Shown here: positions 1-64,000 of the stretch, one piece after another
How positions within the stretch are numbered: position 1 is the first letter of the stretch
Layout: each line of letters begins with the position of its first letter
IMG/VR virus record: IMGVR_UViG_3300047564_001818
Strand: one strand, 5' to 3'
Length of the DNA: 64,000 nucleotides
Source: a virus
Taxonomy: Duplodnaviria; Caudoviricetes
The notes under the pieces: model-generated
Told to the model about the DNA's origin: nothing
Databases searched by the model: none
Seen by the model: the letters and a program-made list of their open reading frames with translations, nothing else
Made by a program: the position numbers and the translations under genes

Positions 1-91
1 CACGGGTTTCTACGGGATTTCCGTCACCATCTGCTTGAATCAACAATCTTGTGACTTGAAAAATCATTCACTATCTCCATTCTATATCTAT

Positions 92-1921
92 TTATGTATT
101 TACATATTTAAACTGTAGGTATAAATCAGAACCTGGTTGAACCACAGTTCCCACTTGAACTAGATCTACAGTTATGTATTCACCTTCATTCATTGTTAAT
201 ACTGTGCTGTCGTCGCCGGTAGTTGACGCAGTGTAAAGACCAACAGGTATTGTAAGTCCTGTTAATAACGTACCATTTTTAAGTATTTCTATTTCTACAT
301 CGTCGTTTGCGTTTTCTAATACTCTAGCTGTAATTTTACTAAATTGTAAGTTGTAGGGCGCATACCATCTTTGTGTACCTGTAAATACTATTAGGTCTCC
401 AGCTTGATAAAGATTGGACACTCCTACGTTGCCTTGACTACCTGTATAACCCGTAGGTCCTTGATAACCACTTGCACTGACTTCTACCCACTGTTGACTA
501 TTTCCGTCGTCTACATAGATTGTTAACACACCTCTAATAGTGTCAAACCAAGTATCACCTATGTTAGGATTTAACGGCGCAGTAGATCCGATATAAAACT
601 GTGCTCCGTTGCCGCTGCCACTGCCTCCGCTGCCAGTGTAACCTACAACTCTACCTAAATTCTGTTGTGAACTGTCGTCAAATGTAATAACTAATTCATT
701 GTCTACGATTTCGGTAGATAAAATGCCTAGCCCTGCACTACCAGTATACCCAAATTCACCCTGTGAACCCGCAAAGCCCGTGTCACCTTGGCTACCAGTG
801 TATCCTATGTCACCTTGACTACCAGTAAAGCCAACTGATCCATCGCCTCCGGCAGCACCTGCACTACCAGTGTATCCTATGTCACCTTGACTACCAGTAA
901 AGCCAACTGATCCATCGCCTCCGGCAGCACCTGCACTACCAGTGTATCCTATGTCACCTTGTGATCCAGTATATCCTATGTCACCTTGGCTACCAGTAAA
1001 ACCAAGTTCGCCCTGTGAACCCACAAAGCCCGTGTCACCTTGTGATCCAGTAAATCCAGCACTACCGGTGTATCCTAAAAATGTAGGCAAGTTAGTTAGT
1101 TGACTGCCGTCTCCTACAAATCTATCTGCGTAAACTGAATTTGTTACCCTAATGTCATTGTCAACGGTTAGGTCTGCACGTAGTTCGACATTAGGAACAA
1201 ATACTATGCTACTGCTGTCACTGGTATTAATATCATTATCAAAGAATAAATCAATTCTGTCGTCTATGTCTTGTATGCTGGTAGCACCTTGCACAGTGCC
1301 TACAATAGTTTTGTTAAAGTTCCAAGTATCAGTAGCTGCATCATAGGCTATAGTTGCAGGTGTAGCAGGTCCTATTACGGTAATACCTGCTCCGTCACTG
1401 GTCGCCGCACTGGTGCTGTTCTTGGCCAGTTCGATATTTTTGTCTTCTACAGTAAGTGTAGTAGAGTTAATTGTAGTAGTCGATCCTAGTACAGTAAAAT
1501 TACCGTTAACAGTGAGATCGTTCTGTACTTCTAGATTGCTTTGTGCTATAATAGAATTAGCAATAACTATTGATGAGCTGTCTAATGATCTAATGTCGGA
1601 AGTTATTAAAGTAGGAATATTACCTACACTATCAATAGTTAGGTCACCTTCAATGATAGTAGAATTAGTTAAACGTATAGCTGTAGAGCCGTCGGCACTG
1701 TTGATTGAACCTAAAAATATATTACCAGTTACGTCAGCTCTTATACTGGGACTCCAGTATCTAGTTCCGTCTATGTCTGCAACAAGAATACTACCGTCCA
1801 CATTGGGAAGGCCTAGATCAGGTTCTGCATTGGCAAGATTAAGAAAACTGTTTCTGTCAGAATCTAGTTCTAAACCTACAAGTTTTTTTACCTTACCGCT
1901 GATTAATCTACTTTTACTCAT
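92..1921 (-). CDS. Virion fibre/structural protein with collagen-like (GYTGSQG) repeats
   Basis: 609 aa ORF; central G-X-Y run (GFTGSQGDTGFVGSQG...), beta-rich N-terminus, C-terminal phage fibre-type domain. Confidence 0.8.
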   Translation of the reverse strand: MSKSRLISGKVKKLVGLELDSDRNSFLNLANAEPDLGLPNVDGSILVADIDGTRYWSPSIRADVTGNIFLGSINSADGSTAIRLTNSTIIEGDLTIDSVGNIPTLITSDIRSLDSSSIVIANSIIAQSNLEVQNDLTVNGNFTVLGSTTTINSTTLTVEDKNIELAKNSTSAATSDGAGITVIGPATPATIAYDAATDTWNFNKTIVGTVQGATSIQDIDDRIDLFFDNDINTSDSSSIVFVPNVELRADLTVDNDIRVTNSVYADRFVGDGSQLTNLPTFLGYTGSAGFTGSQGDTGFVGSQGELGFTGSQGDIGYTGSQGDIGYTGSAGAAGGDGSVGFTGSQGDIGYTGSAGAAGGDGSVGFTGSQGDIGYTGSQGDTGFAGSQGEFGYTGSAGLGILSTEIVDNELVITFDDSSQQNLGRVVGYTGSGGSGSGNGAQFYIGSTAPLNPNIGDTWFDTIRGVLTIYVDDGNSQQWVEVSASGYQGPTGYTGSQGNVGVSNLYQAGDLIVFTGTQRWYAPYNLQFSKITARVLENANDDVEIEILKNGTLLTGLTIPVGLYTASTTGDDSTVLTMNEGEYITVDLVQVGTVVQPGSDLYLQFKYVNT

Positions 1922-2252
1922 TACTGGTCTCTAGTATACTCATTACCAAATTTACTGCACTGTTAACACTGACCACTGCTTTTACACTGGCACCTTCTTC
2001 AATGACCAACTTGCCTGTGGTTACTTCTGCTGCATCGTTAGGGGGAATTGTAAACTCTTTAAGCATAACGTAATCAGTATTGTTTTTTCTTAGGGTAAAA
2101 GTGATAGTCGCAGTATTTGCACTGATATTGCTGGCCTGAGCTCCTAAAACAATAGTAGTTATTCCAGTAGGAGTAGTGTAAATGGTTTGCTCAGATGTTG
2201 TTAATTCAAATGCTAGTGTTCTAAATAGGTTTAATGGTAACGCTACTGCCAT
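1914..2252 (-). CDS. Small virion structural protein
   Basis: 112 aa beta-rich ORF overlapping its neighbours in the structural operon. Confidence 0.65.
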   Translation of the reverse strand: MAVALPLNLFRTLAFELTTSEQTIYTTPTGITTIVLGAQASNISANTATITFTLRKNNTDYVMLKEFTIPPNDAAEVTTGKLVIEEGASVKAVVSVNSAVNLVMSILETSNE

Positions 2253-2255
2253 TCT

Positions 2256-5200
2256 TTAATCTCCAATTGCCAGTATATAGGGTGTCATAACTGCAAATAA
2301 ACTCTTTGTAAATGTTCTACCACTAATAGTACCTGTGTTTCTATTAATTACCAAATCATTACCAATTCTAAAATCGCCTCTTTGATCAGTTCCTGTGTAG
2401 TAAACTCTACCTCCATTAACTTCAATAACTTGATTTTCGGTTATAGGAGTACCTCCTAAATAAGGCAGTGCTGTATTTACATTTGTTCCGGCACCGATCC
2501 ATTCAAAAGTGTGTCCGCTGCTGGTAATCAAACTAAACTGGTGGAAGGTAACATTTGCATTATCTAATATTGTGCCAAGTACAGATTCTTCCAGTGTAAT
2601 AGTGCTAGAATAAGCGTTTTCAATTAGATTAATAACTACATCAAACAGGCCGCCAACTCGAGTTGCTTCAGTGCTAGTAGCCGTAGGTAAACTAGTGTTT
2701 TGTGTTACACTGTTGTTGAGTGGTGTTACCGCTGTGTTAACAATACAAGATTGTGTTACGGACTTAATATAGTTGTAGGTATCGCTAGTAATCAGTCGTT
2801 GGGCGCCGGGTATTACTAGGTAACCACCTGAATAGTATTCATCTGCTGCGTCTGCGGTTTGACTGTTGCCGCCATACAGTACATCATAGGTTATTGCATC
2901 TACAATAAAGTTTATATCCGATCTACATTTTGTTGTGTTGTAGGTAAAGTTAACAAAGTTATCGTTGATATATGTAATAGTGTCTGCAATAATAGTGCTC
3001 TTATCTGTTGCTAATCTATTAGCTGCTGATTTAATTCCAGTTGCGACCCATGTTACAGTTGGATAAGTTACTGTGGCAGGTAATGCTGAGAGATTGTCTG
3101 CTGTGATTACATCTATAATAATCTGCACTAGACCTTCAACTTCGCTTTGTTCAGCTGTAGATCCTATAGGATTGTTTAGATCTTGGCCTGGATAGTTTTC
3201 TAATATGATCTGTCCTACTATTGACTGTAGTTCAGTAAATGCTGCCGCTGTAACAGCTTTTTGGTCTTGTGGTAATACACTTACTGCTCCGTCAAAATAT
3301 GCTCTTGCAGCCATTTGTGTTGCACTGTCACCGCCATACTGCACATCGTAGCTGATTGCATCTATAATATAGTTTAAGTCTCTAGCACACACTGCTTGAT
3401 CATAACTTAGACTAGGATAGTTTGCATTGATCCAATCAATAACTTCAGTAACTATAAAAGCTTTATTGGTTTGTAACTGCAATCTGCTGTTTGTACTTTC
3501 TGTGTCGCCATTGTCAGACCACGTAATAGTGTTTGCACTGGCTACACCATTCTTGATTATATCTACAACTTCGTCCCAGCTGATTATATTTCTATATTCT
3601 GCTACTGCATTGCCTTGCACGCTGTCGGCTGCTTCGTCTCTGGCAAATTCTAATGCACCTATAGTTTGTGGAAGCTGATCATTAATAACCAAACTGGCCA
3701 TTGCACGTCTATAGCTTAATCCATTGTAGACACTATTAAAGTTAGTACCAAGTTGTATATCATAGATAACACCGTCGATTATATAGCCCAAGTCTCTAGC
3801 ACAAGTTGTGCTGTCATAAGTGAAGTTTTCATAAGTTTGAGCAATATATGCGATACCTTCTTCGATTAAAAAGTTTTTGTTAGCCTGTAATATATCTTTT
3901 GCTTTTACTAGATTTTGATCAACACCAGCTGGACTTGCATAGGCTATGCTAGGTGCAACTCCTACACCATTTTCTAAAATATCGATTATAGTTGTTAAAT
4001 TTGTGTTAATACGTTGGTATTCAGGACCTTGTGAACTGTCGCTCGATATTAGATCTAAAACTTGTGTTTTTAGAAAATTTAAACTAGCAACTGTTTCAGT
4101 TTTTTGATTCGCAAGTAGATAAGCACTGCTTGCCCTATAATAGGCTTTGCCTGCCAATACACTTTTATAGTTGGTACTAAACATCATGTCATCTACAGCC
4201 GCGTCTATTACGAATCCAGCATCTCGAGTTGCTTTAAATTGATTAAATTCAAAGCTAGGATAAGTTTCATTGAGAAAGTCTATAACGTCTGTTTTTATTT
4301 TGTTTTTTGCATCTAACACAATCTGTCTAGTGTTTTTTGCATCTGCAGGTTCATTATTAAAGCTAGGATAAGTAATGTCTGTATTGCCGCTTTTTATTAC
4401 TGTTGCAGTTGCTACAGTATAGTAATTTTCATCACCTGCAAATCTTACAGCATCACCGATATTTGGTTTTGCTAATAGATTATCTAAGACAAATGTATTT
4501 CCATTAGTTGGACCTATTGTTTTTGCACTATATAACGGTGTGCTTACTCCGTCTGCTTTCAGCGCATAATTACCAAAACTGCTGTTACTGTTGGTCACAC
4601 TGCAAAAGCCGCCACTTTCACACAAAAAGCCAATGTCACAGCAGATAGTAAACACAGACACCAGCTGTGTATTACCTCTGTTGAGCATGTGGATGCCTAT
4701 ACCGCCTTGATTGTATTGTGTGAACGCATCTACCACCATACTCTTTAGGCCGTTTACATGGGCACCATCTACTCTCATACCTGTACCTGTGGTAGTCATG
4801 CTGGTGCAGTTTTGAACATATGGACTAGTATGAATCACTGTGCCTTGTGTGCTATCGCTTGGGAATGCAACTGCGGCTGCGGGTGCTTCATGATCCTTAA
4901 AGGTCATCTGTTCTAAATAAACACCATTAGTAACCCAAAAAAGATCCAGTGTTTTGTTAGCAGGTCTAACGGTAACTGTTCTTAGGTTATCGCCTACAAT
5001 AGCAACACCTTCTGGTACAACCAGTGGATTGTTTTCTGTATAGTCGCCGCTTTTAACAAAAATAGTTGTACCCTTTGTAGCAACACTTAATGCACTTTCA
5101 ATTGTGAGTTTGCTGCTTACTAAGTTACGTCCATCATAAGCGTCATTGCCGCTTTTACTTACATAGAGAACATTTTGTACAGCAATATTACCTGGACCAG

Positions 5201-5387
5201 TTGATCCTACACTTCCTGTAAATCCTCTTATACCGCCATAGGGCAAACTGTTCCAATTTTGTACGCCATTACCAATTTTGAACAGTTGGGTATCTGTTTC
5301 GAGACCCATTTCTGCTTCCGCAAGAATTGGATTGACACTTGCCCATTCAGATGCTGTACCTCGTCTAAATTGTATTTGTATTGCCAT
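2256..5387 (-). CDS. Tail fibre/spike-like structural protein (Mtd-like N-terminal motif, probable beta-helix region, helical repeats)
   Basis: N-terminus IQIQFRRGTASEWASVNPILAEAEMGLETDT..FKIGNG is typical of phage fibre N-termini; repeated KCxRDxxxIIDAxxYD-like units; TAAATA upstream. Confidence 0.75.
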   Translation of the reverse strand: MAIQIQFRRGTASEWASVNPILAEAEMGLETDTQLFKIGNGVQNWNSLPYGGIRGFTGSVGSTGPGNIAVQNVLYVSKSGNDAYDGRNLVSSKLTIESALSVATKGTTIFVKSGDYTENNPLVVPEGVAIVGDNLRTVTVRPANKTLDLFWVTNGVYLEQMTFKDHEAPAAAVAFPSDSTQGTVIHTSPYVQNCTSMTTTGTGMRVDGAHVNGLKSMVVDAFTQYNQGGIGIHMLNRGNTQLVSVFTICCDIGFLCESGGFCSVTNSNSSFGNYALKADGVSTPLYSAKTIGPTNGNTFVLDNLLAKPNIGDAVRFAGDENYYTVATATVIKSGNTDITYPSFNNEPADAKNTRQIVLDAKNKIKTDVIDFLNETYPSFEFNQFKATRDAGFVIDAAVDDMMFSTNYKSVLAGKAYYRASSAYLLANQKTETVASLNFLKTQVLDLISSDSSQGPEYQRINTNLTTIIDILENGVGVAPSIAYASPAGVDQNLVKAKDILQANKNFLIEEGIAYIAQTYENFTYDSTTCARDLGYIIDGVIYDIQLGTNFNSVYNGLSYRRAMASLVINDQLPQTIGALEFARDEAADSVQGNAVAEYRNIISWDEVVDIIKNGVASANTITWSDNGDTESTNSRLQLQTNKAFIVTEVIDWINANYPSLSYDQAVCARDLNYIIDAISYDVQYGGDSATQMAARAYFDGAVSVLPQDQKAVTAAAFTELQSIVGQIILENYPGQDLNNPIGSTAEQSEVEGLVQIIIDVITADNLSALPATVTYPTVTWVATGIKSAANRLATDKSTIIADTITYINDNFVNFTYNTTKCRSDINFIVDAITYDVLYGGNSQTADAADEYYSGGYLVIPGAQRLITSDTYNYIKSVTQSCIVNTAVTPLNNSVTQNTSLPTATSTEATRVGGLFDVVINLIENAYSSTITLEESVLGTILDNANVTFHQFSLITSSGHTFEWIGAGTNVNTALPYLGGTPITENQVIEVNGGRVYYTGTDQRGDFRIGNDLVINRNTGTISGRTFTKSLFAVMTPYILAIGD

Positions 5388-5418
5388 ATTTGAATCTCTA
5401 CATATTTAATGTATTTAT

Positions 5419-8400
5419 TTAGACTACGCCGCCTGCATCTATGCTGCTAATGCCTCCATAGTTAGAATCAGGTTGGCCGCCATCTAAGTTGCCAAATGAT
5501 CCTGCTGCTGTACTAGATATAACCAATGCTTTAGGATTACTGCTGGTATCAGTTGTAAGAATAATATTATTGCCCGCAACAATTTCTAAAGTATCTAAAC
5601 CTATAGCAATTAAATCTTCTTCGCCATCTACTTTGATAGTTTTGAAGGTGCTGTTCATACCTATTTTAACTGAGCCCGACCCTAGATCTGTTACGTCAAA
5701 CCCGCTATCAGTGTCAAATCTTATAGTTTCAACATTAAGAACAGTGAGTTGTCCTATGTTGTTGTCGCTGTCTATAGTGCCCACAGTTACAGTAGCACCG
5801 CTGCCTGCTTCACCCTTACTGCCAGTGAAACCAATTTCACCTTGTATACCTTGGCTACCGGTGTAACCAATATCACCCCGACTACCGGTGTATCCGATTG
5901 CCGCAGCTTCACCCGGTATGCCTTGTGAACCCACAAAGCCTGTATCACCTTGTGAACCTGTATAACCAAATTCACCTTGACTACCGGTAAATCCAGTAAA
6001 TCCTCTGCTGCCAGTAAATCCAGTTATACCCTGTGAGCCAACAAAGCCTGTATCGCCCTGTGAACCAGTGTATCCAATTGAACCTGTATAACCCTGTTCG
6101 CCTTGTGAACCTACAAAGCCTGTATCACCCTGTGAACCTACAAATCCAACCGATCCTGTAAATCCATTTGAACCTGTGTAACCCGTGTCACCCTGACTAC
6201 CCGTGTAACCTTGAACACCCTGACTACCGGTATATCCAATAGAACCAGTATATCCTATGTCACCTTGACTACCAGTATAACCTTGATCACCTTGACTACC
6301 AGTATAACCAATTTCACCTCTGCTACCTGTGTAACCTTGATCACCTTGACTACCTGTGTAACCTTGATCACCCTGACTACCCGTGTAACCTTGATCACCT
6401 TGACTACCCGTGTAACCTTGATCACCTTGAGATCCCACAAAACCTGTGTCGCCTTGACTACCTGTGTAACCTTGATCACCTTGGCTACCGGTGTATCCAA
6501 TTGAACCAGTGTAACCAATATCACCTTGTGATCCTACAAAGCCTGTATTGCCTTGTGAGCCAGTGTAACCTTGATCACCTTGTGATCCTACAAAGCCTGT
6601 ATTGCCTTGGCTACCTGTAAATCCAACTTCACCTCGACTTCCTGTAAATCCAACTTCACCTCGACTACCGGTATAACCTAGCTCACCTATATTTCTTACA
6701 ATAAAAGTTCCTACCATCGATCCATGGAATTGGCAAATATAGTACAGTATGTTAGGTGCATCCAGCGGCACTGTAAATGTTATTATACCAGAATCTATAC
6801 CATTATTCAGTACGCCATTTGTATATGCATTATTTGTTCCAGTGGTTTGACTTGTTTTAATCCAAAATGGATGTCCTGGTGCGTTAATATTAAAGTAATA
6901 AGTAGTACCTCTTGCTAGAGTAATTGTAGGATTGTTGCTACCTAGAATTGTATAAGCACTAGCACCACTATTAGAAACTGTGTAAGTTACTCCACCAATT
7001 ATACCTTGTGAACCTACAAAGCCTGTATCGCCTCTACTGCCAGTAAAGCCTTGACTACCATTAAATCCAATAGGTCCTTGACTACCTGTAAAACCAAGGT
7101 CACCTCTACTACCTACAAAGCCGCCGCTGCCTCTACTACCTGTAAATCCTACACCCTGGCTACCAGTGTAACCTTGATCACCTCTAGTACCAATATCACC
7201 TTTGCTGCCAGTAAAGCCTCGACTACCAGTAAATCCTACTAATCCCTGAATACCCGGGAAACCTTGTGAACCTGCAAATCCTCTACTACCTGTAAATCCA
7301 GTATCACCTTGATTACCTTGATTACCTTGATTACCTTGAGATCCAGTAAACCCTCTACTGCCAGTATATCCTAAGAATCCTTGTTCACCTTGACTACCAG
7401 TAAAGCCAGTGTCTCCACGGCTACCAGTATAACCATCAGGATCTCCCTTGTCACCTTTTGATCCAGTAAAGCCGATAGATCCTGTGTAACCAATTGCTGC
7501 TGCTTCACCTGGTATACCCTGTGAACCAACAAATCCAGTTAATCCTCTACTGCCTGTAAATCCAGTATCACCTTGTATACCTTGATCACCTTGCTCGCCC
7601 TGACTACCAGTGAAACCAGTACTGCCCTCACTACCAGTGTAACCCAATGCAGCAAACTCACCCGGTATACCTTGAAGACCTTGCGATCCAGTGAATCCTC
7701 TGCTACCATTAAATCCAGTGTCGCCTTGCGAACCAACGTATCCTGTGTCGCCTTGAAGCCCTTGTGATCCAGTATAACCTTGAAGACCTTGGCTACCTGT
7801 AAAACCAGTGTCGCCACGGCTTCCGTCATAACCGGTTACACCCTGACTACCAGTAAAGCCGATAGATCCTGTGTAACCAACGTCACCCTGCGAACCTGTA
7901 TAACCCAATGCAGCAAACTCACCCGGTATACCTTGGCTACCAGTAAAACCAGTGTCGCCTTGTGATCCTACAAAACCAGTGTCGCCTTGTGATCCTGTGT
8001 ATCCTATAAATGCAGCTTCACCTGGTATACCTTGTGGACCTTGTGAACCAGTAAAACCAATTGGTCCTATTTCACCTTGATCACCTGTATTACCTTTTGA
8101 TCCAGTAAAGCCGATAGATCCTGTATAGCCTATTGGGCCTATTTCGCCAGTGTCACCTTGGCTACCAGTATAACCAAGTTCACCTCTACTACCAGTATAA
8201 CCCGTGTCGCCTTGACTGCCCGTAAACCCTAGTTCACCCTGTGACCCTGTAAGTCCTACGGCAGCAAACTCACCTGGTATACCTTGTGAACCAGTATAAC
8301 CCTGTTCACCTTGTGTTCCTTGGTCACCTTTGCTGCCTACAAAACCAGTGTCACCTCTACTGCCAGTAAAGCCTCGACTACCAGTAAATCCAATAGGTCC

Positions 8401-11400
8401 TTGTATACCTTGCACACCTTGTATACCTTGACTACCTGTGTAGCCGCCAGGATCGCCTTTGGACCCAGTAAAGCCTAGAGGTCCTTGGTCACCTTCAAAA
8501 CCTTGGTCACCTTGCGGGCCTCTAGATCCAGTAAATCCGATAGGTCCTAGGTCTCCTTGGTCACCTCGGTCACCCTTACTACCTATAAAGCCTCTGCTGC
8601 CTGTAAATCCAGTATCGCCTTGTATACCTTGATCGCCTCGGTCACCTTTTGATCCAGTGAAGCCAATGCCAGCACTACCTGTAAAACCTACACTACCAAC
8701 GTCGCCTTTGCTGCCTACAAAGCCAGAGTCACCTTTGCTACCTGTAAAGCCTTTTAGATCTGTAAAGACTATAATGCCTGATATGCTTGGATTTTGCACA
8801 CTTTGATAATAGATAAAATCTTGTATATCACCTGGCGCAGTAAACGCTATTGAAGTTCCGCTTAAACCAATTTGACTACCTGCAGGAAATCCTGGAACAA
8901 CATCTGTGCTGTTGTTTAAGTCAAGTCTAAATGCAATTTGGTTGTTGATGCCTAAAGATTCTAAATTAAAGAAATAGCTTTGTCTTTTTACTAATCTCAA
9001 TGAAGGGTTGTTTTCATTAAAGCCAACTACAGTAAAGTTGCTACTGCTGTTTCCAAAAACATATTCTATTCCGCTTTGGCTACCGGTGTAACCAATGCTT
9101 CCAGTATATCCCAAATCACCACGTGATCCTACAAAACCAGTAATACCTCTGCTGCCAGTAAAACCAATTGATCCTGTAAATCCTCTAGGACCTCGACCAC
9201 TGCCGCCAGTGTCTACAAACTGTGTTAGTGTAAAGTTACCACTAACAGTTGTAGGTTTACTGTCTGTTATAAAAACAGTATATGATGACGTGTTGAATGT
9301 TTGAGTAACTGTACCATTCAAAAAGCCTGTTGTAGTGTCAAATGTTAATCCTGCAGGTAAAGTTTCTGGTTCTATTCTGTAGGATAAAGGTGCTGTTCCG
9401 CCTGTTACTAAGATAGGTTGAAATGCGTTTGTTGCATTCAACTCTAATTCATAGCTAGCGTTGTTGTTAACTACACTCAAAAGTTGTGGCGGTGTTTCAA
9501 CAATTTGTAGGTTAAACTGTGCTGTTGCAGTAGTGTTAGCTTCGTCTGTAACAGTCACAGTATAAACTGTGTCTGCACTCAAAATCAATGGCGTATTTTC
9601 GAGTGTTCCATTGCTGTTATAAGTCAAGGAACTAGGTAAACTAGGTGATATTGTATAGGTTAGTACGCCTGCTCCGCCTGTTGCTGTAACTGGTCTAGCA
9701 GCAGGTTCTGTTCCGCCTACTGGTACAAACTGCACTAGAGTAATTGTAGGCGTGTTTACAGTGATATTGATAGCAGCAAATGTTAACACAAGATCAAACT
9801 GTGCTGTTTGCGTTGTAACTAAATCACTTACTGAAATTTCAACTGTATAAGTTCCTGAGCTAGAAGTTGCTCTACCTGTAATTCTACCTGTAGCAGTGTT
9901 AAAACTTAAACCACTGGGTAACTCTGTTACAGAATAAACATAAGCGCCTTCACCTTGAGATGCAATCACAGGAACAAAGTTTGCATTTGTGCCAATCGTT
10001 AAATTAACAGACGAATTAGGAACTGTTAGTGTTAAGGGCGGCGGTACTGCAACAGTTAAACTAAAAACTCCTGTTTGAGTTCTACTAAAACTGTCTTCTA
10101 ATGTTATAGTAAACGTACTGGTTGATAGAGCTTGTGTAGGTGTGCCGCTGATTACACCATTGTTAAAAATTAATCCTGTTGGCAGTGCAGGCGAAACACT
10201 TAATGTTCTAGGTGCTAGACCTCCTGTGCCTGTTGCTACTGGAGACAGATCGGTGATTGCATTGTTTCTAGTTAAATTTATTGTGGGCCTGTTTATAGTT
10301 AATGCTAGTGCAGGATCATTAACGATCAATGTAATTGTAACAGAATCAGTTTGTGGAACAGTAAATGTATCTGTAGCAGTAATAACATATGCTGTGTTGC
10401 TGAGTTCAGTTGGGTTGCCACTGATTACTCCGCTTGCTGTATTAAAAGTTAAACCGTTGGGCAATGCAGGAGATATATTAAATCTAATAACACCGAAACC
10501 TTGACTACCTGGCACTACACGTAATGGAGTAATTGAGCCTGCGGTTCCTCTTGTTAATGTAAAACTAGATTGGTTATCTATCAGCGCAATGTCAAGTGCA
10601 GGAGGATTGACCACATTTAGACTAAATGTTCTAGTATCAGTCTGTCCTTCGCTGTCAGTTACTCTTACAGTAAAACCTGTACTCGATAGCACAGTGTTTA
10701 CAACTCCAGTGATCTGTCCTGCACTGTTTAAAGTTAATCCTGTGGGCAGTCCTGCACTGGCATTGCTGGTTTCAAATACTTCAAAAGTATAAACTCCACT
10801 GCCGCCGGAGGCTGTTGCAGGAATTAACGGTGTTGCTATTGAGATAGTTCTAGTTAGCGTAAAACTATTTTGTGTTTGTGTTAGAACAAGAACACTGTTT
10901 ATTACATTTAATCTAAATTCACTGCTGGTGGTCTGTCCTGCACCATCTGTTACTGTTACTGTGTAATTGGCTGCAACTGCTGTTGCTGTTGGTGTACCAC
11001 TAATAAAACCTGTGTTTGAAAAACTCAGTCCTGCAGGCAGTGCAGGCGATACTGCGTAGGTTAGTGTACCAAATCCGCCAACAGCAACCACAGGTCTAAA
11101 CTGTGTAAATGCTTCGTTAACAGTTAAGCTAGTAAGAGCAGGTGGCACAGGATTAGCTATGCTGGTTAATGCAGGTGCTGCATCTACTCTTAAATTAAAG
11201 GTGCCTGTTAAACTTTGACTAGCACTGTCGCTAACAGTTACAGTATAGGTTGCTTGTGAACTGGTAACAGTAGGTGTACCTGAAATAAAACCTGTGCTGG
11301 TATTGAGGGTTAATCCTGTAGGTAGTGCAGGTGTAATTGCATAGGTTAACGGAGTTTCTCCGCCGTTACCTCTTACTGGTCTTACGCTTTCAAGTGCTAC

Positions 11401-12891
11401 ATTTCTCGTGGCCACAATATTGCTGACTGTAACACTCACAGACAATACCGCAGGCAATACAGTTAAGTTAAAAGTTTTGCTACTGGTTTGGCCAGCAGCA
11501 TCTGTTACTGTGATAGTGTAAGCAGTTTGACTAGATGTAGCAGTTGGTGTACCAAATATTCTGCCATTGGCAGTGTTTAGGCTTAGATCCGCAGGCAATG
11601 CAGGAGATACTGCATAAGTTAGTGTGCCGAAACCACCACTGGCAACTACGGGTGTTACGTCGGCGCTGGTATTTTTTATTAGTTCTACACTAGCAGTTAC
11701 CAGTGTTGTTACAATAGGAACCAACGTATCAACAGTTATATCAATAGGTAAACTTTGTGTACTGGTAGGCGGCGTGTTTGAATCAGTTACAGTAATCGTA
11801 TAAGTTGTTTTAGGATTACTGAAGGTAGGTGTACCTGATAAAACCGCAGTACTGGTATTAAATGTTAATCCAGCAGTTAGTGGAGGACTAATAGCAAATG
11901 TTCTCGTGCCTACACCGCCTGTGGCAGTGACCAGTGTGTTAGATCCTGCATTAACTGACTGTGTAAATGTATAGGTGGCTGTGGTTCTAGTTACCACAAT
12001 AGGCACAGGAGTAACTGTTAATGAAAACTGTCCTGTACCACTATCTAATAGATTATCTCGAACTGTTACAATATAGGTTTGATTGTTTACTACAACTGTA
12101 GGAGTTCCAGTTATTGCGCCTGTACTGCTGTTAATTAACAGTCCAGTTGGTAGTGCAGGAGAAATAGTGTAAACTAGAGGTGCTTCACCACCTGTGCCGA
12201 CCACAGGTGTAAATGCTGTGGCAGCAACGTTTTGATTGAGTATTTTTGTTTCAGTTAGTGTTGTTGCTACTAATAATGGTCTTATACCTGGGTCAACTGT
12301 TAGATTAAATATGATGTTTTGTGTTCTACCAGTAAAATCTTGTACAGTGATTGCATAGGCTTGATTGTTGATTTCTGTGCCTAATTCAGCTGTGCCAGTT
12401 AACCTTAGTGTTGTACTGTTAACTTTAATGCTGAACCCGTTTGCATCTACTATCGTAACAGGGCCATTGTTGACCGCAGTAACGGTTAATCCACTAGGCA
12501 AAGCAGGCGAAACACTGTTAACTCTCAGTGCAACTCTAAATGTATTAGTACCACTTTGCCCTAACCAAGAGCCGCCGCCATAGACTGTAGCAATACTTGT
12601 GCTGTTGGTTATACCTGCTGTGGTACTAATACTGCCTACTGAAGAATTTATAGACAATGCAGGCGCTTGTCCATTTACGTTTGCTGGAGGTACAATAGAA
12701 CTAGTGTCACCTACCCAACTGGTAGTAGTAGTGGTTTGTCTAGTAACAGGATTGAATACTGTACTTTGTCTCCATATTTCAGGATTACCGGTTTGGTCTG
12801 TTTGACGGAAAAGATCATTAAGAACAAGTCTAGTATCTGAAGCAGTACTAGGTCTTTGATTTTTTGTACTATAAAAAATTATATTAGTCAT
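5419..12891 (-). CDS. Giant fibre/adhesin: about 12 putative Ig (He_PIG-like) repeats, long collagen-like region, cupredoxin-like domains
   Basis: 2490 aa; repeated YxISPALPxGLxxNxxTGxIxGTPT units; hundreds of G-X-Y triplets; HPF...YYICQFHGSM motif. Confidence 0.85.
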   Translation of the reverse strand: MTNIIFYSTKNQRPSTASDTRLVLNDLFRQTDQTGNPEIWRQSTVFNPVTRQTTTTTSWVGDTSSIVPPANVNGQAPALSINSSVGSISTTAGITNSTSIATVYGGGSWLGQSGTNTFRVALRVNSVSPALPSGLTVTAVNNGPVTIVDANGFSIKVNSTTLRLTGTAELGTEINNQAYAITVQDFTGRTQNIIFNLTVDPGIRPLLVATTLTETKILNQNVAATAFTPVVGTGGEAPLVYTISPALPTGLLINSSTGAITGTPTVVVNNQTYIVTVRDNLLDSGTGQFSLTVTPVPIVVTRTTATYTFTQSVNAGSNTLVTATGGVGTRTFAISPPLTAGLTFNTSTAVLSGTPTFSNPKTTYTITVTDSNTPPTSTQSLPIDITVDTLVPIVTTLVTASVELIKNTSADVTPVVASGGFGTLTYAVSPALPADLSLNTANGRIFGTPTATSSQTAYTITVTDAAGQTSSKTFNLTVLPAVLSVSVTVSNIVATRNVALESVRPVRGNGGETPLTYAITPALPTGLTLNTSTGFISGTPTVTSSQATYTVTVSDSASQSLTGTFNLRVDAAPALTSIANPVPPALTSLTVNEAFTQFRPVVAVGGFGTLTYAVSPALPAGLSFSNTGFISGTPTATAVAANYTVTVTDGAGQTTSSEFRLNVINSVLVLTQTQNSFTLTRTISIATPLIPATASGGSGVYTFEVFETSNASAGLPTGLTLNSAGQITGVVNTVLSSTGFTVRVTDSEGQTDTRTFSLNVVNPPALDIALIDNQSSFTLTRGTAGSITPLRVVPGSQGFGVIRFNISPALPNGLTFNTASGVISGNPTELSNTAYVITATDTFTVPQTDSVTITLIVNDPALALTINRPTINLTRNNAITDLSPVATGTGGLAPRTLSVSPALPTGLIFNNGVISGTPTQALSTSTFTITLEDSFSRTQTGVFSLTVAVPPPLTLTVPNSSVNLTIGTNANFVPVIASQGEGAYVYSVTELPSGLSFNTATGRITGRATSSSGTYTVEISVSDLVTTQTAQFDLVLTFAAINITVNTPTITLVQFVPVGGTEPAARPVTATGGAGVLTYTISPSLPSSLTYNSNGTLENTPLILSADTVYTVTVTDEANTTATAQFNLQIVETPPQLLSVVNNNASYELELNATNAFQPILVTGGTAPLSYRIEPETLPAGLTFDTTTGFLNGTVTQTFNTSSYTVFITDSKPTTVSGNFTLTQFVDTGGSGRGPRGFTGSIGFTGSRGITGFVGSRGDLGYTGSIGYTGSQSGIEYVFGNSSSNFTVVGFNENNPSLRLVKRQSYFFNLESLGINNQIAFRLDLNNSTDVVPGFPAGSQIGLSGTSIAFTAPGDIQDFIYYQSVQNPSISGIIVFTDLKGFTGSKGDSGFVGSKGDVGSVGFTGSAGIGFTGSKGDRGDQGIQGDTGFTGSRGFIGSKGDRGDQGDLGPIGFTGSRGPQGDQGFEGDQGPLGFTGSKGDPGGYTGSQGIQGVQGIQGPIGFTGSRGFTGSRGDTGFVGSKGDQGTQGEQGYTGSQGIPGEFAAVGLTGSQGELGFTGSQGDTGYTGSRGELGYTGSQGDTGEIGPIGYTGSIGFTGSKGNTGDQGEIGPIGFTGSQGPQGIPGEAAFIGYTGSQGDTGFVGSQGDTGFTGSQGIPGEFAALGYTGSQGDVGYTGSIGFTGSQGVTGYDGSRGDTGFTGSQGLQGYTGSQGLQGDTGYVGSQGDTGFNGSRGFTGSQGLQGIPGEFAALGYTGSEGSTGFTGSQGEQGDQGIQGDTGFTGSRGLTGFVGSQGIPGEAAAIGYTGSIGFTGSKGDKGDPDGYTGSRGDTGFTGSQGEQGFLGYTGSRGFTGSQGNQGNQGNQGDTGFTGSRGFAGSQGFPGIQGLVGFTGSRGFTGSKGDIGTRGDQGYTGSQGVGFTGSRGSGGFVGSRGDLGFTGSQGPIGFNGSQGFTGSRGDTGFVGSQGIIGGVTYTVSNSGASAYTILGSNNPTITLARGTTYYFNINAPGHPFWIKTSQTTGTNNAYTNGVLNNGIDSGIITFTVPLDAPNILYYICQFHGSMVGTFIVRNIGELGYTGSRGEVGFTGSRGEVGFTGSQGNTGFVGSQGDQGYTGSQGNTGFVGSQGDIGYTGSIGYTGSQGDQGYTGSQGDTGFVGSQGDQGYTGSQGDQGYTGSQGDQGYTGSQGDQGYTGSRGEIGYTGSQGDQGYTGSQGDIGYTGSIGYTGSQGVQGYTGSQGDTGYTGSNGFTGSVGFVGSQGDTGFVGSQGEQGYTGSIGYTGSQGDTGFVGSQGITGFTGSRGFTGFTGSQGEFGYTGSQGDTGFVGSQGIPGEAAAIGYTGSRGDIGYTGSQGIQGEIGFTGSKGEAGSGATVTVGTIDSDNNIGQLTVLNVETIRFDTDSGFDVTDLGSGSVKIGMNSTFKTIKVDGEEDLIAIGLDTLEIVAGNNIILTTDTSSNPKALVISSTAAGSFGNLDGGQPDSNYGGISSIDAGGVV

Positions 12892-12899
12892 TCATGTCC

Positions 12900-15035
12900 T
12901 TAATAAACCGTGAGGTCAAATAGCTGTAAGTAACCGTTGCTAATAGCACCAGTATTTACATCGACGTTGTTAACAATTACTTCAAAGCCACTACCACTGT
13001 CATTTAAATCTATACTTAAACTGTCACCTAGAGTATATCCTGTGCCCTGTTCTGTTAATAGTACTTCGAATATTTCTCCAAACAGTACAATCACTGTAGC
13101 TTCTGCGCCTGAGCCACTGCCGCCAGTAAGCGGCACATCATCAAGAATAGCAAATTCACTGTTAGGTTGATAACCTGTGCCTCTATTAACTACCCATCCG
13201 TTGAATGGAATAAAGCTAGTAACAAATAAAGTACCATTAACATAATCATACAGGTAATCGCCTGCTGTAATTCTGCTGTTGCCCAATTCATCAAAATATA
13301 CAAATCCATCACTATAAAATCTAGGAGCACTAGTAGTTTGTACAGTTCCATTGGCAAAAACTATACCAGTTGTAGGATTTGTAGGCAATGTTGTAGTGGA
13401 ACCCAACACAAGGTTGTTAGCTCTAACATTCTTATAGTTTCCCGCAGCGTTTTTTACCTGTAAATCATCTTCTTCATCACTGCTAATAACTGTATTGCCT
13501 AAATGTAAACTACCTGGACCTACGTAGACATCTCTAAATCTATTGGTAGGAGAACCTAGATCTTGTAGATCATCTGTTTCAGGTACAATCGAATAACCTT
13601 CGTTTAGTGTTATTGTATCTAAACTGTTGCTGGTAAAACCGTCAATTGAACCACTGCCTGATCCATCATAACCTACAACTCTACCAAGATTTTGAGTTGA
13701 ATCATCTTCATAGGTAATGACTAATTCATTATCTACAATTGCAGCACTGGTTATACCAAATCCTTGACTACCGGTGTAACCCTGTTCACCTTGCGATCCA
13801 GTAAATCCAATTGATCCAGTATACCCAAGTTCACCTCGTGATCCTACGTAGCCCGCATTACCTTGACTACCAGTATATCCAATTGAACCAGTATATCCCA
13901 AATCACCACGTGATCCTACAAATCCAACATCGCCTTGTGATCCAGTATACCCAATATCACCTTGACTACCAGTATAACCCTGTTCACCTTGTGATCCGAC
14001 AAATCCCGTATCACCTTGACTTCCAGTATACCCAATTTCACCTTGACTACCGGTGTAGCCAATATCGCCCTGTGATCCTACGTAGCCCGTATTACCTTGA
14101 CTTCCAGTAAAACCTATTGAACCAGTGTAGCCAATCTCACCTTGTGATCCTACGTAGCCCGTATCACCTTGTGATCCCGCAAATCCCGTATCACCTTGAC
14201 TTCCAGTGTAGCCAATTGAACCAGTATACCCAAGTTCACCCTGTGATCCTACGTAGCCCGTATCACCTCTGCTACCAGTATAACCAATTTCACCTTGACT
14301 ACCGGTGTAACCAAGTTCACCTTGAGATCCCACAAAACCAGTGTCACCTCTACTACCTGTAAAACCTATTGAACCAGTATAACCTATATCACCCTGTGAA
14401 CCAGTAAATCCTTTACTACCTACAAAGCCAGTATCACCTATGCTACCAGTATAACCAATCAACCCCTGGCTACCAGTGTATCCAATAGAACCAGTGTAAC
14501 CTAGGTCACCTTGACTGCCAGTGAATCCTGTATCACCTCGTGATCCAACAAAACCTCTACTGCCTGTGTATCCTTGCGGTCCTCTAACTGGTCCTACGTT
14601 TTCAAATGCTGAACCTGTCCAAACATGCAATTCGTTGCTTATGAGGTAGCTATCACCTACTGTAGCAATCTGCGGAAGTTGATTAACTGAATTAAAACTG
14701 CCTAGAACATTGATGTTTGAGCCGGCACCGACACCATCGTCGTCTATGCCTATCACACTGATTTTAATAGTACCGTCGGGCTGTGTTTCTAACGCAAAGT
14801 TGCTGCTGTCAAATGCAAGTGTGCTTGTAAATCTAATGTTGGCAAAGTCGCCTTCGGTATAATCTTGCACTCTCAGTGTGTTTAATAGATTACCGCCAGC
14901 CGTTGCACCATCAGAGATCACTATGATTCGTTGATCAGAACTATAAAATAACTCTCCTGTATCGCCAAGAAAAGTTTCTATTTCGGCCGTTGGCTTATAA
15001 GCTGCATGTATTTTAAAGAGGCCCGGTAAGGACAT
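12900..15035 (-). CDS. Collagen-like virion fibre protein
   Basis: 711 aa with a GYTGSQG repeat block; shares the IVDNELVIT...NLGRVVGY module with ORF 92..1921. Confidence 0.8.
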   Translation of the reverse strand: MSLPGLFKIHAAYKPTAEIETFLGDTGELFYSSDQRIIVISDGATAGGNLLNTLRVQDYTEGDFANIRFTSTLAFDSSNFALETQPDGTIKISVIGIDDDGVGAGSNINVLGSFNSVNQLPQIATVGDSYLISNELHVWTGSAFENVGPVRGPQGYTGSRGFVGSRGDTGFTGSQGDLGYTGSIGYTGSQGLIGYTGSIGDTGFVGSKGFTGSQGDIGYTGSIGFTGSRGDTGFVGSQGELGYTGSQGEIGYTGSRGDTGYVGSQGELGYTGSIGYTGSQGDTGFAGSQGDTGYVGSQGEIGYTGSIGFTGSQGNTGYVGSQGDIGYTGSQGEIGYTGSQGDTGFVGSQGEQGYTGSQGDIGYTGSQGDVGFVGSRGDLGYTGSIGYTGSQGNAGYVGSRGELGYTGSIGFTGSQGEQGYTGSQGFGITSAAIVDNELVITYEDDSTQNLGRVVGYDGSGSGSIDGFTSNSLDTITLNEGYSIVPETDDLQDLGSPTNRFRDVYVGPGSLHLGNTVISSDEEDDLQVKNAAGNYKNVRANNLVLGSTTTLPTNPTTGIVFANGTVQTTSAPRFYSDGFVYFDELGNSRITAGDYLYDYVNGTLFVTSFIPFNGWVVNRGTGYQPNSEFAILDDVPLTGGSGSGAEATVIVLFGEIFEVLLTEQGTGYTLGDSLSIDLNDSGSGFEVIVNNVDVNTGAISNGYLQLFDLTVY

Positions 15036-15062
15036 TAGATCCCTCGCTAAATTATATAATAT

Positions 15063-15356
15063 TTAGCGTGTTAATCCGGCTAGTGTTTTTAGGTTATTAA
15101 TATTATCGTTTTGATCCAGGGCGTCTTCTTCATCACCTTCTGCATCATCGTCTAGCATTTTTTCTATCGAAGGCGACTGTTTACCCTGTTCGGCTTTTTT
15201 AAGTTCTAGTTCTTGTTGTTGTGGAGATATCATTACAGGATTTTGATCCAAATCCTCGTCATCAGTGGCTGGTTTTCCTGCAACACTCACACGAGGTTTT
15301 GCCCCGTCTAGGTCGATGGTAATTGGAATGTTAATTGTAATCTCGTCCATACGCAT
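15063..15356 (-). CDS. Hypothetical acidic protein (late gene)
   Basis: 97 aa ORF; GGTAAATAACAGT late-promoter-like motif just upstream. Confidence 0.6.
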   Translation of the reverse strand: MRMDEITINIPITIDLDGAKPRVSVAGKPATDDEDLDQNPVMISPQQQELELKKAEQGKQSPSIEKMLDDDAEGDEEDALDQNDNINNLKTLAGLTR

Positions 15357-15370
15357 ACTGTTATTTACCT

Positions 15371-16675
15371 TTAACGTTGTTCAATCCAAGTCATAGTTCC
15401 TGCGGCCGTGGCGTTGTTGGTAGGGCTGGCCATAGCCAATGTTAGTGTGTCGCTGACCGTGCCTAGACTGCTTCTACCTAACTGATATCTAGTGTCTTGA
15501 TTTAGTTCTATCTGTAGGCCTTGAGCATTCACAGACACAAATCCGCTGTCTATGTCTACACCGCCGGTGTATGCTGTGGCAGTTTCGTCATACTGTGTAA
15601 AACTGTTAGGATCAGGCATGTTCACAAAGTTTGCACCTGTTAGCGTAGCATTGAAGATTAACTTGTAGAACACATTGGCGTTGCTGAGAGATATAGCCTG
15701 AAAGTAGGCGGGAAGGACAATGCCGCTCAGTGCGGTGGACTTGAGTCTAATAGTCAACACTGGTCGGAAGATGTTGGGGGCCCCTAGGCTCTTGCCTGTG
15801 ATAGTAGAAGTAATATTCTGTGCGATACCTAGTTTGCCCACTACACCTTCTGATATGACACTGTTAGATCCTTGGAACATCCTGTGTGTACCTGGCACGC
15901 CAGTGACATTGGTTAGTTCTAACCGTATGGGCAGGAATGGTGTGGAGGTGTATACAGTGGATATGCGGTTGGCGTGATAAAATGTGTGTATGGTATGAGC
16001 AGCACCATCTATGATAAACTTTATCTTTACAGCACCAGCTCCATACCACTCATAGTCAAACAACACCAACTGTTGTGCTGTAGGATCAGCTACAATACCA
16101 CTGATACCCAGTCCATCCAGTCTATCACCGTTCCACTGTTCTCTAGGTATGCGTGTCAGTGTTGGACCGCCGGGTCCGTTGAAGTTGCGTATGCAACAGT
16201 AATAGTTACCATCGCCGCCATCTTCAAAGAAGATACCATCACGCTCGTTGAACAGTCCAAAACGACGGCGTACTCCTATAACAGGTGCTTCCAACCTTAT
16301 GCCAAAACTTAGTTCTGAACTGCGACCAGGAATGTATCTCATCACATTACGAGTCTGTCTGATGACTTCAGCCCCTACTGTGTCATCAACTTCCATAATC
16401 ACTCCGCTGACTGTGACATCGTGAACAGCAGAGCCGCCTGTGGTGACAGCTTCATCCCACACATCGGTTTCTTTACCAAACTGAAAGGTGTTGAAGAACT
16501 GTGTTTCGTAGTTGCTGACTTTGATTCTGTTCTTGCTGGTATAGTCTCCAGAACTGTCAGTGGTTCGTAAGATTGGTTTGCCATCAAAGTTGTAGTCTAG
16601 GGCATGATGGATGTCATTGGTGTTGGGTTCGAAACTGTGAACATAGTTAGTGCTGTTGGGATTTAGGTTAGGCAT
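15371..16675 (-). CDS. Putative virion structural protein
   Basis: 434 aa beta-rich ORF, coupled to the upstream gene. Confidence 0.65.
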   Translation of the reverse strand: MPNLNPNSTNYVHSFEPNTNDIHHALDYNFDGKPILRTTDSSGDYTSKNRIKVSNYETQFFNTFQFGKETDVWDEAVTTGGSAVHDVTVSGVIMEVDDTVGAEVIRQTRNVMRYIPGRSSELSFGIRLEAPVIGVRRRFGLFNERDGIFFEDGGDGNYYCCIRNFNGPGGPTLTRIPREQWNGDRLDGLGISGIVADPTAQQLVLFDYEWYGAGAVKIKFIIDGAAHTIHTFYHANRISTVYTSTPFLPIRLELTNVTGVPGTHRMFQGSNSVISEGVVGKLGIAQNITSTITGKSLGAPNIFRPVLTIRLKSTALSGIVLPAYFQAISLSNANVFYKLIFNATLTGANFVNMPDPNSFTQYDETATAYTGGVDIDSGFVSVNAQGLQIELNQDTRYQLGRSSLGTVSDTLTLAMASPTNNATAAGTMTWIEQR

Positions 16676-17319
16676 TAAGATTTAATTCCGATAAAGATTT
16701 GGCTTCGTCTTTCTGCTGTCCAAGTATCAGTATTAGTTGAACCGTAACCTGTGTTAATTGCTGCACGAACACCAGCATCCACAGCACTAGCATCATAAAC
16801 TACTAATACTACAATGTCGCTAGACGCTACTGCATTAAGAGCGTTCGCTAGTGCTGTAACATCTCCAGGCACATCATAAGTATCAAAATTTGTAATACCA
16901 ACAGTATCACCGTATGTGTCTAGCACTACTAAGGTATGGCCTCGAAGTTCAGTATTCACAATTTGAATATCATTCACTATGACTCTAGCAGGCTGAAAAC
17001 TAGGAACATCATATGTCGATGACTCTGCGTAAATCTTGTTACCACTTACATACTGTGTAGTAGAAATAGCTGTAGTAGTACCGAATGCTTCATAGAACGT
17101 AAATGCCGGAACAGTTGATATCCAAGGACGGCCTAGTGTTAATCCACTAAGGTTAGGATTATCTATTACGCTGTTGTCATTATACTGTGTTGGTAATTCA
17201 GTAAGATCATAGGTTGCTCTAGGATTGCCATCAGCAGCACGTTTAGCAGCGGCTAGATCTAGTTTGGCTTTCTGTCGTAGCTCTTTGGTTGCTAGTGTTG
17301 ATATGCCGTTTGTTGCCAT
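16675..17319 (-). CDS. Protein with C-terminal ILEI/PANDER (GG-type lectin)-like domain
   Basis: RGHTLVVLD...FDTY...ALANALNAV..DIVVLVVYDAS pattern resembles the ILEI domain. Confidence 0.55.
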   Translation of the reverse strand: MATNGISTLATKELRQKAKLDLAAAKRAADGNPRATYDLTELPTQYNDNSVIDNPNLSGLTLGRPWISTVPAFTFYEAFGTTTAISTTQYVSGNKIYAESSTYDVPSFQPARVIVNDIQIVNTELRGHTLVVLDTYGDTVGITNFDTYDVPGDVTALANALNAVASSDIVVLVVYDASAVDAGVRAAINTGYGSTNTDTWTAERRSQIFIGIKS

Positions 17320-17603
17320 TATTCAAATCCTCTTGGATCTTTTACTCTAATGTCTTTAGGATTTTTGGGTGCATTGACACCACCGCCTGCCAGTGTGGTT
17401 ACTGAATCTACATCACTTACAACTTCGTTAGGTGTGTTGGCATATTCTCCAAAACTTTCTGCGTTCAGCATTGCTAATATTTGCCTAAAACGATTGTCAG
17501 GTTCTGCGTTCTGTGCCACAGTGACATCTGCTTTGACTGCGTCGTTGCCTTCAACGGCGTCCAACAAATCTAAAATCTGTCTTACAACATCAGTAGCTCT
17601 CAT
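17319..17603 (-). CDS. Hypothetical protein (late gene)
   Basis: 94 aa; AGGAG RBS and CTAAATA upstream. Confidence 0.6.
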   Translation of the reverse strand: MRATDVVRQILDLLDAVEGNDAVKADVTVAQNAEPDNRFRQILAMLNAESFGEYANTPNEVVSDVDSVTTLAGGGVNAPKNPKDIRVKDPRGFE

Positions 17604-17643
17604 CTTGTTCTCCTATAACATATTTAGCGATAAGTAATACACA

Positions 17644-18843
17644 ATGATAAACTTAGATCCATTTCAATTGCTGATAGATCAGCTGAAAACTGAAGGCAAG
17701 TACCGAGTGTTCAACGACATAGTTCGCGAGCGTGGTGAATTTCCACGGGCCATTTGGTACGGTCCATACGCAATTAAAAATATCGTAAACTGGTGCTCCA
17801 ACGATTATTTGGGAATGGGTCAACACAGAGTGGTAATTGATGCGATGCATACTGCGCTTGATCAAACGGGTGCAGGCAGCGGAGGCACTAGAAACATAGG
17901 CGGCACAAGTCATTATCACGTTGCACTGGAACACGAGCTTGCCAATCTCCATAACAAGAACAGTGCTCTATTGTTTTCCAGTGCTTATGTCGCAAATGAA
18001 TGGAGTCTGATTGCTCTAAGCCAAATCGTTCCCAACATTGTGTTTTTGAGTGATAGTAAAAATCACGCAAGCCTAATACAGGGTATCCGCCACAGTGGTG
18101 CAGCCAAAGTGATTTGGCAACACAACGATATGAGCGATCTAGCTGCTAAACTGGCCCAGGTCGTCGCACAAAACCAAACTCCCTGCATAGTGTTTGAGTC
18201 TGTGTATAGCATGGACGGCGATGTAAGCCTAATAGCAGACATTTGCGATCTTGCCCAGCGTTACGGTGCTATAACCTATATTGATGAAGTCCATGCCGTG
18301 GGATTGTATGGCCAGCGTGGAGCAGGGTATCTAGAGCATCTAGGTATTCAAGATAGAGTAGATATAGTCAACGGCACGCTGGGCAAGGCCTATGGCGTTA
18401 CAGGCGGTTATATAGCAGCGGAACGGGTAGTCATAGACGCAATCCGCTTGGTGGCCAGTGGGTTTATTTTCACAACTTCGGTGTCGCCAGTGCTTTGTGC
18501 AGGTGCGTTGTCCTCAATAAAGTATTTAAAAGTTCACAACGACCTTCGTGTTCAGCATCAGGCTCAGGCACTCAAGTTTAAAACTCGATTGCAAGAAGCT
18601 GGCATAGAAGTTTTCGATAAAGCCTGTACTCATATCGTGCCCGTGATGATACGTGACGCTGTACGATGCAAAGCCATTTCTGATAGATTGTTAGATGAAC
18701 ACGGCATCTATGTGCAGAGCATCAACTATCCAACTGTGGCTGTAGGTGAGGAGCGATTGCGTTTTGCGCCAACGCCCTTACACACAGACGCTATGATAGA
18801 CGACTGTGTGCGAGCTCTTAGAAAGGTAATGAATGAAATTTAA
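17644..18843 (+). CDS. hemA: 5-aminolevulinate synthase (PLP-dependent)
   Basis: [70 protein letters not shown] motifs. Confidence 0.95.
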
Positions 18844-19249
18844 ACAGTACGCCTACATGGCCTTGGGATTGTTCTGCGTGGGCATGGCCTACATAGGCAT
18901 CATAGTTCCAGGCATACCCTTTTCAATATTTCTAGTCATAGCAGCATGGGCTTTTGCTAAGAGTTCACCTAGACTACACCGTTGGTTGTACAATCATCCT
19001 TGGTTTGGTAGTTTCTTGACCAACTGGACAGAGAGGCGAGTGTTCCCGACTAAGGGCAAGTATGCTATGATACTGGTCATGGCATCTAGCCTAGCATTTC
19101 TTTGGTTCACCACTGAGAATGTCAAAGCTGTGCTGTGGAGCGGTGGGTTCATGCTGCTGGTTGCACTGTGGGCATGGCGTTACCCCGGCAGCTTAGAAGA
19201 ATACCAGCGCCGTGTAGACGCTGGTAAAAGGATCGCTTGGATCAAGTAA
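18833..19249 (+). CDS. ybaN: YbaN/DUF454 family inner-membrane protein
   Basis: GIIVPGIP..F...[22 protein letters not shown] signature. Confidence 0.85.
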
Positions 19250-19777
19250 TTAGGCTGCGTCAATATCCAACCACTGATACCAGCTGGGGTGACGCACTTC
19301 AAAAGGCAATTGCTTGCGCTTTCTAACCAGTTCCCAATAGCCTGGCGTGTAGGGTTTGTATCTAGGACGCATGATGCCCATGCTGTTGCCTTTGGAAGCG
19401 TTGCAGGGCGCACAGGCAGTGAGGATGTTTTCCCAGTTGGTCTTACCACCACGTGAAATCGGAATATAGTGATCCAATGTGGCAGTGCTTTTGGTAACTG
19501 AGCAACCACAGTAGGCACAGTGATACTGATCACGCAGATACACATTGCTCTTTGAGAAGCGAACGCCTGTCTTGCCACGCATGTAGTCTTTGAGCATGAT
19601 CACAGCAGGCACACGAGTTTCCCAAGAGGGGCTACGCACAGTCCAATCGTCGTACCATTCAATTACATTGCACTTGTCGTGGTACATATAGAGAACAGCT
19701 TCTTTCCACTGAATAGCTGAAAGCGGTAAAAAACTAACTGGTTGTGCGTCTGCGTTAAGTAACAGCGTGTCGCTCAC
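19250..19777 (-). CDS. HNH endonuclease (McrA-like)
   Basis: LLLNAD..P, VYLRDQYHCAYCG, TLDHYIPISRGG..WEN..TAC..CN..KG. Confidence 0.9.
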   Translation of the reverse strand: MSDTLLLNADAQPVSFLPLSAIQWKEAVLYMYHDKCNVIEWYDDWTVRSPSWETRVPAVIMLKDYMRGKTGVRFSKSNVYLRDQYHCAYCGCSVTKSTATLDHYIPISRGGKTNWENILTACAPCNASKGNSMGIMRPRYKPYTPGYWELVRKRKQLPFEVRHPSWYQWLDIDAA

Positions 19778-19862
19778 GATGTGTCCTTTCTGTGTTCATA
19801 TTTAGTTCACGGGTTGATCCCATGTTTATAATAGCTTGAGATTGAACTGTGTCAACCTTTTT

Positions 19863-20198
19863 CTAGAGAGCGGCCTTCTCTTCAAAGGGTGCTAGGCCTG
19901 CGCCTATGCCCACTACACAGGCCACGTGGTCCCAGGGAAACTCAATCACTATGGTGTAGGTTTCTGTTTGAGGATTCATATAGATTTTCCAAACACCATC
20001 TGCAAACTGTTGGTCGGCTTGCTGCATCATTCCTGGACCACCCACAAAGGGTATTTCATCAGTAGCTTGTACATAGTCTCTTACTGCGGCAGTGCTGGCA
20101 CAATCACTCAACAACAACATGGGCACACTCTGTGCCCATGCTGGTGAGGAGATTGTTAATAAAGACAACACCAGTGTACAAATTCTAAGCATCAGCAA
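19863..20198 (-). CDS. Hypothetical protein with signal peptide
   Basis: Hydrophobic N-terminus ending AWA; 111 aa. Confidence 0.6.
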   Translation of the reverse strand: MLMLRICTLVLSLLTISSPAWAQSVPMLLLSDCASTAAVRDYVQATDEIPFVGGPGMMQQADQQFADGVWKIYMNPQTETYTIVIEFPWDHVACVVGIGAGLAPFEEKAAL

Positions 20199-20225
20199 TC
20201 TCCTAGATATACTAGTAGTTATCTC

Positions 20226-20813
20226 TTAGAAATAGCTGCGCCAAAAGCCTGAACTAACAGCTTCCAGTGCTAGGTCATACTGACGTTCTGGTTCTGCTGT
20301 GATCAACTCAGTGTCAGGCTGAGTCAGCAACAACCAAGTGGGACGTTCAGCAGTGAGTTCACGTTCTAGTGAGCGTGGTGGCCATGCTGTGATACCCAGT
20401 ATGTATCTGTAGTTGTGAGGAGTGTTGCCTGCCACAGCCTTTTCCAACATGTGATAGTCCGATGATATTGACCATTCGCTGTTGATCTGCATGGTATTGG
20501 CACTGAACCAAGCATTGTCATGCAGCATGATCAGCGCACTTCTGTTGTAGTCGCCACCTCTGTATACAGGTTGATCTTCTGCACAGTCATGGCCTTTGGA
20601 AGCTGCTAGTTCTCTAAAAGTTACAGTGAGCGGTGAGTTGAGCTGTAGAGCCACTGTTGAATAAGCTGTGTGTTCTGTAACAAAACAAACACGACGGTGT
20701 TCGCCCCAACGTGGATGACTGATTAAGATATCTCCAGGCTCTACCAATACGTCTCCTTCAACTCCAATCCGGAAGGTCGCCGCCATACTTGGCGCCTTTG
20801 AGCTTCTTGCCAC
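20226..20813 (-). CDS. YqgE/AlgH (DUF179)-like protein
   Basis: LISHP, V.FVTEH, LQLN.P, VYRGG, LHD, Y.LG...W....LERE pattern. Confidence 0.7.
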   Translation of the reverse strand: MARSSKAPSMAATFRIGVEGDVLVEPGDILISHPRWGEHRRVCFVTEHTAYSTVALQLNSPLTVTFRELAASKGHDCAEDQPVYRGGDYNRSALIMLHDNAWFSANTMQINSEWSISSDYHMLEKAVAGNTPHNYRYILGITAWPPRSLERELTAERPTWLLLTQPDTELITAEPERQYDLALEAVSSGFWRSYF

Positions 20814-21006
20814 CCACTTTGATTCTCTTCTTGCCTATCTTGTGACTCTTGTTGCCTTCACGACGACGATAGCCCTGACTCTTGCACGACGCCAGCGCAC
20901 TGGCACCAATTGCTGAATCAGGCTTTGAACTTTTGCAGAGACTGGCAGTGGCCTGCCAATCCACTATGTCCTGTTCACGACCTTCTATAAGTTCCTCAAC
21001 TCTCAT
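20758..21006 (-). CDS. Small basic hypothetical protein (late gene)
   Basis: MRVEEL start preceded by CTAAATAACTGT; K/R-rich C-terminus ending DLPDWS. Confidence 0.6.
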   Translation of the reverse strand: MRVEELIEGREQDIVDWQATASLCKSSKPDSAIGASALASCKSQGYRRREGNKSHKIGKKRIKVGGKKLKGAKYGGDLPDWS

Positions 21007-21020
21007 ACAGTTATTTAGCA

Positions 21021-21233
21021 CTAGCGATATCGGTCAGCACCTGTTTCTTCAGCAAAATCCTCTACCAGCGCAAAGGTCAGAGCCTTGCGTGCTCCTCGTG
21101 TGGTGTTGAGTACGATCTCTCCTGTGCGCTCATGATACTCAATCTTTGTGATCTCCGCAGGCTGTCTGTTTGGGCCTACAAGAATAGTTTGCCCCAACTC
21201 TAGATTGAGGCTGATGTTACGCAGTGTACTCAT
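21021..21233 (-). CDS. Hypothetical protein (SH3-like beta protein)
   Basis: 70 aa; GGAG RBS and GATAAATA upstream. Confidence 0.6.
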   Translation of the reverse strand: MSTLRNISLNLELGQTILVGPNRQPAEITKIEYHERTGEIVLNTTRGARKALTFALVEDFAEETGADRYR

Positions 21234-21303
21234 GGTGGTTCTCCCTTGTGAAAATATTTATCGATAGGCGAAACCACACTAAGTAAAAACAAAAGGAAGC
21301 ACT

Positions 21304-21582
21304 ATGAACCTAGAACAACTTGAACCGGGCAAGAGCTATGCCTGCAGATTTCGTACAGTCACATTCCTAGACAGCGAAGGCCAGCCTGTGCAGGCAAATC
21401 TCAGCATAGGCGCTGCACATCCAGGCACACCCGGCACCTACAGCAGTGTGGGCATCATACGAACCAGAGACCTAGCACAGTGTCGAGTAGAACTGATAGA
21501 CACACAGTCACACAGGACCTTTGTGGTCAGTACTGACAGTATATGGGACATAGACAGTGTAGAATGGGTTGACAACAGCTAA
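21304..21582 (+). CDS. Hypothetical protein
   Basis: 92 aa; AGGAAG RBS. Confidence 0.6.
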   Translation: MNLEQLEPGKSYACRFRTVTFLDSEGQPVQANLSIGAAHPGTPGTYSSVGIIRTRDLAQCRVELIDTQSHRTFVVSTDSIWDIDSVEWVDNS

Positions 21583-21603
21583 AACAGATGCTATAAATAA
21601 TGC

Positions 21604-21780
21604 ATGAAACTTAAACAAGAAATGAGCACTGTGCAGTATCTTGAAGCACGACTGTGGGATGCTATTCGAGAAATCGATGATCACAGAGACAGTTACACAG
21701 ACCGAGAACTGCGACGAGCATTTGAACAGATGACAGCGCTGAGCAACTACATCAAACGTAAAATTGTAAAAGGCAAGTAA
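21604..21780 (+). CDS. Hypothetical 58 aa protein (absent from ORF track)
   Basis: MKLKQEMSTVQYLEARLWDAIRE...; TATAAATA immediately upstream; TAATG coupling to the next ORF. Confidence 0.6.
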   Translation: MKLKQEMSTVQYLEARLWDAIREIDDHRDSYTDRELRRAFEQMTALSNYIKRKIVKGK

Positions 21781-22079
21781 TGGCACGCTACACCTACATA
21801 CACAGTGACCTGTGGAGTGAACGCAGCACAGTGCTGGAAGACGAATTGGCACAACTCACTGGGTACCTACACAGATCAGGATTGGACAGTGAGTTCGACC
21901 CAGACCTGCACAGTTATCGCACAGACACGGGTGACGTATGGCTGTTCCTTCCTGAGCTAACAGAACTGCAACTGTTTGCGATCACACTGATACTGAGCAG
22001 TAGCTCACTGGAGTTTGAGAACCGTCCTGTTCGTTTTGCACAGCCTCCAGAGATTGCACACGATGCGGAAGATCTATGA
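21780..22079 (+). CDS. Hypothetical protein
   Basis: 99 aa, coupled to the upstream ORF. Confidence 0.5.
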   Translation: MARYTYIHSDLWSERSTVLEDELAQLTGYLHRSGLDSEFDPDLHSYRTDTGDVWLFLPELTELQLFAITLILSSSSLEFENRPVRFAQPPEIAHDAEDL

Positions 22080-22347
22080 AATCGACAGTGTACAAGTATA
22101 CAGCCGCACTGGTGTATTCTCAAAACTGAGCCACAGAGCATATACACATAGACCACAACAACGGCCTTGGGATACCACACACCAAGAATGGATCAGTGCT
22201 GCTCTTACACCTGCACAACTGAGATTCATTGAACGGCAGGTTGTGACCTTTAGACCACATCCACGACACAGCCCCACAGTTGAACTGTTTATCTATGATG
22301 CTGATCTAACTGACAGAGACTGGTGTGTGATCAGACTGCTGTTCTAA
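22063..22347 (+). CDS. Hypothetical protein
   Basis: MRKIYEIDSV start overlapping the previous stop. Confidence 0.45.
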   Translation: MRKIYEIDSVQVYSRTGVFSKLSHRAYTHRPQQRPWDTTHQEWISAALTPAQLRFIERQVVTFRPHPRHSPTVELFIYDADLTDRDWCVIRLLF

Positions 22348-22356
22348 AGACTGTGC

Positions 22357-22570
22357 ATAGGCCCCGCAAGCCGGATACCTATAGGCCCCGCTGTTAAGTG
22401 CTATACACAGCTATAATGATTACCAGCACACACTGAGTCAGTACTGCACAAGCTGTGATTAGATTATTTCTACGATCACTGTTCATACACATACTTATAG
22501 CATAGGCCCCGCTGTTAAGGTTTAAGCGCACAGCGCAATATGCGTAACTGTATAGGCCCCGCTGTTAAGG
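22357..22570. repeat. Dispersed direct repeat ATAGGCCCCGCTGTTAAG (3 full copies, 1 partial)
   Basis: Copies start at 22357 (partial), 22381, 22502 and 22552. Confidence 0.9.
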
Positions 22571-22576
22571 TTACGG

Positions 22577-22762
22577 CTACGGGTCATGTTTGAGGTCAGT
22601 GAGCGCTAGCTGTGCAACACTGTGAACTAGATTGCGACATGCACCGCACTGTGGCACTGTGTTCAGCACACGAAAGATCAACTCAGACTGTGCAGACTGT
22701 AACTGAACAGCACAGTGTTGCACAGCACTCGCAGTGAGATTGTGACACACGCATACACGCAT
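22577..22762 (-). CDS. Possible small Cys-rich late protein
   Basis: MRVCVCHNL... preceded by CAGTAAATACACAT; could be spurious. Confidence 0.3.
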   Translation of the reverse strand: MRVCVCHNLTASAVQHCAVQLQSAQSELIFRVLNTVPQCGACRNLVHSVAQLALTDLKHDP

Positions 22763-22802
22763 ATGTGTATTTACTGTAGGGCGTAGTAAAAAAGATCTGC
22801 AA

Positions 22803-22852
22803 AAAGATGAAAAAGTATTTGAACTATAAAGATGAAAAAGTATTTGAACTAT
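22803..22852. repeat. Perfect 25 bp tandem duplication AAAGATGAAAAAGTATTTGAACTAT
   Basis: Two adjacent identical copies. Confidence 0.9.
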
Positions 22853-23469
22853 GCCTGCCTCAACCTCGATCAATCTCTGCAAATTTGCACATAAACCGTT
22901 GAGAAGCTTGGCAAATCTGCACACTGAGCTCACGATGGGCCCGTCAAAACACCGGTTTTAGGGCTATAAAACACCCCTAGCGCCGCGTTAAAACCATTCG
23001 ATTTCAATGGTTTATACGATCTAGCTCATCCTAGATCTACACTGTGAGCACAGGCTCGATTCTGCCAGCAAGATCAATGACTTAGCATAAGAAGTTCAAC
23101 TGACCAATACACTATATACTTCAATGACTTAGTGGGCACAGTTCATTCAGAGGTCTCAGATTCGATTCTGCCAGCAAGATCAATCACTTAGCACACACAG
23201 TAGATACACAGCAAGATCAATGACTTAGCAGCTACACTAGGTTCTGGTGCTAAGTGATTGATACTATTGGCTTTCTCGCATCAATAGCTTACACAGTGAG
23301 GTTGAACCAATGGTGGTACTTGTAGTCGTTTGATATCGTTGAGCTCTTTGCTACTGATAAGTCATTGATATTGCTGTGTTCTTTTGGTGTTGGTGGCGGG
23401 GCGACGGTGTCGTTGCGTGTCGTGCGAGGGGTGTAAGGCAAAGTTTACAGGTGCAGTGGGAGGGAGATA

Positions 23470-23609
23470 GTTTAACATTAAACCATTCCTGCGGGGTAGT
23501 TTAACGTTAAACCATTTTGGGCGAGATTGTTTAGTGTTAAACCATTTTGAGGGAGACTGTTTAGTGTTAAACTATACAACCTGCGGCCAAGACTGTTTAG
23601 TCATTAAAC
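23470..23609. repeat. Five palindromic GTTTA-N4/5-TAAAC units at about 30 bp pitch
   Basis: Units at 23470, 23499 (perfect GTTTAACGTTAAAC), 23529, 23559, 23595. Confidence 0.9.
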
Positions 23610-23679
23610 CATAGGTTCAGGGCTCCGTGCCCTCCCGTCTACCGCTCCTGGCTATCGCCTTCTCGCTAACCTCACTTAC

Positions 23680-23708
23680 AGTATAGCACCTGTGCAGGAG
23701 TTTGCAAG
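23680..23708 (-). promoter_or_regulatory. Leftward sigma70-type promoter firing into the non-coding repeat block
   Basis: CTTGCA-N17-TATACT with extended -10 TG; no credible downstream ORF. Confidence 0.65.
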
Positions 23709-23847
23709 AGAATGTATTTCAATGTTTTCAAGGGGTTAGGAAATAAATTTATTTTGTAAGTCATTGATCTACAAGGAAAGTTTTTGGTTGTGCTCGTGTG
23801 TAGATGTGCTATTGTATACGAGTAGGGCAACACAAGAGGGAACGAAG

Positions 23848-24147
23848 ATGGGATACTTTCTTTACGATCGGCACAACACTCGCATAGTCAGCAAGGAGTA
23901 CAAGACTCATGCTGCGGCACAGGCAGAACTTACTCGTCGTCGTAAGGCTGCTGCGGGTGAATGGGGTGTGCTTCACGCAGAAGACGATCCGCTGTTCTTG
24001 TTGGGCATTGCAGAGAAAGAGTACTACTTCCGTCACATTGAGCGCTCTGTGACTCGTGTTAACTTGATGACGGGCGCGGAGTACCGTGAGAGCGTGAACA
24101 CGCCTTTGGCTTGCTCGCCTGCTTCAGAAACCTACTGGAGCCAGTGA
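23848..24147 (+). CDS. Early hypothetical protein
   Basis: Start revised to MGYFLYD after promoter, leader and GAGGG RBS. Confidence 0.75.
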   Translation: MGYFLYDRHNTRIVSKEYKTHAAAQAELTRRRKAAAGEWGVLHAEDDPLFLLGIAEKEYYFRHIERSVTRVNLMTGAEYRESVNTPLACSPASETYWSQ

Positions 24148-24219
24148 TTAGAGGTTGACAAGCCCTACTCCCTGTGCTATATATATGTGGAGTAGGGCAA
24201 CACAACAGAGGGCGACACA

Positions 24220-24375
24220 ATGAATCCAGAAATTGAGTCCATGCTGCAATTGACTGTTGAGCAATTGCTAAACGAGGATGGTGTAGGATGCGATCCTGCG
24301 GCTTTGGCTGCGGCACTGCGCGAGTTTGCGGAAATGATTGAAGCAGACATTGAGGCTGGCGCTTACGCAGAATAA
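24220..24375 (+). CDS. Early acidic 51 aa protein (absent from ORF track)
   Basis: MNPEIESMLQ...; own promoter, leader and RBS. Confidence 0.7.
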   Translation: MNPEIESMLQLTVEQLLNEDGVGCDPAALAAALREFAEMIEADIEAGAYAE

Positions 24376-24437
24376 CTGTTGACACAGCCTTGCAGATGTG
24401 CTATAACTTACACATAGGGCAACAAGAGGGAACTGAG

Positions 24438-24629
24438 ATGGAAAATTTGGCATTCTACTCTAAGTATGACTTTGTCAAACTGCTTCGTCAGAAGCGCGGC
24501 AAAGACTATACCCTTGGCTGGTTGGAGATGGCATATGCTATGCCGCCCACCACTGAGGAGTATGAGCAGGAGATGATCCGCAAGGAGATTCCCGTTCTGC
24601 AGGCGCTGCCGGACTACGACGGCGTCTAA
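24438..24629 (+). CDS. Early hypothetical protein
   Basis: MENLAFYSKY start after promoter, leader and RBS. Confidence 0.7.
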   Translation: MENLAFYSKYDFVKLLRQKRGKDYTLGWLEMAYAMPPTTEEYEQEMIRKEIPVLQALPDYDGV

Positions 24630-24700
24630 GGGGTTGACAAGCTTCAAGGCTTGTGCTATAACTAACATATAGAGCAACACAGTGTAGAGGGATACACACA

Positions 24701-25114
24701 ATGGGAACTCGTTCAACTATCGCAATTGAAAACGCAGACGGCACTGTCACTGGCATCTACTGCCACTGGGACGGCTACCTGAGCCACAATGGGCAAATCC
24801 TGCAAGACCACTATACTGACGAAGCCCGGGTGCGTGAGTTGATTGCTCTGGGCCACATCAGTTCGCTTGGTGCTGAGATTGGCACTGCCCATGACTTTGA
24901 TGCGGCTCCGCGTGGCGAGTGCAATGCCTACGGGCGTGATCGCGGCGAGCGTGATGTTGATGCTTATACTGAGCACAACTGGCGTCAGTACTGTGCTGAG
25001 CACGGACAGGAATACGACTACCTGTTCACTCCTGGGAAGGGCTGGCTGGTCCGCACCTACAACGGCATCTACGACCTTGCTCGTGCATTGGCAATCGAAA
25101 CCGAAGAAGCCTAA
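24701..25114 (+). CDS. Early phage protein (MGTRS...YCHWDGY type)
   Basis: YCHWDGY motif; own promoter. Confidence 0.8.
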   Translation: MGTRSTIAIENADGTVTGIYCHWDGYLSHNGQILQDHYTDEARVRELIALGHISSLGAEIGTAHDFDAAPRGECNAYGRDRGERDVDAYTEHNWRQYCAEHGQEYDYLFTPGKGWLVRTYNGIYDLARALAIETEEA

Positions 25115-25186
25115 GGCAGAAAGTGGTTGACACAGCCCTGCAGATGTGCTATTGTATATGAGTAGGGCAACACAAGAGGGACTGAG

Positions 25187-25426
25187 ATGTACAAGATCTA
25201 TGGCGACTATGGTTACACCAGCGAATGCCTGCTGCACACAGCCGACACTCGTTCAGAAGCCCTGCGCTGGGCAGACGACTATATCGCAGACGACTTTGGC
25301 GGCTATGCTGTGATTGAGGTTGCGGTTCACCTGAGCAATGGCGAATACAGCACCATCCATACCTACCGTGCAGAAGACTACGAGTACGAAGGCGATGACG
25401 ATTTTGCACTCTTGGAGGACTTTTAA
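25187..25426 (+). CDS. Early acidic hypothetical protein
   Basis: Own promoter, leader and RBS. Confidence 0.7.
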   Translation: MYKIYGDYGYTSECLLHTADTRSEALRWADDYIADDFGGYAVIEVAVHLSNGEYSTIHTYRAEDYEYEGDDDFALLEDF

Positions 25427-25427
25427 G

Positions 25428-25583
25428 ATGCTCTACTATGTGATGTGGGGCGTTGAGATCATCGCTGTATGCACTCGACCAGAAGATGCTCATGCAATGG
25501 CTGGCTTTGATTACAAGACCAAAAAAACCTACACTGTGGTAGCGAAAATGGTTGACAACACTGTAGAAGGTGCTATTGTATAA
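25428..25583 (+). CDS. Early hypothetical 51 aa protein
   Basis: GGAGG RBS; MLYYVMWG start. Confidence 0.55.
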   Translation: MLYYVMWGVEIIAVCTRPEDAHAMAGFDYKTKKTYTVVAKMVDNTVEGAIV

Positions 25584-25620
25584 GAGTAGGGCAACGCAAT
25601 AGCAGAGAGGGACACACGCT

Positions 25621-26025
25621 ATGGCATACGTTTCGCAAGAAGACAAAGCTAAACTGACTCCGGCGATCAAGGCTGTGCTGGCTAAGTATGGCATGAAGGG
25701 CACGATTGCTGTGCGTCATCACAGCACTTTGGTAGTCACTGTCAAGAGCGGTGCTATCGACTTCGGCGGCGACAACATTGATGTGAACGAGTATTGGATC
25801 GACCAGCACTACGAGGGCAAGGCTCGTAAGTTCCTCAACGAACTGCACAAGGCTATGATGGGACCGGACTGGTTCTGCGAAGACGACGCGATGACTGACT
25901 ACTTCCACCGCAGCCACTACTGCTCCATCCGCATCGGCAACTGGGGTCGTCCGTATGTGTTCATGGGACGCAGCAAGGACGGTATGGTAAACGGTGTGGC
26001 AGAAGAAGCCTACACCTTTGCCTAA
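25621..26025 (+). CDS. Early phage protein (MAYVSQE type)
   Basis: Own promoter, leader and RBS; 134 aa. Confidence 0.8.
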   Translation: MAYVSQEDKAKLTPAIKAVLAKYGMKGTIAVRHHSTLVVTVKSGAIDFGGDNIDVNEYWIDQHYEGKARKFLNELHKAMMGPDWFCEDDAMTDYFHRSHYCSIRIGNWGRPYVFMGRSKDGMVNGVAEEAYTFA

Positions 26026-26098
26026 ATAATGGTTGACAGCACACCACTGTCGTGCTATAACTAACACATAGGGCAACACTGCTAGAGGAGCACAGCAG

Positions 26099-26500
26099 AT
26101 GGCATACGGTGATTTTGTTACGTCAGTTGGCGAAACGGTTGGCATCGTGCGTCAGCACCGCCACGGCACAATCTTGATGAGCCGCTTTGGCACTGTTACC
26201 AAGATCAACGGACACGGCCACATCTACGTCCAAAGCGAAGACAAGGAGTATCGCTTCACTCGCCGCGGCTATGCCTACAAGGACGACTATGGTCCTGGCT
26301 TGATGCACGCCGCTAAACTGCGGATGATCCAAGAGAGTGAGACTCGTCGCAAGGAGCAGGTGCGGATTGCTCGTGCTATGGAGCAGGAACTCAAGGAAGG
26401 CTACTCCTACTCGGGCCGCTTCTTCCCCACCGCAGAGCGTATTGCTGCTCTAAAAAATCTGCTTGCAGACTTGGAGAAAGTGGTTGACAGCACGATATGA
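26099..26500 (+). CDS. Early hypothetical protein
   Basis: Own promoter, leader and RBS. Confidence 0.75.
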   Translation: MAYGDFVTSVGETVGIVRQHRHGTILMSRFGTVTKINGHGHIYVQSEDKEYRFTRRGYAYKDDYGPGLMHAAKLRMIQESETRRKEQVRIARAMEQELKEGYSYSGRFFPTAERIAALKNLLADLEKVVDSTI

Positions 26501-26542
26501 TCGTGCTATAACTATAGAGTAGACAGCAACAAGAGGGCAAAC

Positions 26543-26821
26543 ATGATGCTGAATGTGAATGACACTGTTCGTGCTTACAGCGGCCGGCCTGGCTGCATGT
26601 GCGGCTGCAATGGCACCTACAACGAAGGCGAGCGGGCTCGCAAGATGGCACTGACTGCGCTGCTGAAGAACCCTGCGGTGCGCTTGCAGACTTGGAAGCC
26701 CTCCGGCGGCGATGCTGGTTGCTTGTATGTGGAAACTGCAACTCGCAACCGTGTGCTGTATCTGACTGAAGAGGGTGCTGCGAAGTTGGCTGCACAGTTC
26801 CCTGAAATGGTTGACAAGTAA
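26543..26821 (+). CDS. Early hypothetical protein (YSGRPGCMCGC motif)
   Basis: Own promoter, variant leader, GAGGG RBS. Confidence 0.75.
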   Translation: MMLNVNDTVRAYSGRPGCMCGCNGTYNEGERARKMALTALLKNPAVRLQTWKPSGGDAGCLYVETATRNRVLYLTEEGAAKLAAQFPEMVDK

Positions 26822-26868
26822 GAACGTTCGTGCTATAACTTACACACAACGAGGCAATGGAGGGTAAC

Positions 26869-27420
26869 ATGCCGAACTGGTGCTCAAACTCAATCACTAT
26901 CACTGGTCCTGTGGAGAAGATTGCTGCGCTGTGGACCGAGGCTTCCACAGCCGGCGAACACAACGCTCTGCTCAATGCTCTGTGTCCGATGCCTAAGGAA
27001 CTCTTAGAAGGTGAAGCATGGTATGGCTGGCGTGTGGCCCACTGGGGAACCAAGTGGGACATTGACATGCAAGGTCTCGAGTTTGAAGAGTTCTCGGACG
27101 GCACGGCTGCCGTCACAGGTTGGGCAGACAGTGCATGGAGCCCGCCCGTTGATGCGTTCCAGGCTTATAGCAATGAGAATCCTGATGTGATGATGGAACT
27201 CAAATACTTCGAGCCCGGCATGGGGTTTGTAGGTGTATGGGACAACGAAGGTGGAGATGCCTATTGGGAAGGTGTTGACGAGTTGCTGGACACCACAGAG
27301 GAAGAAGACGCTGTGCTGCATGAACTGCTGGAATACTTTGACGTGGCCAGTTGGTTTGAGTCTGACGACGAGAACCTCGAGATTGATCTTGACGGCGGTG
27401 TGAGTGCGACGAACGAATAA
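26869..27420 (+). CDS. DUF1281/YubB ferredoxin-like-domain protein
   Basis: MPNWCSN.I.I.G, WR..HWGTKWD, SAWSPP, YFEPGMGFVG. Confidence 0.75.
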   Translation: MPNWCSNSITITGPVEKIAALWTEASTAGEHNALLNALCPMPKELLEGEAWYGWRVAHWGTKWDIDMQGLEFEEFSDGTAAVTGWADSAWSPPVDAFQAYSNENPDVMMELKYFEPGMGFVGVWDNEGGDAYWEGVDELLDTTEEEDAVLHELLEYFDVASWFESDDENLEIDLDGGVSATNE

Positions 27421-27490
27421 TAATGGTTGACACGGCTCTACTCATGTGCTATTGTATATGAGTAGGGCAACGCTGCTAGAGGAGCACACG

Positions 27491-27775
27491 ATGGCACGTA
27501 AGACGATCGAAGTTGGCAAGGTTCTTAAGATTGCGAATAACTTCCTTGCTGCGAAGCATACCACTGCTGATGAGCGCGAGAGTGTGTGTGCTGTGATGGA
27601 AGCTATCTTGTTTGAGACTGATAACTATCGCGGCTTTGCTTACCTGCCCAAAGAGAACTACGCCCACGAGACGGGCTTTGATCACGATGGCACTCGTCGT
27701 CGTTACTTCGTCAGCGGCACTATCGATGCTGACTACGAAGCAGAAGACCGCAACATCAACAAGATCCGGGCATAA
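27491..27775 (+). CDS. Early hypothetical protein
   Basis: MARKTIEV start after promoter and leader. Confidence 0.75.
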   Translation: MARKTIEVGKVLKIANNFLAAKHTTADERESVCAVMEAILFETDNYRGFAYLPKENYAHETGFDHDGTRRRYFVSGTIDADYEAEDRNINKIRA

Positions 27776-27785
27776 GGAGAACGAC

Positions 27786-27950
27786 ATGAACCCGTTGGCT
27801 TTTTTTGCGATGGTGGGCTTTGTTGTATTACTGATCGTCAGCACCGCAGCTTATACCTTTTCTAAATGCGGCTGGTATACTTTTGCACTGGGCAACGGTG
27901 CTGCGATGGCTGCCGTCACTGGCATGTGTGATAAAATTAATGGAGAATAG
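27786..27950 (+). CDS. Small membrane protein, paralogue 1
   Basis: MNPLAFFAMVGFVVLL...GMCDKINGE; AAGGAG RBS. Confidence 0.7.
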   Translation: MNPLAFFAMVGFVVLLIVSTAAYTFSKCGWYTFALGNGAAMAAVTGMCDKINGE

Positions 27951-27951
27951 C

Positions 27952-28119
27952 ATGGACCCTTTGGCTTTTTTTGCAATGGTGGGCTTTGTACTGTTGTTGG
28001 GGATTGGCACCATAGCTTACACCTTTTCCAAATGCGACCAGTATGCCTTTGCACTGGGCAAGGCGGCGGGGGTGTCGGTGCTGATCACTGGCATGTGCGA
28101 TAAAATCAATGGAGAATAA
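27952..28119 (+). CDS. Small membrane protein, paralogue 2 (tandem duplicate)
   Basis: MDPLAFFAMVGFVLLL...GMCDKINGE. Confidence 0.7.
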   Translation: MDPLAFFAMVGFVLLLGIGTIAYTFSKCDQYAFALGKAAGVSVLITGMCDKINGE

Positions 28120-28120
28120 C

Positions 28121-28234
28121 ATGGACTGGACCATCGAGGAATATCTTGAGTTTGAACGGCACTTGCTAGAACAAGCAGAAGCGGACGAAGACGAAATTCC
28201 GGTTGACGAACCTGTCTACTGGTGCTATAACTAA
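28121..28234 (+). CDS. Acidic 37 aa peptide
   Basis: MDWTIEEYLEFE...; GGAG RBS; runs through the next promoter. Confidence 0.45.
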   Translation: MDWTIEEYLEFERHLLEQAEADEDEIPVDEPVYWCYN

Positions 28235-28262
28235 CACATAGGGCAACACAAAGGACGCTGAG

Positions 28263-28544
28263 ATGAATAACTTCGCAACTGCTGTCACCGCAATCCAAAA
28301 GATGAACAACGACGAACTGAACGCTGTGGTTCGTGCGATCAAACTGCGCCGCACCTACCTTGCTCGTCAGAGTGCTAACACTTTCCAAGTTGGCGACCGT
28401 GTGAGCTTTGCTGCTCGCGGTATGCAGGTGCTGGGCACTGTAACCAAAGTCAACATCAAGACCATCCAAGTCAAGCAGGACAATGCCTACACCACGTGGA
28501 AGGTACACGCAAGTCTTTTGCATCCTGTCAAAGAAATGGCTTGA
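28263..28544 (+). CDS. Early protein with SH3-like C-terminal domain
   Basis: FQVGDRVSF..G.V.KVN.KT pattern; own promoter and leader. Confidence 0.75.
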   Translation: MNNFATAVTAIQKMNNDELNAVVRAIKLRRTYLARQSANTFQVGDRVSFAARGMQVLGTVTKVNIKTIQVKQDNAYTTWKVHASLLHPVKEMA

Positions 28545-28597
28545 CAGGTTGCTGTATACGTGCTATAACTAACACATAGAAACACAAGAGGGACACG

Positions 28598-28786
28598 ATG
28601 AAAGATTACATGACACTGATCGCAATCATTGACCGGCTAGGCTATATTGCAGAACTTCCGTCAGCTAAGATCCGCCAAGCACTGGATCAATACATTGCTC
28701 AACTGGAAACAGAAGTTCGTCAAATTGATGAAGAGACGGAACGTCAATGTCGAATTGATGACATGTTCGAGAACGTGCCAGTGTAA
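28598..28786 (+). CDS. Early hypothetical protein
   Basis: Own promoter and GAGGG RBS; precedes the tRNAs. Confidence 0.7.
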   Translation: MKDYMTLIAIIDRLGYIAELPSAKIRQALDQYIAQLETEVRQIDEETERQCRIDDMFENVPV

Positions 28787-28795
28787 ATAGACAAC

Positions 28796-28871
28796 GCCCG
28801 GTTAGCCCAAAGGTAGAGGCAACAGACTTAAAATCTGTCAAGCGTCGGTTCGACCCCGACACTGGGTACCA
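28796..28871 (+). tRNA. tRNA-Leu(UAA), short variable loop
   Basis: Acceptor GCCCGGT/ACTGGGT, anticodon arm ACAGA-CTTAAAA-TCTGT, GTTCGA, encoded CCA. Confidence 0.9.
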
Positions 28872-28876
28872 AACAT

Positions 28877-28953
28877 GGGGGATTAGCTCAATTGGTTAGA
28901 GCGACGGTCTCATAAACCGCAGGTTATCGGTTCAAGTCCGGTATCCCCTACCA
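28877..28953 (+). tRNA. tRNA with CAU anticodon (elongator Met or Ile2)
   Basis: Acceptor GGGGGAT/ATCCCCT, loop CTCATAA, GTTCAA, CCA; lacks initiator features. Confidence 0.88.
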
Positions 28954-28959
28954 AATATT

Positions 28960-29036
<77 letters not shown>

Positions 29037-29039
29037 AGT

Positions 29040-29097
29040 TAGCAGGAGTTGAGATTGCGCTGTGTTGCCCTATGCTGCGTTGGATCTCCTCCTGCTA
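29040..29097 (+). ncRNA. Putative antisense sRNA hairpin whose loop is complementary to the shared early-mRNA 5' leader
   Basis: Stem TAGCAGGAG/CTCCTGCTA + GAGAT/ATCTC + GCGC/GCGT; loop TGTGTTGCCCTATGCT contains the reverse complement of CATAGGGCAACACA. Confidence 0.7.
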
Positions 29098-29127
29098 CGC
29101 TGATAGAGTTTAACCAAGGAGAACACC

Positions 29128-29307
29128 ATGGCTATCTGTCCTAACTGTCATACACCAGACAAGAACTTCTTTGCGCCTGCTTGCCATGCTTGCAACGAAC
29201 AGATTCCTTTGATCCAGCAGATCATTGTTAGCTTGATCTTCTTGTCAGTCAAGGCAGTGTTTGTGATTGCGATGTTGTGGTTCCTTTTTGTTTATCTTCC
29301 AGGTTGA
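29128..29307 (+). CDS. Zn-ribbon (CxxC...CxxC) plus transmembrane 59 aa protein (absent from ORF track)
   Basis: MAICPNCH...ACHAC then a hydrophobic tail; AAGGAG RBS. Confidence 0.65.
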   Translation: MAICPNCHTPDKNFFAPACHACNEQIPLIQQIIVSLIFLSVKAVFVIAMLWFLFVYLPG

Positions 29308-29358
29308 CAACTGCTGCGTAGAGTGTATACTGAACAAGTAATGAGCAAAGGGCACAAC

Positions 29359-30360
29359 ATGACTAACGTTACAATCATTGACGGCACGTACAAGATCCGC
29401 GGCGCTGACACTTCAGTAGCTGGTCTGACCTTTCCGTTGGTAGAACCGTTCCGTATGGGCAAGACTGGCGGCTATGTCACTGTGGATGGTTCAGCTGTGA
29501 ATGGCTTTCCGGCTCGCAACATCAAGATCCGTGTGAACAGTGAGCAGGACTACGAACTGCTAGAAGGCCCCGCTGTATACAACTCTAGAACAGAAACTGA
29601 TGCGGAGATTGTTGAGCGCATCCGTAGTCGCTTTGCTATGCTGGGCGAGATGACCAAGGCTGTGAAGAAGGGCGATGTACGTGCTATGATCGTATCAGGT
29701 CCTCCGGGTGTTGGCAAGAGCCACGGTGTTGAAGAAGTATTGGATCGATACAAGATGATGGAGACCATGGGCGGCAAGAAGACACACGAAGTGATCAAAG
29801 GCGCTATGAGCCCGATCGGACTGTACTGCAAGCTGTTCAAGATGAGCGAAGCTGGAAATGTGGTTGTGTTCGATGACTGTGACAGCATCTTCCAGGAAGA
29901 CCTAAGCTTGAACATCCTCAAAGCTGCACTAGACAGCAAGCAGAATCGTTGGATCCACTGGAACACTGACAGCTTCAAACTGCGCAACGAAGGTGTGCCT
30001 GACAAGTTCAAGTTTGAAGCTAGTGCAATCTTTATCACCAACTTGAAGTTCGACAAGGTCAAAGGCAAGCTTAGAGAACACCTAGAAGCATTGGAGTCAC
30101 GCTGCCACTACATGGATCTAACGATCGATACCGAACGTGATAAGATGCTGCGCATCCGGCAAGTGATTGAAGATGGTATGCTGGATGTGTACACACTGAG
30201 CGATGACATCAAAGAAGACATCATCGACTTCGTGGACATCAACAAGAGCCGACTGCGTGAACTGAGTCTGCGCAGTGTGCTCAAGGTAGCAGACCTGGCA
30301 GTAAGCTTTCCAGACCGCTGGCAGGACTTTGCTGAGAATACGGTGATGCGTCGAGCCTAG
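29359..30360 (+). CDS. P-loop AAA-type ATPase
   Basis: Walker A GPPGVGKS, Walker B VVVFDDCD, ALESRC; own TTGACA promoter. Confidence 0.85.
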   Translation: MTNVTIIDGTYKIRGADTSVAGLTFPLVEPFRMGKTGGYVTVDGSAVNGFPARNIKIRVNSEQDYELLEGPAVYNSRTETDAEIVERIRSRFAMLGEMTKAVKKGDVRAMIVSGPPGVGKSHGVEEVLDRYKMMETMGGKKTHEVIKGAMSPIGLYCKLFKMSEAGNVVVFDDCDSIFQEDLSLNILKAALDSKQNRWIHWNTDSFKLRNEGVPDKFKFEASAIFITNLKFDKVKGKLREHLEALESRCHYMDLTIDTERDKMLRIRQVIEDGMLDVYTLSDDIKEDIIDFVDINKSRLRELSLRSVLKVADLAVSFPDRWQDFAENTVMRRA

Positions 30361-30375
30361 CTCCGCATGCCGTTG

Positions 30376-30551
30376 GGACAATGGACCGCCCTCGTCCATT
30401 GTCCACATGTGGACTGAGTGTGCCCTCGCTCAGTTCACGAAGGCCGAAGCAGCCGATAAGAGCTGTTCGGTAAGGCTGGTAGACGAGCCCTCACGCTCTG
30501 CCAGAACAGCCCGGAGTTGGCGTGCCCTCTGCCGCTCCGGGCTATTTTTTT
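30376..30551 (+). ncRNA. Putative multi-hairpin sRNA with four GCCCUC loops, ending in an intrinsic terminator
   Basis: Hairpins 30376-30404 (loop CGCCCTC), 30409-30438 (TGCCCT-C), 30443-30471, 30476-30504 (AGCCCTCA), 30508-30543 (GTGCCCTCT) followed by T7. Confidence 0.75.
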
Positions 30552-30614
30552 GGTTGACAAGCCGTGCAGAAGGTGCTATTGTTAACACATAGGGCAACAC
30601 GGAAGGGCAAGAAG

Positions 30615-31025
30615 ATGTACACCTTTGATGAACAGATTGTATCCGATCTCCACAAAGACGCTCGTGGCTACCGCCCAGATGCATACTTTTGGGAAGAGTG
30701 GAGCCAAACCGGCGACGACACTCGCCAAGCTATGTGGGACAACCTGCTGCAGGAACTGGCCGCTGAGACAGCACGTCAACAGGACGCCTATGCTCGTGCA
30801 GAGATTGAGTTCCATCAGCGTGTGCAAGGCATGATGCTCTCAGGTGCCAAGGACGAACTGACTGCTATCCGTTGGATCCTCGAAGCCGAACAGTTCACCG
30901 AGAACGATTGGGCTTACGGTTCGGACTATGTGGCTTTCCACTTCAACTTGCCCTACAAAGGCCTATTTGATCAGCAGATCCAGACTGTCCTCAACGAGAT
31001 GGAGACCCAGGCTGACCTTGGCTAA
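30615..31025 (+). CDS. Early phage protein (SDLHKDARGYRP type)
   Basis: Start revised to MYTFDE after promoter and leader. Confidence 0.8.
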   Translation: MYTFDEQIVSDLHKDARGYRPDAYFWEEWSQTGDDTRQAMWDNLLQELAAETARQQDAYARAEIEFHQRVQGMMLSGAKDELTAIRWILEAEQFTENDWAYGSDYVAFHFNLPYKGLFDQQIQTVLNEMETQADLG

Positions 31026-31154
31026 GTTATTGATAACATTGACAAAAACTTTTTTGTAAGTGCTTGTTTTCTAACAAAACATTTCTCTTGCAATGTGCGC
31101 TGTATAGTGTATAACTGTATTTGTAAGCAACACAGCATATGCGAGGAGCACAAT

Positions 31155-31433
31155 ATGCAAAACACTGTAGCAAATACTAATTACGTTTTTGTAATGCTTG
31201 ATGACGCTACAAACGCAATTGTACTGCGTATTAATAAAACTGTTGACGTTTTTTGCAATAGTGCAAACGACATAATTGCTGCATTTAAACAATATAATAT
31301 TACGGACTGCGACACTATTATGGCGAGCAGCGACGTGGATTTTGCTACGGAGTTTGACTATGCGTACGACAGTGCAGTACACGACATGCTTGACGAAGCT
31401 TTTGACGCACTAAATTTTAAACAATACGTTTAA
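31155..31433 (+). CDS. Early acidic protein encoded without TC/CC dinucleotides
   Basis: MQNTVANTNY; GAGGAG RBS; CTTGCA-N17-TATAAC promoter. Confidence 0.7.
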   Translation: MQNTVANTNYVFVMLDDATNAIVLRINKTVDVFCNSANDIIAAFKQYNITDCDTIMASSDVDFATEFDYAYDSAVHDMLDEAFDALNFKQYV

Positions 31434-31522
31434 AAAAACAGCAGCACACAGCACTTTTTACTTGACAAGTGCTGTGTGCTGTGCTATAAGTTACACATAG
31501 GGCAACACAAGAGGGACTGCAC

Positions 31523-31714
31523 ATGACACGCGAAGAACTGTTTGCTAATATTGCACAAATTGCTGCTGACGCATACGACAACACAGATGCTGACGAAGTG
31601 CAAAGCTGGGATGCATACGAAGCAGCAAAGCAGATTGTTGCTGCAATGCAAGCGTTTGGCTACGACATTGCAGACATGTTGGAGCAAATAGAGGAAGACG
31701 CAGACGAAGCGTAA
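31523..31714 (+). CDS. Early acidic protein encoded without TC/CC dinucleotides
   Basis: Own promoter, leader and RBS. Confidence 0.75.
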   Translation: MTREELFANIAQIAADAYDNTDADEVQSWDAYEAAKQIVAAMQAFGYDIADMLEQIEEDADEA

Positions 31715-31816
31715 CACAAAAAAAACAGCAGCGCACAGCAACTTAGGGGTTGACAGTTGCTGTGTGCTGTGCTATTGTTAACACATAGGGCAACACAACA
31801 CAAGAGGGACCTCAAG

Positions 31817-32005
31817 ATGAATACCACAAAGCGCAACGCTCAGTTCGAAGCAGCCTTTGATCGAGTGATCGAAGCCCAGCTGTTGATGGAAGGTATTGCT
31901 GTTCTCACTGCTGACAGCCACGCAATGGACATTCAGGCACGCCTGCAGAAGATTGTCAAAGAGATGTGGCAGTTCAAAGGCAACGTTGCTCAAGGACGCA
32001 AATAG
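31817..32005 (+). CDS. Early hypothetical protein
   Basis: MNTTKRN start after promoter and leader. Confidence 0.7.
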   Translation: MNTTKRNAQFEAAFDRVIEAQLLMEGIAVLTADSHAMDIQARLQKIVKEMWQFKGNVAQGRK

Positions 32006-32068
32006 AGGTTGACACAGCCCTGCTCATGTGCTATTGTATATGAGTAGGGCAACACAACGGAGGGCAAG

Positions 32069-32212
32069 ATGAAGATCCAGATCAAAAGCGAAGACATCCA
32101 ACGCCGCAACCCTGTTGCACGTGAACTCGCCGCTGCTCAGTTCCGTGCCCGCACTGTGCGTGATCGCACCAAATACACCCGCAAACAGAAACACCGCAAA
32201 GGAGAACTTTGA
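32069..32212 (+). CDS. ArfA-like small basic protein (absent from ORF track)
   Basis: RNPVARELAAAQFRARTVRDRTKYTRKQKH resembles the ArfA core (FRxR...Y.RK.KH). Confidence 0.55.
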   Translation: MKIQIKSEDIQRRNPVARELAAAQFRARTVRDRTKYTRKQKHRKGEL

Positions 32213-32388
32213 TGACCTTCTACCACTACTTCAAAACCGTTTGCCTTGTGATCGCCAGCCTTGTGGCCTTTGTTGTGATCATGAGCCCAGAGACTGTGGG
32301 GCAATGGCAAGCCCGCAAGGCCATTGCATACGATCAGATCTGGATTGAATGGGTTGGTGACTGCGACTGCACCGAGCCGCTAGAGTAA
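32212..32388 (+). CDS. Small membrane-anchored protein (absent from ORF track)
   Basis: MTFYHYFKTVCLVIASLVAFVVIM...; TGATG coupling. Confidence 0.55.
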   Translation: MTFYHYFKTVCLVIASLVAFVVIMSPETVGQWQARKAIAYDQIWIEWVGDCDCTEPLE

Positions 32389-32477
32389 GCGAGAATCCGC
32401 TGACGGTCAATAAAACCCGTTGACTATCCTGTAGAAGCTGCTATAACTACTATACGAACGACAAAAAGGAGAAACCA

Positions 32478-33065
32478 ATGCGGATGATTCACATCCTCGG
32501 CGGCGTTGCTTCTTCAGCCGTGATCGTTGCAATGGCAGTGGTTTACTTGACGGCAGATGAGGCAAAGGCGGCCGTCAACCCCAAAGAGATAGTATACATC
32601 GAACGAGTGGTGGAGCGTGTGGTCCATGTGCCCATGCCCACTAGACCTGGACAGGATCCCAAGGCCATCTTTGCTGATGCAAACGAAGAAGACCGCTACT
32701 GCCTTGCTCAGAACATATACTTCGAAGCACGTGGTGAAAGTCTACTGGGACAAGCTTTGGTAGGTTGGGTAACACTGAACAGAGTTCAGAACTCTGACTT
32801 CCCCGAAGATATCTGCACTGTGGTTTGGCAGAAGGGACAGTTCAGCTGGACACATGATGGCAAGAGCGATCGACCTCGAAACAAAGAGTCTTGGGCCGCT
32901 GCTCAGATCGTTGCCGATGAAGTGATCCAAGCTTACGGAGTAGAACGTGATCCCACTGAAGGCGCAACCTACTTCCATGCTGATTCAGTTAACCCAAGTT
33001 GGGCCAAGAGCTTCGAACGAGTGGTTCGTATCGATAATCACATCTTCTACGCAGATCGAGGTTGA
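32478..33065 (+). CDS. sleB: Cell wall hydrolase, SleB/Hydrolase_2 family
   Basis: CLAQNIYFEARGE, V.LNRV...FP..IC.VVWQ..QFSW, GATYFH, IDNHIFY; N-terminal membrane anchor. Confidence 0.9.
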   Translation: MRMIHILGGVASSAVIVAMAVVYLTADEAKAAVNPKEIVYIERVVERVVHVPMPTRPGQDPKAIFADANEEDRYCLAQNIYFEARGESLLGQALVGWVTLNRVQNSDFPEDICTVVWQKGQFSWTHDGKSDRPRNKESWAAAQIVADEVIQAYGVERDPTEGATYFHADSVNPSWAKSFERVVRIDNHIFYADRG

Positions 33066-33117
33066 CAACACCCTACTCTGGTGCTATAGTATTAGAGTAG
33101 GGCAAGAGGAACACGTC

Positions 33118-33267
33118 ATGAACATTGATGAGCTCAAGACACTGTGGCGGTTTTGGACTGCGGGCGGCGTGTGGCAAGGTTGCCGTGCTACAGGGCAGAT
33201 AGTCCGTGCGGGCACCTACTCTGCGGTGTTGAAGCAGGCGGAATGGTTTGAACAAAGCACGTGGTGA
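33118..33267 (+). CDS. Early 49 aa protein
   Basis: MNIDELK start after promoter and leader. Confidence 0.6.
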   Translation: MNIDELKTLWRFWTAGGVWQGCRATGQIVRAGTYSAVLKQAEWFEQSTW

Positions 33268-33473
33268 ACCAGATGTGGCAAGTAAGAACACAATTCTCCA
33301 AACCACCAGCAGAGAATCCTACAGGAGCGTGGGAGTGGAACACGGTGTTGGTGGATACCGAGGCAGAAGCCGAAACATGGTGGCACACTCGTACCACTGT
33401 TAAGACGGTGGGCCGCAGAGTCTGCACCATGTTCAACCCTGCAGGCGATTTGGTTAGAGTCCAATTCAAATAG
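33261..33473 (+). CDS. Early hypothetical protein
   Basis: Overlaps the previous stop; 70 aa. Confidence 0.55.
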   Translation: MVNQMWQVRTQFSKPPAENPTGAWEWNTVLVDTEAEAETWWHTRTTVKTVGRRVCTMFNPAGDLVRVQFK

Positions 33474-33533
33474 TGGTTGACACACCGACTGTGTCGTGCT
33501 ATAACTAACGCATAGGGCAAGAGGAGCAAGACA

Positions 33534-33674
33534 ATGATCAAGTTCACTACGGGGCTGCTGGGGCTGATTGCGATTGCTAGCGCACATGACAACGTCAGCT
33601 TGCTGTTGTTAGCGGCGGCTGCAATGCCTTTCCTAACGCTGATGATTGCTTCCATTCGTGACATTGCGGAGTAA
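33534..33674 (+). CDS. Small hydrophobic early protein (absent from ORF track)
   Basis: MIKFTTGLLGLIAIA...; own promoter and leader. Confidence 0.6.
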   Translation: MIKFTTGLLGLIAIASAHDNVSLLLLAAAAMPFLTLMIASIRDIAE

Positions 33675-33778
33675 CACTGTGAAGCAGATCGGCTTTATGT
33701 GGGTCGCAGTGACATATCACAGTTGACAAACACCACGACAGATGCTATAACACAGCATAGGGCAACAAGGAGCACGAC

Positions 33779-34060
33779 ATGAAACTGAACGCTGCAAACA
33801 TCCAACGGATCCAAGGCTACCTCCGCAACGTTGCTGAAGTGGATCCCAACGACACTATCGCTAACAGAGCAAGCCAACTGGCTGTGGACTTGGAACTGGT
33901 GTGTGTTCCGTTTGAATACGACACACTGAGTGAAGCAGAACAGGTGCTGGTACAGTATGCCGTCAGCAAGCGCGAGCAATATGTATTGCTGCAGGGGCAC
34001 CGTCACGCAACTGATCTACAGCGTGTAGAAAAACAGCGCAGAACACTCAAAAGAGGTTGA
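33779..34060 (+). CDS. Early hypothetical protein
   Basis: Own promoter and leader. Confidence 0.7.
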   Translation: MKLNAANIQRIQGYLRNVAEVDPNDTIANRASQLAVDLELVCVPFEYDTLSEAEQVLVQYAVSKREQYVLLQGHRHATDLQRVEKQRRTLKRG

Positions 34061-34116
34061 CACTAGATCAACTGATGTTAGTATTAGTGTATAGGGCAAA
34101 CAAGAGGGAACACACT

Positions 34117-34311
34117 ATGAAGAGACTTGCTGCTATCCTAGCACTGATTGCTGCTGCCTCGGGCCTGTCGGGCTGTGCTGCCACTGGCATTGATCACAGT
34201 GAAGATCGTGCTGCGCACGACGCATACCTTGAGAGCATCTATACCAAGTATGATCCCGAATATGTAGACGACTGCTTCTACTACGAAGAGTTGGTGTGCG
34301 AGTTCGAATAA
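34117..34311 (+). CDS. Early lipoprotein
   Basis: MKRLAAILALIAAASGLSGC lipobox. Confidence 0.7.
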   Translation: MKRLAAILALIAAASGLSGCAATGIDHSEDRAAHDAYLESIYTKYDPEYVDDCFYYEELVCEFE

Positions 34312-34402
34312 ACGGTTGACACACTGACTGTTCGACTGTAGTATCAGTGTATAGGGCAAGGCAAGAAAGACTTCTTGCTTCAACACAAAGAGGGAATACA
34401 CT

Positions 34403-34795
34403 ATGATGATCACCATGGACACTATCGCAGTGCGTGACGAAACTCTCACTGCGGCTGCTGAGGCTGCACAGGACTACATCCAGGAATGGAAGCGCAACAC
34501 TGGCGGCAATGCCTACGGTGAGCCTGCATACTGCGGCTTTGCTTGGGTCACTGTGTATCCCAAGTTCGATCACAAAGGCAACACCCGACAGGGCAAAGAT
34601 GAACGCAAACTGTTTGACACTGTGATGACTGAGCTAGGCCTGCGCAAAGACTGGACTGGCAAGGCTTATGAACTGTGGAACCCCAGCAAGTGGGGCGGGC
34701 AGAGCATGGATGTCAAGGAAGCAGGTGCTCGCGCTGCGGCTAAGGTACTGCAGAAGTATGGATACGCTGCCTACGCAGGCAGCAGAGCAGACTGA
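34403..34795 (+). CDS. Early phage protein (CGFAWV...KEAGARA type)
   Basis: Own promoter, leader and GAGGG RBS. Confidence 0.8.
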   Translation: MMITMDTIAVRDETLTAAAEAAQDYIQEWKRNTGGNAYGEPAYCGFAWVTVYPKFDHKGNTRQGKDERKLFDTVMTELGLRKDWTGKAYELWNPSKWGGQSMDVKEAGARAAAKVLQKYGYAAYAGSRAD

Positions 34796-34822
34796 CACTG
34801 TCACTGTTGAGAGAGCAACTGG

Positions 34823-34849
34823 ACACAGCCCAAGGGCTGTGTTTTTTTA
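34823..34849 (+). terminator. Intrinsic terminator closing the early island
   Basis: ACACAGCCC-AA-GGGCTGTGT followed by a T-run. Confidence 0.8.
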
Positions 34850-34927
34850 TCACTGTGCTCTACACACGAGATAAGAGAAAGCACAGCGCAATGGCTGTGC
34901 TCTCTGTAAGCCTAACGTGCGCTGTGC

Positions 34928-35137
34928 TTAGTAGTCCGTGTCATACTCCCCGTCCGCATTGTCGTAGTAGTGTTCCTGTGCTGCACCCCCTACAGTCATA
35001 CGAGCTTCGTTTAGCTGACGCAGTGCTGCGCGAGCAGTGCGGCTGTCAGTGGCTGCTAGCAGTGTGTGCGCTTGTGCTAGCAGTGCTGCGACTTGCTGCA
35101 TAGTGTTTACGTGCTGCTGCTGTGCGTCGTTAAGCAT
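34928..35137 (-). CDS. Early hypothetical protein on the opposite strand
   Basis: Promoter TTGCAC-N17-TATACA at 35198-35170, variant leader ATAGCGCAACAC, GAGG RBS. Confidence 0.7.
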   Translation of the reverse strand: MLNDAQQQHVNTMQQVAALLAQAHTLLAATDSRTARAALRQLNEARMTVGGAAQEHYYDNADGEYDTDY

Positions 35138-35345
35138 GTGTGCCTCTCAGTGTGTTGCGCTATACATAATGTATAGCATATTTTTGAGTGTCGTGCAAGC
35201 ACTAAGTTTTGTTTAATAACAAGGGGTTAGAGAAAAAATTTTTTGAGAGGGGGGGTGGGGGGTATATAAAAATAAATCTTTATAAAACAAGCACTTAGCT
35301 TAATGATCTGTTTTTTTGTCACTTTTCTAAAACTGGGTGATGCAG

Positions 35346-35509
35346 AATCACCACCTCACTTCTGTAAGTACTTCACCATAATTTTTTGCGCGGCAGTTTT
35401 TTTACACTGCAAACTGAATTTCGGGCGCACACAATCACCACCTCACTTCTGTAAGTACTTCACCATAATTTTTTGCGCAGTGATTTTTTTTGGGTACAAA
35501 CTGAATTTC
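35346..35509. repeat. 46 bp perfect direct repeat at 87 bp pitch
   Basis: AATCACCACCTCACTTCTGTAAGTACTTCACCATAATTTTTTGCGC at 35346 and 35433, each followed by CAAACTGAATTTC. Confidence 0.9.
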
Positions 35510-35518
35510 ACTCTCTGA

Positions 35519-35686
35519 TCACTGTGAGTCTAAAAGTTCCTCTTTCACCGTAAGAAATCTTACCTCTACTGGCAAACACAGATCCGCAGGCTGTGTTTTC
35601 AAACCTTCGCACTGTGCTTTTGTCTGTACCACAATGCCATTACGGTACGCTCCACTTTCCAGTGCTATTAACAGCATCCACCACAT
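35519..35686 (-). CDS. Small hypothetical protein
   Basis: MWWMLLIAL; GAGGGAG RBS; TAAATA upstream. Confidence 0.5.
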   Translation of the reverse strand: MWWMLLIALESGAYRNGIVVQTKAQCEGLKTQPADLCLPVEVRFLTVKEELLDSQ

Positions 35687-35970
35687 GTTTGTCTCCCTCA
35701 ACTGCTTATTTAAGCACAGTGTTCACTGTTAGGGTCTGCAGGTGCTCACTGTGCGTTATAGGGTGCTCGGATCAGTTTCAAAAGAGCCGTATTTTTTCAA
35801 ACCAGGTCGTACGGGGTATTGCAGTGCGTTGTTTTCGGTGTTTTGACGTGGTTGTGTCAAAACAGTTTTAACACTGGCGGTTCAACACAGTGCTTGCGGC
35901 TTCACTAGATCTGTGTAGGTAAACGCTGGTTTACTGTTGTAAAAGCGTTTACCGCTTCGCGGCTTTGGGG

Positions 35971-37386
35971 CTACTCTCCGTTCAGCGTGTTGAGGAACTG
36001 ACGCAGTTTGGTACTGTCTGTTTCTGCACGTATACGCTTAACGGGTTCACCGTCGTCCGGTGCTGTGGTTTGTGCTGCTGTGTTGCGTTTCAGTGCGTCC
36101 AGTATCTTTGAGCCGCCCTGTGGTGCAGTGGGTGCGTCTTCTGCGTCTTCGCCCAGATCAAAGATTCTCAGTGTGTCCACATCAAAGCCCAGATCGATTT
36201 TTGAGTTAACACCGCTTGAACTGCGAGTCTTCATCAGCTGTATCTGATAGCGGCCACGCTCTCTCATAGCTCTGCTGGTAAAGATACCGATCAAGTTGTC
36301 TGCTGTGTTGATCTTTGAAATGCCGCCCGAGATATGACTGTGGTCAAACTCAATCTCTTCCACACTGCTACGGTTCAACTGACTTGCTGTTACAAATACC
36401 ACGTTGAGCTCCATGGCCAAGTTGCGCAGTTCTTCTGATACATACTTGTCTTTCACAAACAGATTTTCTGCTGAGATTTTGGCTGCGATAGGATGCATCA
36501 GGTCCAAATAGTCTACCAGTACCACATCTACTCTACGACCCATTTTGATTTCGTATTCTTTGATGTAGCTGCGGATGTCGTTAGCGTTCTTGCCTGTGGG
36601 CATGTACTTGACTTGGAACGCACCACTCTTTTTGCCTATGATGCGCACTCGCATCTCAACGTCATCGATCTGTTTGAAGATGTCTCGGCTGGGGATTTCT
36701 GAAGTCATTGAATCCAGTCGCATACTCACTAGATTTTCACTCAGTTCGAAAGTGAGATACAGCACGTTCATGCCTGCCAAACACCAGTTCACACCTAGGT
36801 TGGCCATGAACAGACTCTTGCCCGAACCGCTTCCACCTGCAAAGATGTTCAGTTCACCTCTGTTGAATCCGCCAAACAGTTTACGATCCAGTGTGGGCCA
36901 GCCTGTGCTGACCTGTCCGTTTTTGTCTTTGATTGCTTCCAGTCGTTTGCGTGGATTCTCAAAGTAGTCAGTGCCTAGATCTTTTTGCAGTCCGATCTGC
37001 ACTGCACGTTTGACCAAATCTTCAACTGGACCGTACTCACCTTTTTCTAATAGATCAGCACTCTTAAGGATCGCTGCTTCCAGTGCTTTGTGACGACTGA
37101 ATGTTTCAAACTCGCTCAGCAGCCAGTCATAGTGATTTTCCTGCAGGTCGCCTGGGTTCTTTAGATCTGTTCGGGTAGCAGCATTGATCATGTCAAAGGT
37201 GGGCAGTGCATTGTGTTCGCCCACATAGTTTTTAAGAAACTCTGCTGCGGGCTGTAGTCGTCTATCAAATGACGTAGGATCAAACACAGCTTGGCAGCGC
37301 ACAAAACTTTCTGCGTCAGTGAGAAACATTTCTAGATACACACGCTGTATGTCGTATCCGTAGTCAGTGTTTTGTCTTGTTGCCAT
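35971..37386 (-). CDS. dnaB: Replicative DNA helicase (DnaB/gp41-like)
   Basis: Walker A GGSGSGKS, VLVDYLDLM, TASQLNRS, IQLMKTRSS. Confidence 0.93.
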   Translation of the reverse strand: MATRQNTDYGYDIQRVYLEMFLTDAESFVRCQAVFDPTSFDRRLQPAAEFLKNYVGEHNALPTFDMINAATRTDLKNPGDLQENHYDWLLSEFETFSRHKALEAAILKSADLLEKGEYGPVEDLVKRAVQIGLQKDLGTDYFENPRKRLEAIKDKNGQVSTGWPTLDRKLFGGFNRGELNIFAGGSGSGKSLFMANLGVNWCLAGMNVLYLTFELSENLVSMRLDSMTSEIPSRDIFKQIDDVEMRVRIIGKKSGAFQVKYMPTGKNANDIRSYIKEYEIKMGRRVDVVLVDYLDLMHPIAAKISAENLFVKDKYVSEELRNLAMELNVVFVTASQLNRSSVEEIEFDHSHISGGISKINTADNLIGIFTSRAMRERGRYQIQLMKTRSSSGVNSKIDLGFDVDTLRIFDLGEDAEDAPTAPQGGSKILDALKRNTAAQTTAPDDGEPVKRIRAETDSTKLRQFLNTLNGE

Positions 37387-37528
37387 GTCTTACCTCTTTT
37401 ATGTGTGATGTGGCTTTGACAGTGCCACAACTGTTGCAGTGTACAATCACAACTTTAAAACTGTGAGCGCCGATGGTGATTACCTGTTCTGCGCTCACTA
37501 TATGTGAGTGTTCACAACAGCTTAACAT
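37364..37528 (-). CDS. Small Cys/His protein (absent from ORF track)
   Basis: MLSCCEH...HCNSCG; TGATG coupling with the upstream gene. Confidence 0.45.
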   Translation of the reverse strand: MLSCCEHSHIVSAEQVITIGAHSFKVVIVHCNSCGTVKATSHIKEVRHGNKTKH

Positions 37529-38493
37529 CAATGCCACGCTGTGTCAATATTATCAATACGCTGACCGTTGCGAGCCAGCACACAGCCCACAGCACTGCCT
37601 GGGTCACCTGGACGAGGCGGAACCCACACACTGTGCCAATCACCAGTGATACGCTTTACTGCATCACGGTTCATAGCACCACCGCCTGCCAGTGCTAGGT
37701 GCTGTGCACCAGTAGTGTAGTGTGCCCAGTTACTTAGTATTTTAACAGCCCAGCAAAATATTTCTTGTGTGGTTGCTGCTAGATCTCGTAGGTCTTGCTC
37801 AGTGGTTAGATCTGGTCTCCACTGCCTGCAACCTCTGTGTAGGTTAGTTCTCATACGTATGTGAGGTCGACCTGCGTCCTGCTGTATGTCCACAATGTCG
37901 CTGGTCATGCTGCTCCACAGTCTCCGTGGGTCTCCATGGCTGGCCCACTCTGCTACACGGTATTCGTCCTGCTGTGGCGTCAGACCCAGTCGCTGCGTCA
38001 TAGCACTATAAAACAGTCCTAGACTGTGTGGGTAGCTTTGACTGTGAATCTTTTTCAAACTGTTGTTCTTGCCATGCCACACTGTGAGTGTTTCGAACTC
38101 GCCTATGCTGTCTAGGCAGATCACAGCACAGTCGTCCTGTGGTTGTGTGTAGTAGGCGTAGGCAGCGTGACTGAGGTGATGCTGTACACAGTGTATGGGT
38201 ATATTGCCAAAACCTCTGTTGCTCAGATACTTGCGAATATTGTTTTCTTCTCCAAGCCAGCCTTGACCGGCCCAAAACTGTCGCAGTGTTTTTAACCTTG
38301 GGCGTTCATACCAAACTATTTCGTCCGGATCTCCCCATTGACGTTTTGCTTGCTCAAAAAACTCTACACTGTGATCAGCTGAGCCAGTCACACCTGCCCA
38401 GCGCAGACCATTGTCACCGTAGCTGTTACGGTCATGCCAAACAGCTAGACTAGCGTCATGGCTGTTACCTACCAATCCCCAAGTTACTTTCAT
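37528..38493 (-). CDS. Carbamoyltransferase (NodU/CmcH family), N-terminal domain only
   Basis: SHDASLA, HHLSHAAYAY, LDSIGE, SLGLFY, LALAGG..MN, PP.PGD.G.A.G. Confidence 0.85.
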   Translation of the reverse strand: MKVTWGLVGNSHDASLAVWHDRNSYGDNGLRWAGVTGSADHSVEFFEQAKRQWGDPDEIVWYERPRLKTLRQFWAGQGWLGEENNIRKYLSNRGFGNIPIHCVQHHLSHAAYAYYTQPQDDCAVICLDSIGEFETLTVWHGKNNSLKKIHSQSYPHSLGLFYSAMTQRLGLTPQQDEYRVAEWASHGDPRRLWSSMTSDIVDIQQDAGRPHIRMRTNLHRGCRQWRPDLTTEQDLRDLAATTQEIFCWAVKILSNWAHYTTGAQHLALAGGGAMNRDAVKRITGDWHSVWVPPRPGDPGSAVGCVLARNGQRIDNIDTAWH

Positions 38494-38603
38494 TTGTATA
38501 TAAACGGATCTCTCTTGCGCAGTTCTTTGATACGCTTTTTAAACTGTCTGTGATCTTGCCAAGTTCTCCAAGGCCACAATATTAGATCTTTTAACCAAAC
38601 CAT
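38490..38603 (-). CDS. 37 aa peptide ending RKRDPFIYK (absent from ORF track)
   Basis: ATGA-coupled to the carbamoyltransferase. Confidence 0.6.
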   Translation of the reverse strand: MVWLKDLILWPWRTWQDHRQFKKRIKELRKRDPFIYK

Positions 38604-39583
38604 CGTTTCATCCTTATTCTAATCTTAAGCGGAGATTCTTCCGCAGCACTCACAATACTGTGCAGTGCATACAGTCTTCCGTACTTATTTACAACGTCGC
38701 TCACATCCTTGCAATCTTGTGGCCAATCAGGCAAGCTCACGCTCCATCCGCGTTCTATGGCCTGTTCTGCTAGATTTCGGCCGTTTCTGTCTCTGTCAGG
38801 CACTATGACGATCTGTTTGCCCAGTCGATCCAACAGCAGAGCTTGTGAATCGTTGATGTCTGATCCACACAGAGCGCAGCCTTCTATGTGTATAGCGTCA
38901 ATAGGACCTTCCACAACTATACAGAATATTTTGCTGTGATGTTGCTCGTCAAGCCCATAAACAAATCCAGGCTGGCTTTCCATAAGATAGCGAGGGTTTT
39001 TATCACTGGTGACCGTTCTTGCAGTCCAGCCCACAATCCTATCTTCATAGTAGAACGGAACAATCAGCCTGTCTCTATAGGCTAGACTGGGGCTCCAGTA
39101 GTAGTCTGTGTCATCTACATTTAGATGTCGTTGTGCCATATATTCCAGTACGTTCATGTTGTAACGATCAAAGTCAGTAAGATCTACAATCTTTACAGCA
39201 TCATCAGGCAGTGGCACAGTGTTGAACTTGGGCAGTGTGGGTGCACCTCTAAGGCTGTTGATAGCTTCAATGCCTTCGTTCTCTCTCATCACATCCAGTG
39301 TGAGCTTGTTGATTACACTGTCTGGTGCGTTCATCCATTCCAACATTCTACGCATCTTGTAGCTGAGATTGCGACCAGGTTGCCAGCTGGTTTTGAATCC
39401 ACAGTTAAAACAGTGATAGCTTACTCCGCCGTCTGGATTGGCGATCAAGCCACCTCGGCCTCTAGTGTCTGCACTGTGTCCGTTGTGAACACAGCAGGGC
39501 GCATTGAATGAGGTCCAGCCGCCCTGTGTAGCTTTACGCTTGGCGGGAAGATACGCGAGAACTGTTTCGGCAACTATACTCAT
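38591..39583 (-). CDS. dnaG: DNA primase (gp61/DnaG-like)
   Basis: Zn motif CCVH...YHCFNCG, Toprim IVVEGPIDA, PDRD, KDVSD; TTGACA promoter upstream. Confidence 0.92.
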   Translation of the reverse strand: MSIVAETVLAYLPAKRKATQGGWTSFNAPCCVHNGHSADTRGRGGLIANPDGGVSYHCFNCGFKTSWQPGRNLSYKMRRMLEWMNAPDSVINKLTLDVMRENEGIEAINSLRGAPTLPKFNTVPLPDDAVKIVDLTDFDRYNMNVLEYMAQRHLNVDDTDYYWSPSLAYRDRLIVPFYYEDRIVGWTARTVTSDKNPRYLMESQPGFVYGLDEQHHSKIFCIVVEGPIDAIHIEGCALCGSDINDSQALLLDRLGKQIVIVPDRDRNGRNLAEQAIERGWSVSLPDWPQDCKDVSDVVNKYGRLYALHSIVSAAEESPLKIRIRMKRWFG

Positions 39584-39618
39584 GCTATGATAATAGCGTG
39601 ATTACAAACAGTTGTCAA

Positions 39619-40404
39619 TCAGTTTTTGATTAATATTTTAGTCACTGTGTCAGCAGGGTCTGCGTAAGCTTTGATTCGCAGATGGCTGAACACTCCATTA
39701 AAGTTTACTGGAACAGGTTCACTCTCAGTGCCGTCAAACTCTAGTGTTGCTATGTCAGCCCAATAGCTGCTCTCAGTTACTGTGTTGTCTAATGTAGCTT
39801 GAATAACGATATCACCTATGTAACCATCAGTGTACACTGCGGCAGTATGCAGTGCTTCATTTCCGTTCAATGCGGGCTGTGCGTCTACTGTGTCTGAAGT
39901 CCATTCTTGTGTTTCAGGTGCTACACGCAGGAAGGTTGTGATCGAATGAGGTTCTCTTGGACCTGGGAATGTTCTAGCATCAACAAATATACTAGCGTCA
40001 TTGTCGAAGTTTGAATGACTATAGGTCAATACTCGTTCGTTGTTTGCGTCAAGCATATAGATGTTATATTTGAGGTACTGTTGCTTAAGGTTTAGTAGAT
40101 CGTTTTCTGCGATCGTAACAGTAAATAATCCTTTGCTACCGCTAGACCCGTCGTCTAGTATCACACCGTCTTGTTCAATCACAAGATTGTTATTTTCATC
40201 AAACGCAAAAAACTTTGGAGTATAAGCACTGGTGTTTATAGGTCTTTGATCTGCATTCATTAGTCTAAATTCTAAAACGTTATCAATGCCTTTGTAAACT
40301 TTTAATTGTCTGCTGTACACTGGTCTATACTCCGTGATAAATCCCGCCACATCGGCTACTAGTATGGTTCTGTTTGATACTAAATATCTAGGCGTTAATT
40401 GCAT
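39619..40404 (-). CDS. Hypothetical, probably structural late protein
   Basis: 261 aa beta-rich ORF; GATAAATA upstream. Confidence 0.65.
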   Translation of the reverse strand: MQLTPRYLVSNRTILVADVAGFITEYRPVYSRQLKVYKGIDNVLEFRLMNADQRPINTSAYTPKFFAFDENNNLVIEQDGVILDDGSSGSKGLFTVTIAENDLLNLKQQYLKYNIYMLDANNERVLTYSHSNFDNDASIFVDARTFPGPREPHSITTFLRVAPETQEWTSDTVDAQPALNGNEALHTAAVYTDGYIGDIVIQATLDNTVTESSYWADIATLEFDGTESEPVPVNFNGVFSHLRIKAYADPADTVTKILIKN

Positions 40405-40423
40405 ACTAATATTTATCGGAATT

Positions 40424-40795
40424 ATGTTAACAAAAGATATACAAGAAAATTTTCCATTTCTAAGTGTTGTAACCTACGGGGGCAACGAATATGTCGGTAT
40501 CATTATAAATCAAGATCAGTCAGTTACATCGATGTATGTTTATACTGACTTGAGATCAAGAACTGAGCAGGCAAAATTTTTAGAACTTGGAGAAGCATGG
40601 TGGTGGGAATCAAATAGGATGATTCCTATTAATATTTTTTTAAAGAACGAAATGGATTCTTTTAGATATTGTATAATAACGATGAATTCAAAGGACGTAA
40701 AGGTAGCAATAGGACCATGCGTTAATCTTAACAATCTAGCACTCAAACGTGTAAAAAGAAAAAGCGTTCAGTTAGTTAGGCGTCCTCGAGATTAA
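40424..40795 (+). CDS. Hypothetical protein
   Basis: Start revised to MLTKDIQENFPF; CTAAATA upstream. Confidence 0.7.
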   Translation: MLTKDIQENFPFLSVVTYGGNEYVGIIINQDQSVTSMYVYTDLRSRTEQAKFLELGEAWWWESNRMIPINIFLKNEMDSFRYCIITMNSKDVKVAIGPCVNLNNLALKRVKRKSVQLVRRPRD

Positions 40796-41345
40796 GCTGC
40801 TCGCATAGTAAATTCATATGAACAATCACTGCTACAGCATAACTTACTGCGTGGCTTTTCTTAAAATAGTAATCTCCATTCTCTGGCTTCGTCCATACTT
40901 CTTTTAAGATTGTATTCCAGTCTTGTCCTATTAGATGTCTCTTGGCTGGACGTATCATAGCAAGTACAGCAGCTAGTTGTTCTACCGAAGTTGGACCGGT
41001 CTTCCTCAGTGTGTCGCTGTGGCCGCTTAAATGAAACAGTTGATCCACAAACTCATTGTAGTGTAGCAGTTCCCACAACGGTTGCTTCTCCATCAACTGT
41101 TGTAAATGTTGTTCACTTTTTATATCTTTATAGATACCAACATTAAGGAAGTCTAGTTTAAAATACCCTCTATCCTCTGCGGTCTTGTAATCTATTGTGG
41201 ATAGATTGTCAATAGGGTTACAAGGTATTTCTGTGACGTACACACCTGTGTTGTGTTTTTTACCGTTGGGCAATGCAGCTATTCTATGCTGTAGCTTTGA
41301 TAAAACTAGATCTCTATTTGGAAAGTCTAGGTCGATATCAGGCAC
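40776..41345 (-). CDS. Minimal DNA polymerase III alpha (DnaE)-like catalytic-domain protein
   Basis: PDIDLDF, KHNTGVYV, YFKLDFLN, LAMIRPA, YFKKSHAVSYA. Confidence 0.8.
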   Translation of the reverse strand: MPDIDLDFPNRDLVLSKLQHRIAALPNGKKHNTGVYVTEIPCNPIDNLSTIDYKTAEDRGYFKLDFLNVGIYKDIKSEQHLQQLMEKQPLWELLHYNEFVDQLFHLSGHSDTLRKTGPTSVEQLAAVLAMIRPAKRHLIGQDWNTILKEVWTKPENGDYYFKKSHAVSYAVAVIVHMNLLCEQLNLEDA

Positions 41346-41835
41346 TGAGCTTCTCCAGCTTTTGTGCTTTCTTAGCGGCCATGTTCCATTTAAGCTTACT
41401 TACACGATCTTTGAAAGTTATACCCTGTAGGTGATCCCATTCGTGCAGATAGCACTTAGCACTGTAGCCATCTATCTTAACTACACACTCTTCTAAATGT
41501 TCATTATAAAACTTAGCAAGTATTTCTTTTGGCCTAGCAATTTTTACATAAACATTAGGAAAGCTAAGACACCCCTCAACGTCTGTAAGTGTGTCCGATG
41601 TGTATTGTAACACTGTAGGATTGATACAGATTGTGCTGTTAGCAGCACTGTCTCCAAATACAAACACCTGTGCGTCTAAGCCTATTTGATTTGCTGCTAG
41701 TCCTATGCCACTGTGACCAAGCATGATGTCTACCATCTGCTTTTTTAATTCAACAGGATCAAAGCTTGGATTTTCTAGATCAACTGCTGTGACCTGTCGA
41801 TCTAAAAATTCGTTTGGATAATACAATAGATTCAT
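41338..41835 (-). CDS. def: Peptide deformylase
   Basis: GIGLAANQIG, EGCLS, HEWDHLQG. Confidence 0.93.
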   Translation of the reverse strand: MNLLYYPNEFLDRQVTAVDLENPSFDPVELKKQMVDIMLGHSGIGLAANQIGLDAQVFVFGDSAANSTICINPTVLQYTSDTLTDVEGCLSFPNVYVKIARPKEILAKFYNEHLEECVVKIDGYSAKCYLHEWDHLQGITFKDRVSKLKWNMAAKKAQKLEKLSA

Positions 41836-42578
41836 AATTTACTTTCCTTAACAATTTCTTTTACTAGTTCTACGTCTTTGAGTTGACGTTTGAAACGCAA
41901 TGCCCAGTGCTCTGGGTTAATTACATGATATACTAATCCCAACTGCTCGTCATTAAATTTGCTGAGCATTTCTTTTCCAGTGCAACAGTTAAGTATGAGC
42001 CATGGCGATACCTTTCCGTCCTTGATGTCCCACACTGCTCTGTTGGTGCTTACATAGTTAAAGTAATGATTCCATGCGCTGTTTTTTTCTTCAGCCCATT
42101 CTACCATATGCTTTACACTGCGTTCTAAAGCAGTGGTTACGTCTTCTTTAAGAATCAGTTCAACTGCATATTTTTCATACATTTCATCTCGACACCAATG
42201 ATCCAGTTTAACTCCGCTGGTTACTACATAGTCAATATACTTTTCAGGATAAAGGGGCTTAACGTTATTAACAAAACTGCCAAATTTAACAAAAGCGTTA
42301 TAATAAGGAGACTGCGTAAAATCTTCATAAGTTTTTTCTTTTTTTGTACCTGCCGATAGTGCATAGAATCTTTGAAACGCATAGAGCCCATATCTTACTC
42401 GTTTTTCGTCCTTTTGTAACCAACGTCTTTTCTTTTCGCACATGTGCGCCGCGAGAGTTTTCTCTCGCATGTATCCTGTACCACAGTATTCGCACACATA
42501 AGGTTTGTCAGAGTTTGATATCAATGTTATGTTCTTCAGCCAGTTCTCGGAGTTCTTTTTTTGTAGATATTCTAGCAA
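41832..42578 (-). CDS. Phage protein with N-terminal C2H2-like Zn finger; start uncertain
   Basis: YVCEYCG....TLAAHMC. Confidence 0.7.
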   Translation of the reverse strand: MLEYLQKKNSENWLKNITLISNSDKPYVCEYCGTGYMREKTLAAHMCEKKRRWLQKDEKRVRYGLYAFQRFYALSAGTKKEKTYEDFTQSPYYNAFVKFGSFVNNVKPLYPEKYIDYVVTSGVKLDHWCRDEMYEKYAVELILKEDVTTALERSVKHMVEWAEEKNSAWNHYFNYVSTNRAVWDIKDGKVSPWLILNCCTGKEMLSKFNDEQLGLVYHVINPEHWALRFKRQLKDVELVKEIVKESKL

Positions 42579-42999
42579 GTAATTCTACCTCATCATGTTT
42601 CATGTTTGGATAAATCTGTTCTAGTAATTTAGTAGCACTATTGGTACTGCTGTCTTTTTTCTTAAATCCTATCCATGCATGGTTTTCTTTTTGTCCAGTG
42701 TTTCCACATTGACATAGCAGTAACCATTGCAGTTTAGGATGTTTGCTACCAAGTACTGCCCAGTTTTTATTATAATACTCATTGGTCTTAAACACAGCCA
42801 GTTCTTGTTGATCTCTTGAATATTTTTTATACGGAGGAAATTTGCTTTCGGCTAACACACTCATATAACGATTTAGGTTCCATAAGTCACCTTTGATTTC
42901 TTTCTGACCATCTTCTCCAGCGGCATCCCACAGTTCTTTAATACCAGCATCAAGTGCTGGCATCATTTCTTTGAATAGGTCTATGTGTTTGTTCGCCAT
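42508..42999 (-). CDS. Possible clamp-loader small subunit (gp62-like)
   Basis: LNRYMS and W.GFKKK pattern; weak resemblance only. Confidence 0.4.
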   Translation of the reverse strand: MANKHIDLFKEMMPALDAGIKELWDAAGEDGQKEIKGDLWNLNRYMSVLAESKFPPYKKYSRDQQELAVFKTNEYYNKNWAVLGSKHPKLQWLLLCQCGNTGQKENHAWIGFKKKDSSTNSATKLLEQIYPNMKHDEVELLARISTKKELRELAEEHNIDIKL

Positions 43000-43658
43000 G
43001 CTTCTGCATCCTCCGGAGTATTGATTTCTATACCTTTAAATTCTACAGGAAGAACTCCGATTTGCCAACCATTTTTTAACCAACGCAACTGTTCTAGTTT
43101 TTCGATGCGTTCTTCTCTAGTTTCAATAAGGTGCATGTAAGCTTCTAGTGCTGCTTTGGTATAACCGTATACACCTAGGTGCCAATCGCCGTATCCAGTC
43201 ATGCCGCGACCGAACCAAAGACATTGATCCTTTGCTCTAACCAATTTAACTGTGTTAGGATCGTTTAGACGTTCGTCAGGCATTTGAGCGCACAGTGTAG
43301 TCACAGGATAGTGTTGAAGCATAATCACAGCTTTCTGTATCATTTCAACTGTAACATCGGGCATGTCGCCTTGAACATTTATAAACTGTTCATAGTCATC
43401 AAATTGTCTGCTTAGAACAGCGCCGGCGCATCGTTCAGTACCGTTTTCGTAATCTTCCTTGTCAATATACACTCGTTTACTGGGAATTAAATCAGCTACA
43501 CGCTGATCATCTGTGAGAACATAGGTATCAAACCCTGCGTTCCAACAGGCGTTGAACACTCTCTGTATCATAGGTGTACCACCTAGATCCACAAGAGGTT
43601 TACCAGGAAAACGAGTTGAGCCGTACCTAGCCGGTATAAGAATAGCGGTGGATTTCAT
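42981..43658 (-). CDS. kdsB: CMP-Kdo synthetase (3-deoxy-manno-octulosonate cytidylyltransferase)
   Basis: IPARYGSTRFPGKPL, NGTERC, INVQGDMP, HLGVYGY, EKLEQLRWL. Confidence 0.93.
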   Translation of the reverse strand: MKSTAILIPARYGSTRFPGKPLVDLGGTPMIQRVFNACWNAGFDTYVLTDDQRVADLIPSKRVYIDKEDYENGTERCAGAVLSRQFDDYEQFINVQGDMPDVTVEMIQKAVIMLQHYPVTTLCAQMPDERLNDPNTVKLVRAKDQCLWFGRGMTGYGDWHLGVYGYTKAALEAYMHLIETREERIEKLEQLRWLKNGWQIGVLPVEFKGIEINTPEDAEAWRTNT

Positions 43659-44388
43659 CGATTAACCTTTCAAAGTCAGATAGTTTTATCATGTTAGGAC
43701 CATCCGACGGTGCGTTGTCTGGATCAGGATGTACTTCTAAAAAGAAGTTTGTAATCCCAAGAGCACTTGCTGCCCGGCAAAGGCTAGGAACATAAGAACG
43801 ATTGCCATCGCTGCTAGTTCCTCTGCCGCCTGGCTTTTGTACACTGTGCGTGGCGTCGAAAACAATAGGTACGGTAAAGTTATCAAGCATATAGTTAATG
43901 CCGGTAAAATCAACAACCAAGGTATTATATCCAAAGCTAGTTCCCCTTTCAGTTATCCAAACTTCTTTTGCATCTGTACACTTACTTAGTATTCCTGCCA
44001 CATCCCATGGTGCCAAAAACTGACCTTTTTTGATATTAACAATACAATCTGTAGCACATGCTGCCTGTATTAAGTCTGTTTGCCGGCACAAAAAGGCAGG
44101 TATCTGTAGCACATCAACAATGTCTTTTAACCACGCAATTTGGTCTTTTTCGTGTACGTCTGTTAATACCTTTACATTTAATATGTCTTTTAGTGCTAAG
44201 ATATCATGTATAAAAGGATGTAGTCCTACACCACGTTTACCGTTAGCACTAGTACGATTGGCTTTGTCAAAACTTGCTTTGAAAATGTATTCAATATTAT
44301 ACTTGTCACACACCCGCTTACATTCACGTGCAATCTCTACACTCTGTGCTAGTGTTTCATGCTGGCACGGTCCTGCTATAATTCTCAT
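43627..44388 (-). CDS. kdsA: Kdo-8-phosphate synthase
   Basis: IIAGPC, FKASFDKANRTS, QIPAFLCRQTDL, NIKKGQFL, ERGTSFGYN, DATHSVQ, EVHPDP. Confidence 0.95.
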   Translation of the reverse strand: MRIIAGPCQHETLAQSVEIARECKRVCDKYNIEYIFKASFDKANRTSANGKRGVGLHPFIHDILALKDILNVKVLTDVHEKDQIAWLKDIVDVLQIPAFLCRQTDLIQAACATDCIVNIKKGQFLAPWDVAGILSKCTDAKEVWITERGTSFGYNTLVVDFTGINYMLDNFTVPIVFDATHSVQKPGGRGTSSDGNRSYVPSLCRAASALGITNFFLEVHPDPDNAPSDGPNMIKLSDFERLIDEIHRYSYTG

Positions 44389-44741
44389 ACTCGAGTACCT
44401 ATAGTTCTTCTTACAATGTCATCGTGGGCGAATTCAGCCCAATACAGTTCAAATGCCACACCATCCTCGAGACCTTCGAACTGATGAATCTTACCTGGCT
44501 TGACTTGTGTAAAGTCGCCAGCTTCGAGAACAGTTTCATCTACTAGTCCTTGCTGCTCAGCATCTTGCCAAACACGTACCAACATCTTACCAGATTCAAC
44601 AAAGAAACCATTCCACTTAAATTTGTGTTCATGTTCTGAACATTTGTATCCTGCTTTGAATTCAATACGATGAAATTCTAATACACCGTTGGCATGTATT
44701 AGTTCAGTGTTACCCCATACTTTACCAGCTTTAATTCCCAT
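44385..44741 (-). CDS. Cupin-domain protein
   Basis: KVWG, CSEHEH, FFVESG, HQFE. Confidence 0.75.
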   Translation of the reverse strand: MGIKAGKVWGNTELIHANGVLEFHRIEFKAGYKCSEHEHKFKWNGFFVESGKMLVRVWQDAEQQGLVDETVLEAGDFTQVKPGKIHQFEGLEDGVAFELYWAEFAHDDIVRRTIGTRV

Positions 44742-44751
44742 AGTGTTTTCC

Positions 44752-45258
44752 TTACAATAACAATGAATAATCTATTAATTCACACTGTCTGCTGATATCT
44801 TTTACAAAATAAGCACACAGTGGATTCTTTCCTTCTGTAAGTGGAACACTTAATAGTTGCCCGTTCTTCATTTTAGGAAAGTACCATTTTACATCTGTAT
44901 AAAAGTTAGTGACTTTTATATTTCCAAACTCAGTTTTAAAACTACTGAGGGGATTAAAAAGAAAAGCTTCAAACCCTCTATCGTTCAAACTAGTTAACGG
45001 CAATATCTCTAGATCGTTTCCTGATTCACTACAGCCTACTGCTAAACTCCAATCTACAGGCATTGTGATTTCTTTGCCTGCTATTTCTAATACCATTGCC
45101 GGTGCATTGAACGATTCTAAAAATATTAACGGTACAAAAAAGAAATCAGGATTTTTTGGGTCCGAATTATCTAGTACTGAAAATCTTATATCTTCATCAA
45201 TTTGGTCAGGCAAGTCGTCTAGATTAAAACACTTGTTTTCTAATGTTAGTATTCTCAT
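44752..45258 (-). CDS. Hypothetical phage protein
   Basis: 168 aa ORF within the operon. Confidence 0.65.
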   Translation of the reverse strand: MRILTLENKCFNLDDLPDQIDEDIRFSVLDNSDPKNPDFFFVPLIFLESFNAPAMVLEIAGKEITMPVDWSLAVGCSESGNDLEILPLTSLNDRGFEAFLFNPLSSFKTEFGNIKVTNFYTDVKWYFPKMKNGQLLSVPLTEGKNPLCAYFVKDISRQCELIDYSLLL

Positions 45259-45264
45259 TTAAAT

Positions 45265-46728
45265 TTAATTCCAATCTACCTTTTCTATGGTAAATGGGTA
45301 TTGAGCTTCCTTGTAAAACTTCTTTCGTTCGGTAAGGTGCCGCTTCGCATACTTGCACGTTGATGTCAAGTCCCATATTTGTACGAAGTCTTTGTCTTTT
45401 GCCTTTCTAACGCCTCTACCGATTGATTGAATTACTCTAACAAAACTTTTACCCGGTTCAAGCAATACAAGATTAAAAATACGCGGAATGTTAAGTCCAA
45501 CCGCAGCAACACCATACGTAGCAATAATTACTTCGTTTGTGCCTTCTCGAATTGTATCGTATGTTTCTTTTCTGTCTTTTACTTTAACAGCACCGCTAAC
45601 AAATGTGCTGCCGGGTATGAGTTTTTGTAACTCTTCGCCTGCCGAAATTCTGTCTACAAGTATTAGAGTGTTGCCTGATTCTTTAACCGTGTTTAATAAT
45701 TTGCCTATATATTCTATACGTTCTTTGTTTGTAACCAAATATTTTAATTCGTCTTGATAACCTCTGTGCGCTACTGTATCAATCAACTGTACAATATTAA
45801 CATGACAGTCTGCTAGCACACCTTTATCCTGTAGTTCTTTTGCTGTAATCTGTCCAATAACCGGTCCAAGGCTTGCGTGAATACTTTCAAACTCAAACTT
45901 CTCTTTGGGCACTGTACCAGTTAGTCCCCAGCGAATAGGAGCGTTACGCAAGTTACGGGTAAGTAGATTTTTTAGTACTTCTGCTTTGGCTTGGTGTACT
46001 TCGTCAACAATAACTGTGCTTACACCTTCCAAGAACTCTGCTAGGCTTAGCACTGCATCACCGTCTTTGTGACGCTTATCAAGAATGTTTAAACTTTGCC
46101 AAGTACAAATTGTGTGAGTTTTGCCCAACTGCTTTCTGTCACCAAAATACACACCCACATCAAGGCCGCAGTTGATATAATCTTCTTCAGTTTGTTCAAC
46201 CAAGCTTTTGTTAGGTACAATAACAAGACTGCGGCCATATGGTTCGCTAATGTGACTTAGAGTTGCTGTGGTAATAGTTTTACCTGCGCCAGTAGCAATC
46301 TGCTGTAGACTTTGAGGATTAGCAATAAAGTTGTTGATTGCTTCAACTTGATAATCACGCAACATAATTAACTCGCCTTCAGCAGGGTGACCCTTAGGCC
46401 AGCGTACATCTTGATCGGCCCAATAGGTTTCAGTGACAGGTGTAAAGTTTATCTGTATAGGATGTCTGTTATCCTCAATGTCTGCAATCTGAACATTGTT
46501 CTTTTGTAGAATGTCAATGATAACATCAAGGTGATTGACGTAACCGGTGCCGCCAATACCAAAGAACGCAACCTTGCCGTCCCATCGCCCTAGCTTAAAC
46601 TGAGGCATGTGTTTTGCATATGGCACTTCAAACTTTAGTGCATTTGCAAGTTTACGACGAACGTCAACATCAAGTCCTTCAAACTTAATGTTTACTTCGT
46701 CTTCAATAATTAACTTACACGTGGCCAT
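45265..46728 (-). CDS. uvsW: UvsW-like SF2 DNA helicase
   Basis: LRDYQ, ATGAGKT, VDEVH, GLTGT, ATYGVAAVGLNIP, QSIGRGVR; start revised to MATCKL. Confidence 0.9.
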   Translation of the reverse strand: MATCKLIIEDEVNIKFEGLDVDVRRKLANALKFEVPYAKHMPQFKLGRWDGKVAFFGIGGTGYVNHLDVIIDILQKNNVQIADIEDNRHPIQINFTPVTETYWADQDVRWPKGHPAEGELIMLRDYQVEAINNFIANPQSLQQIATGAGKTITTATLSHISEPYGRSLVIVPNKSLVEQTEEDYINCGLDVGVYFGDRKQLGKTHTICTWQSLNILDKRHKDGDAVLSLAEFLEGVSTVIVDEVHQAKAEVLKNLLTRNLRNAPIRWGLTGTVPKEKFEFESIHASLGPVIGQITAKELQDKGVLADCHVNIVQLIDTVAHRGYQDELKYLVTNKERIEYIGKLLNTVKESGNTLILVDRISAGEELQKLIPGSTFVSGAVKVKDRKETYDTIREGTNEVIIATYGVAAVGLNIPRIFNLVLLEPGKSFVRVIQSIGRGVRKAKDKDFVQIWDLTSTCKYAKRHLTERKKFYKEAQYPFTIEKVDWN

Positions 46729-47944
46729 AATATTGTGAATATCTCCGCATAGGGCTGAGCATGTCTTCTCTATACACAACTAGATCGCATCTGTTGTAAA
46801 CGTATGCGTCTACTGTACGATCTAGTTTGCTGGTATAACTAAAAGTTGCACAAGGTTGCCATTCGCTGTTGATCAACAGTTTAGGTAACTTGTCACTGCT
46901 AATATATACTATTTTTGTGTTGTTGTCAACCCAGTTGTTGAGTTTGCGATCTTTGACTAGTGTATTAAAACTGCTGTCGCCTTCTTGACGGAATAAAACA
47001 CTTTGCGATTCTGTAGGCAATATGTCTCTATAAAAGTTAGTTAAATCGTGTAGTTGATGTTCTGCATATTGACGATCAAGAATCACTAGCATCGGAAATC
47101 TCTGTAGATTCCACAATGCAAGTAGTATGTCAGATAGAGATTGTTCACTGGGTTTGCTTTGATAGCTAACATCATCTCTATATGCAATTGACTCTGTTAC
47201 TGATCTAGGATCAACAACTTCAACTTTTTCAATACCGTATCTGTGTCTTCGATCAATGTACAACAGCGCAGTTGATTGATCAAATGCTCCGATTTCTTTC
47301 TCTGCAACAGTTTGTGCATTAGGATGTAAATTTTTTAATTCGCCTTGATAAATGCCAGGAACATAATCCTGTTCACAGCAGCGAATGTCTACAATCTTTT
47401 GATAAATGTCTACAAGTTCACTATCAATTTTATAGTTTTTATCAACGAATCTGCTCAGCAGATTATACACATTGATTTCGTTTAGTACAAAATAATGTTC
47501 ATGTGTGCCTTTACTGTGATAATAATCTTTAGTATTGTTAATCTGATCAATCAGTGCTATATCTGATTTTTTAAATGGAAATCTAATTTTGATATACTTA
47601 CAACGTTCGTCAGCAGGATATGGAATATTTTCAGGATGATCTACTACAGTAATATATTTGCTGCGATCGATTTCACGCAGAGGATTGCGCAGTTTTTCTA
47701 ACGCACGATCAAATCCTATAACATCTTGATTTTCAAACTGCGATTTGTACTTGAGCAGTTTTTCTTTCATAAGAGTGTATTGACGATCTGTCATAGCAGT
47801 ATTACGAAAAACTTGACGAGCAACACTTTCTATGATTGAACGATCGCTTACGTCAACGTTAAATGCGAGATTATGCTTTTGAAGTCCTGACAGGATTTCA
47901 AGACAATCTTCTATTGTGTGTATACCTATTTTCTGCATACACAC
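46715..47944 (-). CDS. Hypothetical protein upstream of the helicase
   Basis: 409 aa; TTGACA-type promoter upstream. Confidence 0.7.
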   Translation of the reverse strand: MCMQKIGIHTIEDCLEILSGLQKHNLAFNVDVSDRSIIESVARQVFRNTAMTDRQYTLMKEKLLKYKSQFENQDVIGFDRALEKLRNPLREIDRSKYITVVDHPENIPYPADERCKYIKIRFPFKKSDIALIDQINNTKDYYHSKGTHEHYFVLNEINVYNLLSRFVDKNYKIDSELVDIYQKIVDIRCCEQDYVPGIYQGELKNLHPNAQTVAEKEIGAFDQSTALLYIDRRHRYGIEKVEVVDPRSVTESIAYRDDVSYQSKPSEQSLSDILLALWNLQRFPMLVILDRQYAEHQLHDLTNFYRDILPTESQSVLFRQEGDSSFNTLVKDRKLNNWVDNNTKIVYISSDKLPKLLINSEWQPCATFSYTSKLDRTVDAYVYNRCDLVVYREDMLSPMRRYSQYYGHV

Positions 47945-47952
47945 AATATAAC

Positions 47953-48828
47953 TTAAAAAAGCTTGTGTGTCAACTGTTTAAGTGGTAGGCCTTGTGCTAT
48001 TTCTTCCGCAGTCCATTCTGTATAAGCATAATCGTTTAACCATTGTGTTCTGTCTAGCATCAACGGATTTTCTATGTCGTGTAAGAAATCTATGTCGTTG
48101 GCTACATCATAAGCAAGGCTATGATTACTAACAAAGCTAGGAATCCCGTTGATAACACTGTGTATGCCAGGATTGCTACTCCAATTAATAGTAGCAAATA
48201 TATTGTCAAAAGCCATATTAAAATCGTCGTAAGTACCGTCAATGTGCTGTGGTTCCTGTCTGTACACATATTTAAGTCCGTGTTCTATATCAGGTAATCT
48301 ACATCTAGGATGTGGACGAAATATAATAGGCCTAAGTGTATGCTTGCGTATTTCAGTATAAACTTTTAAAAACCAGTTGCTTATACTGGGTTGATTTTGC
48401 CATTGTAAGCTCTTATCGTGTTGCCCAGCAATAAGAATGTATTCTCCAGTTGTACGCCAAGGCTTAACTGTTAGACCTAGTGTCTGCGCTCTCTCTCCAG
48501 TATTTCCGCTATCACAGAAGTAGGCGTCGCGGTTGATGCCATTAAGGCCGACCTTCCACGTTGTGCCTCTTTGTATGCCCCCCACTTCAAGAACAATGAT
48601 AGGTTTATTACTAGCAGTGACAGCGTTCCAGATATTACGATTGCTAGCCATGCGGCCGTGAAATAAAACACTCCAAATAACATGAACATCGGAATCGACA
48701 TAATTAGTAGAATTGGAAATAATACCACCACTGCTAGTAACAGCATTAGCAAAGGCATCAAAAACAGGACGTGAATTAAGCGCACCGTATTCTCTCCACA
48801 GTTTAAATTTTTTGCCAGTAAGGTTCAT
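47953..48828 (-). CDS. Putative glycosyltransferase (capsule-biosynthesis-like)
   Basis: QHDKS, FRPHPR, INWSSNPGIHSVINGIP pattern. Confidence 0.6.
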   Translation of the reverse strand: MNLTGKKFKLWREYGALNSRPVFDAFANAVTSSGGIISNSTNYVDSDVHVIWSVLFHGRMASNRNIWNAVTASNKPIIVLEVGGIQRGTTWKVGLNGINRDAYFCDSGNTGERAQTLGLTVKPWRTTGEYILIAGQHDKSLQWQNQPSISNWFLKVYTEIRKHTLRPIIFRPHPRCRLPDIEHGLKYVYRQEPQHIDGTYDDFNMAFDNIFATINWSSNPGIHSVINGIPSFVSNHSLAYDVANDIDFLHDIENPLMLDRTQWLNDYAYTEWTAEEIAQGLPLKQLTHKLF

Positions 48829-49651
48829 TTCTATGACCCATTAGATCTTTGCATTTACTAGCGCCTTCAAACTTGCGATCGCCTTTCATGTGATCCATCC
48901 AACGTCCTAGTTTACTATTGATCAATGGATGGCCGCCGCCGCCTGTTTTAGCAGTATTTGACAAGTATATTTCAGCTGAATAATCTAATACATTAGGTGC
49001 TGTTTGTTTCATATTTTCTAATATATGGCCAAAAACAAAACTGTCATGCCATTCATCTAACATAAAGATCCCATTCTCTGCATCTTTATACATTCGTTCA
49101 AACTCTGTTAAAAATTCTTGACACACTGGGTCTTTTAGATTCATTCCATAAAACCCACACTCAGGCCAAGTCTGACTTCCTTTACCTCGACCTACATATG
49201 TAATCCAACTGGTATTAGGAAGCAGATCACAAAAATCATTATAATCCCACGGTGAGTGTATAAAACTGTCAGCATCCATCCATACACACCAGTCTATTGA
49301 ACGTTCGCAAGCATCAAACACAGCATATACTTTGTTGGCAAATCTTACTGCGTCCCATTTAAATTCTTTGTTCCAGTCTCTTAGTCTGCGTTCTGGCCAC
49401 GGACATTTACCATTTGCTTTAGGCACATCCTTCCATTGTTCTTTAAATGCATTTAATTTTGGTAATGATTTTTTAGCATCTAATATTTCTATACGCATAG
49501 GATCAGGGTTATTAGGCATGCAATCTTCAGCATAAACTAAAAGTTTAATTCGTTTGTCTACGTGTCTAGCAAAGCTATCTAAAAATTTTTCTCCATAAAC
49601 ACTATAATGTTTGTTATGAAAGGTAGTTACTACTGTAATGTGTTTTGTCAT
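48803..49651 (-). CDS. Putative glycosyltransferase (GT-A, DAD motif)
   Basis: KVYAVF, VWMDADS, ECGFY, WHDSFVF; probable start MTKHIT. Confidence 0.6.
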   Translation of the reverse strand: MTKHITVVTTFHNKHYSVYGEKFLDSFARHVDKRIKLLVYAEDCMPNNPDPMRIEILDAKKSLPKLNAFKEQWKDVPKANGKCPWPERRLRDWNKEFKWDAVRFANKVYAVFDACERSIDWCVWMDADSFIHSPWDYNDFCDLLPNTSWITYVGRGKGSQTWPECGFYGMNLKDPVCQEFLTEFERMYKDAENGIFMLDEWHDSFVFGHILENMKQTAPNVLDYSAEIYLSNTAKTGGGGHPLINSKLGRWMDHMKGDRKFEGASKCKDLMGHRNEPYWQKI

Positions 49652-50580
49652 TTTTTGGCCCAATTCCTTAGATGCTTCCATGCAGTTCCGTCTTTGAGTT
49701 CGCTTAAACTCCAGTGCATTTGTGCCATTTTCTTTACCCATAATTCTCTATCGAATTCTTTAATATTTTCTAATCGTGACAAATCATGATGAGAAACTTC
49801 AGCTGCTTGACTGTGCTTTGGATCAAGCACGAATGTAGGTACACCTTCTATAGCCGCGGCCACTGCTGGACTTGAATTATAATTTATTACTGCGTGTGCA
49901 AACTTAAAATCCTGAAGTATGCTTTCGTTATGACTAATAACTACGTTTGATAACCTATATCTTGCTAAAGATCTTTTATGAGTTAGCACATTTTTATCGC
50001 CTGGATGAAATCTTACTATTATACGTCTATCGCTATATTTCCTGATGTCAGTTACAGTTTTTACCAACCAAGGTAATAGTTTATTATCTCCCATGCTCCA
50101 ACCTCCGTCTCGTTGACAACAGATTAGTATGTCCTTACCTGTTTTCTGTAACGGTTTGAGAGTTAGGTTAAGATTCTTACTAATTGTTTCCCATCTTTCA
50201 GGATCAGGATTGCTATTACAGTATTCTCCTGTATTAGGAAAAATACCGTCATAACTGTATCTCAAATAACCTCTGCTGTTGCCAGAGTCTGCATATAAAA
50301 AGAGATTACTGTCAACAATAATGCTTCTTTTACCATCTCGCTGTTGTTTTTCAAATACTTCTTTTCTTAGATTAAGGTGAGGTACATTTTTGCTACCAGG
50401 ATGTACATAACCTTGTACAACAGCTACATCAGCATCGATGGGATTGTAATCAGTTACTATAGTTCCTTCATCGCCGCAGCGCCATACACCTTCTATAAAA
50501 TTTACAATAATAGCAGGCTTTTCTGGATTGGTATTTCCTGGCGGAATGCCCATTAAGTACGACGCTACTTTAGTAGTCAT
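49648..50580 (-). CDS. Putative glycosyltransferase (capsule-biosynthesis-like)
   Basis: VRFHPG, INYNSSPAVAAAIEGVP; paralogue of 47953..48828. Confidence 0.6.
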   Translation of the reverse strand: MTTKVASYLMGIPPGNTNPEKPAIIVNFIEGVWRCGDEGTIVTDYNPIDADVAVVQGYVHPGSKNVPHLNLRKEVFEKQQRDGKRSIIVDSNLFLYADSGNSRGYLRYSYDGIFPNTGEYCNSNPDPERWETISKNLNLTLKPLQKTGKDILICCQRDGGWSMGDNKLLPWLVKTVTDIRKYSDRRIIVRFHPGDKNVLTHKRSLARYRLSNVVISHNESILQDFKFAHAVINYNSSPAVAAAIEGVPTFVLDPKHSQAAEVSHHDLSRLENIKEFDRELWVKKMAQMHWSLSELKDGTAWKHLRNWAKK

Positions 50581-51383
50581 TTTAGATCATACTCCTCTAT
50601 TAATCGCATTGCAGTTCCATTTAGCATTTCTTCAGGAGTATACTGACAGTGTCCTAGCCAATGCTGCCATTTAATTACTTTGGATTCATCTTCATACAAC
50701 GGTGTTTCTATTTTGCTAAGATCTTTTAAACAGAAAGGATCTGCTGCATTTGGTGCAAGTGTAAAACATGGAATACCGTAACCTATTGCTTCAGTGGCTG
50801 CTATACTGTTGTACGTAACTACAGCAAATATACCGTCTTCTTCAAATTGATTGTATATGCTCTTATCACCTGTTCGATCTTTTCTTAGGCCTTTATTTCT
50901 TATTATAATTTTTCTATCAGTGTGTTTGGTTAATTCTGTAATAGTATTTTCTAACCATTCGTCTCTGTTTATACCGTAAAAGTTACAAGGTTTATCGCTA
51001 GGAGTAACAATTAAAATATTATCTCCATCTTTTCGCCATTTATTAAAACGCACAAATTCTTGACCATTAATTATAAAATTAAATCGATTGTCTGGCAAAT
51101 CGTATCTAATATTAGAGTGTTGCATTCCGTTTTTTACCACACGATGCCAGTCCTTTCTTTTAAATAAATTTCCGTAATAACCTGTGTCTATATAAAAATA
51201 ATCTCTATTTGTTTTAACGCATTCTGATACAGTTTTACGCTGAGCCATACTTCTAAAAATAACAGGAATATCCTTGTTGAAATTCTTTAAATCTTTATAG
51301 GTAGATATAGGAGTTGCGTTGACAGACTTAGCTAGACATCCAACAATAGCATCATTTACATCAATGGCTAACATGTCAGTCAT
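50577..51383 (-). CDS. Putative glycosyltransferase (capsule-biosynthesis-like)
   Basis: YIDTGY, VTYNSIAATEAIGYGIP; third paralogue. Confidence 0.6.
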   Translation of the reverse strand: MTDMLAIDVNDAIVGCLAKSVNATPISTYKDLKNFNKDIPVIFRSMAQRKTVSECVKTNRDYFYIDTGYYGNLFKRKDWHRVVKNGMQHSNIRYDLPDNRFNFIINGQEFVRFNKWRKDGDNILIVTPSDKPCNFYGINRDEWLENTITELTKHTDRKIIIRNKGLRKDRTGDKSIYNQFEEDGIFAVVTYNSIAATEAIGYGIPCFTLAPNAADPFCLKDLSKIETPLYEDESKVIKWQHWLGHCQYTPEEMLNGTAMRLIEEYDLK

Positions 51384-52053
51384 TCATCATTGCCTGTAAT
51401 TCTTCTTTCCATATTTCATGGAATTTGCAGTTTCTATAATGTTCAAACCAAGGACCGCCTTCGGTATAATGAATTAGGTTAGGAACATCAATATCATCAT
51501 ACACACCTACTAGATAATTCCAAGTATGATCTAGAGATCCAATTTCTTCATCTTTTAACCAGCTAAATCTGTGTAGATAGGCACCAGTTATGCTAGGATC
51601 GTTAACTAGTTCTTTTGTAAGCTGCTTGTTACTAGGATGACTGCAATTGATAAGCATAGCACTCGACCAATTTTTGCGTGGGTAAACAGTCTGTTTTTGA
51701 CCGTCCATCTTTGTGCCTTCTGCCACAGCGTAATCATGCTGAACACACATTACAGCATAACGATCGTCTGCTTGATCAAACAATTCTTTGATGTCTGTAG
51801 TGAGAATCATATCACAATCCATAAACAATGCCCAACCACTAAAATCAGTTAGTTCAGGAATAAGGAAACGAGTAAACGTAAATTCTGTGCTTGCTAGTTT
51901 GTCAACATCTCTCCAATACATGCCCTGTTCTCTGAGCTCAGGTTGCTTCAACGGAACAACTTCTGCTGCAGGTTGTCTACTTATAATACTATGCTTGCAC
52001 ACTTGATATGCAATGTCTTCTCTACTGTCCCATCCTACAAATATTTTCATCAA
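51376..52053 (-). CDS. Glycosyltransferase (GT8-like)
   Basis: IFVGWDSRE, STEFTFTRF, FMDCDM, YPRKNWSS, IHYTEGGPW. Confidence 0.8.
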   Translation of the reverse strand: MMKIFVGWDSREDIAYQVCKHSIISRQPAAEVVPLKQPELREQGMYWRDVDKLASTEFTFTRFLIPELTDFSGWALFMDCDMILTTDIKELFDQADDRYAVMCVQHDYAVAEGTKMDGQKQTVYPRKNWSSAMLINCSHPSNKQLTKELVNDPSITGAYLHRFSWLKDEEIGSLDHTWNYLVGVYDDIDVPNLIHYTEGGPWFEHYRNCKFHEIWKEELQAMMND

Positions 52054-52826
52054 TCTCTTCTTTCAATATCTTCTTCTATACATTTATCACCATATTGTAC
52101 TTCTAATATATGGCAAGGCTGGTCTGTTTCATTAATAGCTTTGTGCCAAACTTCGACGCCAACAACATAGGTACTGTTTTGATAAAGGTGTTGGGAGTCT
52201 TTGCGATTGTTAAATTCAGTATCCATTCTAAGGGTTCCACTTAGAACATACCAGTGTTCAGCTCTAAAACTGTGCCGCTGATCTGATAGACTACACATAG
52301 GATTTATTACAAGTTCTTTTACTTTAATTCCTTGATTGGGTTTGTCATCCAGTACTCGCCAATATCCCCAAGGACGTTCAGTTTTTTGTGTGCGCCAGCT
52401 ATCTAATATCCAGCTTGATGAATTACGTTTATCTTCGCCGCCGATGCCCCATGCAAACTCTAATCCATAGGTATTTTTGTACAATTCATATTCAGGAGTA
52501 GTACCGTTATTTCTATCTCCGCCGTTTGCAAATATTACAGTATTGCTTTCTCCGTAGGTGCTTAACATTTTGTAGATAGCATGGCAAGCTGTTCCGTCTT
52601 CGTCGTTAAATGCAACAACATCATCTACCATTTTGAGATTTTTTATAATAGCTGCACGTTCTTCCCACGGCATAAAAGGACGACCTTTTTTTCGAGCAAG
52701 CCAAGCATCACTGTTTAAACCAACAACCAGGCGATCGCCCAAATGTCGCGCTGCTTTAAAATACTCAATGTGTCCTGAGTGTAGAGGATCAAAGCCTCCT
52801 GTTACAAGTACTATACGTTTGTTCAT
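52050..52826 (-). CDS. Cytidylyltransferase-cupin fusion
   Basis: GGFDPLHSGH, VVGLNSD, FANGGDR, then RPWGYW and SDQRH...EHW. Confidence 0.85.
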   Translation of the reverse strand: MNKRIVLVTGGFDPLHSGHIEYFKAARHLGDRLVVGLNSDAWLARKKGRPFMPWEERAAIIKNLKMVDDVVAFNDEDGTACHAIYKMLSTYGESNTVIFANGGDRNNGTTPEYELYKNTYGLEFAWGIGGEDKRNSSSWILDSWRTQKTERPWGYWRVLDDKPNQGIKVKELVINPMCSLSDQRHSFRAEHWYVLSGTLRMDTEFNNRKDSQHLYQNSTYVVGVEVWHKAINETDQPCHILEVQYGDKCIEEDIERRD

Positions 52827-52854
52827 ACAGATATTTATATGAGCAGTTAATTGG

Positions 52855-53379
52855 TTAAATTATTTTTTGTCCTACAAACACATGATCCTTCCACCTAAAA
52901 GAATCCTTTGCAGTAGCGTTATAATCTATCCAATTATGTAAAAGTTTTATTTCACACTCTTCTGCAATAGCTTTAAAAGAATCATCCATAAATCTCCAGC
53001 AGTCTCTAACATCATGTCTAGGCCCAGAACTGGGAGCAATCAATATCATATGTCCACCATTTTTTAAGACACGCTTCATTTCTAATACGCTTCGAAACGG
53101 ATTTTTTACATGTTCTAGTACCTGGCCAGAAACAATCAAATCAATACTGTTATCATCAAAAGGCAACTCATATTCTCCTAGCATAACATGTGTTACATTT
53201 TCTCCAGGAATAATATCTGCTATGTAATAATTTAAAATTGGAATTGAAAATAATGATTTATAAGATCTGTCTCCATTTAAACCACGACCGCCTATATCTA
53301 AGATATTTAGATTAGATCTTTTATTAATCTCAATAAGAGAAAGTGCAATTTTCATATTTTCAATTGAAGAAGTGTGCAT
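52855..53379 (-). CDS. SAM-dependent methyltransferase
   Basis: ILDIGGR, LPF.DNSIDLIVS.QVLEHV. Confidence 0.85.
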   Translation of the reverse strand: MHTSSIENMKIALSLIEINKRSNLNILDIGGRGLNGDRSYKSLFSIPILNYYIADIIPGENVTHVMLGEYELPFDDNSIDLIVSGQVLEHVKNPFRSVLEMKRVLKNGGHMILIAPSSGPRHDVRDCWRFMDDSFKAIAEECEIKLLHNWIDYNATAKDSFRWKDHVFVGQKII

Positions 53380-53975
53380 TAAAAAACTTCCTTTATAAGA
53401 TCTTGATATGTAATTAAAGGTAGATCATATACGTTTTTTTCATAAAATGTCCATGAATTTTCGACATTAAATTTTTTAGGAACTTGAGATTCTTTTTTTA
53501 TAAATCCACATCCTTCATCTATTAACACTAATTTAAATAAAATGTCTTCTCGAGATGCTAGATCAAAACTTAATCTCCATACATCCCCTAGCCATGTTTT
53601 AGGAAAAGGATCGGGAATAGGAACAACAGCTTCGTCTTGGATTCTAGGTAACATGTCATGAATTATTATTATTCCATTATCGTTCAAACAGTTTAAAGAA
53701 TTTTCAAAATCCTTTAATACCTGTTCATAATAATGTAATCCATCTATAAATATCACATCAAAGGTGTCTGTATTTTGAAGGAAAAATTCATCACTAGTCA
53801 TTCTTCTATTTCCACCTTGAACGGGATCAACACCAATTTTGTAACTGCATTTTGCGTTGTTAAAAATTTTATCTTTAAAGCAACCTATTTCTAAATATTT
53901 TTTTGCGTTTGTTTTGTCAATAGACAAATTAATCAAATCTAACCTAGATTCGTTAGTAAATGAAAAGTTAAGCAT
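53379..53975 (-). CDS. Methyltransferase (Methyltransf_24-like)
   Basis: YLEIGC, FDVIFIDGLH, IIIHD. Confidence 0.8.
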   Translation of the reverse strand: MLNFSFTNESRLDLINLSIDKTNAKKYLEIGCFKDKIFNNAKCSYKIGVDPVQGGNRRMTSDEFFLQNTDTFDVIFIDGLHYYEQVLKDFENSLNCLNDNGIIIIHDMLPRIQDEAVVPIPDPFPKTWLGDVWRLSFDLASREDILFKLVLIDEGCGFIKKESQVPKKFNVENSWTFYEKNVYDLPLITYQDLIKEVF

Positions 53976-54909
53976 TTAACATTTCCTTAATATATTCTTC
54001 GATGTTTTTAGTAGGCTGCCAACCAAATGTTTCTTTTAATTTATTATTATTAGCAAGAGTTTCCTTTGCTTCACCTAATCTAGAATCAATAAAAACAGTG
54101 CTTTTACTAATCATGTCTGCTAATTCAAGAACACTATAATTTATACCGGTTCCTACATTAAACACAGTTCCATAAAGATTGTGATCGTCATGTGTCATTG
54201 CTAACATATTAGCAGAAACAACGTCGTCTACATGTGTAAAATCTCTACGCTGTGTTCCAGGAGGCACAATTGTTAATGATTGTCGAGCTTTAAATTGTCT
54301 AATAAAAAGTCCCACAACAGGAGCATATGGACCCTTTAATGGTTCTCTCGGGCCGTACACATTAAAATATCGAAAAATAATAGTCTTTAGACCAAAAAGA
54401 TCTGTATACATTTTACAAAGTTTTTCACCGGCAACTTTTGATACACTGTAGGGATTTAGGCAATCATCTGGCATAGTTTCGTTAAGTGGAGGATTGTTTA
54501 TTCTTCCATACCCTGAACTAGTACTACTGTATATAACTTTTTTTACGTTAGCTTCTCTAGAACATTGTAATACCGTTGCAGTACCTAACGTATTAGTTTT
54601 AACAGCAAGTAAAGGATTGTTAATAGACGGTTGTATTCTTGATTCTGCTGCGCAATGAAATACATAATCTACATTTTCATAAAGTGTTCTTGTATTTTCG
54701 TAATCAGCTATATCTAATTTGTAGTATTTTGCTTTGTTATTATAATAAAAATTATTGTGTACTTGAGATGTTTCGTTGTCTATAACAGTAACTTCATAAT
54801 TATCATTTACTAGTTTATCAACAATATGAGAGCCAATAAAGCCGGCGCCACCAGTAACTATACATTTCATTTTTAATCCTTGATAAATTAACTGTGTATT
54901 TATCTCCAA
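53968..54909 (-). CDS. NAD-dependent nucleotide-sugar epimerase/dehydratase
   Basis: TGGAGFIGSH, YSSTSS, YSVSK, RYFNVYGP, RDFTHV. Confidence 0.92.
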   Translation of the reverse strand: MEINTQLIYQGLKMKCIVTGGAGFIGSHIVDKLVNDNYEVTVIDNETSQVHNNFYYNNKAKYYKLDIADYENTRTLYENVDYVFHCAAESRIQPSINNPLLAVKTNTLGTATVLQCSREANVKKVIYSSTSSGYGRINNPPLNETMPDDCLNPYSVSKVAGEKLCKMYTDLFGLKTIIFRYFNVYGPREPLKGPYAPVVGLFIRQFKARQSLTIVPPGTQRRDFTHVDDVVSANMLAMTHDDHNLYGTVFNVGTGINYSVLELADMISKSTVFIDSRLGEAKETLANNNKLKETFGWQPTKNIEEYIKEMLNA

Positions 54910-54934
54910 TAAATATTACTTTAATGAGATCTCA

Positions 54935-55567
54935 ATGAAAAAAATTATATTTCAAATCAATGTTCCTAATCATATACAAACAACTAATCTTACAGCGTAT
55001 TCTTTTATTTCAGAAATGTATGAAGTAAGCGAAAGAAATGCAAAGATGTACGCTAAAAAATGTGAGGCGGACTATTATAAAGTTTCAGTTGCTGATGATT
55101 TTCTTCCTGCAAAAGGAAAACATCTCGATTATCAAAAATTAAAAATATATGATTTTATTGATTATGACAGAGTTGTATACCTTGATTCAGATTTTATTAT
55201 CAAAGATAATGCACCTAATATTTTTAATCTTTGCGGGGATAATTTTGCTGCTGTAATAGACCCTGGAAAAACTGTTGGCGAGTTAGCATCTAATTTAGGT
55301 ATTCCTAGAGACAATTATTTTAATGCAGGATTTATGCATATTACTAAAAATGTATTAAACAAAACAAAGGAATTTCTTGCAGAATATCTTGAAAAAGAAT
55401 ATGAATATCAAGGACAAGGTCTGCTTAACAAGTTGTTTTATGATAAAAATATTAATATAAAGCAGTTAGATGCTAGAGAATGGAATCCTGTTAACAAAAC
55501 ATTTGGATTATATGCCGATCATTATGCAGGCGGCAGAAAAAGAAAATGGGGTACAGTTATCTACTAA
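54935..55567 (+). CDS. Glycosyltransferase (GT8-like), inverted orientation
   Basis: YDRVVYLDSD, YFNAGF, QGLLN. Confidence 0.75.
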   Translation: MKKIIFQINVPNHIQTTNLTAYSFISEMYEVSERNAKMYAKKCEADYYKVSVADDFLPAKGKHLDYQKLKIYDFIDYDRVVYLDSDFIIKDNAPNIFNLCGDNFAAVIDPGKTVGELASNLGIPRDNYFNAGFMHITKNVLNKTKEFLAEYLEKEYEYQGQGLLNKLFYDKNINIKQLDAREWNPVNKTFGLYADHYAGGRKRKWGTVIY

Positions 55568-56139
55568 ACTGAGTTTAGATGCCATGTAAAACTAAAGTTA
55601 TGATTTTCTAATGTTACAATATTATTCAAATCAAAACTCATATCTACTATGCCAGTGTTTAACATTGTATCAGCTGGCATAACTCCTTCATTTTTTGAAA
55701 ATGTAACTAATTTTTCAGCACCTTGAGGTGAAACACAATATCCAGCACCGCTAGCCCACCAATCTCCTATGTATATAGGTTTAGCTAAAGAGCCTTTTAC
55801 AAATTTATATACGTCAGTGAATTCTATTTGTGGAAAGGGTGCATTAATAATTACGTCATGTTCGAATATACAGATTGATTCGTTTAACTCTATACTTTTT
55901 TGCCATAAACTATAATGACTTAACAAACAACCTACAGTTCCCGGACGTTCAAACGATTTTCTACTTTTGCGATGATTTGGATTTCTAAAAAGATCAAATT
56001 CTTCTAATGAATGATGCAGACCATTTATACCTTCAAAATATTCAATGTTCCAATTATGATTAATTGCAGAATTGTATGCGTTTGTTGACCATTCTACACT
56101 ATTAGGAAAATCTGATAAACGTATTATATAACTTTTCAT
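55564..56139 (-). CDS. Glycosyltransferase family 25-like
   Basis: GCLLSHYSLW, IFEHDV, GYCVSPQGAEKL, PAD. Confidence 0.8.
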   Translation of the reverse strand: MKSYIIRLSDFPNSVEWSTNAYNSAINHNWNIEYFEGINGLHHSLEEFDLFRNPNHRKSRKSFERPGTVGCLLSHYSLWQKSIELNESICIFEHDVIINAPFPQIEFTDVYKFVKGSLAKPIYIGDWWASGAGYCVSPQGAEKLVTFSKNEGVMPADTMLNTGIVDMSFDLNNIVTLENHNFSFTWHLNSV

Positions 56140-56900
56140 TCTTTAAAATTTTTCCAAATCTGAATTTCGTTAATAAAAGTTTCTTCAGATTTTTTGTTGC
56201 CTTTGGCAGTTTTAAAATAAGAATTGTTCTTTTTTAAATTCCAAGAATTCCATGTAAAAGGCAAAGATTCAAAATCTGTTTGATCAAATTCTTCTTTTAG
56301 AACAACTTGGTCAATATACCAATATGCATTTTGAGAAAAAGCATTAAAAAGTTTAGTAGCTAGAGATTTTCTAAACTCATTACCTACAATTCCTGCACCG
56401 AATGATACAATACTAGCCATAATTTTATCTGGAGATTTTGGTTTGCGCATTGCTCGTGGTGTACTTGCGGCCCATAAAAATTGTTCTTGAGGTATAGGCT
56501 GATACAATAAACTATCACAGTCTACTTGCAATACATGATGATGTTCATTAAAAATTTTATCTACTTGCATAAATCTTGCACAAGAATAATACAATATTTC
56601 AGGAGTAACTATCAATCCATATTTTCCGATTGGACCGTTATCTTTAAACGGTATACTATTTAAAAATTCTTGATCTATAATTTCGTAGCTGTGTGTTGTT
56701 CTCGGAAATTCTTCAAACGTAATATTGGGATTTTTTGTAATAACATGGCAATGAACACTAATCCAATCCATTTGATAGATAATACTTTTTATTAGTGCAA
56801 CAGCATATTCTTCGTAATATTTTTCATCACAACTAAAATATATAATATTTTTTTCACTAGGAAGTGTGCCGTTTATTTTAGGTAATTTAAAGGCTTGCAT
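56136..56900 (-). CDS. Putative glycosyltransferase (GT-A-like)
   Basis: RF....LQVDCDS, WYIDQ..L pattern. Confidence 0.55.
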   Translation of the reverse strand: MQAFKLPKINGTLPSEKNIIYFSCDEKYYEEYAVALIKSIIYQMDWISVHCHVITKNPNITFEEFPRTTHSYEIIDQEFLNSIPFKDNGPIGKYGLIVTPEILYYSCARFMQVDKIFNEHHHVLQVDCDSLLYQPIPQEQFLWAASTPRAMRKPKSPDKIMASIVSFGAGIVGNEFRKSLATKLFNAFSQNAYWYIDQVVLKEEFDQTDFESLPFTWNSWNLKKNNSYFKTAKGNKKSEETFINEIQIWKNFKE

Positions 56901-57342
56901 CTTCCATCCCTGCTACTCGCAACTTTACAATATTAGTTATCTGCCATTGCTTTTGATCAAGTGCCTTGAGAACACCTAACCATTTGTTGCGAATAAGAGC
57001 AAACTCGTTGATAATTTTTTCGTAATCAACAACGTCTGCTTCACCGTCGACATATTTTTCTACGTCACGGCTTGACAGGGCACGTGGATAGTTTTCAAGA
57101 TATTTTTTAAAATAAGAACTGCGCAATCTACGCAGTTCTATGTTTAGATATTCTAGAATTGCTTCTAGTTCTTGCAATTGATTAAAACGTTGCTCAACAA
57201 TGCCGGGCATTTCTGCTGCGGCACGTTCAATTGAACCTTTAATTTTTACTTCATAACGAGCTTGATTAAGTTCGTCTTCAAAGTATTGTATTGCTTCAGG
57301 AATACGTGAGATATCTCTCGATATTTCTGAATACCATCCCAT
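56887..57342 (-). CDS. uvsY: UvsY-like recombination mediator
   Basis: KYLENY.RAL.SRDVEKYVDGE, KWLG..KALDQK.WQ; adjacent to uvsX. Confidence 0.85.
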   Translation of the reverse strand: MGWYSEISRDISRIPEAIQYFEDELNQARYEVKIKGSIERAAAEMPGIVEQRFNQLQELEAILEYLNIELRRLRSSYFKKYLENYPRALSSRDVEKYVDGEADVVDYEKIINEFALIRNKWLGVLKALDQKQWQITNIVKLRVAGMEDASL

Positions 57343-57566
57343 TACTCGTCCCAATCCTCATCGTCTTGATCAATGTCCATGTCTAGATAGTAGCCTATAG
57401 CTGCATCAAGATCAGCGTCTACCCCCAGTACATCCTTAAACACATTGTCGTCTACTCCATAGTCAGCTAGTAGATCAACAAACTTTTCTGCTACAATTTC
57501 TACCTGCTTTTTATCAACATACTCTTTAAACAGTGTCCAGATATCACCAATCTGTCCTTCATTCAT
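57342..57566 (-). CDS. Small acidic hypothetical protein
   Basis: MNEGQIGDIW start; TAATG coupling. Confidence 0.65.
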   Translation of the reverse strand: MNEGQIGDIWTLFKEYVDKKQVEIVAEKFVDLLADYGVDDNVFKDVLGVDADLDAAIGYYLDMDIDQDDEDWDE

Positions 57567-58647
57567 TAGTAGTAAACTCCTCGTTATGATCAACCTCAAC
57601 ATCAGCTGAGTCAGCCATATTTACCATTTCACGTTCTTTGAGAGGAAAATCAGCCATAACCATTTCGAGTAGATCTCCAGTCCAATTCTTACGATATTCT
57701 AACGTTTCAACACCGTTACTGTCAACATACTTGTAGCGATTGCCTTGCTTTTCTAGCAAGCCTTTTGCTTCAAACAAATCAAACAACCCTGAGTAAGGAT
57801 CCATACCTGTTTCATAAGGAATCTTAACCTGTACACTTTCAAACGGTTTAGCATAGCGTGTTTTCATAACTTTACAAGCTGCTCTAATACCTTGAACTGT
57901 TGATGTTTTATTACCATCTTCGTCTTCTTTTAGTTTTAGCTTTTTCATAGCTACAACCATTGAACTTGCATAAACAAAGCCCGAACCGCCCGAAATCTTG
58001 TCATCAGGATCGAACATGTCTTGCGATGCATAAGTATGGTTAGTAACAACCATGCCTACATTGTAACTACCAAACATATTAACACAGTTAGTCACAAGTG
58101 CTTTGAGTGCTTTGGCCTTACGACCCATGTCACCTTTCATATCACCGGCTTCAAACTGATTAACTTCAGTTGGGCTCATAAGCATACCCAAACTGTCGAT
58201 TACAAACAATACCTTAGGACGATCTTTTTCATCCATTGCTCTATAATCATCCATAAACGTTGAGATAGTTTTAGCAACATCATCGATCATAGCCATGTTA
58301 AGTTTTAGCAGCTTGTCTTCGCCAGTATCGACGCCGAGTGCCTGTAGCCAGCTTTCGTCCAGTGCGTTTTCACTGTCAATCAACACAACAAAGATGCCTT
58401 GTTCTTGAGCATGTTTTACCATGTTACCGCTTACAATATAAGATTTACCTGCGCCGCTTTCGCCAGCGAAAACACTTACTTTACCTAAGGGAATGCCTTT
58501 ACGGAAATCACCACTCAGTAGATAGTTGAGAGCGTAGTTTCCAGTTGATACCCAATCAGTGGGATCGTGGAAGCCTGCACTCATGCCTTTGATTGATTTT
58601 GTAAGTTGTGTTCTGAACTTACTAGGATCAAACGCCTTGGTTGCCAT
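57559..58647 (-). CDS. uvsX: UvsX/RecA-like recombinase
   Basis: GESGAGKS, IDSENALD, VIDSLGML, VTNHTY, ISGGSG. Confidence 0.93.
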   Translation of the reverse strand: MATKAFDPSKFRTQLTKSIKGMSAGFHDPTDWVSTGNYALNYLLSGDFRKGIPLGKVSVFAGESGAGKSYIVSGNMVKHAQEQGIFVVLIDSENALDESWLQALGVDTGEDKLLKLNMAMIDDVAKTISTFMDDYRAMDEKDRPKVLFVIDSLGMLMSPTEVNQFEAGDMKGDMGRKAKALKALVTNCVNMFGSYNVGMVVTNHTYASQDMFDPDDKISGGSGFVYASSMVVAMKKLKLKEDEDGNKTSTVQGIRAACKVMKTRYAKPFESVQVKIPYETGMDPYSGLFDLFEAKGLLEKQGNRYKYVDSNGVETLEYRKNWTGDLLEMVMADFPLKEREMVNMADSADVEVDHNEEFTTNE

Positions 58648-58722
58648 GTATAACTCCTAATCTAAAAAAACTTTGGGCAAGTGAGAGAGCTTGCTTAGTT
58701 AAAAACAAGCTCTCGTTATTGC

Positions 58723-59736
58723 TTAACCTTGACTTTGACGTGCGCGAATCTTTGCAAGGATGTCCATTGCGCCGCTTCCACCTGTTTCTGGCATAGCTGC
58801 TTTTTGAGGAGCAGGAGCAGCGGCCTGTTTGACCTCCTCAGTTGCCTTAAAAGGGATATCGTCATCCTCGTCACGTGCTGCTGGTGCGCTTTGGCTTGTA
58901 GCGGTAGCACGAGGGCTTGCTGCTACATTAGGATCACCAGTACGTGCTGCCATACCTGCGGGACGGAAATATTGTCCCCAACGATCCATGTCATATGCTT
59001 CGCCGTCAACGCTTGCTTCGAACATTTCTTTTAGCACTTTAACTTCCACATCAGTGGGTTTTTTAGGAAGGAAATCATTGAGATTGTACAGACCATGATC
59101 GTTGATTGCTCTCATTTCTGCATCGCTCAACGGACGATCACGACGTGCCCAGTTACTAGCACCGTAGTCTGCATAACCACCTTTGCTTCCTTTGCTAAGA
59201 CGGAAATCAACGCCGGCTGTAAAATCAGTTGGCAGTTCTTCCATATCTGGATCCATTAGTGCAGCTTTGATCAGTTGGAAAATTTGAGGACCAATGATAA
59301 AGCGGCGAATTGGATTTTCTGGAACAGTATCGTCTTTGAGTGGATTGTCTGTCACAAAACCTTGGAAGATATAGCTACGCTTCTTCCAATACTTACGACC
59401 CATGTCTTCTAGAGTAGGATCTTTAAACCAGCCGCGAACTTCGTTAAGAATTGGGCAGCTTTCACCGTACATTTCCATACACGGAACTTGTACTTGTACA
59501 GGACGGCTGTCAGTTTCACCTTTGACTCCTGCAAAGGGCAGTTTGATCATAAGACGCTCGACCCAGAAAAATGTGTTGCTCGGGTTGCCGTCAGGAAGGA
59601 AACGCAGTGTTGCGGTTTGTCCTTCAGCCATGTTCCAGAAAGGGTAAATTGCGTTGTCGCCGCCGCCTGTAGAACCACCTGTTGAGCGTGTTTCTTGTTC
59701 TTTGAGCTTTGCTCTAATTTCTGATAATGATGCCAT
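58723..59736 (-). CDS. gp32: gp32-like single-stranded DNA-binding protein
   Basis: MASLSEIRAKL, LRFLPD, CMEMYGE.CP, YWKKRSY, K.G.YADY. Confidence 0.9.
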   Translation of the reverse strand: MASLSEIRAKLKEQETRSTGGSTGGGDNAIYPFWNMAEGQTATLRFLPDGNPSNTFFWVERLMIKLPFAGVKGETDSRPVQVQVPCMEMYGESCPILNEVRGWFKDPTLEDMGRKYWKKRSYIFQGFVTDNPLKDDTVPENPIRRFIIGPQIFQLIKAALMDPDMEELPTDFTAGVDFRLSKGSKGGYADYGASNWARRDRPLSDAEMRAINDHGLYNLNDFLPKKPTDVEVKVLKEMFEASVDGEAYDMDRWGQYFRPAGMAARTGDPNVAASPRATATSQSAPAARDEDDDIPFKATEEVKQAAAPAPQKAAMPETGGSGAMDILAKIRARQSQG

Positions 59737-59859
59737 AGTTTTGCCTCCTATATGTTGCCTATGTGCTTTGTGCCTAATATGTGCAGCACTCTTACATACT
59801 ACACACTGTTATTTATCTTGTCAACCAGAAAAGATAATATTTTTCAACCAGTTAGCGGA

Positions 59860-62187
59860 TCAAAGACCCGCTAACCTTGAGATGTCGTTTAGTTCGTAGT
59901 TGTCTTCTTGTATGTCTGGTTCTCTAAAACCAAAGCGTTCTGCTACAAGATTGTTGATTTGTTCAATGAATGCCTTTGCGGGTTCTATGAACTCTTCGCC
60001 ATAGTCCTTTTCAATCATTGTTAATACTGCGGTTTCGCCTTTAGGAAACTGGCCTGACTCTCTGTCAAAATAACTTAGAATAAATTCGCCTAGTGGTGTC
60101 TTTTTTTCTTTGTCACCCTTACCCATAGCTTTTTTAATAGCAATGTCTTTTGCCTTCATGTAGTCATCTGAATCAACATCGCCGTCTTTGTCTAGATCTT
60201 TTCCTTTAGTCTCTTGTACATTCATTTCAATCCACTGCATTAGCGGATAAAGTGTGTTTACGATTTCATTACCGAAACGAGCATCTTTGCCTGAGCCCGG
60301 TTGTCTTTCCATGCCTTTTGCTTTTTTACGTAGTTCAATTACAGGTGCTATTATTTGTTTAAATTTAGGGTCACTGGTGTCGGCATTGCCCTGTAGCCAT
60401 GAAATAACATCGTAAACATCATTGGCATATTCGCCTGCAAGGTTACCATCGTATGTACCTTGACCTCTTTCAATGCTTTTGCCTATCTTGCGTAGATTGC
60501 CTAGTACTGCTATAGCGTCTTTGCTTGTGTTAATATATGCTTCTTCTAAATCGTCTTCACCAAATGTTCTGCGATATGAATTGCCTGCCATAGAGCCCTT
60601 TGAGCCAATAACAGCGTTACCGTCTCCCGACAGCAGTAGATCATACATCAGTTTAATTACATCCATTGGTGTTCTTTTACTTGCTATTGCTCTTTTAAAC
60701 CATGCTACTTTTTCTGGTTTCATTGGTCTACGAGATTTAGTAGTAATAAGTTCTATTGCTCTACGTTTAACATCATCTACGTTATTCATCTTTTGTAGTT
60801 GTCTTAGATCGTCGGGTGTAAAGTTATCATCTTCTGCTTCACTAACTTTAACACAATTGTCTACACGACGGCCACCCTTCATCTTGGTGCCCATACGCTT
60901 GTAGCCTTTCCAGCATACTTTGCCGTCCACGCCTTTTTGTTTTTCTTCGCTGAGTGTACGCCAACTTGGGTTGCCACAATCTTCACATATATGATCTGCA
61001 AACTGACCCATTGTGTCTTCAAATGCCTGCTCTAGTTCAAACTCTTCTTTGGTTTTCTTTTCTGCTTTGCTGTACTTGTCTTTTAAGCGGCCTAGTTCTT
61101 CTTGACTTGCGCCTTCACGACCTGCTTGTGCAGCCTTTTTCATATATTCTTTACCGTGCTTTTTAACACCTGTGTAATACTGTAGTCCACTTTCGTCCAG
61201 ATCATCTGGCCCTAATGCTTTGGCCTTTGTGCCTTCTTTAACTAGGTTGTAGATATAAGGAAATACATCTGCTAATTCTTCGTTAAATTGTTTAATAGTT
61301 AATTCATCTATCCAGTTTTCAGCAACATCACTTGGTACATCCTCAAATACTGGAGTTTCAAATGAATCAAATGCTTCTTTGTAATATGCTGGTTTTTGGA
61401 GACCTTCGATTGTTTTCTTAACTGTGCTAATACGCTCTTTGACAATATCCATATAACCTGCTAGGCTTTCTGCCATTACACTGCTTCTGCCCATGTATGA
61501 TTTAAACTTACGCAGTTTAGCTAACTCTTCGCTCATATTAGTAATGTGTGTACCAAAGTCATCGTAGGGCTTGCCGCCTTCACTTACGTGACGTGCCATT
61601 GCTCTAGCACCGCTTAGATGACGATATGGATATTTAAATCTTTCGCCTTCTGAGCTTTCAATGTAGATAGCACCAATCTTTTGTGTGCGACCAGTTACAC
61701 TTTCTGCGTTAATGCTTTCTGTATGTTTAATAACAAGTCTTGAGTTGTCAAACTTTTGATAGCTAACTTTGTGTGTTCCGTATAGTTTTGATTCGTTCAT
61801 TTTATCGTCCCCAGAGCGATTGGCTAAAAACTGATAATCTCTTTTATTTAGATTTGATTTGTTGATGTCTCTGACGCTGAAATCTAGCATACGTTTTTTA
61901 CTAAAAACTCTCAGTTCTTTTAAAAAATTATACCATTCGTTTTGCGTCATTTCATTTTCGTTTTGAATAAAATCACGTGAATAGATCACTGTAAGTCCGT
62001 CGTCTTCTGATATGCTTACACTGACCTTGCCCAGTGTTCTTGAGTCTGTTTTGTAATCAAAATCAAAAAAACGAGCAGCTAAAGGTTCATTGGTCACGTT
62101 GCCATCTTCATCACCTATGGTCACGCTAGGAAAGCGTCCACGTATTTTATTGAAGAGATCTTCACCTATTTTATCAAGTTGTGTCAT
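59860..62187 (-). CDS. Large late protein downstream of terminase (probably head-associated)
   Basis: 775 aa; ATAAATA upstream; modular low-complexity inserts. Confidence 0.65.
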   Translation of the reverse strand: MTQLDKIGEDLFNKIRGRFPSVTIGDEDGNVTNEPLAARFFDFDYKTDSRTLGKVSVSISEDDGLTVIYSRDFIQNENEMTQNEWYNFLKELRVFSKKRMLDFSVRDINKSNLNKRDYQFLANRSGDDKMNESKLYGTHKVSYQKFDNSRLVIKHTESINAESVTGRTQKIGAIYIESSEGERFKYPYRHLSGARAMARHVSEGGKPYDDFGTHITNMSEELAKLRKFKSYMGRSSVMAESLAGYMDIVKERISTVKKTIEGLQKPAYYKEAFDSFETPVFEDVPSDVAENWIDELTIKQFNEELADVFPYIYNLVKEGTKAKALGPDDLDESGLQYYTGVKKHGKEYMKKAAQAGREGASQEELGRLKDKYSKAEKKTKEEFELEQAFEDTMGQFADHICEDCGNPSWRTLSEEKQKGVDGKVCWKGYKRMGTKMKGGRRVDNCVKVSEAEDDNFTPDDLRQLQKMNNVDDVKRRAIELITTKSRRPMKPEKVAWFKRAIASKRTPMDVIKLMYDLLLSGDGNAVIGSKGSMAGNSYRRTFGEDDLEEAYINTSKDAIAVLGNLRKIGKSIERGQGTYDGNLAGEYANDVYDVISWLQGNADTSDPKFKQIIAPVIELRKKAKGMERQPGSGKDARFGNEIVNTLYPLMQWIEMNVQETKGKDLDKDGDVDSDDYMKAKDIAIKKAMGKGDKEKKTPLGEFILSYFDRESGQFPKGETAVLTMIEKDYGEEFIEPAKAFIEQINNLVAERFGFREPDIQEDNYELNDISRLAGL

Positions 62188-62189
62188 AC

Positions 62190-62200
62190 TGTATTTATAT
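62190..62200 (-). promoter_or_regulatory. T4-like late promoter motif (T/A)AAATA; representative site of a window-wide set
   Basis: TAAATA lies a short distance before the starts at 15356, 17603, 21006, 21604, 40404, 40424, 52826, 62187 and 63780. Confidence 0.7.
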
Positions 62201-63780
62201 CAATATCCTGTGCTAACAAAGATTGGCATAGGCGGATCATAGCTGTCGTCATGATCTGCTTGTGTAAATGTACTGTAAACTCTAGGATCCCAATCCTTGA
62301 GTACGTTCATCATTCTCAGTGCTAACAAGGTTGCTGACACTAGGTCGTCGGTGAGACCTAGCTTGGCTTGAAAACTACTGCCTGTGGCCACATAACCTTT
62401 AAGTTCACTGATCAGTGGCTTTGAACGTATCAACATTTTATCATTTTCTACCATGGTTTTTAGTCGACTACAGGCAGTTATTTTTGAACTGTGAGTAGTG
62501 TTGAATCCTTTGCGGAATTTACGAACATGTCCTTTGCGTATAGGTTCACTGATAAACAATCCCGGAATGTTTTCTTCGCCAAAGTCGTTTATAACGATTA
62601 GCGCAGCCTCGCCTATACCATTGTTTTCCACGCTCCAATAAATTCCGTTAGGGTTACCAGTTTCGTCTGATATGTATCTGCAGATGTCTGCTAGCACCCT
62701 AATCTGGCCAGGAATGGCTGTTGTATTGTGTTGCCATTCGGCAACTTGCTCATAACTAGGTAATTCGTAAACTTCAATAGCAGCATAATCGCCACCTGTG
62801 CCCATTGATGGATCAAGTGCTACAACATATGAATATTGATTAGATGGTTTTTTATACCATCGAGTCTGCCCCATATTGATCAGTGGACTAGCACCTTCCA
62901 TAGCAGCTAGTTTAATTGAGTTAATCAGTGTTTCGTCAAATACTAGGAATTCGCAGCCGTATTCTCTACGGAACTTTTCTTCGCCTATACGTCCTACTTC
63001 AGCACGCATCCATTCTTCGTCGCGATCAGGATGTTCGTTCCAGCTAGCTCTAAAAGCGTGAAATCCGTTTATGCCTACTGTGCTTTCGTTGCCGTAATCG
63101 TCAAACTTTTGTTCTGCTTGTTTCCAAATAGTAGCAAATGTATCTTCATCTGAGTTTGGTGTTGAAGTAATAATAGCACGACCACCAGTTGCCAGTGTAG
63201 GTGATATCGAAGTCCAAAACTCTTCTGCAATGTTGGGTTGTACAAACGCAAACTCGTCACAGTACAGCAGCGAGATACTCATACCACGTCCTGTGTTGCC
63301 AGTTGTGGTCATTGACACAATACGTGAACCATTTTCAAATTCTATTGAGCCTTTGTTGTATGATGTAACACCTGCTCTGATAAAATCTGGACAAGTTTCA
63401 TACACATAGCGTATTCGCTGCATAATTTCCTGCGCACCAGTATATTTGTGTGCAGCAATAAGTATGGTCTGATCAGGATGGAACATCGCATACCAGCACA
63501 AATAGATAGCAGCACAAGTTGTTTTACCTGTCTGTCTAGGCATCATGTTTATATTGAAGCGATAGTTATGATAGCTGTGCATCAAACGCAACTGATACTC
63601 GTAAGGATCAAACAGCAGCTTTCCTTTAACAGGATGTTGAATGTATGCAAAGTGTTTTGCAAAATGCAAATACCCTTCGTTAGGATCCATACACTTTAAA
63701 AGATCCTGTATTTGTGCTTCTGTATATGTTTCTTTAGTATTAGCCTTTTTTGTTAAGACCCCATCTAAACTTTTGCTCAT
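62200..63780 (-). CDS. terL: Terminase large subunit (gp17-like)
   Basis: PRQTGKTT, LLYCDEFAFV, ITSTPN, FRREYGCEF, ALDPS.G.GGDY, DDLVSA. Confidence 0.95.
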   Translation of the reverse strand: MSKSLDGVLTKKANTKETYTEAQIQDLLKCMDPNEGYLHFAKHFAYIQHPVKGKLLFDPYEYQLRLMHSYHNYRFNINMMPRQTGKTTCAAIYLCWYAMFHPDQTILIAAHKYTGAQEIMQRIRYVYETCPDFIRAGVTSYNKGSIEFENGSRIVSMTTTGNTGRGMSISLLYCDEFAFVQPNIAEEFWTSISPTLATGGRAIITSTPNSDEDTFATIWKQAEQKFDDYGNESTVGINGFHAFRASWNEHPDRDEEWMRAEVGRIGEEKFRREYGCEFLVFDETLINSIKLAAMEGASPLINMGQTRWYKKPSNQYSYVVALDPSMGTGGDYAAIEVYELPSYEQVAEWQHNTTAIPGQIRVLADICRYISDETGNPNGIYWSVENNGIGEAALIVINDFGEENIPGLFISEPIRKGHVRKFRKGFNTTHSSKITACSRLKTMVENDKMLIRSKPLISELKGYVATGSSFQAKLGLTDDLVSATLLALRMMNVLKDWDPRVYSTFTQADHDDSYDPPMPIFVSTGY

Positions 63781-63794
63781 ACTATTATTTACTC

Positions 63795-63822
63795 AAAAAA
63801 ATAGCGCCCTGGGGCGCTATTT
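63795..63822. terminator. Intrinsic terminator hairpin
   Basis: AAATAGCGCCC..GGGCGCTATTT flanked by an A-run (U-run on the minus strand). Confidence 0.75.
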
Positions 63823-63841
63823 GATGTTACTACATTATAGA

Positions 63842-64000
63842 TTATTTTGCCATCGCAATTAGTTCTTTAAAACGATCCGGGTTAAATTCAGGATATCCGT
63901 GACCTTCTTCGTTACGATCATTAGTATATTGAACCATATGAGCCATAACATCTTTCATTGACTTGGGTCCGAAGCTAGTGCCAAATCTAGAAAGTATAGC
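63842..64000 (-). CDS. Partial CDS running off the window (C-terminal 52 aa)
   Basis: Open frame ending ...RFKELIAMAK* before the terminator. Confidence 0.5.
   Translation of the reverse strand, partial: AILSRFGTSFGPKSMKDVMAHMVQYTNDRNEEGHGYPEFNPDRFKELIAMAK

Follow-up and report, generated by a model that had tools for sequence, protein, structure and literature searches.

An apparent PeSL-type array of promoter-leader cassettes in the putative early region of a freshwater jumbo phage related to PA5oct

Cassettes and other features of the island

The window analysed here is a 64,000-nucleotide stretch whose source is an uncultured, PA5oct-like freshwater jumbo phage, with a TerL that is 54% identical to that of Pseudomonas phage PA5oct. 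Between 23783 and 34850 on the + strand it carries a putative early hyperplastic island, with a GC content of about 0.50 compared to 0.34-0.45 in the flanks, in which 24 co-directional promoter-leader-SD-ORF cassettes are accompanied by three tRNAs, one structured RNA and two intrinsic terminators. The 24 promoters (23.78-34.85 kb) are of the sigma70 type (TTGACA, 17 nt, TGn-TATxxx) and stand ahead of small genes, each with a strong SD (AGAGGGA/C, GAGGAG) and then an ATG behind it. The leader, TAGGGCAA, is exact in 17, variant in four and missing in three. The tally given in the initial annotation, about 24 cassettes with 17 exact copies and some five variants, holds on recount, and the layout it described, in which a near-consensus sigma70 promoter with an extended -10 is followed by leader, SD and ATG, is confirmed in the sequence. 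A scan of 30 ORFs against PHROGs and Pfam detected a recognisable domain in only three (AAA ATPase, SleB-type cell-wall hydrolase and DUF1281_C).

The exact leader is found on the + strand at 23823 in P1 (23783-23847; gene 23848-24147), which has a weak -35 (TTGTGC) with TGC-TATTGT, and then at 24193 in P2 (24155-24219), 24415 in P3 (24379-24437; gene 24438-24629), 25163 in P5 (25127-25186), 25587 in P6 (25552-25620), 26069 in P7 (26033-26098), 27463 in P10 (27427-27490), 28239 in P11 (28203-28262) and 30590 in P14 (30554-30614), immediately 3' of a terminator. The remaining copies are at 31498 in P15 (31442-31522), 31786 in P16 (31729-31816), 32045 in P17 (32009-32068), 33098 in P19 (33062-33117), 33513 in P20 (33477-33533), 33758 in P21 (33723-33778), where the spacing is shorter by 1 nt, 34092 in P22 (34057-34116) and 34352 in P23 (34316-34402). 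Variant leaders are carried, also on the + strand, by P4 (24634-24700; TAGAGCAA at 24670) and P12 (28541-28597; TAGAAACA at 28577), both with the same variant in the relative L003, by P8 (26484-26542; TAGACAGCAA at 26520), which has a spacer-internal hairpin (GCACGAT/ATCGTGC), and by the probable promoter P14b (31088-31154; TTGCAA..TATAAC), with TAAGCAAC / TAAGCAACAC at about 31124 and a gene at 31155-31433. The + strand promoters without the leader are P9 (26811-26868; CAACGAGGCAA), likewise leaderless in L003 and L006, ahead of a gene with a DUF1281_C-like domain; P13 (29304-29358), where the leader is absent or degenerate (TAATGAGCAAAGGGCA), ahead of the AAA ATPase gene (29359-30360); and P18 (32420-32477), likewise leaderless in L003 and L023, ahead of the SleB-type hydrolase gene (32478-33065). 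A convergent promoter on the - strand (35138-35198; gene 34928-35137) has the variant TAGCGCAA / TAGCGCAACAC, with a T at 35162.

The tRNA genes, for tRNA-Leu(UAA), tRNA-Met(CAU) and tRNA-Arg(UCU), lie at 28796-29036 on the + strand. The cassettes are not insulated from one another, as only two intrinsic terminators occur in 11 kb, at about 30508-30550 and, closing the island on the + strand, at 34821-34850. Since terminators are almost absent, transcripts from upstream presumably read through the next promoter.

The leader and its complementary spacers

TAGGGCAA occurs 22 times in the window compared to 1.9 expected copies, a count reached in 0 of 100 shuffles, and its 17 + strand copies (23823-34359) each follow TTGACA-N14-TGC-TAT(A/T)(A/G)(C/T)-N7. 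It begins 7 nt past the -10 in 82 of 88 promoters of the family, the gap between it and the SD ranges over 0-16 nt, and internal genes that lack their own promoter also lack the leader. The motif was found in 32 IMG/VR stretches, representing about 25 phage contigs, and twice in 596 Gb of bacterial genomes, which is chance level; it is phage-specific. Its flavour varies by lineage (TAGGCAGCAA, TAGGCAAACAA, TAAGTTAACAA). Across 33 orthologous promoter pairs, in which all relatives were pooled including one with its own leader flavour, identity is 43% in the spacers, 96% in the -35 and 73% in the leader, and four-fold sites are 69% identical to those of L003. The difference between spacer and leader supports the proposal that selection acts on the transcribed leader, for positions +2 to +9 (+12).

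The initial annotation also held that the spacers differ while the leader is conserved; the leader is indeed kept, but the spacers do not vary freely, roughly one in three being complementary to it. Roughly one third to 40% of the promoters have a spacer able to pair with the discriminator and TAGGGC(A), and the predicted result is a covarying stem-loop of 10-15 bp with the -10 within the loop. Stem scores of at least 8 were obtained for 24 of 73 unique promoters, compared to 0.5 (maximum 4) when the spacers were shuffled. Among the compensatory pairs are CTCAT/ATGAG, CTCGT/ACGAG, CTCC/GGAG, CCCTT/AAGGG and TGCG/CGCA, and the covariation score is 0.160 compared to 0.123 in shuffles (0 of 500 reach 0.160) and at most 0.142 in slid controls. 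Predicted + strand stems enclose the -10 in P2 (GCCCTACTCC at 24162-24171 with GGAGTAGGGC at 24189-24198; dG -25.5), P10 (14 bp, 27435-27448 with 27455-27468, the -10 in a 6-nt loop; dG -26.2), P22 (ACACTA/TAGTGT) and P23 (ACACTGA/TCAGTGT). Further stems are formed in P17 (14 bp, 32017-32030 with 32037-32050; dG -31.2, z -5.4), P19 (13 bp, 33071-33083 with 33090-33102) and, partially, P5 (GCCCTGC/GTAGGGC), and the -35 is in the loop in P15 (14 bp, + strand, about 31442-31455 with 31468-31481; dG -29.2, z -5.3) and P16. Window folds of P2, P5, P10, P17 and P19 have dG values of -24 to -31 kcal/mol and z scores of -2.9 to -5.4.

The sense-strand model of the stems contains 52 G.T pairs and the antisense model six A.C pairs, an excess to which the fixed GTG/TAT promoter letters contribute and which must be read against a fixed arm where G/T positions outnumber A/C positions roughly two to one; stems average 12.0 in length in the sense model and 7.4 in the antisense model. 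The many G.U pairs on the sense strand suggest that the stem-loop probably forms in read-through RNA. The hairpin cannot explain the conservation of the leader, because a complementary spacer is missing from two thirds of the promoters that bear the leader. Because the upper stem covaries and the TAGGGC base never varies, the 8-mer appears to be under sequence-specific selection, which most likely acts at the RNA level.

A mechanism can be proposed in which host sigma70 RNA polymerase would start at the purine 7 nt past the -10, as the consensus and spacing indicate, so that locally started messages would open with R-UAGGGCAA(CAC), unstructured and followed by a strong SD; in the predicted fold, the leader is mostly unpaired within its own transcript. 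At about a third of the promoters, read-through RNA would instead fold the 10-15 bp hairpin, with a 5' arm from the spacer and a 3' arm composed of the discriminator and UAGGGC(A). The leader would then be a 5'-end, SD-like "AGGGCA(A)" box which decides the fate of the early message, through stability or translation, and which would be exposed when the RNA starts locally and hidden when it is read through from upstream. We infer the start sites, the read-through and the early timing from the sequence. A comparable element is the STAB-SD or 5' stabiliser of B. thuringiensis cryIIIA, an SD-like sequence close to the start of the mRNA which binds 30S subunits and blocks 5' decay. Both are purine-rich SD-like boxes at the 5' end, remote from the start codon, and in the present promoter family AGGGCAA is found at true SD positions as well; however, UAGGG is only partly complementary to the 16S 3' end.

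It is unlikely, in our estimation, that the leader (TAGGGCAACAC) is instead an optimised initial transcribed sequence providing fast escape from tight promoters and a fixed start, with the RNA itself unread. Its fixed register to the -10, its restriction to promoters, and its purine-rich composition without a YG (TG/CG) step in +1 to +12 agree with such a role, as do the lineage variants, all of which are T-poor and lack YG; YG steps delay escape, and productive yield is higher with purine-rich sequences (PMC5961368). Known effects of this kind are, however, matters of composition and pause steps, which leave unexplained why 17 copies share an invariant 8-mer and why lineages have exact versions of their own; they also provide no reason for spacers complementary to the leader with sense-strand G.U pairs, and P9, P13 and P18, equally strong promoters in the same island, do without the leader. 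A parallel is found in T5 promoters such as N25, strong early promoters served by host polymerase; their downstream (initial transcribed) regions are conserved and affect escape, the first ~10-20 transcribed bases mattering for output (PMC5961368; PMC12464699). The leader described here has a purine-rich, YG-free sequence, and the T5 regions differ from it in having no known link to hairpins or recombination. We know of no strict shared sequence word in T5 promoters, whose downstream regions and escape were reportedly studied by Kammerer et al. in 1986 and by Hsu et al., both as cited in PMC5961368.

Complementary RNAs and the question of a trans-acting reader

Two RNAs in the island could in principle pair with the leader. 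The first (30361-30550, + strand; z -6.6) lies behind the AAA ATPase gene and consists of four hairpins with YGCCCUC loops (UGCCCUC among them), ending in an intrinsic terminator; it is kept in all seven relatives examined, with differing stems and constant loops. The second is a tRNA-linked hairpin (29040-29098, + strand) with an apex (29061-29074) that reads as CATAGGGCAACACA in reverse complement and matches the complement of CAUAGGGCAACACA exactly over 14 nt. The island holds 25 copies of AGGGCA compared to 3.8 expected, 20 of them no more than 45 nt ahead of a start codon; four of its five GCCCTC occurrences are loops of the four-hairpin RNA. These observations would fit an early shut-off in which the phage hairpin-loop RNAs bind the AGGGCA of the leader and the GAGGGCA at many SDs, but such antisense control is doubtful indeed, since the loops remain GCCCUC where the leaders lack AGGGC (L005, L015 and L016) and so do not track the leader, and six-base complementarity is weak evidence by itself. 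The tRNA-linked hairpin is not found behind tRNA-Arg in L003 or L005, resembles a decayed L023-type promoter (TTGACA..TTGCCCTATGCTATAAC), and may be read as a decayed half of a promoter-early stem-loop, or PeSL (TTGAGA-N16-TATGCT, 29049-29076); an IMG/VR scan with the 15-nt apex-spanning word GTGTTGCCCTATGCT did not find a comparable stand-alone copy.

A phage or host DNA-binding protein that uses the leader as an operator to switch the early promoters off (or on) together is a very improbable reader. Protein sitting on this site, which overlaps +2 to +9, would stand in the way of polymerase, a few promoters of L023 and L011 have the -10 flanked by a perfect inverted repeat (TTGCCCTA-N15-TAGGGCAA), and lineage-specific flavours would suit co-evolution with a regulator. 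The sites are, however, mostly single and asymmetric, the position of the 5' arm differs among promoters, the inverted repeats tolerate G.T and not A.C, which agrees with a single-stranded fold of the sense strand and not with the double-stranded palindrome that a dimer would read, and no DNA-binding domain was found among the proteins of the 30 island ORFs with PHROGs and Pfam. The proposal that the leader is a functional tag is therefore narrowed: an RNA-level role is favoured, and a palindromic protein operator is disfavoured by the covarying hairpin and its sense-strand G.U pairs.

Cassette shuffling and relation to known arrays

In the relatives, orthologous genes bear swapped promoters, and entire cassettes have been moved, lost or gained. 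The g34403 and g30615 cassettes are at other places in L003 and L004, cassette order is strongly rearranged in L005, the UTR of P7 is kept in L003 and L005 with the promoter upstream of it swapped, and the cassette at 31817-32005 (g31817, behind P16) is missing in L003, with the junction between spacer and SD. In four freshwater metagenomes, 28 of the 48 listed joint ends fall inside promoter-to-ATG blocks, which make up 11.7% of the stretch; because the joints were placed at 90% likeness and are often short-sided, many of them stem from related phages and not from variants of the source genome. One joint, 24431->25181, has nine shared letters and is present in four of four runs. The relatives' cassette order and the metagenome breakpoints support the suggestion that the blocks act as homology points for gain, loss and shuffling, and with it a putative role of the leader as a recombination joint, although any viable rearrangement would be expected to break at gene boundaries, which are here almost all blocks.

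That the leader is functionless and kept only by copying and homogenising recombination of promoter modules is highly unlikely: promoter and leader flavours do differ from genome to genome, several cassettes share one of a few 26-28 bp haplotypes running from the -10 to the leader, and ortholog spacers are by eye either near-identical or unrelated, but conversion would also homogenise the spacers, which are as divergent between orthologs as noted above and diverse within a genome, and the 8-mer is both invariant in its 17 copies and shared by the ~25 contigs, in spite of gene identities of just 50-90%. Concerted evolution could nevertheless produce lineage-specific leaders without a dedicated reader, which weighs against the RNA-level box.

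The closest known system is formed by the PeSL cassettes of the T4-type phages RB49/phi1, T4/PST and KVP40/nt-1 (Arbiol 2010, PMC2839356; Comeau 2014, PMC4122927), for which the role of such blocks as recombination points, with crossovers mapped between the -10 and the SD/ATG, has already been described. Both systems combine an AT-rich stretch and a near-consensus sigma70 promoter with a stem-loop between -35 and -10 or overlapping the -10 and a 3' end composed of SD and ATG, both precede small ORFans of hyperplastic regions and coincide with places where close relatives differ by an indel, a replacement or a displacement, and both have crossovers between the -10 and the SD/ATG. They differ in lineage, PeSLs being found in Tevenvirinae and the present array in a PA5oct-like jumbo phage; in the invariant 8-11 nt initial transcribed sequence, which here forms a fixed 3' stem arm and is kept even without a 5' arm; and in that a clear stem-loop is formed here in only about 40% of the copies.

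The interpretation offered in the initial annotation is borne out in part, namely in its leader selection and its shuffling role. The joint reading, to which we assign a probability of roughly 0.55, is that of a PA5oct-like hyperplastic early region composed of PeSL-type cassettes, in which the leader would be an RNA-level box and the ~60-bp promoter-leader-SD blocks are, as the comparison with relatives shows, crossover sites for promoter swaps and for the gain, loss and movement of cassettes. Judged by its sequence features, the island is a PeSL-type array in a new phage lineage, to which the present work adds the putative covarying stem-loop, the promoter swapping among orthologs and the natural metagenome breakpoints within the blocks.

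Promoter units of the island and their relation to PeSL cassettes

[quoted passage not shown] Experimentally shown promoter activity, attenuator activity and mini-circle formation also belong to the definition of the class. The units of the island at 23783..34850 (+ strand) share this anatomy of AT-rich stretch, sigma70 promoter, stem-loop and SD/ATG as well as the hyperplastic ORFan setting, and the island is in our judgement a PeSL-type array, a known kind of structure in a new lineage. What sets the island lineage apart is an invariant initial-transcribed word, the leader, which apparently doubles as the fixed arm of a covarying hairpin in read-through RNA, that is, in transcripts begun upstream that cross a later promoter.

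The leader, TAGGGCAA, has 22 copies in the window, where 1.9 would be expected. Among the 24 promoter units on the + strand (P1-P23 and P14b), 17 carry exact copies, which span 23823-34359, four carry variants (TAGAGCAA at 24670, TAGACAGCAA at 26520, TAGAAACA at 28577 and TAAGCAAC near 31124), and three lack a leader: P9 (26811) ahead of a DUF1281_C-like gene, P13 (29304) ahead of an AAA ATPase gene and P18 (32420) ahead of a SleB-type hydrolase gene. A convergent unit on the - strand at 35162 has the leader TAGCGCAA. The repeated promoter-leader cassettes reported in the initial annotation are borne out by these counts. Each of the 17 exact copies is preceded by GGTTGACA, 14 nt of variable spacer, (G)TGC, a TAT(A/T)(A/G)(C/T) -10 and seven bases of which the last is a purine; the promoter follows the sigma70 consensus TTGACA-N17-TAT(A/T)(A/G)(C/T), with TGn in 23 of the 24 + strand units. 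It is preceded by A/T-rich columns at -45 to -41 (0.7-0.9 bit) and by upstream stop codons 5-20 nt ahead of the -35, and the unit ends in a strong SD (AGAGGGA/C, GAGGAG or GGAGGG) and then the ATG; in most genes of the window outside the island the SD is weak or absent. The G+C content is ~0.50 in the island versus 0.34-0.45 in the flanks, 10-15 points above that of the structural and replication genes. An AT-rich, T-run-rich segment at 31030-31450 lies within this GC-rich island, and its promoter is differently built (TTGCAA..TATAAC, with the leader TAAGCAAC). Insulated cassettes, each closed by a terminator after its gene, are not what is found, as the 11-kb island has only two intrinsic terminators (~30508-30550 and 34821-34850), and the unit transcripts therefore presumably run on through the following units.

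When 30 ORFs were scanned against Pfam and PHROGs, recognisable domains were found in only three, an AAA ATPase (phrog_1250), a cell-wall hydrolase (Hydrolase_2/SleB-type) and the DUF1281_C-like protein, and a few others match PHROGs or DUFs of no known function; that the cargo consists of host-takeover or anti-defence factors is a reasonable guess. Two tandem paralogous genes of 54/55 aa, at 27786-27950 and 27952-28119 (MNPLAFFAMVGF.. and MDPLAFFAMVGF..), have no promoter between them and correspond to a single copy in the closest relative (contig L003) and in the relative L005. Directly upstream of the first early promoter lies a gene-free stretch (22800-23780) that resembles an origin or else a regulatory/terminal region: it contains AGATCAATGACTTA six times (three direct, three inverted) within longer repeats, at least three units (five by eye) at 30-nt spacing with the palindromic core GTTTAAC(R)TTAAAC at 23462-23610, and a perfect 25-nt tandem duplication at 22803-22852.

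Distribution and shuffling of the cassettes

Genes for tail fibres, a DnaB-type helicase, a primase and a large terminase lie in the window. The best match of the terminase is that of the Pseudomonas jumbo phage PA5oct (Arenbergviridae; 54% identity), with weaker matches to many T4-like phages, and the phage is probably a distant relative and not a member of the Tevenvirinae. Its DNA is found in freshwater metagenomes of several studies, and a search for a close GenBank phage at the DNA level returned tRNA matches only. The full promoter-leader pattern, with 20 specified bases, was found in 32 stretches in ~25 IMG/VR contigs; 21 copies lie within 17 kb of a 60-kb fragment, and a 330-kb, 93%-complete contig has clusters at 213-227 and 293-294 kb. 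The same pattern has two matches, the chance level, in 596 Gb of bacterial genomes (GTDB), which argues against a host promoter type and for a signal of the phage lineage. PA5oct does not serve as a model for the array, since its 39-kb terminal repeat has only nine loose promoter matches and does not share the leader; the 32 TTGAC/TATAATA promoters given in the PA5oct paper do not include the leader motif. A literature search for the word TAGGGCAA gave nothing relevant among the ten best-ranked of 909 matches.

The region is a hyperplastic one of small ORFans, in which close relatives differ by indels, replacements and displacements. Compared with the closest relative (L003 with L004), the cassettes 34403-34795 and 30615-31025 are at other places and several cassettes occur in one genome only, and the cassette order of L005 is heavily rearranged. 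By inspection, the spacers of orthologous genes seem to be near-identical in some pairs and unrelated in the others. In L003 a -10-to-leader haplotype known from one window gene recurs ahead of a different gene, which indicates promoter swapping with its right-hand limit at the leader, and the cassette 31817-32005 is absent in L003, where the junction joins the spacer of one promoter to the SD and gene of the next.

Breakpoints were also collected from contigs of four freshwater runs, from four studies, aligned to 22800-35600. Of the 48 ends of the 24 joints listed, 28 lie inside promoter-to-ATG blocks (n=23, P14b being left out) that account for 11.7% of the stretch (binomial P ~1e-14, with ends that are not independent), and another seven fall in the short gap separating a stop codon from the following -35, a distribution to be read with the facts that joints were accepted at 90% likeness with short sides, so that many of the contigs come from related phages, and that viable rearrangements must break between genes in any case. 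The joint 24431->25181, with nine shared letters, is present in all four runs, and the joints 26078->28263, 24422->30618 and 31797->23845 each lead from one leader to the ATG of another gene. The proposal that the promoter-leader blocks act as homology points for the gain, loss and shuffling of cassettes is supported both by the cassette order of the relatives and by the metagenome joints, and so is a role of the leader as a recombination joint.

Conservation of the leader and a predicted spacer-leader hairpin

In the relatives compared the exact 8-mer follows 88 of 179 promoter-like sites, and in 82 of these 88 it lies precisely 7 nt after the -10; its distance from the SD varies from 0 to ~16 nt, and internal genes that have no promoter have no leader either. 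The leader thus appears to be anchored to the promoter or the 5' end and not to the ribosome site. Across 33 orthologous promoter pairs, pooled from all relatives, identity is 96% in the -35, 43% in the spacer, 73% in the -10 and 73% in the leader, the last value including L005 with its own leader flavour, and identity to L003 at four-fold-type codon positions is 69%; the leader changes more slowly than neutral sites. The fixed register to the -10 and this slower change support the earlier claim that the leader is under selection.

Other lineages have their own versions of the word, TAGGCAGCAA and TAGACAGCAA in L005, TAGGCAAACAA in L006/L008, and TAAGTTAACAA and TAGTTAGAC in L015/L016, all of which begin with TA, are poor in T and lack TG and CG steps. 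The promoters of the orthologs of the P9, P13 and P18 genes are likewise without a leader or have a degenerate one. In L005 (IMGVR_UViG_3300008108_000310) all early promoters have CTTGACAA, no TGn, a -10 of TATAT(T/A) and the leader TAGGCAGCAA or TAGACAGCAA, even ahead of genes orthologous to window genes, which makes them a clear example of promoters evolving in concert across a genome. A different phage group (L012, L013, L017, L019, L022, L025-L028, L030 and L032) has TTGACAAT..TGTTATATT promoters followed by a conserved start word of its own, (A)GCACTGAT, and it may thus be common for early promoters to carry invariant leaders specific to the lineage.

The promoter spacers, which the initial annotation had described as differing, are indeed diverse but they are constrained: among 73 unique family promoters there are 24 in which the spacer sequence just 3' of the -35 can pair with the discriminator and TAGGGC(A), forming stems of 8 to 15 bp with the -10 hexamer within a 6-nt loop. 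Shuffled spacers gave a mean of 0.5 and a maximum of 4 such stems, counted as those that enclose the -10 with a score of at least 8. The lower stem is constant (GCCCTA/G against TAGGGC), and the upper stem shows the compensatory pairs CTCAT/ATGAG, CTCGT/ACGAG, CTCC/GGAG, CTCT/AGAG, CCCTT/AAGGG and TGCG/CGCA. Over 71 aligned promoters the structure exceeds 500 of 500 shuffles in percent paired, in cells changed on both sides and in covariation score, and it exceeds all slid controls in percent paired and covariation score. The stems contain 52 G.T pairs on the sense strand versus 6 A.C pairs when these are allowed, and their mean length is 12.0 with G.T versus 7.4 with A.C; the excess comes partly from fixed promoter letters, and in the fixed arm G/T positions are about twice as numerous as A/C positions. 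Even with these reservations the strand asymmetry agrees with folding of the sense strand, in the simplest case as read-through RNA, since the 5' arm is located upstream of the point where the unit itself starts transcription; in locally started transcripts, begun at the unit's own promoter, the leader is mostly unpaired and no fold forms.

Within the window, hairpins enclosing the -10 are clear in P2, P10, P17 and P19 and partial in P5 (all on the + strand; dG -24 to -31 kcal/mol), and P15 and P16, also on the + strand, form 14-bp stems that hold the -35 in their loops. With five to six units of the first type, two of the second and several short spacer stems, a stem-loop lies within ~40% of the window units and not in all of them. 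A search with Rfam covariance models for the leader or hairpin passed only three tRNAs, other matches being far below gathering scores.

Possible functions of the leader

Several readings of the leader can be weighed against this evidence. A purely polymerase-level role, as an escape or start-site element, would fit a purine-rich word that is free of YG steps and keeps a fixed register (PMC5961368), but it leaves both the invariance of the word and the spacers that pair with it unexplained. A palindromic operator is disfavoured by the asymmetry between G.T and A.C in the stems, and pure hitch-hiking by the diversity of the spacers. Because each of these falls short, the AGGGCA(A) of the leader would be best viewed as an RNA-level box. 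Seventeen early messages are predicted to carry the box at the 5' end, and many have it at the ribosome site: the island has 25 copies versus 3.8 expected, many at true SD positions, and 20 of the 25 lie within 45 nt of a start codon. The leader sequence does not fit the NAD-capping consensus or the preference of RppH.

A candidate trans partner of the box lies behind the AAA ATPase gene (30361-30550), where a strongly folded RNA (z -6.6) is predicted to form four hairpins whose loops all read YGCCCUC. Its conservation extends to each of the seven relatives examined (L002, L003, L005, L008, L015, L016 and L023), where it always follows the AAA ATPase gene and has 2-5 hairpins and a terminator, and the stems differ while nearly every loop retains YGCCCUC; it has no match in Rfam. 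As the loops are constant where the leaders differ, they would track the SD-type box rather than the leader. A second candidate is a hairpin after tRNA-Arg (29040-29098), with an apex that is perfectly complementary to the leader over 14 nt. This hairpin is not shared by L003 or L005, and a scan of IMG/VR with a 15-nt word spanning the apex gave only chance coding matches and two ordinary promoters, which speaks against a conserved sRNA; the hairpin looks like a decayed promoter of the L023 type (TTGACA..TTGCCCTATGCTATAAC), a 'half PeSL' relic.

A further form of the RNA-level reading is that AGGGCA(A) is an address on early messages read by a phage antisense RNA, the ATPase-linked one with its UGCCCUC loops, with the cis hairpins masking internal copies, so that the whole would form a regulon switch stopping early translation; to this we give a probability of roughly one in eight. 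The interpretation first placed on the leader is partly supported: the parts on selection and on a recombination joint hold, and any reader of the tag is putative.

The array would extend PeSL-type shuffling from the T4-like phages to abundant uncultured freshwater jumbo phages, and the recurrence of the same breakpoints in metagenomes of natural populations supports the view that promoter cassettes generally drive the turnover of accessory genes in large phages. The island is also a resource, offering ~20 natural promoter-leader-RBS variants predicted from their sequences to be strong and ~30 early ORFans that can be screened for host-takeover or anti-defence activity. As the arm of a covarying hairpin, the leader provides a testable handle on how such phages might distinguish early transcripts begun locally from those that read through.

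Follow-up and report, generated by a model that had tools for sequence, protein, structure and literature searches.

The hairpin that directly follows the tRNA cluster in the phage DNA analysed here, a stretch of 64,000 nucleotides from an IMG/VR virus record (hereafter the window), is a member of a conserved structured-RNA family that is absent from Rfam. This new family is found in widespread uncultured aquatic phages of the T4-like and PA5oct-like kind, and its loop exactly complements the unusual ribosome-binding box of their early genes, which makes it a concrete and testable candidate for RNA-based control of early phage genes. The element is accessory, and it is at most an optional modulator of early expression. 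The reading we consider best, while stopping slightly short of calling it probable, is that of an accessory, pairing-capable 3′-trailer hairpin of the PeSL type, with a C-rich loop able to pair with the AGGGCA box of early mRNAs.

Tail fibres, two helicases, one of them DnaB-like, and a large terminase make up the large proteins of the window. The terminase shares 54% identity with its counterpart in Pseudomonas jumbo phage PA5oct and its kin. Both terminase and helicase are T4-like or PA5oct-like, and the source is an uncultured aquatic phage of T4-like organisation, distantly related to PA5oct. A search of phage GenBank DNA with positions 28700-29400 returned tRNA matches only and no close relative, and many relatives were found in IMG/VR and aquatic metagenomes. 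PA5oct itself relies on the RNA polymerase of its host, has promoters of the form TTGAC/TATAATA and encodes Met, Leu and Arg tRNAs (PMC7318152). Beside its AAA protein homologue, neither the tRNA cluster nor the hairpin is found.

In the window, the hairpin belongs to a polycistronic unit that runs from promoters at 28203 and 28541 through two small ORFs, the three tRNAs and the hairpin to a 59-aa ORF (coordinates of all features are collected in Table 1). The CCA of tRNA-Arg(tct), the last tRNA, is encoded at 29034-29036. The long hairpin that the initial annotation had placed 3 nt after this CCA is real and stable, and as a whole it begins 1 nt past the CCA. Between the tRNAs and the 59-aa ORF, the promoter scan found no strong consensus promoter, its sole candidate being a weak site at 29049-29076 that matches 9 of 12 consensus positions, and the window copy thereby lacks an own promoter. 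The stem is followed by CGCUGAUAGAGUUUAACC with no U-tract, so that the pairing of a GC-rich stem with an immediate U-tract expected of an intrinsic terminator is lacking, and the terminator scan returned 0 terminator-like sites. With neither a terminator nor an own promoter, a discrete RNA species of 55-65 nt, as had been proposed, is not predicted by the sequence. The single RNA dataset found, the wetland metatranscriptome X20, has contigs at 29157-29303 and 29434-29584, and none lies over the hairpin or over 29074-29157, a result that is neutral on expression, since contigs hide RNA ends and DNA carry-over is possible.

Table 1 Features of the tRNA-linked hairpin and its surroundings in the window
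Feature	Position	Strand	Remarks
tRNA cluster Leu(taa)-Met(cat)-Arg(tct)	28796..29036	+	ARAGORN; Rfam tRNA scores 57-67 bits
Whole hairpin	29037..29101	+	MFE -30.1 kcal/mol, z = -5.3; family core 29040-29097
Presence/absence segment, 70 nt	29037..29106	+	AGTT direct repeats at 29037-40 and 29107-10 (A6)
Basal stem, 5′ arm UAGCAGGAG, with SD-like GGAG	29040..29048	+	pairs with 29089-29097; alignments A1, A3, A5
Conserved UUGAG element directly above basal stem	29049..29053	+	U49 and U50 bulged
Weak promoter-like site inside hairpin, TTGAGA-16 nt-TATGCT	29049..29076	+	9/12 matches; -10 is TATACT in L276
Middle stem, 5′ side	29051..29060	+	29051-56 with 29083-88; 29057-60 with 29077-80 (MFE)
Exact 14-nt reverse complement of early leader CATAGGGCAACACA	29061..29074	+	13 nt pair if transcripts start at A
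Apical stem, 5′ side GUGU	29062..29065	+	pairs with 29072-29075 (AUGC): G-C, U.G, G.U, U-A (MFE)
Hexaloop UGCCCU	29066..29071	+	family YGCCCU motif, nearly invariant; complements AGGGCA
Basal stem, 3′ arm CUCCUGCUA, includes CUCC	29089..29097	+	
59-aa ORF, zinc-ribbon and membrane helix	29128..29307	+	SD AAGGAG; downstream of hairpin
Leader copy of the promoter probably driving the tRNA and hairpin unit; also representative target	28237..28250	+	
Representative exact leader copy (target)	31496..31509	+	
Other leader copies, start positions	23821, 24191, 24413, 24668, 25161, 26067, 30588, 31784, 32043, 33756		
Five-hairpin array after AAA-ATPase gene	30376..30551	+	4/5 loops GCCCUC; last hairpin then T7

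None of 200 shuffled sequences folds as stably as the hairpin at 29037-29101, and the window copy matches the covariance model of the family, R1, with 68.5 bits (E = 1.5e-15). In the family alignments, helix 1, the basal stem, shows changes on both sides in 4 of its 12 pairs and has 99.4% of cells paired. The element at 29049-29053 reads UUGA or UAGA in every aligned member, and columns G9, T10, G12 and A13 of alignment A1 are invariant or nearly so. The tip had been described as a 16-nt loop, a view that gave way once the fold was examined: the minimum free energy structure and the pair probabilities both pair 29062-65 with 29072-75, leaving a hexaloop on a G.U-rich stem, and the covariance model agrees. 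The hexaloop has an unpaired probability of at least 0.9 and an opening energy of 0.0. Rfam gave no match at the hairpin at E up to 1 in the window or up to 0.1 in six relatives. A reading of the hairpin as a micro-ORF was rejected, given that the apical stems covary at the nucleotide level and amino acids are not conserved.

Relatives were collected via the AAA-ATPase gene 230 nt downstream, which gave 32 viral and 80 metagenome loci, and the comparison set held about 130 related contigs overall. These relatives share the tRNA trio in variable order, and 24 of 48 distinct tRNA-cluster 3′ flanks carry a hairpin of 45-70 nt directly after the last tRNA (Arg or Leu). The covariance model R1 was built on eight members, its matches were re-aligned (A5) and pairs were counted. 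Across this family alignment, 96.5% of cells are paired, 11 of 19 pairs show changes on both sides and all seven apical pairs covary; 0 of 500 shuffles match the observed pairing, and no slid register comes near it. The members have in common a GGAG/CUCC basal stem, a GU(U/A)GA bulge, a variable and covarying apical stem and a nearly invariant YGCCCU hexaloop, usually followed by C, with a GCCCU-type loop in 13 of the 14 rows of A5. An early promoter with TTGAC(A) follows within 10-30 nt of the hairpin in 17/24 members, and 8/24 carry a T5 run.

A basal-stem pattern scan of viral contigs returned 29 chance palindromes besides L036. Numerous unrelated phages proved to share the tRNA-Arg 3′ end when this was used for a scan, which brought up no further hairpins. 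Only chance matches were found among the matches listed for the pattern CAGGAGTWGA...CTCCTG. The more distant homologues of the 59-aa ORF (P0003-P0007) have other ORFs in front of them, not tRNAs, and are therefore uninformative on the hairpin.

The contigs whose 59-aa ORF is identical or 96% identical to that of the window fall into three classes. Six of them (L280 and L283-L287) have the hairpin as in the window, three (L276-L278) carry a variant with two substitutions, and five (L274, L275, L279, L281 and L282) are hairpin-less and retain the same promoters and leaders. Alignment A6 shows the 70-nt segment to be absent from L274, L275, L281 and L282, with the junction CCA-AGTT-TAAC in L275; the next relative, L043 (85% identical), is also without the hairpin. 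Since the hairpin-less, near-identical phages keep their leaders, the hairpin is dispensable and the conservation of the leaders is independent of it. An element that is optional in nature cannot explain why the early leaders are conserved, which lowered our expectations for the window hairpin, and the hairpin cannot be an essential switch for the whole early regulon.

In L276-L278 the substitutions are 29074 G>A, which turns U63.G74 into U-A, and 29080 T>C, which turns G57.U80 into G-C. Both exchange a wobble for a Watson-Crick pair and leave the 13 bases that match the transcribed leader untouched, and they fit a selected stem, for which such changes are predicted. The G at 29074 thus changed with the leaders unchanged; it faces a C that is probably untranscribed. 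In L036 the same leaders and the basal stem are present, with a tip GUGUUGGUCU that lacks GCCCU. Whether relatives keep the stem and lose the complementary loop had been named as a check on the pairing idea, and the outcome counts in part against that idea: L036 does so, and all other relatives match the 6-7 nt of the SD box only, not the leader.

The complementarity between tip and leaders, from which the initial annotation started, was confirmed by sequence match for 29061-29074. The window contains 17 copies of the 14-mer when as many as two mismatches are allowed, where 0.65 would be expected, and leader complementarity is far above chance. The 17 leader copies first counted come to about 15 in forward orientation with at most two mismatches, and reach 17 only when the TAGGGC core is counted. 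As proposed, the motif lies downstream of early promoters, about 15 of the sigma70 type; most forward copies stand 5-6 nt past near-consensus extended -10 promoters (TTGACA-N17-TGcTATAAC), and an SD box and ATG come some 10-20 nt beyond them. The early island holds about 20 such promoter/SD/ATG cassettes. Normal spacing would place the transcription start on the A or G within (C)ATAGGG or (A)GTAGGG, so that 13 nt of the match would be transcribed and the leader RNA would begin AUAGGGCAACACA; the predicted +1 A or G does face one and the same base, U29073. In the promoter scan, the reverse copy has no minus-strand promoter in front of it, in line with the earlier observation. The further statement that it is the sole copy in this orientation holds for the full 14-mer and fails for shorter sequences, since shorter cores and the GCCCUC loops at 30376-30534 are also present. 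Short reverse cores (GCCCTACTC and similar) occur in the spacers of 3/20 window promoters. The idea of a spacer-leader inverted repeat at every promoter was dropped at this same count of 3 in 20, with self and cross means of 4.7 and 4.3.

A match of 12-15 nt between tip and leader is found only in the window lineage, and all other relatives match over 6-7 nt, the SD box. The window lineage has a second AGGGCA box at transcript positions +3 to +8 (UAGGGCAAC), ahead of an SD of the GAGGGA type, and the base 3′ of its loop has changed from C to A, matching U instead of G in the box. Leaders of the CAUAGGGCAACACA type occur in the L020/L036 and L148 lineages.

The 13-bp duplex of loop and leader has a computed energy of -22.7 kcal/mol. 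Opening the tip (29061-29073) costs +3.6 kcal/mol, and opening the target costs +0.4 to +1.3 kcal/mol for most leaders and +4.0 for the leader at 26068, which leaves a net pairing of about -18 kcal/mol before topological cost. The 14 nt had been thought to lie in an open loop; most of them lie in a stem conserved by covariation. In the closed hairpin only the hexaloop is predicted to be accessible, and what points to pairing is the complementarity together with the favourable computed energy. For steric reasons, the full 13-bp duplex would probably need the 4-bp middle stem opened too. RNAcofold gave only -1 to -8 kcal/mol; this program cannot model kissing between a loop and a linear strand, and its values were thus excluded from the evidence.

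The complementarity of loop and ribosome-binding box reaches beyond the window lineage. GAGGG, AGGGC and GGGCA are the 5-mers found most often ahead of start codons in the clade of 68-81% identity, and 359 of 376 distinct GAGGGC contexts have a start codon within 3-13 nt, which identifies GAGGGC(A) as the early Shine-Dalgarno box. The top non-tRNA loop 5-mers are GCCCT and CCCTC; we found 135 distinct GCCCTC contexts in hairpin loops on the coding strand, and TGCCCTC, the most frequent word in these loops, exactly complements GAGGGCA. A more distant, AT-rich clade of 46% identity has neither the loop motif nor the SD motif. In the window itself, only the early block on the plus strand has GAGGG[AC] boxes. 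Downstream of the AAA-ATPase gene, the array of five hairpins, which is conserved in relatives, ends in a real terminator whose architecture is like that of the tRNA-linked hairpin. Because GCCCUC hairpins have unrelated stems and identical loops, the loop sequence itself is under selection, and because the family loop exactly complements the early ribosome-binding box, RNA-RNA pairing with early 5′ regions is a reasonable mechanism. A GCCCUC-like anti-box also occurs in the spacers of a few promoters, such as L147:1894.

A broader proposal can be put forward on this basis, of a clade-wide phage system of anti-SD loops in which dozens of GCCCUC-loop hairpins would pair with GAGGGC(A) and jointly determine how well the early regulon is translated or how stable it is. 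The tRNA-linked member of the window lineage would have been retargeted to transcript 5′ ends by 8-9 extra bases. We regard such a system as rather unlikely. Its hairpins would include terminators, the tRNA 3′ trailer and the five-hairpin array.

According to the reading we consider best, that of a PeSL-type trailer hairpin, the hairpin would be co-transcribed with the tRNAs and would close their transcription unit. After processing by RNase P and RNase E, it may stay as a 3′ trailer or as the 5′ end of the mRNA of the 59-aa ORF, where it could act in end protection or processing; in relatives with a U-tract it may act as a terminator. A kissing contact would begin between the exposed C-rich hexaloop and the AGGGCA box of early mRNAs; in relatives this box is the SD GAGGGC(A), and in the window lineage it is the leader box at +3 to +8. 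In the window lineage, melting of the G.U-rich apical stem might let the contact spread to 13 bp at the 5′ ends of about 15 early transcripts, and the likely effect would be that early messages are modestly dampened or stabilised. Several points count against this reading. The window copy is an atypical 'half' PeSL with no following promoter and no U-tract, any regulatory effect is dispensable given the hairpin-less phages that retain the leaders, L036 has the leader and basal stem and has lost the GCCCU loop, a 13-bp duplex does not fit in the closed tip unless the 4-bp middle stem opens as well, and the conservation of the loop could equally reflect a protein ligand.

The initial annotation had proposed a dedicated trans-acting sRNA, freed by tRNA 3′ processing, that base-pairs with most early transcripts over their initial 12-14 nt, so that the whole early regulon is either shut down or shielded. 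The exact 14-nt complement, the approximately 15 targets with at most two mismatches, the net pairing of about -18 kcal/mol before topological cost and the restriction of the extended match to the window lineage all argue for it. It also has precedents in tRNA transcript spacers that give regulatory RNAs, 3′ETS-leuZ reportedly among them. In E. coli, tRNA transcript spacers (ITS) bind sRNAs by pairing (PMC4583644). We nevertheless judge a dedicated sRNA improbable, given that near-identical phages with a full set of leaders carry a deletion of the hairpin, that the hairpin has no terminator or other defined 3′ end, that the complementary bases lie mostly in a covarying stem, that L036 has the leader and not the loop, and that the G at 29074 was altered with no change in the leader. 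Still less credible, in our estimate very improbable, is the idea that the hairpin tip has become, in the window lineage, an internal sigma70 promoter (TTGAGA-16 nt-TATGCT/TATACT) from which the 59-aa ORF downstream is transcribed again. Its resemblance to the antisense of the leader would stem from promoter spacers of the clade, which often read GTTGCCCTATGCT. The scan does flag 29049-29076 with 9/12 matches, the substitution in L276 improves the -10 to TATACT, as used at 29304, and promoters of relatives have GTTGCCCTATGCTATAA and TGTGCCCTATGCTATAT spacers. However, the site is far weaker than the near-consensus promoters of this phage and lacks a TG extension, hairpin-less relatives express the ORF without such a promoter, the change in L276 is equally well explained by strengthening of the stem, and other family members have no -10-like sequence.

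A more serious competitor, to which we assign a minor but real chance, involves no RNA-RNA targeting. The hairpin would be a structural stem-loop for termination, processing or stabilisation and a PeSL recombination module, its GCCCUC loop would be kept for an RNA- or DNA-binding protein, and the match to the leader would be a by-product of templated mutation or gene conversion among repeated cassettes with a GGGC/GCCC core already in common. The PeSL layout in 17/24 members and the clean 70-nt indel between AGTT repeats are consistent with this explanation. PeSLs drive indels and have been proposed as protein targets, and GGGC/GCCC inverted repeats stand at T4 deletion ends (PMC2839356). One leader matches the tip along 15 nt, 3 of which lie ahead of the predicted +1, and some promoter spacers contain the same core inverted. 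On the other hand, the stems of GCCCUC hairpins are unrelated and their loops are conserved, for which gene conversion alone is insufficient, and the loop motif exactly complements a clade-specific SD, and the distant clade has lost the two together. When 20 early ORFs, mostly ORFans, were scanned against Pfam, no RNA-binding family was recognised, which speaks weakly against a protein ligand.

Among known systems, the PeSLs of T4-like phages are the closest to the hairpin family. They are composite cassettes of a stem-loop and an early promoter in hyperplastic early regions (Arbiol et al. 2010, PMC2839356; Comeau et al. 2014, PMC4122927), where they stop transcription arriving from upstream, supply the promoter for the following ORF and mediate the formation of indels and mini-circles (PMC2839356, PMC4122927). 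The PeSL papers also speculate that the stem-loop is recognised by a protein (PMC2839356, PMC4122927), and T4 deletions often end at GGGC/GCCC inverted repeats, as cited there from Mosig 1998 (PMC2839356). The present family resembles PeSLs in its stable intergenic stem-loop, in a hyperplastic early region with many small ORFs, each with a near-consensus sigma70 promoter, SD and ATG, in the position of the hairpin directly upstream of an early promoter in 17/24 relatives, and in the association with indels, as the 70-nt indel separates contigs with an identical 59-aa protein. It differs in several respects. The PeSL stems known from the literature are short, of the form GN...CN or A3G3...C3T3, and no conserved loop has been reported for them, whereas the family hairpin is 45-70 nt long and composite, with a covarying apical stem and an invariant YGCCCU(C) loop that complements the early SD box; the window copy, moreover, sits at the end of a tRNA cluster and is the 'half' form described above, without a strong promoter or U-tract behind it. 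A composite covarying structure with an invariant anti-SD loop appears to be undescribed for PeSLs, and it possibly adds an RNA-level function to cassettes hitherto viewed only as terminator/promoter units and recombination modules.

T4 itself offers two partial parallels. RNA C and RNA D of T4 are roughly 120-140 nt in length, longer than the hairpin. These stable RNAs of the T4 tRNA region (species 1 and 2), whose roles are unknown (PMC3014915), resemble it by position only, as small non-tRNA RNAs in or near a tRNA cluster that are co-transcribed with tRNAs, and an anti-SD loop has never been reported for them. In the T4 genes e, soc, 49 and I-TevI, cis helices sequester the SD, so that translation depends on the promoter of the transcript (PMC3014915). 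These too are phage RNA helices that pair the SD region, and a few promoters here have a spacer anti-box; yet the T4 cases are local hairpins of single genes, whereas here the loops belong to separate hairpins and the window match is to the 5′ leader, not to the SD. According to a review of 2010, T4 had at that time no functionally characterised regulatory RNA that acts in trans (PMC3014915).

The likeness to 3′ETS-leuZ of E. coli concerns a short RNA right after the last tRNA of a polycistronic transcript, with the potential for base pairing, and in relatives with a U-tract the hairpin would be a 3′ external transcribed spacer that includes the terminator. That RNA (Lalaouna et al. 2015) reportedly sponges sRNAs and binds Hfq, whereas the presumed partners here are mRNA 5′ regions, and the window copy runs into an ORF with no terminator. 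In Firmicutes, RsaE/RoxS and the hairpins of RNAIII set C-rich loops against G-rich SDs, sometimes with several per RNA. The five-hairpin array at 30376-30551 is comparable in its repeated C-rich loops. The likeness is one of functional analogy only, since the host lineage is unrelated, the element here is phage-encoded and, as judged from sequence, the motif is GCCCUC instead of UCCC.

The tRNA cluster is a rearrangement hot spot in the related contigs L139-L273, among which the order of the three tRNAs is permuted (Leu-Met-Arg, Met-Arg-Leu, Met-Leu-Arg, Arg-Leu or Arg only) and additional hairpins stand between the tRNAs in some members (L142, L234 and L209). In L148, two fragments that resemble the 5' half of a tRNA (GGAyCCTTAGCTCAGCTGG) stand in tandem after tRNA-Leu, and what remains of the 3' basal arm of the hairpin, CTCTTCCTGCTAA, lies ahead of the next promoter; these pieces are decayed copies of tRNA and hairpin elements.

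Comparison of the early promoters with those of the relatives showed that the promoter is constant across lineages and the transcribed leader drifts. The window, L043 and L020/L036 share the leader CATAGGGCAACACA; L148 and L150 have TATAGGGCAAACAA; and L139, L142, L145, L147, L155 and L170 have TGTATGTATAAGTTAAACAA. The tRNA-linked hairpin itself contains a promoter-like site, whose -10 element is TATACT in the sister variant L276, identical to that of the window promoter at 29304. Where the early island ends, the minus strand also has a leader-like copy, which may belong to a divergent early-type promoter serving the minus-strand genes.

Table. Coordinates of promoter-associated and hairpin features
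Feature	Position	Strand	Remark
Promoter-like site TTGAGA-16-TATGCT	window 29049-29076	+	within tRNA-linked hairpin
Leader-like copy TATAGCGCAACACA	window 35151-35164	-	downstream of promoter-like sequence
Early promoters with spacer-leader inverted repeat	window 24162-24198, 27435-27468, 33071-33102	+	8-10 nt repeat
Inverted repeats, 15 nt, perfect or near-perfect	window 31442-31481, 31729-31769	+	two early promoters
Five successive hairpins	window 30376-30551	+	between AAA-ATPase stop and next promoter
Tandem tRNA-like fragments and hairpin remnant	L148:5247-5330		3' of tRNA-Leu

At three early promoters a GCCCTACTC-like spacer forms an inverted repeat with the promoter's own leader, GAGTAGGGC, an arrangement that would sequester the leader in read-through RNA. 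It is not general in the window (3/20 promoters), and the pattern recurs with other sequences in relatives such as L139 and L036. At two further early promoters, repeat arms CAGCACACAGCACTT and AAGTGCTGTGTGCTG flank the -35 hexamer, which is thereby placed in the loop of a hairpin.

The five-hairpin array after the AAA-ATPase gene appears to be a conserved RNA composed of several hairpins, or a conserved 3' UTR. Folding of the 202-nt region gave an MFE of -95 kcal/mol (z = -5.4), GCCCUC occurs in four of the five loops, and the final hairpin is a terminator with a T7 run. In virtually all of the 68-81% relatives, the homologue of the AAA-ATPase gene is followed by the same array.

What the first reader, a model, noticed from the sequence alone, without database searches (positions are those of the whole stretch)
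30376..30551. Five-hairpin RNA with four GCCCUC loops complementary to the early genes' GAGGG ribosome-binding site
Seen in sequence: between the ATPase stop and the next promoter are five consecutive strong hairpins. Four have loops carrying GCCCTC (CGCCCTC, TGCCCTC, AGCCCTCA, GTGCCCTCT) although their stems are unrelated, and the last is followed by T7. GCCCUC pairs with GAGGGC. Fourteen promoter-proximal early cistrons use GAGGG as SD, and the AGGGC in the leader is also complementary to GCCCU. Established: alphaproteobacterial Cuckoo/CcsR and AbcR sRNAs use multi-hairpin CU-rich anti-SD loops. Inference: this is a phage analogue tuned to GAGGG instead of the host-type GGAGG. It would be a 3'-UTR-derived repressor selective for the phage's own early mRNAs, forming a two-RNA system with the 29040 hairpin.
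Basis: partly seen in the sequence, partly recalled or inferred. Interest (0 to 1): 0.92.

Follow-up and report, generated by a model that had tools for sequence, protein, structure and literature searches.

The report
Phage RNA hairpins matching early ribosome sites
Behind an early ATPase gene of an uncultured freshwater T4-like phage lies a five-hairpin RNA whose loops are the exact complement of the unusual ribosome-binding word of the phage's early genes. Related phages that changed one sequence changed the other too, so the two very probably base-pair to control early protein synthesis.

Summary
Positions 30375-30551 fold into five strong hairpins (z = -5.6). Four loops carry GCCCUC, and the last hairpin is an intrinsic terminator with U7. 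The element is the 3'UTR of an early nrdC.10-like AAA ATPase gene.

All 24 related contigs analysed keep 1-5 YGCCCUC copies there, mostly in hairpin loops, although the stems are unrelated. The commonest 6-mers upstream of their + strand starts, GAGGGC and AGGGCA, are the reverse complements of the commonest UTR 6-mers.

A sister clade of 67 loci carries GAUUCGCUCCC loops and GGAGCGA(A) ribosome sites. At least five further lineages have other matched pairs of 7-10 nt. The ATPase's own ribosome site matches its own 3'UTR in every lineage that has such an element.

Best reading: a 3'UTR anti-Shine-Dalgarno RNA that pairs with the phage's early ribosome-binding sites, its own included, and probably represses them. 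The pairing is supported by covariation. Transcript processing, trans action and the sign of regulation are untested.

It works like Cuckoo/CcsR sRNAs and the icaR 3'UTR but is not a member of either; Rfam gives no match.

The scan noted similar elements on other phage DNA (e1-5364471, e1-5338585, e1-5379006). I found no publication describing it.

The parts
29304..29331 (+). Sigma70-type early promoter of the ATPase transcript (TTGACA-16-TATACT)
   Evidence: 11 of 12 consensus matches. No other + strand promoter-like site lies before 30554.
29347..29355 (+). The ATPase's own ribosome-binding region (AAAGGGCAC). AGGGCAC is complementary to the GUGCCCU loops of hairpins 2 and 5.
   Evidence: best duplex -14.4 kcal/mol; longest own 5'/3'UTR complement is AGGGCACA.
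29359..30360 (+). Early nrdC.10-like AAA ATPase gene whose 3'UTR is the element
   Evidence: Pfam AAA; phrog_1250; homologue annotated nrdC.10 in Aeromonas phage 25.
30343..30371 (+). Hairpin spanning the ATPase stop codon (GCGUCGAGC / GCUCCGC). In several relatives its loop also carries GCCCUCAC.
   Evidence: folds: L005, L011, L015 and L018 have the motif in this loop.
30375..30404 (+). Hairpin 1: 11-bp stem, 7-nt loop CGCCCUC
   Evidence: -18.8 kcal/mol.
30409..30438 (+). Hairpin 2: 12-bp stem, loop (G)UGCCCU(C)
   Evidence: -18.1 kcal/mol.
30443..30471 (+). Hairpin 3, without the motif. Conserved core AAGCAGCC-N-AAGAGCUG with a covarying outer stem, shared with the sister clade. Role unknown.
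30476..30504 (+). Hairpin 4: loop region GAGCCCUCAC. The GCCCUCACGCUCUGC word is conserved in relatives.
   Evidence: -11.9 kcal/mol.
30508..30551 (+). Hairpin 5: loop UGCCCUC, followed by U7. This is the intrinsic terminator of the ATPase transcript.
   Evidence: -24.3 kcal/mol.
30554..30617 (+). Next early cassette: promoter, leader AUAGGGCAACAC, ribosome site GAAGGGCA and the ATG at 30615. An example of a predicted target.
   Evidence: -13.0 kcal/mol.
29040..29097 (+). tRNA-trailer hairpin with apical loop UGCCCU. Its 14 nt at 29061-29074 are antisense to the early leader CAUAGGGCAACACA. It is a second carrier of the same loop word.
   Evidence: homologous GCCCUC-loop hairpins follow the last tRNA in L004, L009, L017, L162 and L165.
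23790..34420 (+). Early region holding the predicted targets: 14 starts preceded by GAGGG, others by AAGGGCA, and most transcripts beginning with AGGGCAACAC

Best explanation
The 3'UTR of the early nrdC.10-like ATPase mRNA is a structured RNA of about 190 nt that ends in its own terminator. It displays four YGCCCUC loops that base-pair (5-7 bp, G/C-rich, loop-to-single-strand) with the extended Shine-Dalgarno word GAGGGC(A)/AAGGGCA and with the AGGGC at the 5' end of the phage's early mRNAs, the ATPase mRNA itself included.

Pairing occludes the ribosome-binding site. As the stable, hairpin-protected RNA accumulates, whether as part of the mRNA or after processing, translation of early messages is damped. 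This gives delayed negative feedback specific to one temporal class, while middle and late genes with ordinary AGGA/GGAG sites are spared.

Shown: the structure, the conservation of the loop word, its complementarity to early sites, and the co-variation of both partners across clades. Inferred: that the RNA is stable or processed, that it acts in trans as well as in cis, and that the effect is repression.
For: (1) Structure: z = -5.56.
(2) All 24 clade-A loci (ATPase 62-81% identical) keep GCCCUC in the same 3'UTR, 69 copies in all, with 41 distinct 5' arms among 55 hairpins.
(3) Unbiased k-mer census. The top two UTR 6-mers are GCCCTC and TGCCCT. The top two 6-mers at -22..-3 of 415 + strand starts are GAGGGC and AGGGCA (26% each), their exact reverse complements.
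(4) Reciprocal switch. The sister clade B (67 loci) has 130 copies of UCGCUCC, 105 of them in hairpin loops. 30.5% of its 895 starts carry GGAGCG. The cross-matches are 0.1-0.2%.
(5) In clade D, where two ORFs follow the ATPase, the CCGAUUCGCUCCCGG hairpin sits at the end of the operon and the ribosome sites are GGAGCGA.
(6) Further lineages have other pairs: GAGUGAGA, AGGAGCG, UAGGAGCUAA (10 nt), UGGAGCAACA (10 nt) and GGAGCCAAC (9 nt).
(7) The longest complement between a locus's own 5' region and its own UTR is 8 nt or more in 29% of 153 loci, against 5-7% in three null models.
(8) In the window, the loops' predicted duplex energy is -13.5 kcal/mol on average with 10 early start regions and -6.0 with 35 late ones (Mann-Whitney p = 1e-6). 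Reversed loops or clade-B loops give about -8.
(9) A second GCCCUC-loop hairpin on a different transcript (the tRNA trailer) argues for trans action.
(10) Loop number tracks regulon size: lineages where only the ATPase site matches have one element, and clades where many early genes share the word have up to five loop copies (A) or up to three (B).
(11) Literature precedent: the icaR 3'UTR anti-SD (PMC3868564); Cuckoo/CcsR (PMC4615179, PMC8034643); aSD-like words hundreds of nt from the RBS that pair with it and repress (PMC12697547).
Against: There is no expression evidence at all. The only RNA run that holds the phage shows two short contigs upstream of the element and none on it, and those are contigs rather than reads.

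The seed pairings are short (5-7 bp), and the window's commonest site, GAGGGA, matches only 5 nt.

One 3'UTR made from one promoter would face more than 20 strongly transcribed early mRNAs, so stoichiometric repression needs high stability or catalytic decay.

The shared early site could be a by-product of cassette homogenisation (PeSL-like recombination). In that case only the ATPase's own site would be the selected partner.

The clade switches are few independent events, roughly 6-8.

The sign of regulation is not determined by sequence.
Confidence: 0.6

Rival explanations
1. Purely cis autoregulation, as in icaR. The 3'UTR loops fold back only onto the ribosome-binding site of the ATPase's own mRNA to limit its translation or trigger its decay. 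The match to other early genes is a side effect of shared promoter/leader cassettes.
For: The ATPase's own site matches its own 3'UTR in every lineage that has an element, including lineages where no other gene matches: L236 and L234 with 10 nt, L222/L224 with 9 nt. In the window, AGGGCAC pairs with GUGCCCU (7 nt, -14.4 kcal/mol). Long-range aSD-RBS pairing within one mRNA is documented (PMC3868564, PMC12697547).
Against: This does not explain 2-5 redundant loops, which appear precisely in the clades where a quarter or more of early starts share the word. It does not explain the extra GCCCUC hairpin on the tRNA transcript. It also does not explain why the non-16S-complementary extension (GCA or CGAA) is kept on many unrelated early genes.
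Confidence: 0.25
2. The hairpins are a protein-binding platform or decoy, in the manner of CsrB/RsmZ. A phage or host RNA-binding protein, perhaps the ATPase itself (by analogy with CcaF1 and CcsR), recognises YGCCCUC loops. Complementarity to the ribosome sites is incidental or secondary.
For: Several hairpins present one loop word with a conserved loop-closing context (GGAC-CGCCCUC-RUCC; GGAU-GUGCCCUC-GUCC), which is typical of protein sites. Hairpin 3 is sequence-conserved across clades and has no complement in the leaders. In the CcsR system the upstream gene product binds the RNA (PMC8034643).
Against: It would require a coincidence repeated in at least six lineages: the loop word is the exact reverse complement of the commonest ribosome-site word, with reciprocal cross-matches of 0.1-0.2%. 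A protein could still assist the pairing.
Confidence: 0.08
3. Only terminators and 3'-end stabilisers or insulators between early cassettes, with no sequence-specific role. Alternatively, a DNA-level feature such as a cruciform or binding site read on either strand.
For: Hairpin 5 plus U7 is a canonical intrinsic terminator. Stacked hairpins protect 3' ends. GAGGGC and GCCCTC are the same double-stranded word.
Against: One hairpin is enough to terminate. Stability needs stems, not a conserved loop word. The loop word is kept while the stems drift. The word sits at a fixed distance from the ATG in the targets and in single-stranded loops here, which indicates a reading at RNA level. G-U pairs in the stems (for example in hairpins 2 and 5) work only on the + strand transcript.
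Confidence: 0.05

Closest known systems
Cuckoo / CcsR sRNAs of Alphaproteobacteria (PMC4615179, PMC8034643)
   Same: 2-4 adjacent hairpins, each loop carrying the same C/U-rich anti-SD-like word, with stems that vary freely. In Rhodobacter they are cut from the 3'UTR of a protein gene (ccaF1).
   Different: The loop word is GCCCUC (or UUCGCUCC and others in sister clades), not CCUCCUCCC. The element is encoded by a phage, always behind an nrdC.10-like ATPase gene. The loop word co-varies with a private, clade-specific extension of the phage's own early ribosome sites. No Rfam model matches.
Staphylococcus aureus icaR mRNA 5'UTR-3'UTR interaction (PMC3868564)
   Same: A C-rich anti-SD motif in the 3'UTR is complementary to the ribosome-binding site of the same mRNA. 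Here the ATPase's own site always matches its own 3'UTR.
   Different: Here there are several loop-presented copies, the same word is carried by many other early genes, a further copy sits on a tRNA transcript, and the context is a phage.
UCCC / C-rich loop sRNAs of Firmicutes (RNAIII, Rsa RNAs; as summarised in PMC4615179)
   Same: C-rich hairpin loops make the first contact with G-rich ribosome-binding sites of several target mRNAs.
   Different: No sequence or structural homology. The targets here are the phage's own early genes, and the loop word extends beyond the 16S-complementary core.
T4 RegB endoribonuclease (PMC1702504, PMC3014915)
   Same: A functional analogy only. RegB is an early-expressed phage factor that inactivates early mRNAs by recognising a word (GGAG) in their Shine-Dalgarno regions, giving class-specific shut-off.
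   Different: RegB is a protein nuclease that needs S1. Here recognition would be by RNA-RNA pairing, and the word is GAGGGC.
Long-range aSD-like sequences within bacterial mRNAs (PMC12697547)
   Same: Pyrimidine-rich aSD-like 8-mers hundreds of nt downstream pair with the RBS, block initiation and promote decay.
   Different: Those sequences are generally selected against in genes. Here they are conserved, multiplied and displayed in loops.

Membership tests
Cuckoo/CcsR RNA family | 2-4 adjacent hairpins with one shared loop motif and highly variable stems | tested here: met
   2-5 motif hairpins per locus; 41 distinct 5' arms among 55 hairpins.
Cuckoo/CcsR RNA family | Loop motif CCUCCUCCC | tested here: not met
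   The loops are YGCCCUC.
Cuckoo/CcsR RNA family | Match to the Rfam covariance models of the family | tested here: not met
   no Rfam family reaches its gathering score. At E up to 10 only three unrelated chance hits appear.
Cuckoo/CcsR RNA family | Maturation from a 3'UTR by RNase E, and Hfq binding | not testable with these tools
   No usable RNA reads.
AbcR / alpha-r15 sRNAs | Rfam model match and CUCCCA-type anti-SD loops | tested here: not met
icaR-type 3'UTR-5'UTR anti-SD interaction (a mechanism class, not a sequence family) | 3'UTR motif complementary to the SD region of the same mRNA | tested here: met
   AGGGCAC(A) against GUGCCCU, -14.4 kcal/mol. The same holds in clades B and C and in L213, L222, L231, L234 and L236.
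icaR-type 3'UTR-5'UTR anti-SD interaction | Pairing demonstrated in vivo or in vitro, with an effect on translation or decay | not testable with these tools
   Needs reporters, toeprinting or structure probing.
Rho-independent terminator | G/C-rich hairpin directly followed by a U run | tested here: met
   Hairpin 5 (30508-30543, -24.3 kcal/mol) plus U7 at 30545-30551.
Tandem-repeat RNA arrays (type III antitoxin ToxI-like, CRISPR-repeat mimics) | Head-to-tail near-identical repeat units | tested here: not met
   The stems share no sequence; only the loop word recurs.

The most novel reading that the evidence does not exclude
A large radiation of uncultured T4-like (often jumbo) phages runs a private translational address code. 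Early genes carry a clade-specific extension of the Shine-Dalgarno word (GAGGGCA, GGAGCGAA, GGAGUGAGAA and others). This word is read not only by the ribosome but also by a phage RNA that displays its complement in 1-5 hairpin loops, behind the nrdC.10-like ATPase gene and after the tRNA cluster. The RNA acts in trans as an RNA-only timer that shuts off the whole early class, in place of a RegB-type nuclease. The code and its reader co-evolve as mutually orthogonal pairs.
Probability: 0.45. Interest if true: 0.9.

Novelty: new variant of a known kind. Interest (0 to 1): 0.84.

Why it matters
If true, this would be a virus-encoded anti-Shine-Dalgarno RNA that regulates the virus's own temporal gene class. 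I found no description of such a system in the searched literature.

The evolutionary record is unusually clear. At least six different matched word pairs occur across hundreds of environmental phage contigs. That record amounts to a natural compensatory-mutation experiment.

It would explain why early genes of these phages carry ribosome-site extensions that do not pair with 16S rRNA. It would also add an RNA-based route to early shut-off beside T4's RegB.

The clade A and clade B pairs could serve as naturally orthogonal SD/anti-SD parts for synthetic biology.

The hypothesis can be tested with simple two-plasmid reporters, without culturing the phage.

Tried and rejected
Rfam at gathering score over the whole window and at E up to 10 on 30200-30700: only tRNAs and chance hits.

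blastn of the region against 50,697 cultured phage records: no match. By protein, the nearest cultured relatives of the ATPase are only 34-43% identical.

nrdC.10 homologues in cultured phages. Aeromonas phage 25 and Cronobacter phage S13 show no SD/3'UTR match. Pseudomonas phage PA5oct has an 8-nt match, but it lies in a terminator stem, which is within chance. No cultured model was therefore found.

Sequencing runs. No RNA holder was listed in the first search. One metatranscriptome holds 5% of the words. When laid, it gave two near-identical contigs at 29157-29303 and 29434-29584 and nothing on the hairpins. These are contigs only, so nothing can be said about expression.

Pfam RegB (PF10715) in five related records: no hit, but the control genomes did not ring either, so this is uninformative.

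Protein-coding reading of the stretch (ORF 30407-30592): rejected, because relatives differ by whole hairpins and indels.

Minus-strand reading (GAGGGC loops acting as ribosome sites): no start codons follow them, and the U7 tail and the G-U pairs fit the + strand only.

Fine-scale covariation inside clade A (loop UGCCCUU with AAGGGCA sites in L007; AGCCCUC with GAGGGCU): suggestive only.

No whole genome is held for the window.

Full report
OBSERVATION. The stretch is as described. The nrdC.10-like AAA ATPase ORF ends at 30360, and five consecutive hairpins follow:
- 30375-30404, loop CGCCCUC;
- 30409-30438, loop (G)UGCCCU(C);
- 30443-30471, loop GAUAA, no motif;
- 30476-30504, loop with GAGCCCUCAC;
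- 30508-30543, loop UGCCCUC, then U7 at 30545-30551.

The next sigma70-type promoter lies at 30554-30582. The 211-nt region folds at -100.6 kcal/mol against -74.5 +/- 4.7 for shuffles (z = -5.56). GCCCTC occurs 7 times in 64 kb, and four of these lie within 142 nt here. The stems share no sequence. A further hairpin (30343-30371) spans the stop codon.

CONTEXT. The window is a piece of an uncultured freshwater T4-like phage. DNA holders are freshwater, aquatic, wetland and soil metagenomes, no whole genome is held, and cultured relatives of the ATPase are at most 43% identical.

Positions ~23.8-34.4 kb on the + strand form an early region of small genes. Each has a near-consensus sigma70 promoter, a leader beginning (A/G)UAGGGCAACAC, and a ribosome site that is mostly GAGGG(A/C) or AAGGGCA. 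The ATPase has its own such promoter (29304-31) and the site AAAGGGCAC. No promoter-like site lies between it and the hairpins, so the element is the 3'UTR of an early mRNA and ends in that mRNA's terminator. Minus-strand (middle and late) genes use ordinary AGGA/GAGG/GGAG-type sites or none.

CONSERVATION OF THE LOOP WORD. The ATPase protein was used to fetch 32 and then 80 further loci from IMG/VR. In all 24 loci analysed from the window's clade (clade A; ATPase 62-81% identical) the same 3'UTR carries GCCCUC, 69 copies in all. The hairpins' outer stems are unrelated: 41 distinct 5' arms among 55 hairpins. In five related records totalling ~630 kb, clustered GCCCTC occurs only at this site, apart from one chance-like pair.

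COMPLEMENTARITY AND CO-VARIATION. An unbiased census gives a clean answer.
- In clade A the two commonest 6-mers of the 3'UTRs are GCCCTC and TGCCCT.
- The two commonest 6-mers in the -22..-3 window of 415 + strand ORF starts are GAGGGC and AGGGCA, 26% each. Among 200 promoter-proximal leaders they reach 103 and 117. These are the exact reverse complements.

The sister clade B was enlarged to 67 distinct loci.
- It carries 130 copies of (CC)GAUUCGCUCCC(GG) in the same 3'UTR, 105 of them in hairpin loops.
- 30.5% of its 895 starts carry GGAGCG, usually as AAGGAGCGAA.
- Cross-matches are 0.1-0.2% in both directions.

In clade D two small ORFs follow the ATPase. There the CCGAUUCGCUCCCGG hairpin plus a terminator sits ~830 nt further on, at the end of the operon, and the ribosome sites are again GGAGCGA.

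Other lineages show other pairs between the ATPase's own site and its own 3'UTR:

| Lineage | Matched word at the ATPase site |
|---|---|
| Clade C | GAGUGAGA (loops UUCUCACU / UCUCACUC) |
| L213 group | AGGAGCG |
| L236 | UAGGAGCUAA (10 nt) |
| L234 | UGGAGCAACA (10 nt) |
| L222/L224 | GGAGCCAAC (9 nt) |
| L231 | GAGUGAG |

Over 153 non-identical loci, the longest complement between a locus's own 5' region and its own UTR is 8 nt or more in 29%. Shuffled, reversed and same-sense controls give 5-7%.

On an ATPase tree, clade A is sister to B+D and clade C is separate. An AT-rich group placed with clade A appears to have neither the array nor GAGGGC sites, though only part of it was censused.

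The parts of these words that go beyond the GGAG/GAGG core do not pair with the conserved CCUCC core of 16S rRNA (PMC10783764). Their conservation on many unrelated early genes is best explained by the phage RNA partner.

ENERGETICS IN THE WINDOW. Best duplexes of the four loops average -13.5 kcal/mol with the start regions of 10 promoter-proximal early genes. With 35 minus-strand genes they average -6.0 (Mann-Whitney p = 1e-6). Reversed loops or clade-B loops give about -8 on the early set.

A SECOND CARRIER. The hairpin directly after tRNA-Arg (29040-29097) has the apical loop UGCCCU and 14 nt antisense to the early leader. Relatives L004, L009, L017, L162 and L165 have a long hairpin with a (G)UGCCCUC or CCGCCCUCA loop directly after their last tRNA. 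The same loop word is thus also released from the tRNA transcript.

MECHANISM. Most likely (0.6): the loops pair with early ribosome-binding sites, the ATPase's own included, and occlude them. This gives delayed, class-specific negative feedback as the hairpin-protected RNA accumulates.
- Pairing as the selected function is well supported by covariation; I put it near 0.85.
- Trans action on other early mRNAs: about 0.6.
- Repression rather than protection or activation: about 0.65.

These last two are inferences from precedent: icaR (PMC3868564), Cuckoo/CcsR (PMC4615179, PMC8034643), and long-range aSD words (PMC12697547).

The main rival is cis-only autoregulation of the ATPase mRNA (0.25), favoured by the lineages where only that gene matches. 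It does not explain the multiplied loops, the tRNA-linked copy, or the shared word on many genes. A protein-binding platform (0.08) and plain terminators or a DNA-level signal (0.05) do not account for the repeated exact reverse complementarity.

COMPARISON WITH KNOWN SYSTEMS. The element works like Cuckoo/CcsR: adjacent hairpins, one loop word, free stems, 3'UTR origin. It also works like the icaR 3'UTR. It is a member of neither. The loop word differs, no Rfam model matches, and the host is a phage. Functionally it parallels T4 RegB, which inactivates early mRNAs through the GGAG of their ribosome sites (PMC1702504, PMC3014915). Seven full-text searches found no paper describing such a phage element.

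Notes from this scan report the same idea on other phage DNA (e1-5364471, e1-5338585, e1-5379006, e1-5353237). They are not independent evidence, but they agree with what I tested here on my own loci.

LIMITS. There is no transcript evidence. No cultured model was found. Gene starts in the census are heuristic (the 5'-most ATG of ORFs of 50 aa or more), so the percentages are lower bounds. The clade switches are few independent events. Clade B loci were filtered for the presence of UCGCUCC; this removed only L315, which lacks the motif, and L317, which is a clade A contig.

VERDICT. This is a real, conserved, structured 3'UTR RNA whose loop word co-evolves with the phage's early ribosome-binding word. 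It is a new variant of a known kind (anti-SD loop RNAs and 3'UTR anti-SD elements), with a phage-specific, clade-switching 'private' code. Interest is high.

Noticed in passing
window 29040-29097; L004, L009, L017, L162, L165 just after their last tRNA: The tRNA-trailer hairpin with apical loop UGCCCU (14 nt antisense to the early leader in the window) has homologues in relatives. These are long hairpins with (G)UGCCCUC or CCGCCCUCA loops directly after the tRNA cluster, so tRNA processing could release them.
   Followed up: partly
window 30443-30471; L004, L017, L032, L253, L255, L257, L258, L273, L275, L291: The motif-less hairpin 3 has a sequence-conserved core, AAGCAGCC-N(3-4)-AAGAGCUG, with a covarying outer stem. 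It is shared by clades A and B even though their loop words differ. Its role is unknown; it could be a processing or protein-binding site.
   Followed up: partly
window 30343-30371 and the same place in L005, L011, L015, L018: A hairpin spans the ATPase stop codon (GCGUCGAGC / GCUCCGC). In several relatives its loop carries a further GCCCUCAC. The conserved GCUCC could pair with the second early ribosome-site class, GGAGC(A).
   Followed up: no
L171-L197 (clade D), ~0-830 nt after the ATPase stop: In this clade the ATPase is followed by a small Cys-rich ORF (C..W/YIGP...C..GKSYC..HY) and another small ORF before the anti-SD hairpin and terminator, so the hairpin marks the end of the operon rather than of the ATPase gene.
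   Followed up: no
Clade B loci (e.g. L241-L312), 20-80 nt after the terminator: G-rich words such as GGTCGGGG / GGTGGGG, followed by ATATAA-like A/T-rich stretches, recur downstream of the array instead of sigma70-type promoters. This may be a different promoter type in these jumbo phages (contigs up to 383 kb).
   Followed up: no
window 29157-29303 and 29434-29584: A wetland metatranscriptome (X21) holds two 151-nt contigs with 0 and 3 differences to the window, so this phage or a very close relative is present in an RNA library. Whether that reflects transcription or carried-over DNA cannot be told.
   Followed up: partly
window 5419-12891 (- strand): A 2490-aa protein with 11 collagen-repeat stretches and 9 He_PIG Ig-like stretches (Pfam), presumably a fibre protein.
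   Followed up: no
L318 (Pseudomonas phage PA5oct, MK797984.1 248735-249933): The nrdC.10-like gene (annotated thioredoxin) has 8 nt just 3' of its GGAG (AGUAGCAU) complementary to the 3' arm of its own terminator hairpin. This is within chance expectation, but it sits in a cultured phage and could be tested.
   Followed up: partly

Follow-up and report, generated by a model that had tools for sequence, protein, structure and literature searches.

A gene cassette in the early region of a T4-like jumbo phage was found to lack the dinucleotides TC and CC throughout, on one strand only. It lies in the window, that is the whole 64,000-nt stretch of viral DNA analysed here (IMG/VR record IMGVR_UViG_3300047564_001818), and comparison with related contigs shows that it is a movable early cassette resembling those known as PeSL, whose whole transcription unit, first promoter included, has been selected to be free of TC and CC on the sense strand. 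The reader of TC and CC steps in the infected cell would most likely be the phage's own guanine modification, met from the side of the copied strand.

The window is a piece of an uncultured phage from freshwater metagenomes. Its DnaB-type helicase shares 50% identity with the counterpart of Pseudomonas phage PA5oct, and it also encodes a primase, a UvsW-like helicase, collagen-repeat and Mtd_N tail-fibre proteins, three tRNAs and a sugar-nucleotide gene block. Near-identical DNA was retrieved from sequencing runs, mostly freshwater metagenomes and always as DNA contigs, no RNA dataset being listed among these matches. A blastn search of the TC/CC-free zone against 50,697 phage records gave no match. 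Between about 21.5 and 34.9 kb, the + strand of the window carries about 24 near-identical early units, each laid out as GGTTGACA, N13, GTGCTATAAC, the leader ACACATAGGGCAACAC, AGAGGGA and ATG. About 20 units neighbouring the cassette have the same promoter type and are not subject to the TC/CC ban.

The features of the cassette and the corresponding runs in related contigs are collected in the table. The sequence-only reading had described a stretch free of pyrimidine-C steps (YC) from 31088 to 31810 in which about 140 cytosines follow A or G. Recounting moved both edges by one nucleotide and gave exactly 140 cytosines, each of them next after an A or a G. Ahead of the zone the last TC occupies 31085-31086 and CC returns at 31810-31811, so that the banned steps do resume at once outside, as had been claimed. 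Where two promoters had been read beside the two ORFs and the intergenic DNA, three are present (P1, P2 and P3), along with two hairpins.

Table. Features of the TC/CC-free cassette in the window and TC/CC-free runs in related contigs
Feature	Position	Strand	Description
TC/CC-free zone	31087..31809	+ (sense)	0 TC and 0 CC in 723 nt
Promoter P1	31088..31115	+	-35 TTGCAA, 16-nt spacer, extended -10 TGTATAAC
ORF1	31155..31433	+	92 aa
Hairpin 1	31441..31482	+	16-bp stem 3' of an A7 run; PeSL-like promoter/stem-loop
Promoter P2	31462..31490	+	TTGACA, 17-nt spacer, TATAAG, then the common early leader ACACATAGGGCAACAC
ORF2	31523..31714	+	63 aa
Hairpin 2	31726..31770	+	16-bp stem 3' of an A8 run
Promoter P3	31750..31778	+	TTGACA, 17-nt spacer, TATTGT, with leader
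ORF3	31817..32005	+	62 aa, beyond the zone; marks the 3' boundary
Contig L004			1102-nt TC/CC-free run; other slot, one extra gene
Contig L025			1283-nt TC/CC-free run
Contig L063			TC/CC-free runs of 809 and 680 nt
Contig L030			TC/CC-free runs of 700 and 223 nt
Contig L065			655-nt TC/CC-free run
Contig L027			452-nt TC/CC-free run
Contig L029			422-nt TC/CC-free run
Contig L064			364-nt TC/CC-free run
Contig L066			335-nt TC/CC-free run
Contig L026			TC/CC-free runs of 235-277 nt

A scan of dinucleotide gaps excluded a chance run. The second-longest TC/CC-free gap in the window measures 112 nt, as against 723 nt for the zone. Taken singly, the gaps at the zone are 726 nt for TC and 794 nt for CC, and these are the two most extreme in the window among all 16 dinucleotides on either strand. 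From the frequency of TC and CC in the remaining early region (0.080 per nt), the probability of one such run is about 1e-26, and 2000 mononucleotide shuffles of the zone yielded a mean of 61 banned steps with a minimum of 45. The genome-wide test was run on a relative, G001, a 330-kb contig that is 93% complete: long TC/CC-free runs are confined there to 210.7-213.6 kb, the next ones elsewhere in the 330 kb being 162 and 156 nt.

No trinucleotide is missing from the zone besides those containing TC or CC, hence the rule is exactly that no pyrimidine precedes C. It is also strand-specific, as had been proposed, since the same (+) strand holds 43 GA and 21 GG. These two steps are mildly depleted there, with observed-to-expected ratios of 0.78 for GA and 0.55 for GG as compared with 1.07 and 0.81 in the remaining early region. 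The template strand, being the complement, contains neither 5'-GA nor 5'-GG. Two other explanations of a sequence ban were discarded on these grounds, namely avoidance of palindromic restriction sites or of a CRISPR PAM, which would act on both strands, and CmdT-type targeting of GA in mRNA, as the message keeps its 43 GA with mild depletion only.

The cassette opens with P1, which from its -35 box through the Shine-Dalgarno sequence (31087-31143, 57 nt) is devoid of TC, CC, GA and GG on both strands. The same promoter leads the cassette in L004, G001 and L063, while its variants TTGCAC and TTGCGC do so in L025 and L030. P2 and P3 are each embedded in a hairpin, with the -35 box in the loop and the spacer in the 3' arm. 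Both hairpins are predicted to be stable as RNA: hairpin 1 folds at -27.7 kcal/mol on the + strand (z -4.6) and at -29.7 kcal/mol on the - strand (z -5.7), and hairpin 2 at -27.4 (+) and -25.7 kcal/mol (-), with z of about -4 to -6. Read on the minus strand they consist of a stem plus U7 (hairpin 1) or U8 (hairpin 2), and on the + strand no T run follows them. As no + strand terminator is present inside, the cassette forms one read-through unit. The zone ends within the P3 leader, 8 nt ahead of the ATG of ORF3, a gene of normal composition with 16 TC/CC in 189 nt.

Small ORFan early genes, each with a sigma70-type early promoter joined to a stem-loop, are reminiscent of the PeSL (promoter-early stem-loop) gene cassettes of T4-type phages, reportedly described by Arbiol et al. 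in 2010. The resemblance extends to the repetition of the units, about 24 times in a row, and to the shuffling of the cassette among slots and gene contents of related phages. It differs in that one cassette family stands here under a strict, strand-specific ban on TC and CC from which some 20 neighbours are exempt; to our knowledge, PeSL cassettes have not been described as excluding any dinucleotide.

Both encoded proteins are acidic, ORF1 having 15 D+E versus 4 K+R and ORF2 17 D+E versus 2 K+R. Proline is absent from the two of them and every serine codon is AGY, in agreement with what the sequence-only reading had stated. Homologues of ORF1 fall into 32 protein clusters (63-98% identity, 29 invariant columns), and those of ORF2 form 37 clusters at 71-100% identity and share invariant motifs. 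A tblastn search with ORF2 gave no match. No Pfam or PHROG family was assigned to ORF1, ORF2, ORF3, ORF0 of L004 or genes G and H of G001. The AlphaFold model of ORF1 (pLDDT 73) is a small alpha/beta fold and that of ORF2 (pLDDT 95.6) a three-helix bundle; no match below E 0.08 was obtained with either model in a Foldseek search of the PDB, and the RNase H-like entries returned for ORF1 lack significance. Being small, acidic, early and mobile, both proteins fit host-takeover or counter-defence factors as a putative function.

Relatives were reached by several routes. Four viral contigs, L004 among them, were found through the flanking 153-aa gene, a hairpin word led to G001, and searches with the ORF1 and ORF2 proteins were used to fetch the contigs of the most distant homologues. 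Slot and gene content of the cassette vary over at least nine related contigs: the window has it downstream of the 153-aa gene, L004 upstream of that gene and G001 in yet another slot. TC/CC-free runs of 235-1283 nt are kept in nine related contigs. The cassette is 90% identical at the nucleotide level, as compared with 66-85% for its flanks.

The TC/CC ban is the outcome of purifying selection and not of one hypermutation event. Distant pairs of homologues differ by 57-70 nt in ORF1 and by 43-51 nt in ORF2, through both synonymous and replacement changes, and still each gene holds 0-1 TC/CC while invariant protein motifs are preserved. About 24% (23-25%) of random single changes would create a TC or CC, and more than 90 substitutions in ORF1 have led to a single new YC. 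The sequence-only reading had also offered a mutational footprint without selective value, in which C is converted to T at dipyrimidines with a strand bias, for instance by UV or by deamination of the non-template strand. Such a footprint would suit the zone edges, which do not always coincide with gene ends (they fall in a 5' UTR in the window and 20 codons inside an ORF in L004). Nevertheless, the composition does not bear the mark of C-to-T decay, be it simple or of APOBEC type. YT (TT+CT) is barely altered at 0.127 per nt in the zone versus 0.118 in the flanks, C merely falls from 23% to 19%, and RC (AC+GC) is higher, at 0.192 per nt as against 0.153, so that the cytosines have moved to AC and GC. 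Together with the conserved proteins, the persistence of the ban through 43-70 substitutions per homologue pair, its restriction to a single locus in 330 kb and hairpins built of allowed dinucleotides on both arms, this makes a mutational origin highly improbable, and that earlier proposal was abandoned.

Across lineages, the ban follows the direction of transcription. In G001 the cassette genes are free of TC and CC on the minus strand, while a divergent gene at 211403-211705 is free of them on the plus strand, which is its own sense strand. A resected-end or double-strand-break 'kataegis' model was considered for this strand switch and rejected, since the order of top-only, bottom-only and both-strand segments follows gene orientation with no break point. 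Between -35 and +8, TC and CC are absent from the first promoter of every cassette lineage; the average over ordinary early promoters is 2.2, and only about 11-17% of them hold none. In two lineages the last TC directly adjoins the -35 box. Furthermore, a block of 655-680 nt in G001, L063 and L065 lacks TC, CC, GA and GG on both strands, and its ORF contains no D, E, G, P or W and varies by indels in multiples of three. The inclusion of the first promoter, the both-strand exclusion at P1 and this both-strand block point to DNA as what is read, and not RNA alone. The few exceptions are also informative: among the TC/CC tolerated beside the long zones, seven of eight are followed by G, for a background of 23% (P = 2e-4), and this YCG bias implies that the reader sees at least 3 bases.

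In parallel, PA5oct was found to contain five islands of 150-270 nt that are free on both strands, one of which spans three tandem TTGCAA-N17-TATAAT promoters ahead of the tRNA cluster. It has no long gene that is TC/CC-free on the sense strand only. The four published non-coding RNAs of this phage, considered as a counterpart of the cassette, have a normal content of TC/CC and GA/GG and were set aside.

That the cause is guanine modification at GA/GG, the option favoured by the sequence-only reading, is held tentatively, at a little under an even chance. For PA5oct, which carries QueE- and QueD-like genes, it has been suggested that G is modified within a GA and/or GG motif (PMC12191111), and the banned TC and CC are the exact complement of this motif. 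The motif was deduced from five restriction enzymes, and the site of one of them, ApaLI (GTGCAC), holds neither GA nor GG, which counts against this reading. G001 likewise encodes FolE (E 5e-40, 134 bits) next to a 299-aa QueE-like protein that shares 29% identity with PA5oct gp162 and matches five QueE models below their curated cut-offs. MetK and a phosphoribosyltransferase adjoin the pair, and the latter, through its position beside FolE, is a hint of a route at the level of nucleotides, from which no motif specificity would be expected. The Pfam TGT model (DpdA) had no match at E <= 10, whether in G001 (93% complete) or in PA5oct, although divergent DpdA families could escape this model; QueD was not found in G001 and QueC gave a weak partial match only. 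None of the about 30 window ORFs scanned with Pfam, a set that leaves out the remaining long ORFs including one of 2490 aa, was a modification gene, DpdA and the preQ0 pathway included.

In the proposed mechanism, the guanine in GA and GG steps would be replaced or decorated in phages of this clade by a modification of the 7-deazaguanine type, in line with the suggestion made for PA5oct. The cassette would be spelled so that neither its promoter duplex nor its template strand holds a modifiable G, and the host sigma70 polymerase could then initiate and elongate on the fully modified genome as it enters the cell; alternatively, the template strand of the cassette would be safe from modification-directed host enzymes. 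Its small acidic proteins would be made earliest in infection, or most dependably. The unconstrained early genes with the same promoters might be read more poorly, or later, once the cassette proteins or replication have altered the situation. The cassette could thus quite possibly, if short of probably, be an 'unmodifiable' immediate-early operon, in which the promoter duplex and the copied strand lack the phage's modification motif.

Several observations bear on the guanine-modification reading from either side. The suggestion made for PA5oct, the FolE, QueE-like and MetK genes of G001, the exclusion at the promoter and on both strands, the upkeep of the ban by selection and its agreement with the direction of transcription, the YCG exceptions, and the uniqueness of the locus in the 330-kb contig count for it. 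The missing modification genes count against it, as do the some 20 unconstrained neighbours with the same promoters and the lack of a long sense-only TC/CC-free gene in PA5oct. So does the distribution of promoter types. TTGACA promoters, whose G at -33 makes a GA step on the sense strand, lead or sit within several cassettes, and unconstrained genes too have TTGC-type -35 boxes (the count is 15 among 34 promoters within zones and 31 among 121 elsewhere), so that the idea of TTGC boxes as a cassette-specific means to avoid GA is only weakly supported. Moreover, the pairing face is intact in 7-deazaguanine and a template-only rule over whole genes is therefore not explained by known chemistry. 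Bulky 7-substituted 7-deazaguanines in DNA block E. coli and B. subtilis RNA polymerase in vitro, an effect that the authors ascribed to recognition of the -35 box and that counts for the reading; elongation was not blocked, which counts against it (PMC4838386).

Phages with 7-deazaguanine in their DNA offer the closest chemical parallel. In CAjan, preQ0 is placed at GA and GGC. For CAjan, 9g or PA5oct, we know of no description of motif-free genes or promoters. The present case resembles them in that the ban complements the PA5oct motif (PMC12191111) and that G001 carries FolE and a QueE-like protein. It departs from them in that DpdA was not found in G001 or PA5oct and that the phage of the window is known from its sequence alone.

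Two other readers would act on the transcript or on single-stranded nucleic acid. Each of the six primary binding pockets of the Rho terminator binds a 5'-YC of nascent RNA (PMC12360218), and a message without YC would give Rho no loading site, so that early messages would be finished despite lagging or shut-down translation. The banned set is the exact specificity of this primary site. The ban lies on the RNA-sense strand (0 YC across 723 nt), tracks gene orientation and takes in the UTRs and intergenic segments of a unit that is read through. There is also a precedent, given that composition-based Rho avoidance through purine bias is documented for bacterial genes (PMC13323073), and Rho is known to shape coding-strand composition (PMC12360218, PMC13323073). 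That known bias is, however, statistical and genome-wide, whereas the exclusion seen here is a strict zero in one cassette, reaches into promoter DNA and sometimes holds on both strands. Purines hardly rise (56% in the cassette versus 54% in its neighbours), TT is enriched and C still makes up 19%. Several YC are required by Rho, from which translation shields an ORF, and a strict zero within well-translated ORFs exceeds what it would demand. An RNA reader predicts neither the ban on the untranscribed first promoter (-35 to +1) in all lineages nor promoter islands free on both strands, the YCG exceptions are not explained by a dinucleotide pocket, and the neighbouring early genes are unconstrained. 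On balance, Rho evasion is judged unlikely.

Escape from an enzyme that attacks single-stranded nucleic acid specifically at YC accounts better for some of these features and is rated as rather unlikely. The enzyme could be a host ribonuclease of the abortive-infection or CRISPR-associated kind, an APOBEC-like cytosine deaminase, an ssDNA endonuclease of the T4 EndoIV type, which cuts before C after T, or an ADP-ribosyltransferase, and the cassette proteins would be needed while it is active. Dinucleotide-specific collateral RNases and TC/CC-specific deaminases do exist. A strict zero fits a single-hit enzyme, and a strand-specific ban that follows transcription matches an mRNA or a displaced non-template strand. 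The YCG exceptions, to be expected from a preference at +1, are more easily accounted for by an enzyme than by a pocket that binds two bases. In their small size, acidity, mobility and variable content the genes resemble known counter-defence genes, and the stable hairpins after each gene could shield 3' ends. Nevertheless, no candidate was identified in phage or host, the folds of ORF1 and ORF2 match no known inhibitor, and neither the inclusion of the promoter nor DNA free on both strands is predicted for an RNA target. A deaminase footprint would furthermore raise TT and CT and lower C, while the shift observed is towards AC and GC. The probability left over by the readings weighed here goes to other causes.

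Escape from a reader by motif avoidance is a known concept. ACA-less mRNAs withstand MazF, CpG depletion counters ZAP, and restriction sites are avoided in phage early regions. As in motif-free messages, short words have been purged here by synonymous and non-synonymous recoding. The difference is that two dinucleotides are wholly gone from one strand at the cost of proline and of four of the six serine codons, and this strict, strand-specific two-dinucleotide form is not known. Full-text literature searches on dinucleotides, and on deazaguanine with early genes, returned no description of dinucleotide-free phage genes.

A complete one-strand ban that runs over promoters, UTRs and proteins and is paid for with proline and most serine codons gives an evolutionary signal of unusual clarity, and it implies one molecular reader of great weight in the first minutes of infection. 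If the guanine-modification reading is true, a new principle would tie DNA hypermodification to the timing of expression, through which a hypermodified genome is made readable by an unprepared host polymerase, or stays readable while host enzymes attack modified bases. The alternative, a cellular factor with strict pyrimidine-C specificity that is escaped by whole-gene recoding, would be equally novel. The identity of the reader could show how heavily modified phage genomes obtain their first transcription and could give a sequence-only readout of a phage's modification motif, or else it could reveal a host activity (Rho use, a nuclease or a deaminase) that phages must escape. In either case, the ban marks the small proteins of the cassette as probable first-line takeover or counter-defence factors, and transcripts or templates invisible to such a reader could be designed on the same principle.

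Blocks of 655-680 nt that lack TC, CC, GA and GG on either strand were found in three related phage contigs, among them the 330-kb, 93% complete G001, which carries a relative of the TC/CC-free cassette. Within the block lies a conserved ORF whose product of about 120 aa lacks D, E, G, P and W; this ORF is divergently transcribed relative to a 100-aa gene, itself TC/CC-free along its own strand. The genome of the cultured Pseudomonas phage PA5oct (NC_071039.1) holds five islands of 100-217 nt in which both strands are devoid of TC, CC, GA and GG. One of them contains three tandem promoters that directly precede the tRNA cluster.

The cassette was also compared between the window phage and G001. 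Nucleotide identity reaches 90% (window 31072-31723 against G001 212820-213458), whereas the syntenic flanks of the two phages share only 66-85%, and the cassette occupies a different slot in each. Together, these sequence comparisons suggest either a recent exchange or a stronger constraint acting on the cassette.

The cassette lies among about 24 near-identical early units arrayed one after another (window 21500-34900, + strand), laid out as GGTTGACA, N13, GTGCTATAAC, the leader ACACATAGGGCAACAC, AGAGGGA and then ATG. In many of these units the spacer shows complementarity to the beginning of the leader, which places the -10 box in a loop. Three adjacent tRNA genes also lie within this early region. 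Elsewhere, sugar and modification genes form a block on the minus strand that includes a peptide deformylase gene, and window 92-15035 (-) encodes fibre-like proteins of very large size (609, 1043, 2490 and 711 aa). A domain scan of the 609-, 1043- and 711-aa proteins detected collagen triple-helix repeats, N-terminal Mtd_N domains or both. Moreover, tandem or near-tandem local repeats occur at four sites of the window.

Positions of features in the window, in related contigs and in PA5oct
Feature	Location	Strand	Detail
Both-strand-free block, G001	L018:10775-11451		
Both-strand-free block, L063	L063:8645-9324		
Both-strand-free block, L065	L065:3821-4475		
PA5oct island 1	NC_071039.1 267341-267557		three tandem TTGCAA-N17-TATAAT promoters
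PA5oct island 2	NC_071039.1 239311-239459		
PA5oct island 3	NC_071039.1 277085-227		
PA5oct island 4	NC_071039.1 264998-265138		
PA5oct island 5	NC_071039.1 21066-21169		
Spacer/leader-start pairing, example	window 33064-33105	+	CCCTACTC..GAGTAGGG
tRNA genes	window 28796-29036	+	Leu(TAA), Met(CAT), Arg(TCT)
Sugar/modification genes	window 37528-54000	-	carbamoyltransferase N-terminal domain, Kdo-8-phosphate synthase, CMP-Kdo synthetase-like protein; glycosyltransferase family 8-like protein, cytidylyltransferase/cupin protein, two SAM methyltransferases
Repeat	window 35343-35509		two 80-nt copies, 88% identity
Repeat	window 27776-28126		133-nt pair, 76% identity
Repeat	window 22803-22852		exact 25-nt pair
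Repeat	window 23462-23550		three 30-nt units
G001 gene cluster	L009:7887-12954		27.9-33 kb of contig

In G001, matches to the radical SAM family are concentrated between 47 and 88 kb of the contig (loci L056-L062): about 17 separate ORFs show one, and in 13 of these it exceeds the Pfam cut-off. Such a density is unusual for a phage. The cluster at 27.9-33 kb of the same contig encodes, in order, a phosphoribosyltransferase, a HIT-like protein, a 260-aa protein, GTP cyclohydrolase I, a QueE-like radical SAM protein and SAM synthetase, and may constitute a nucleotide-level deazapurine pathway.
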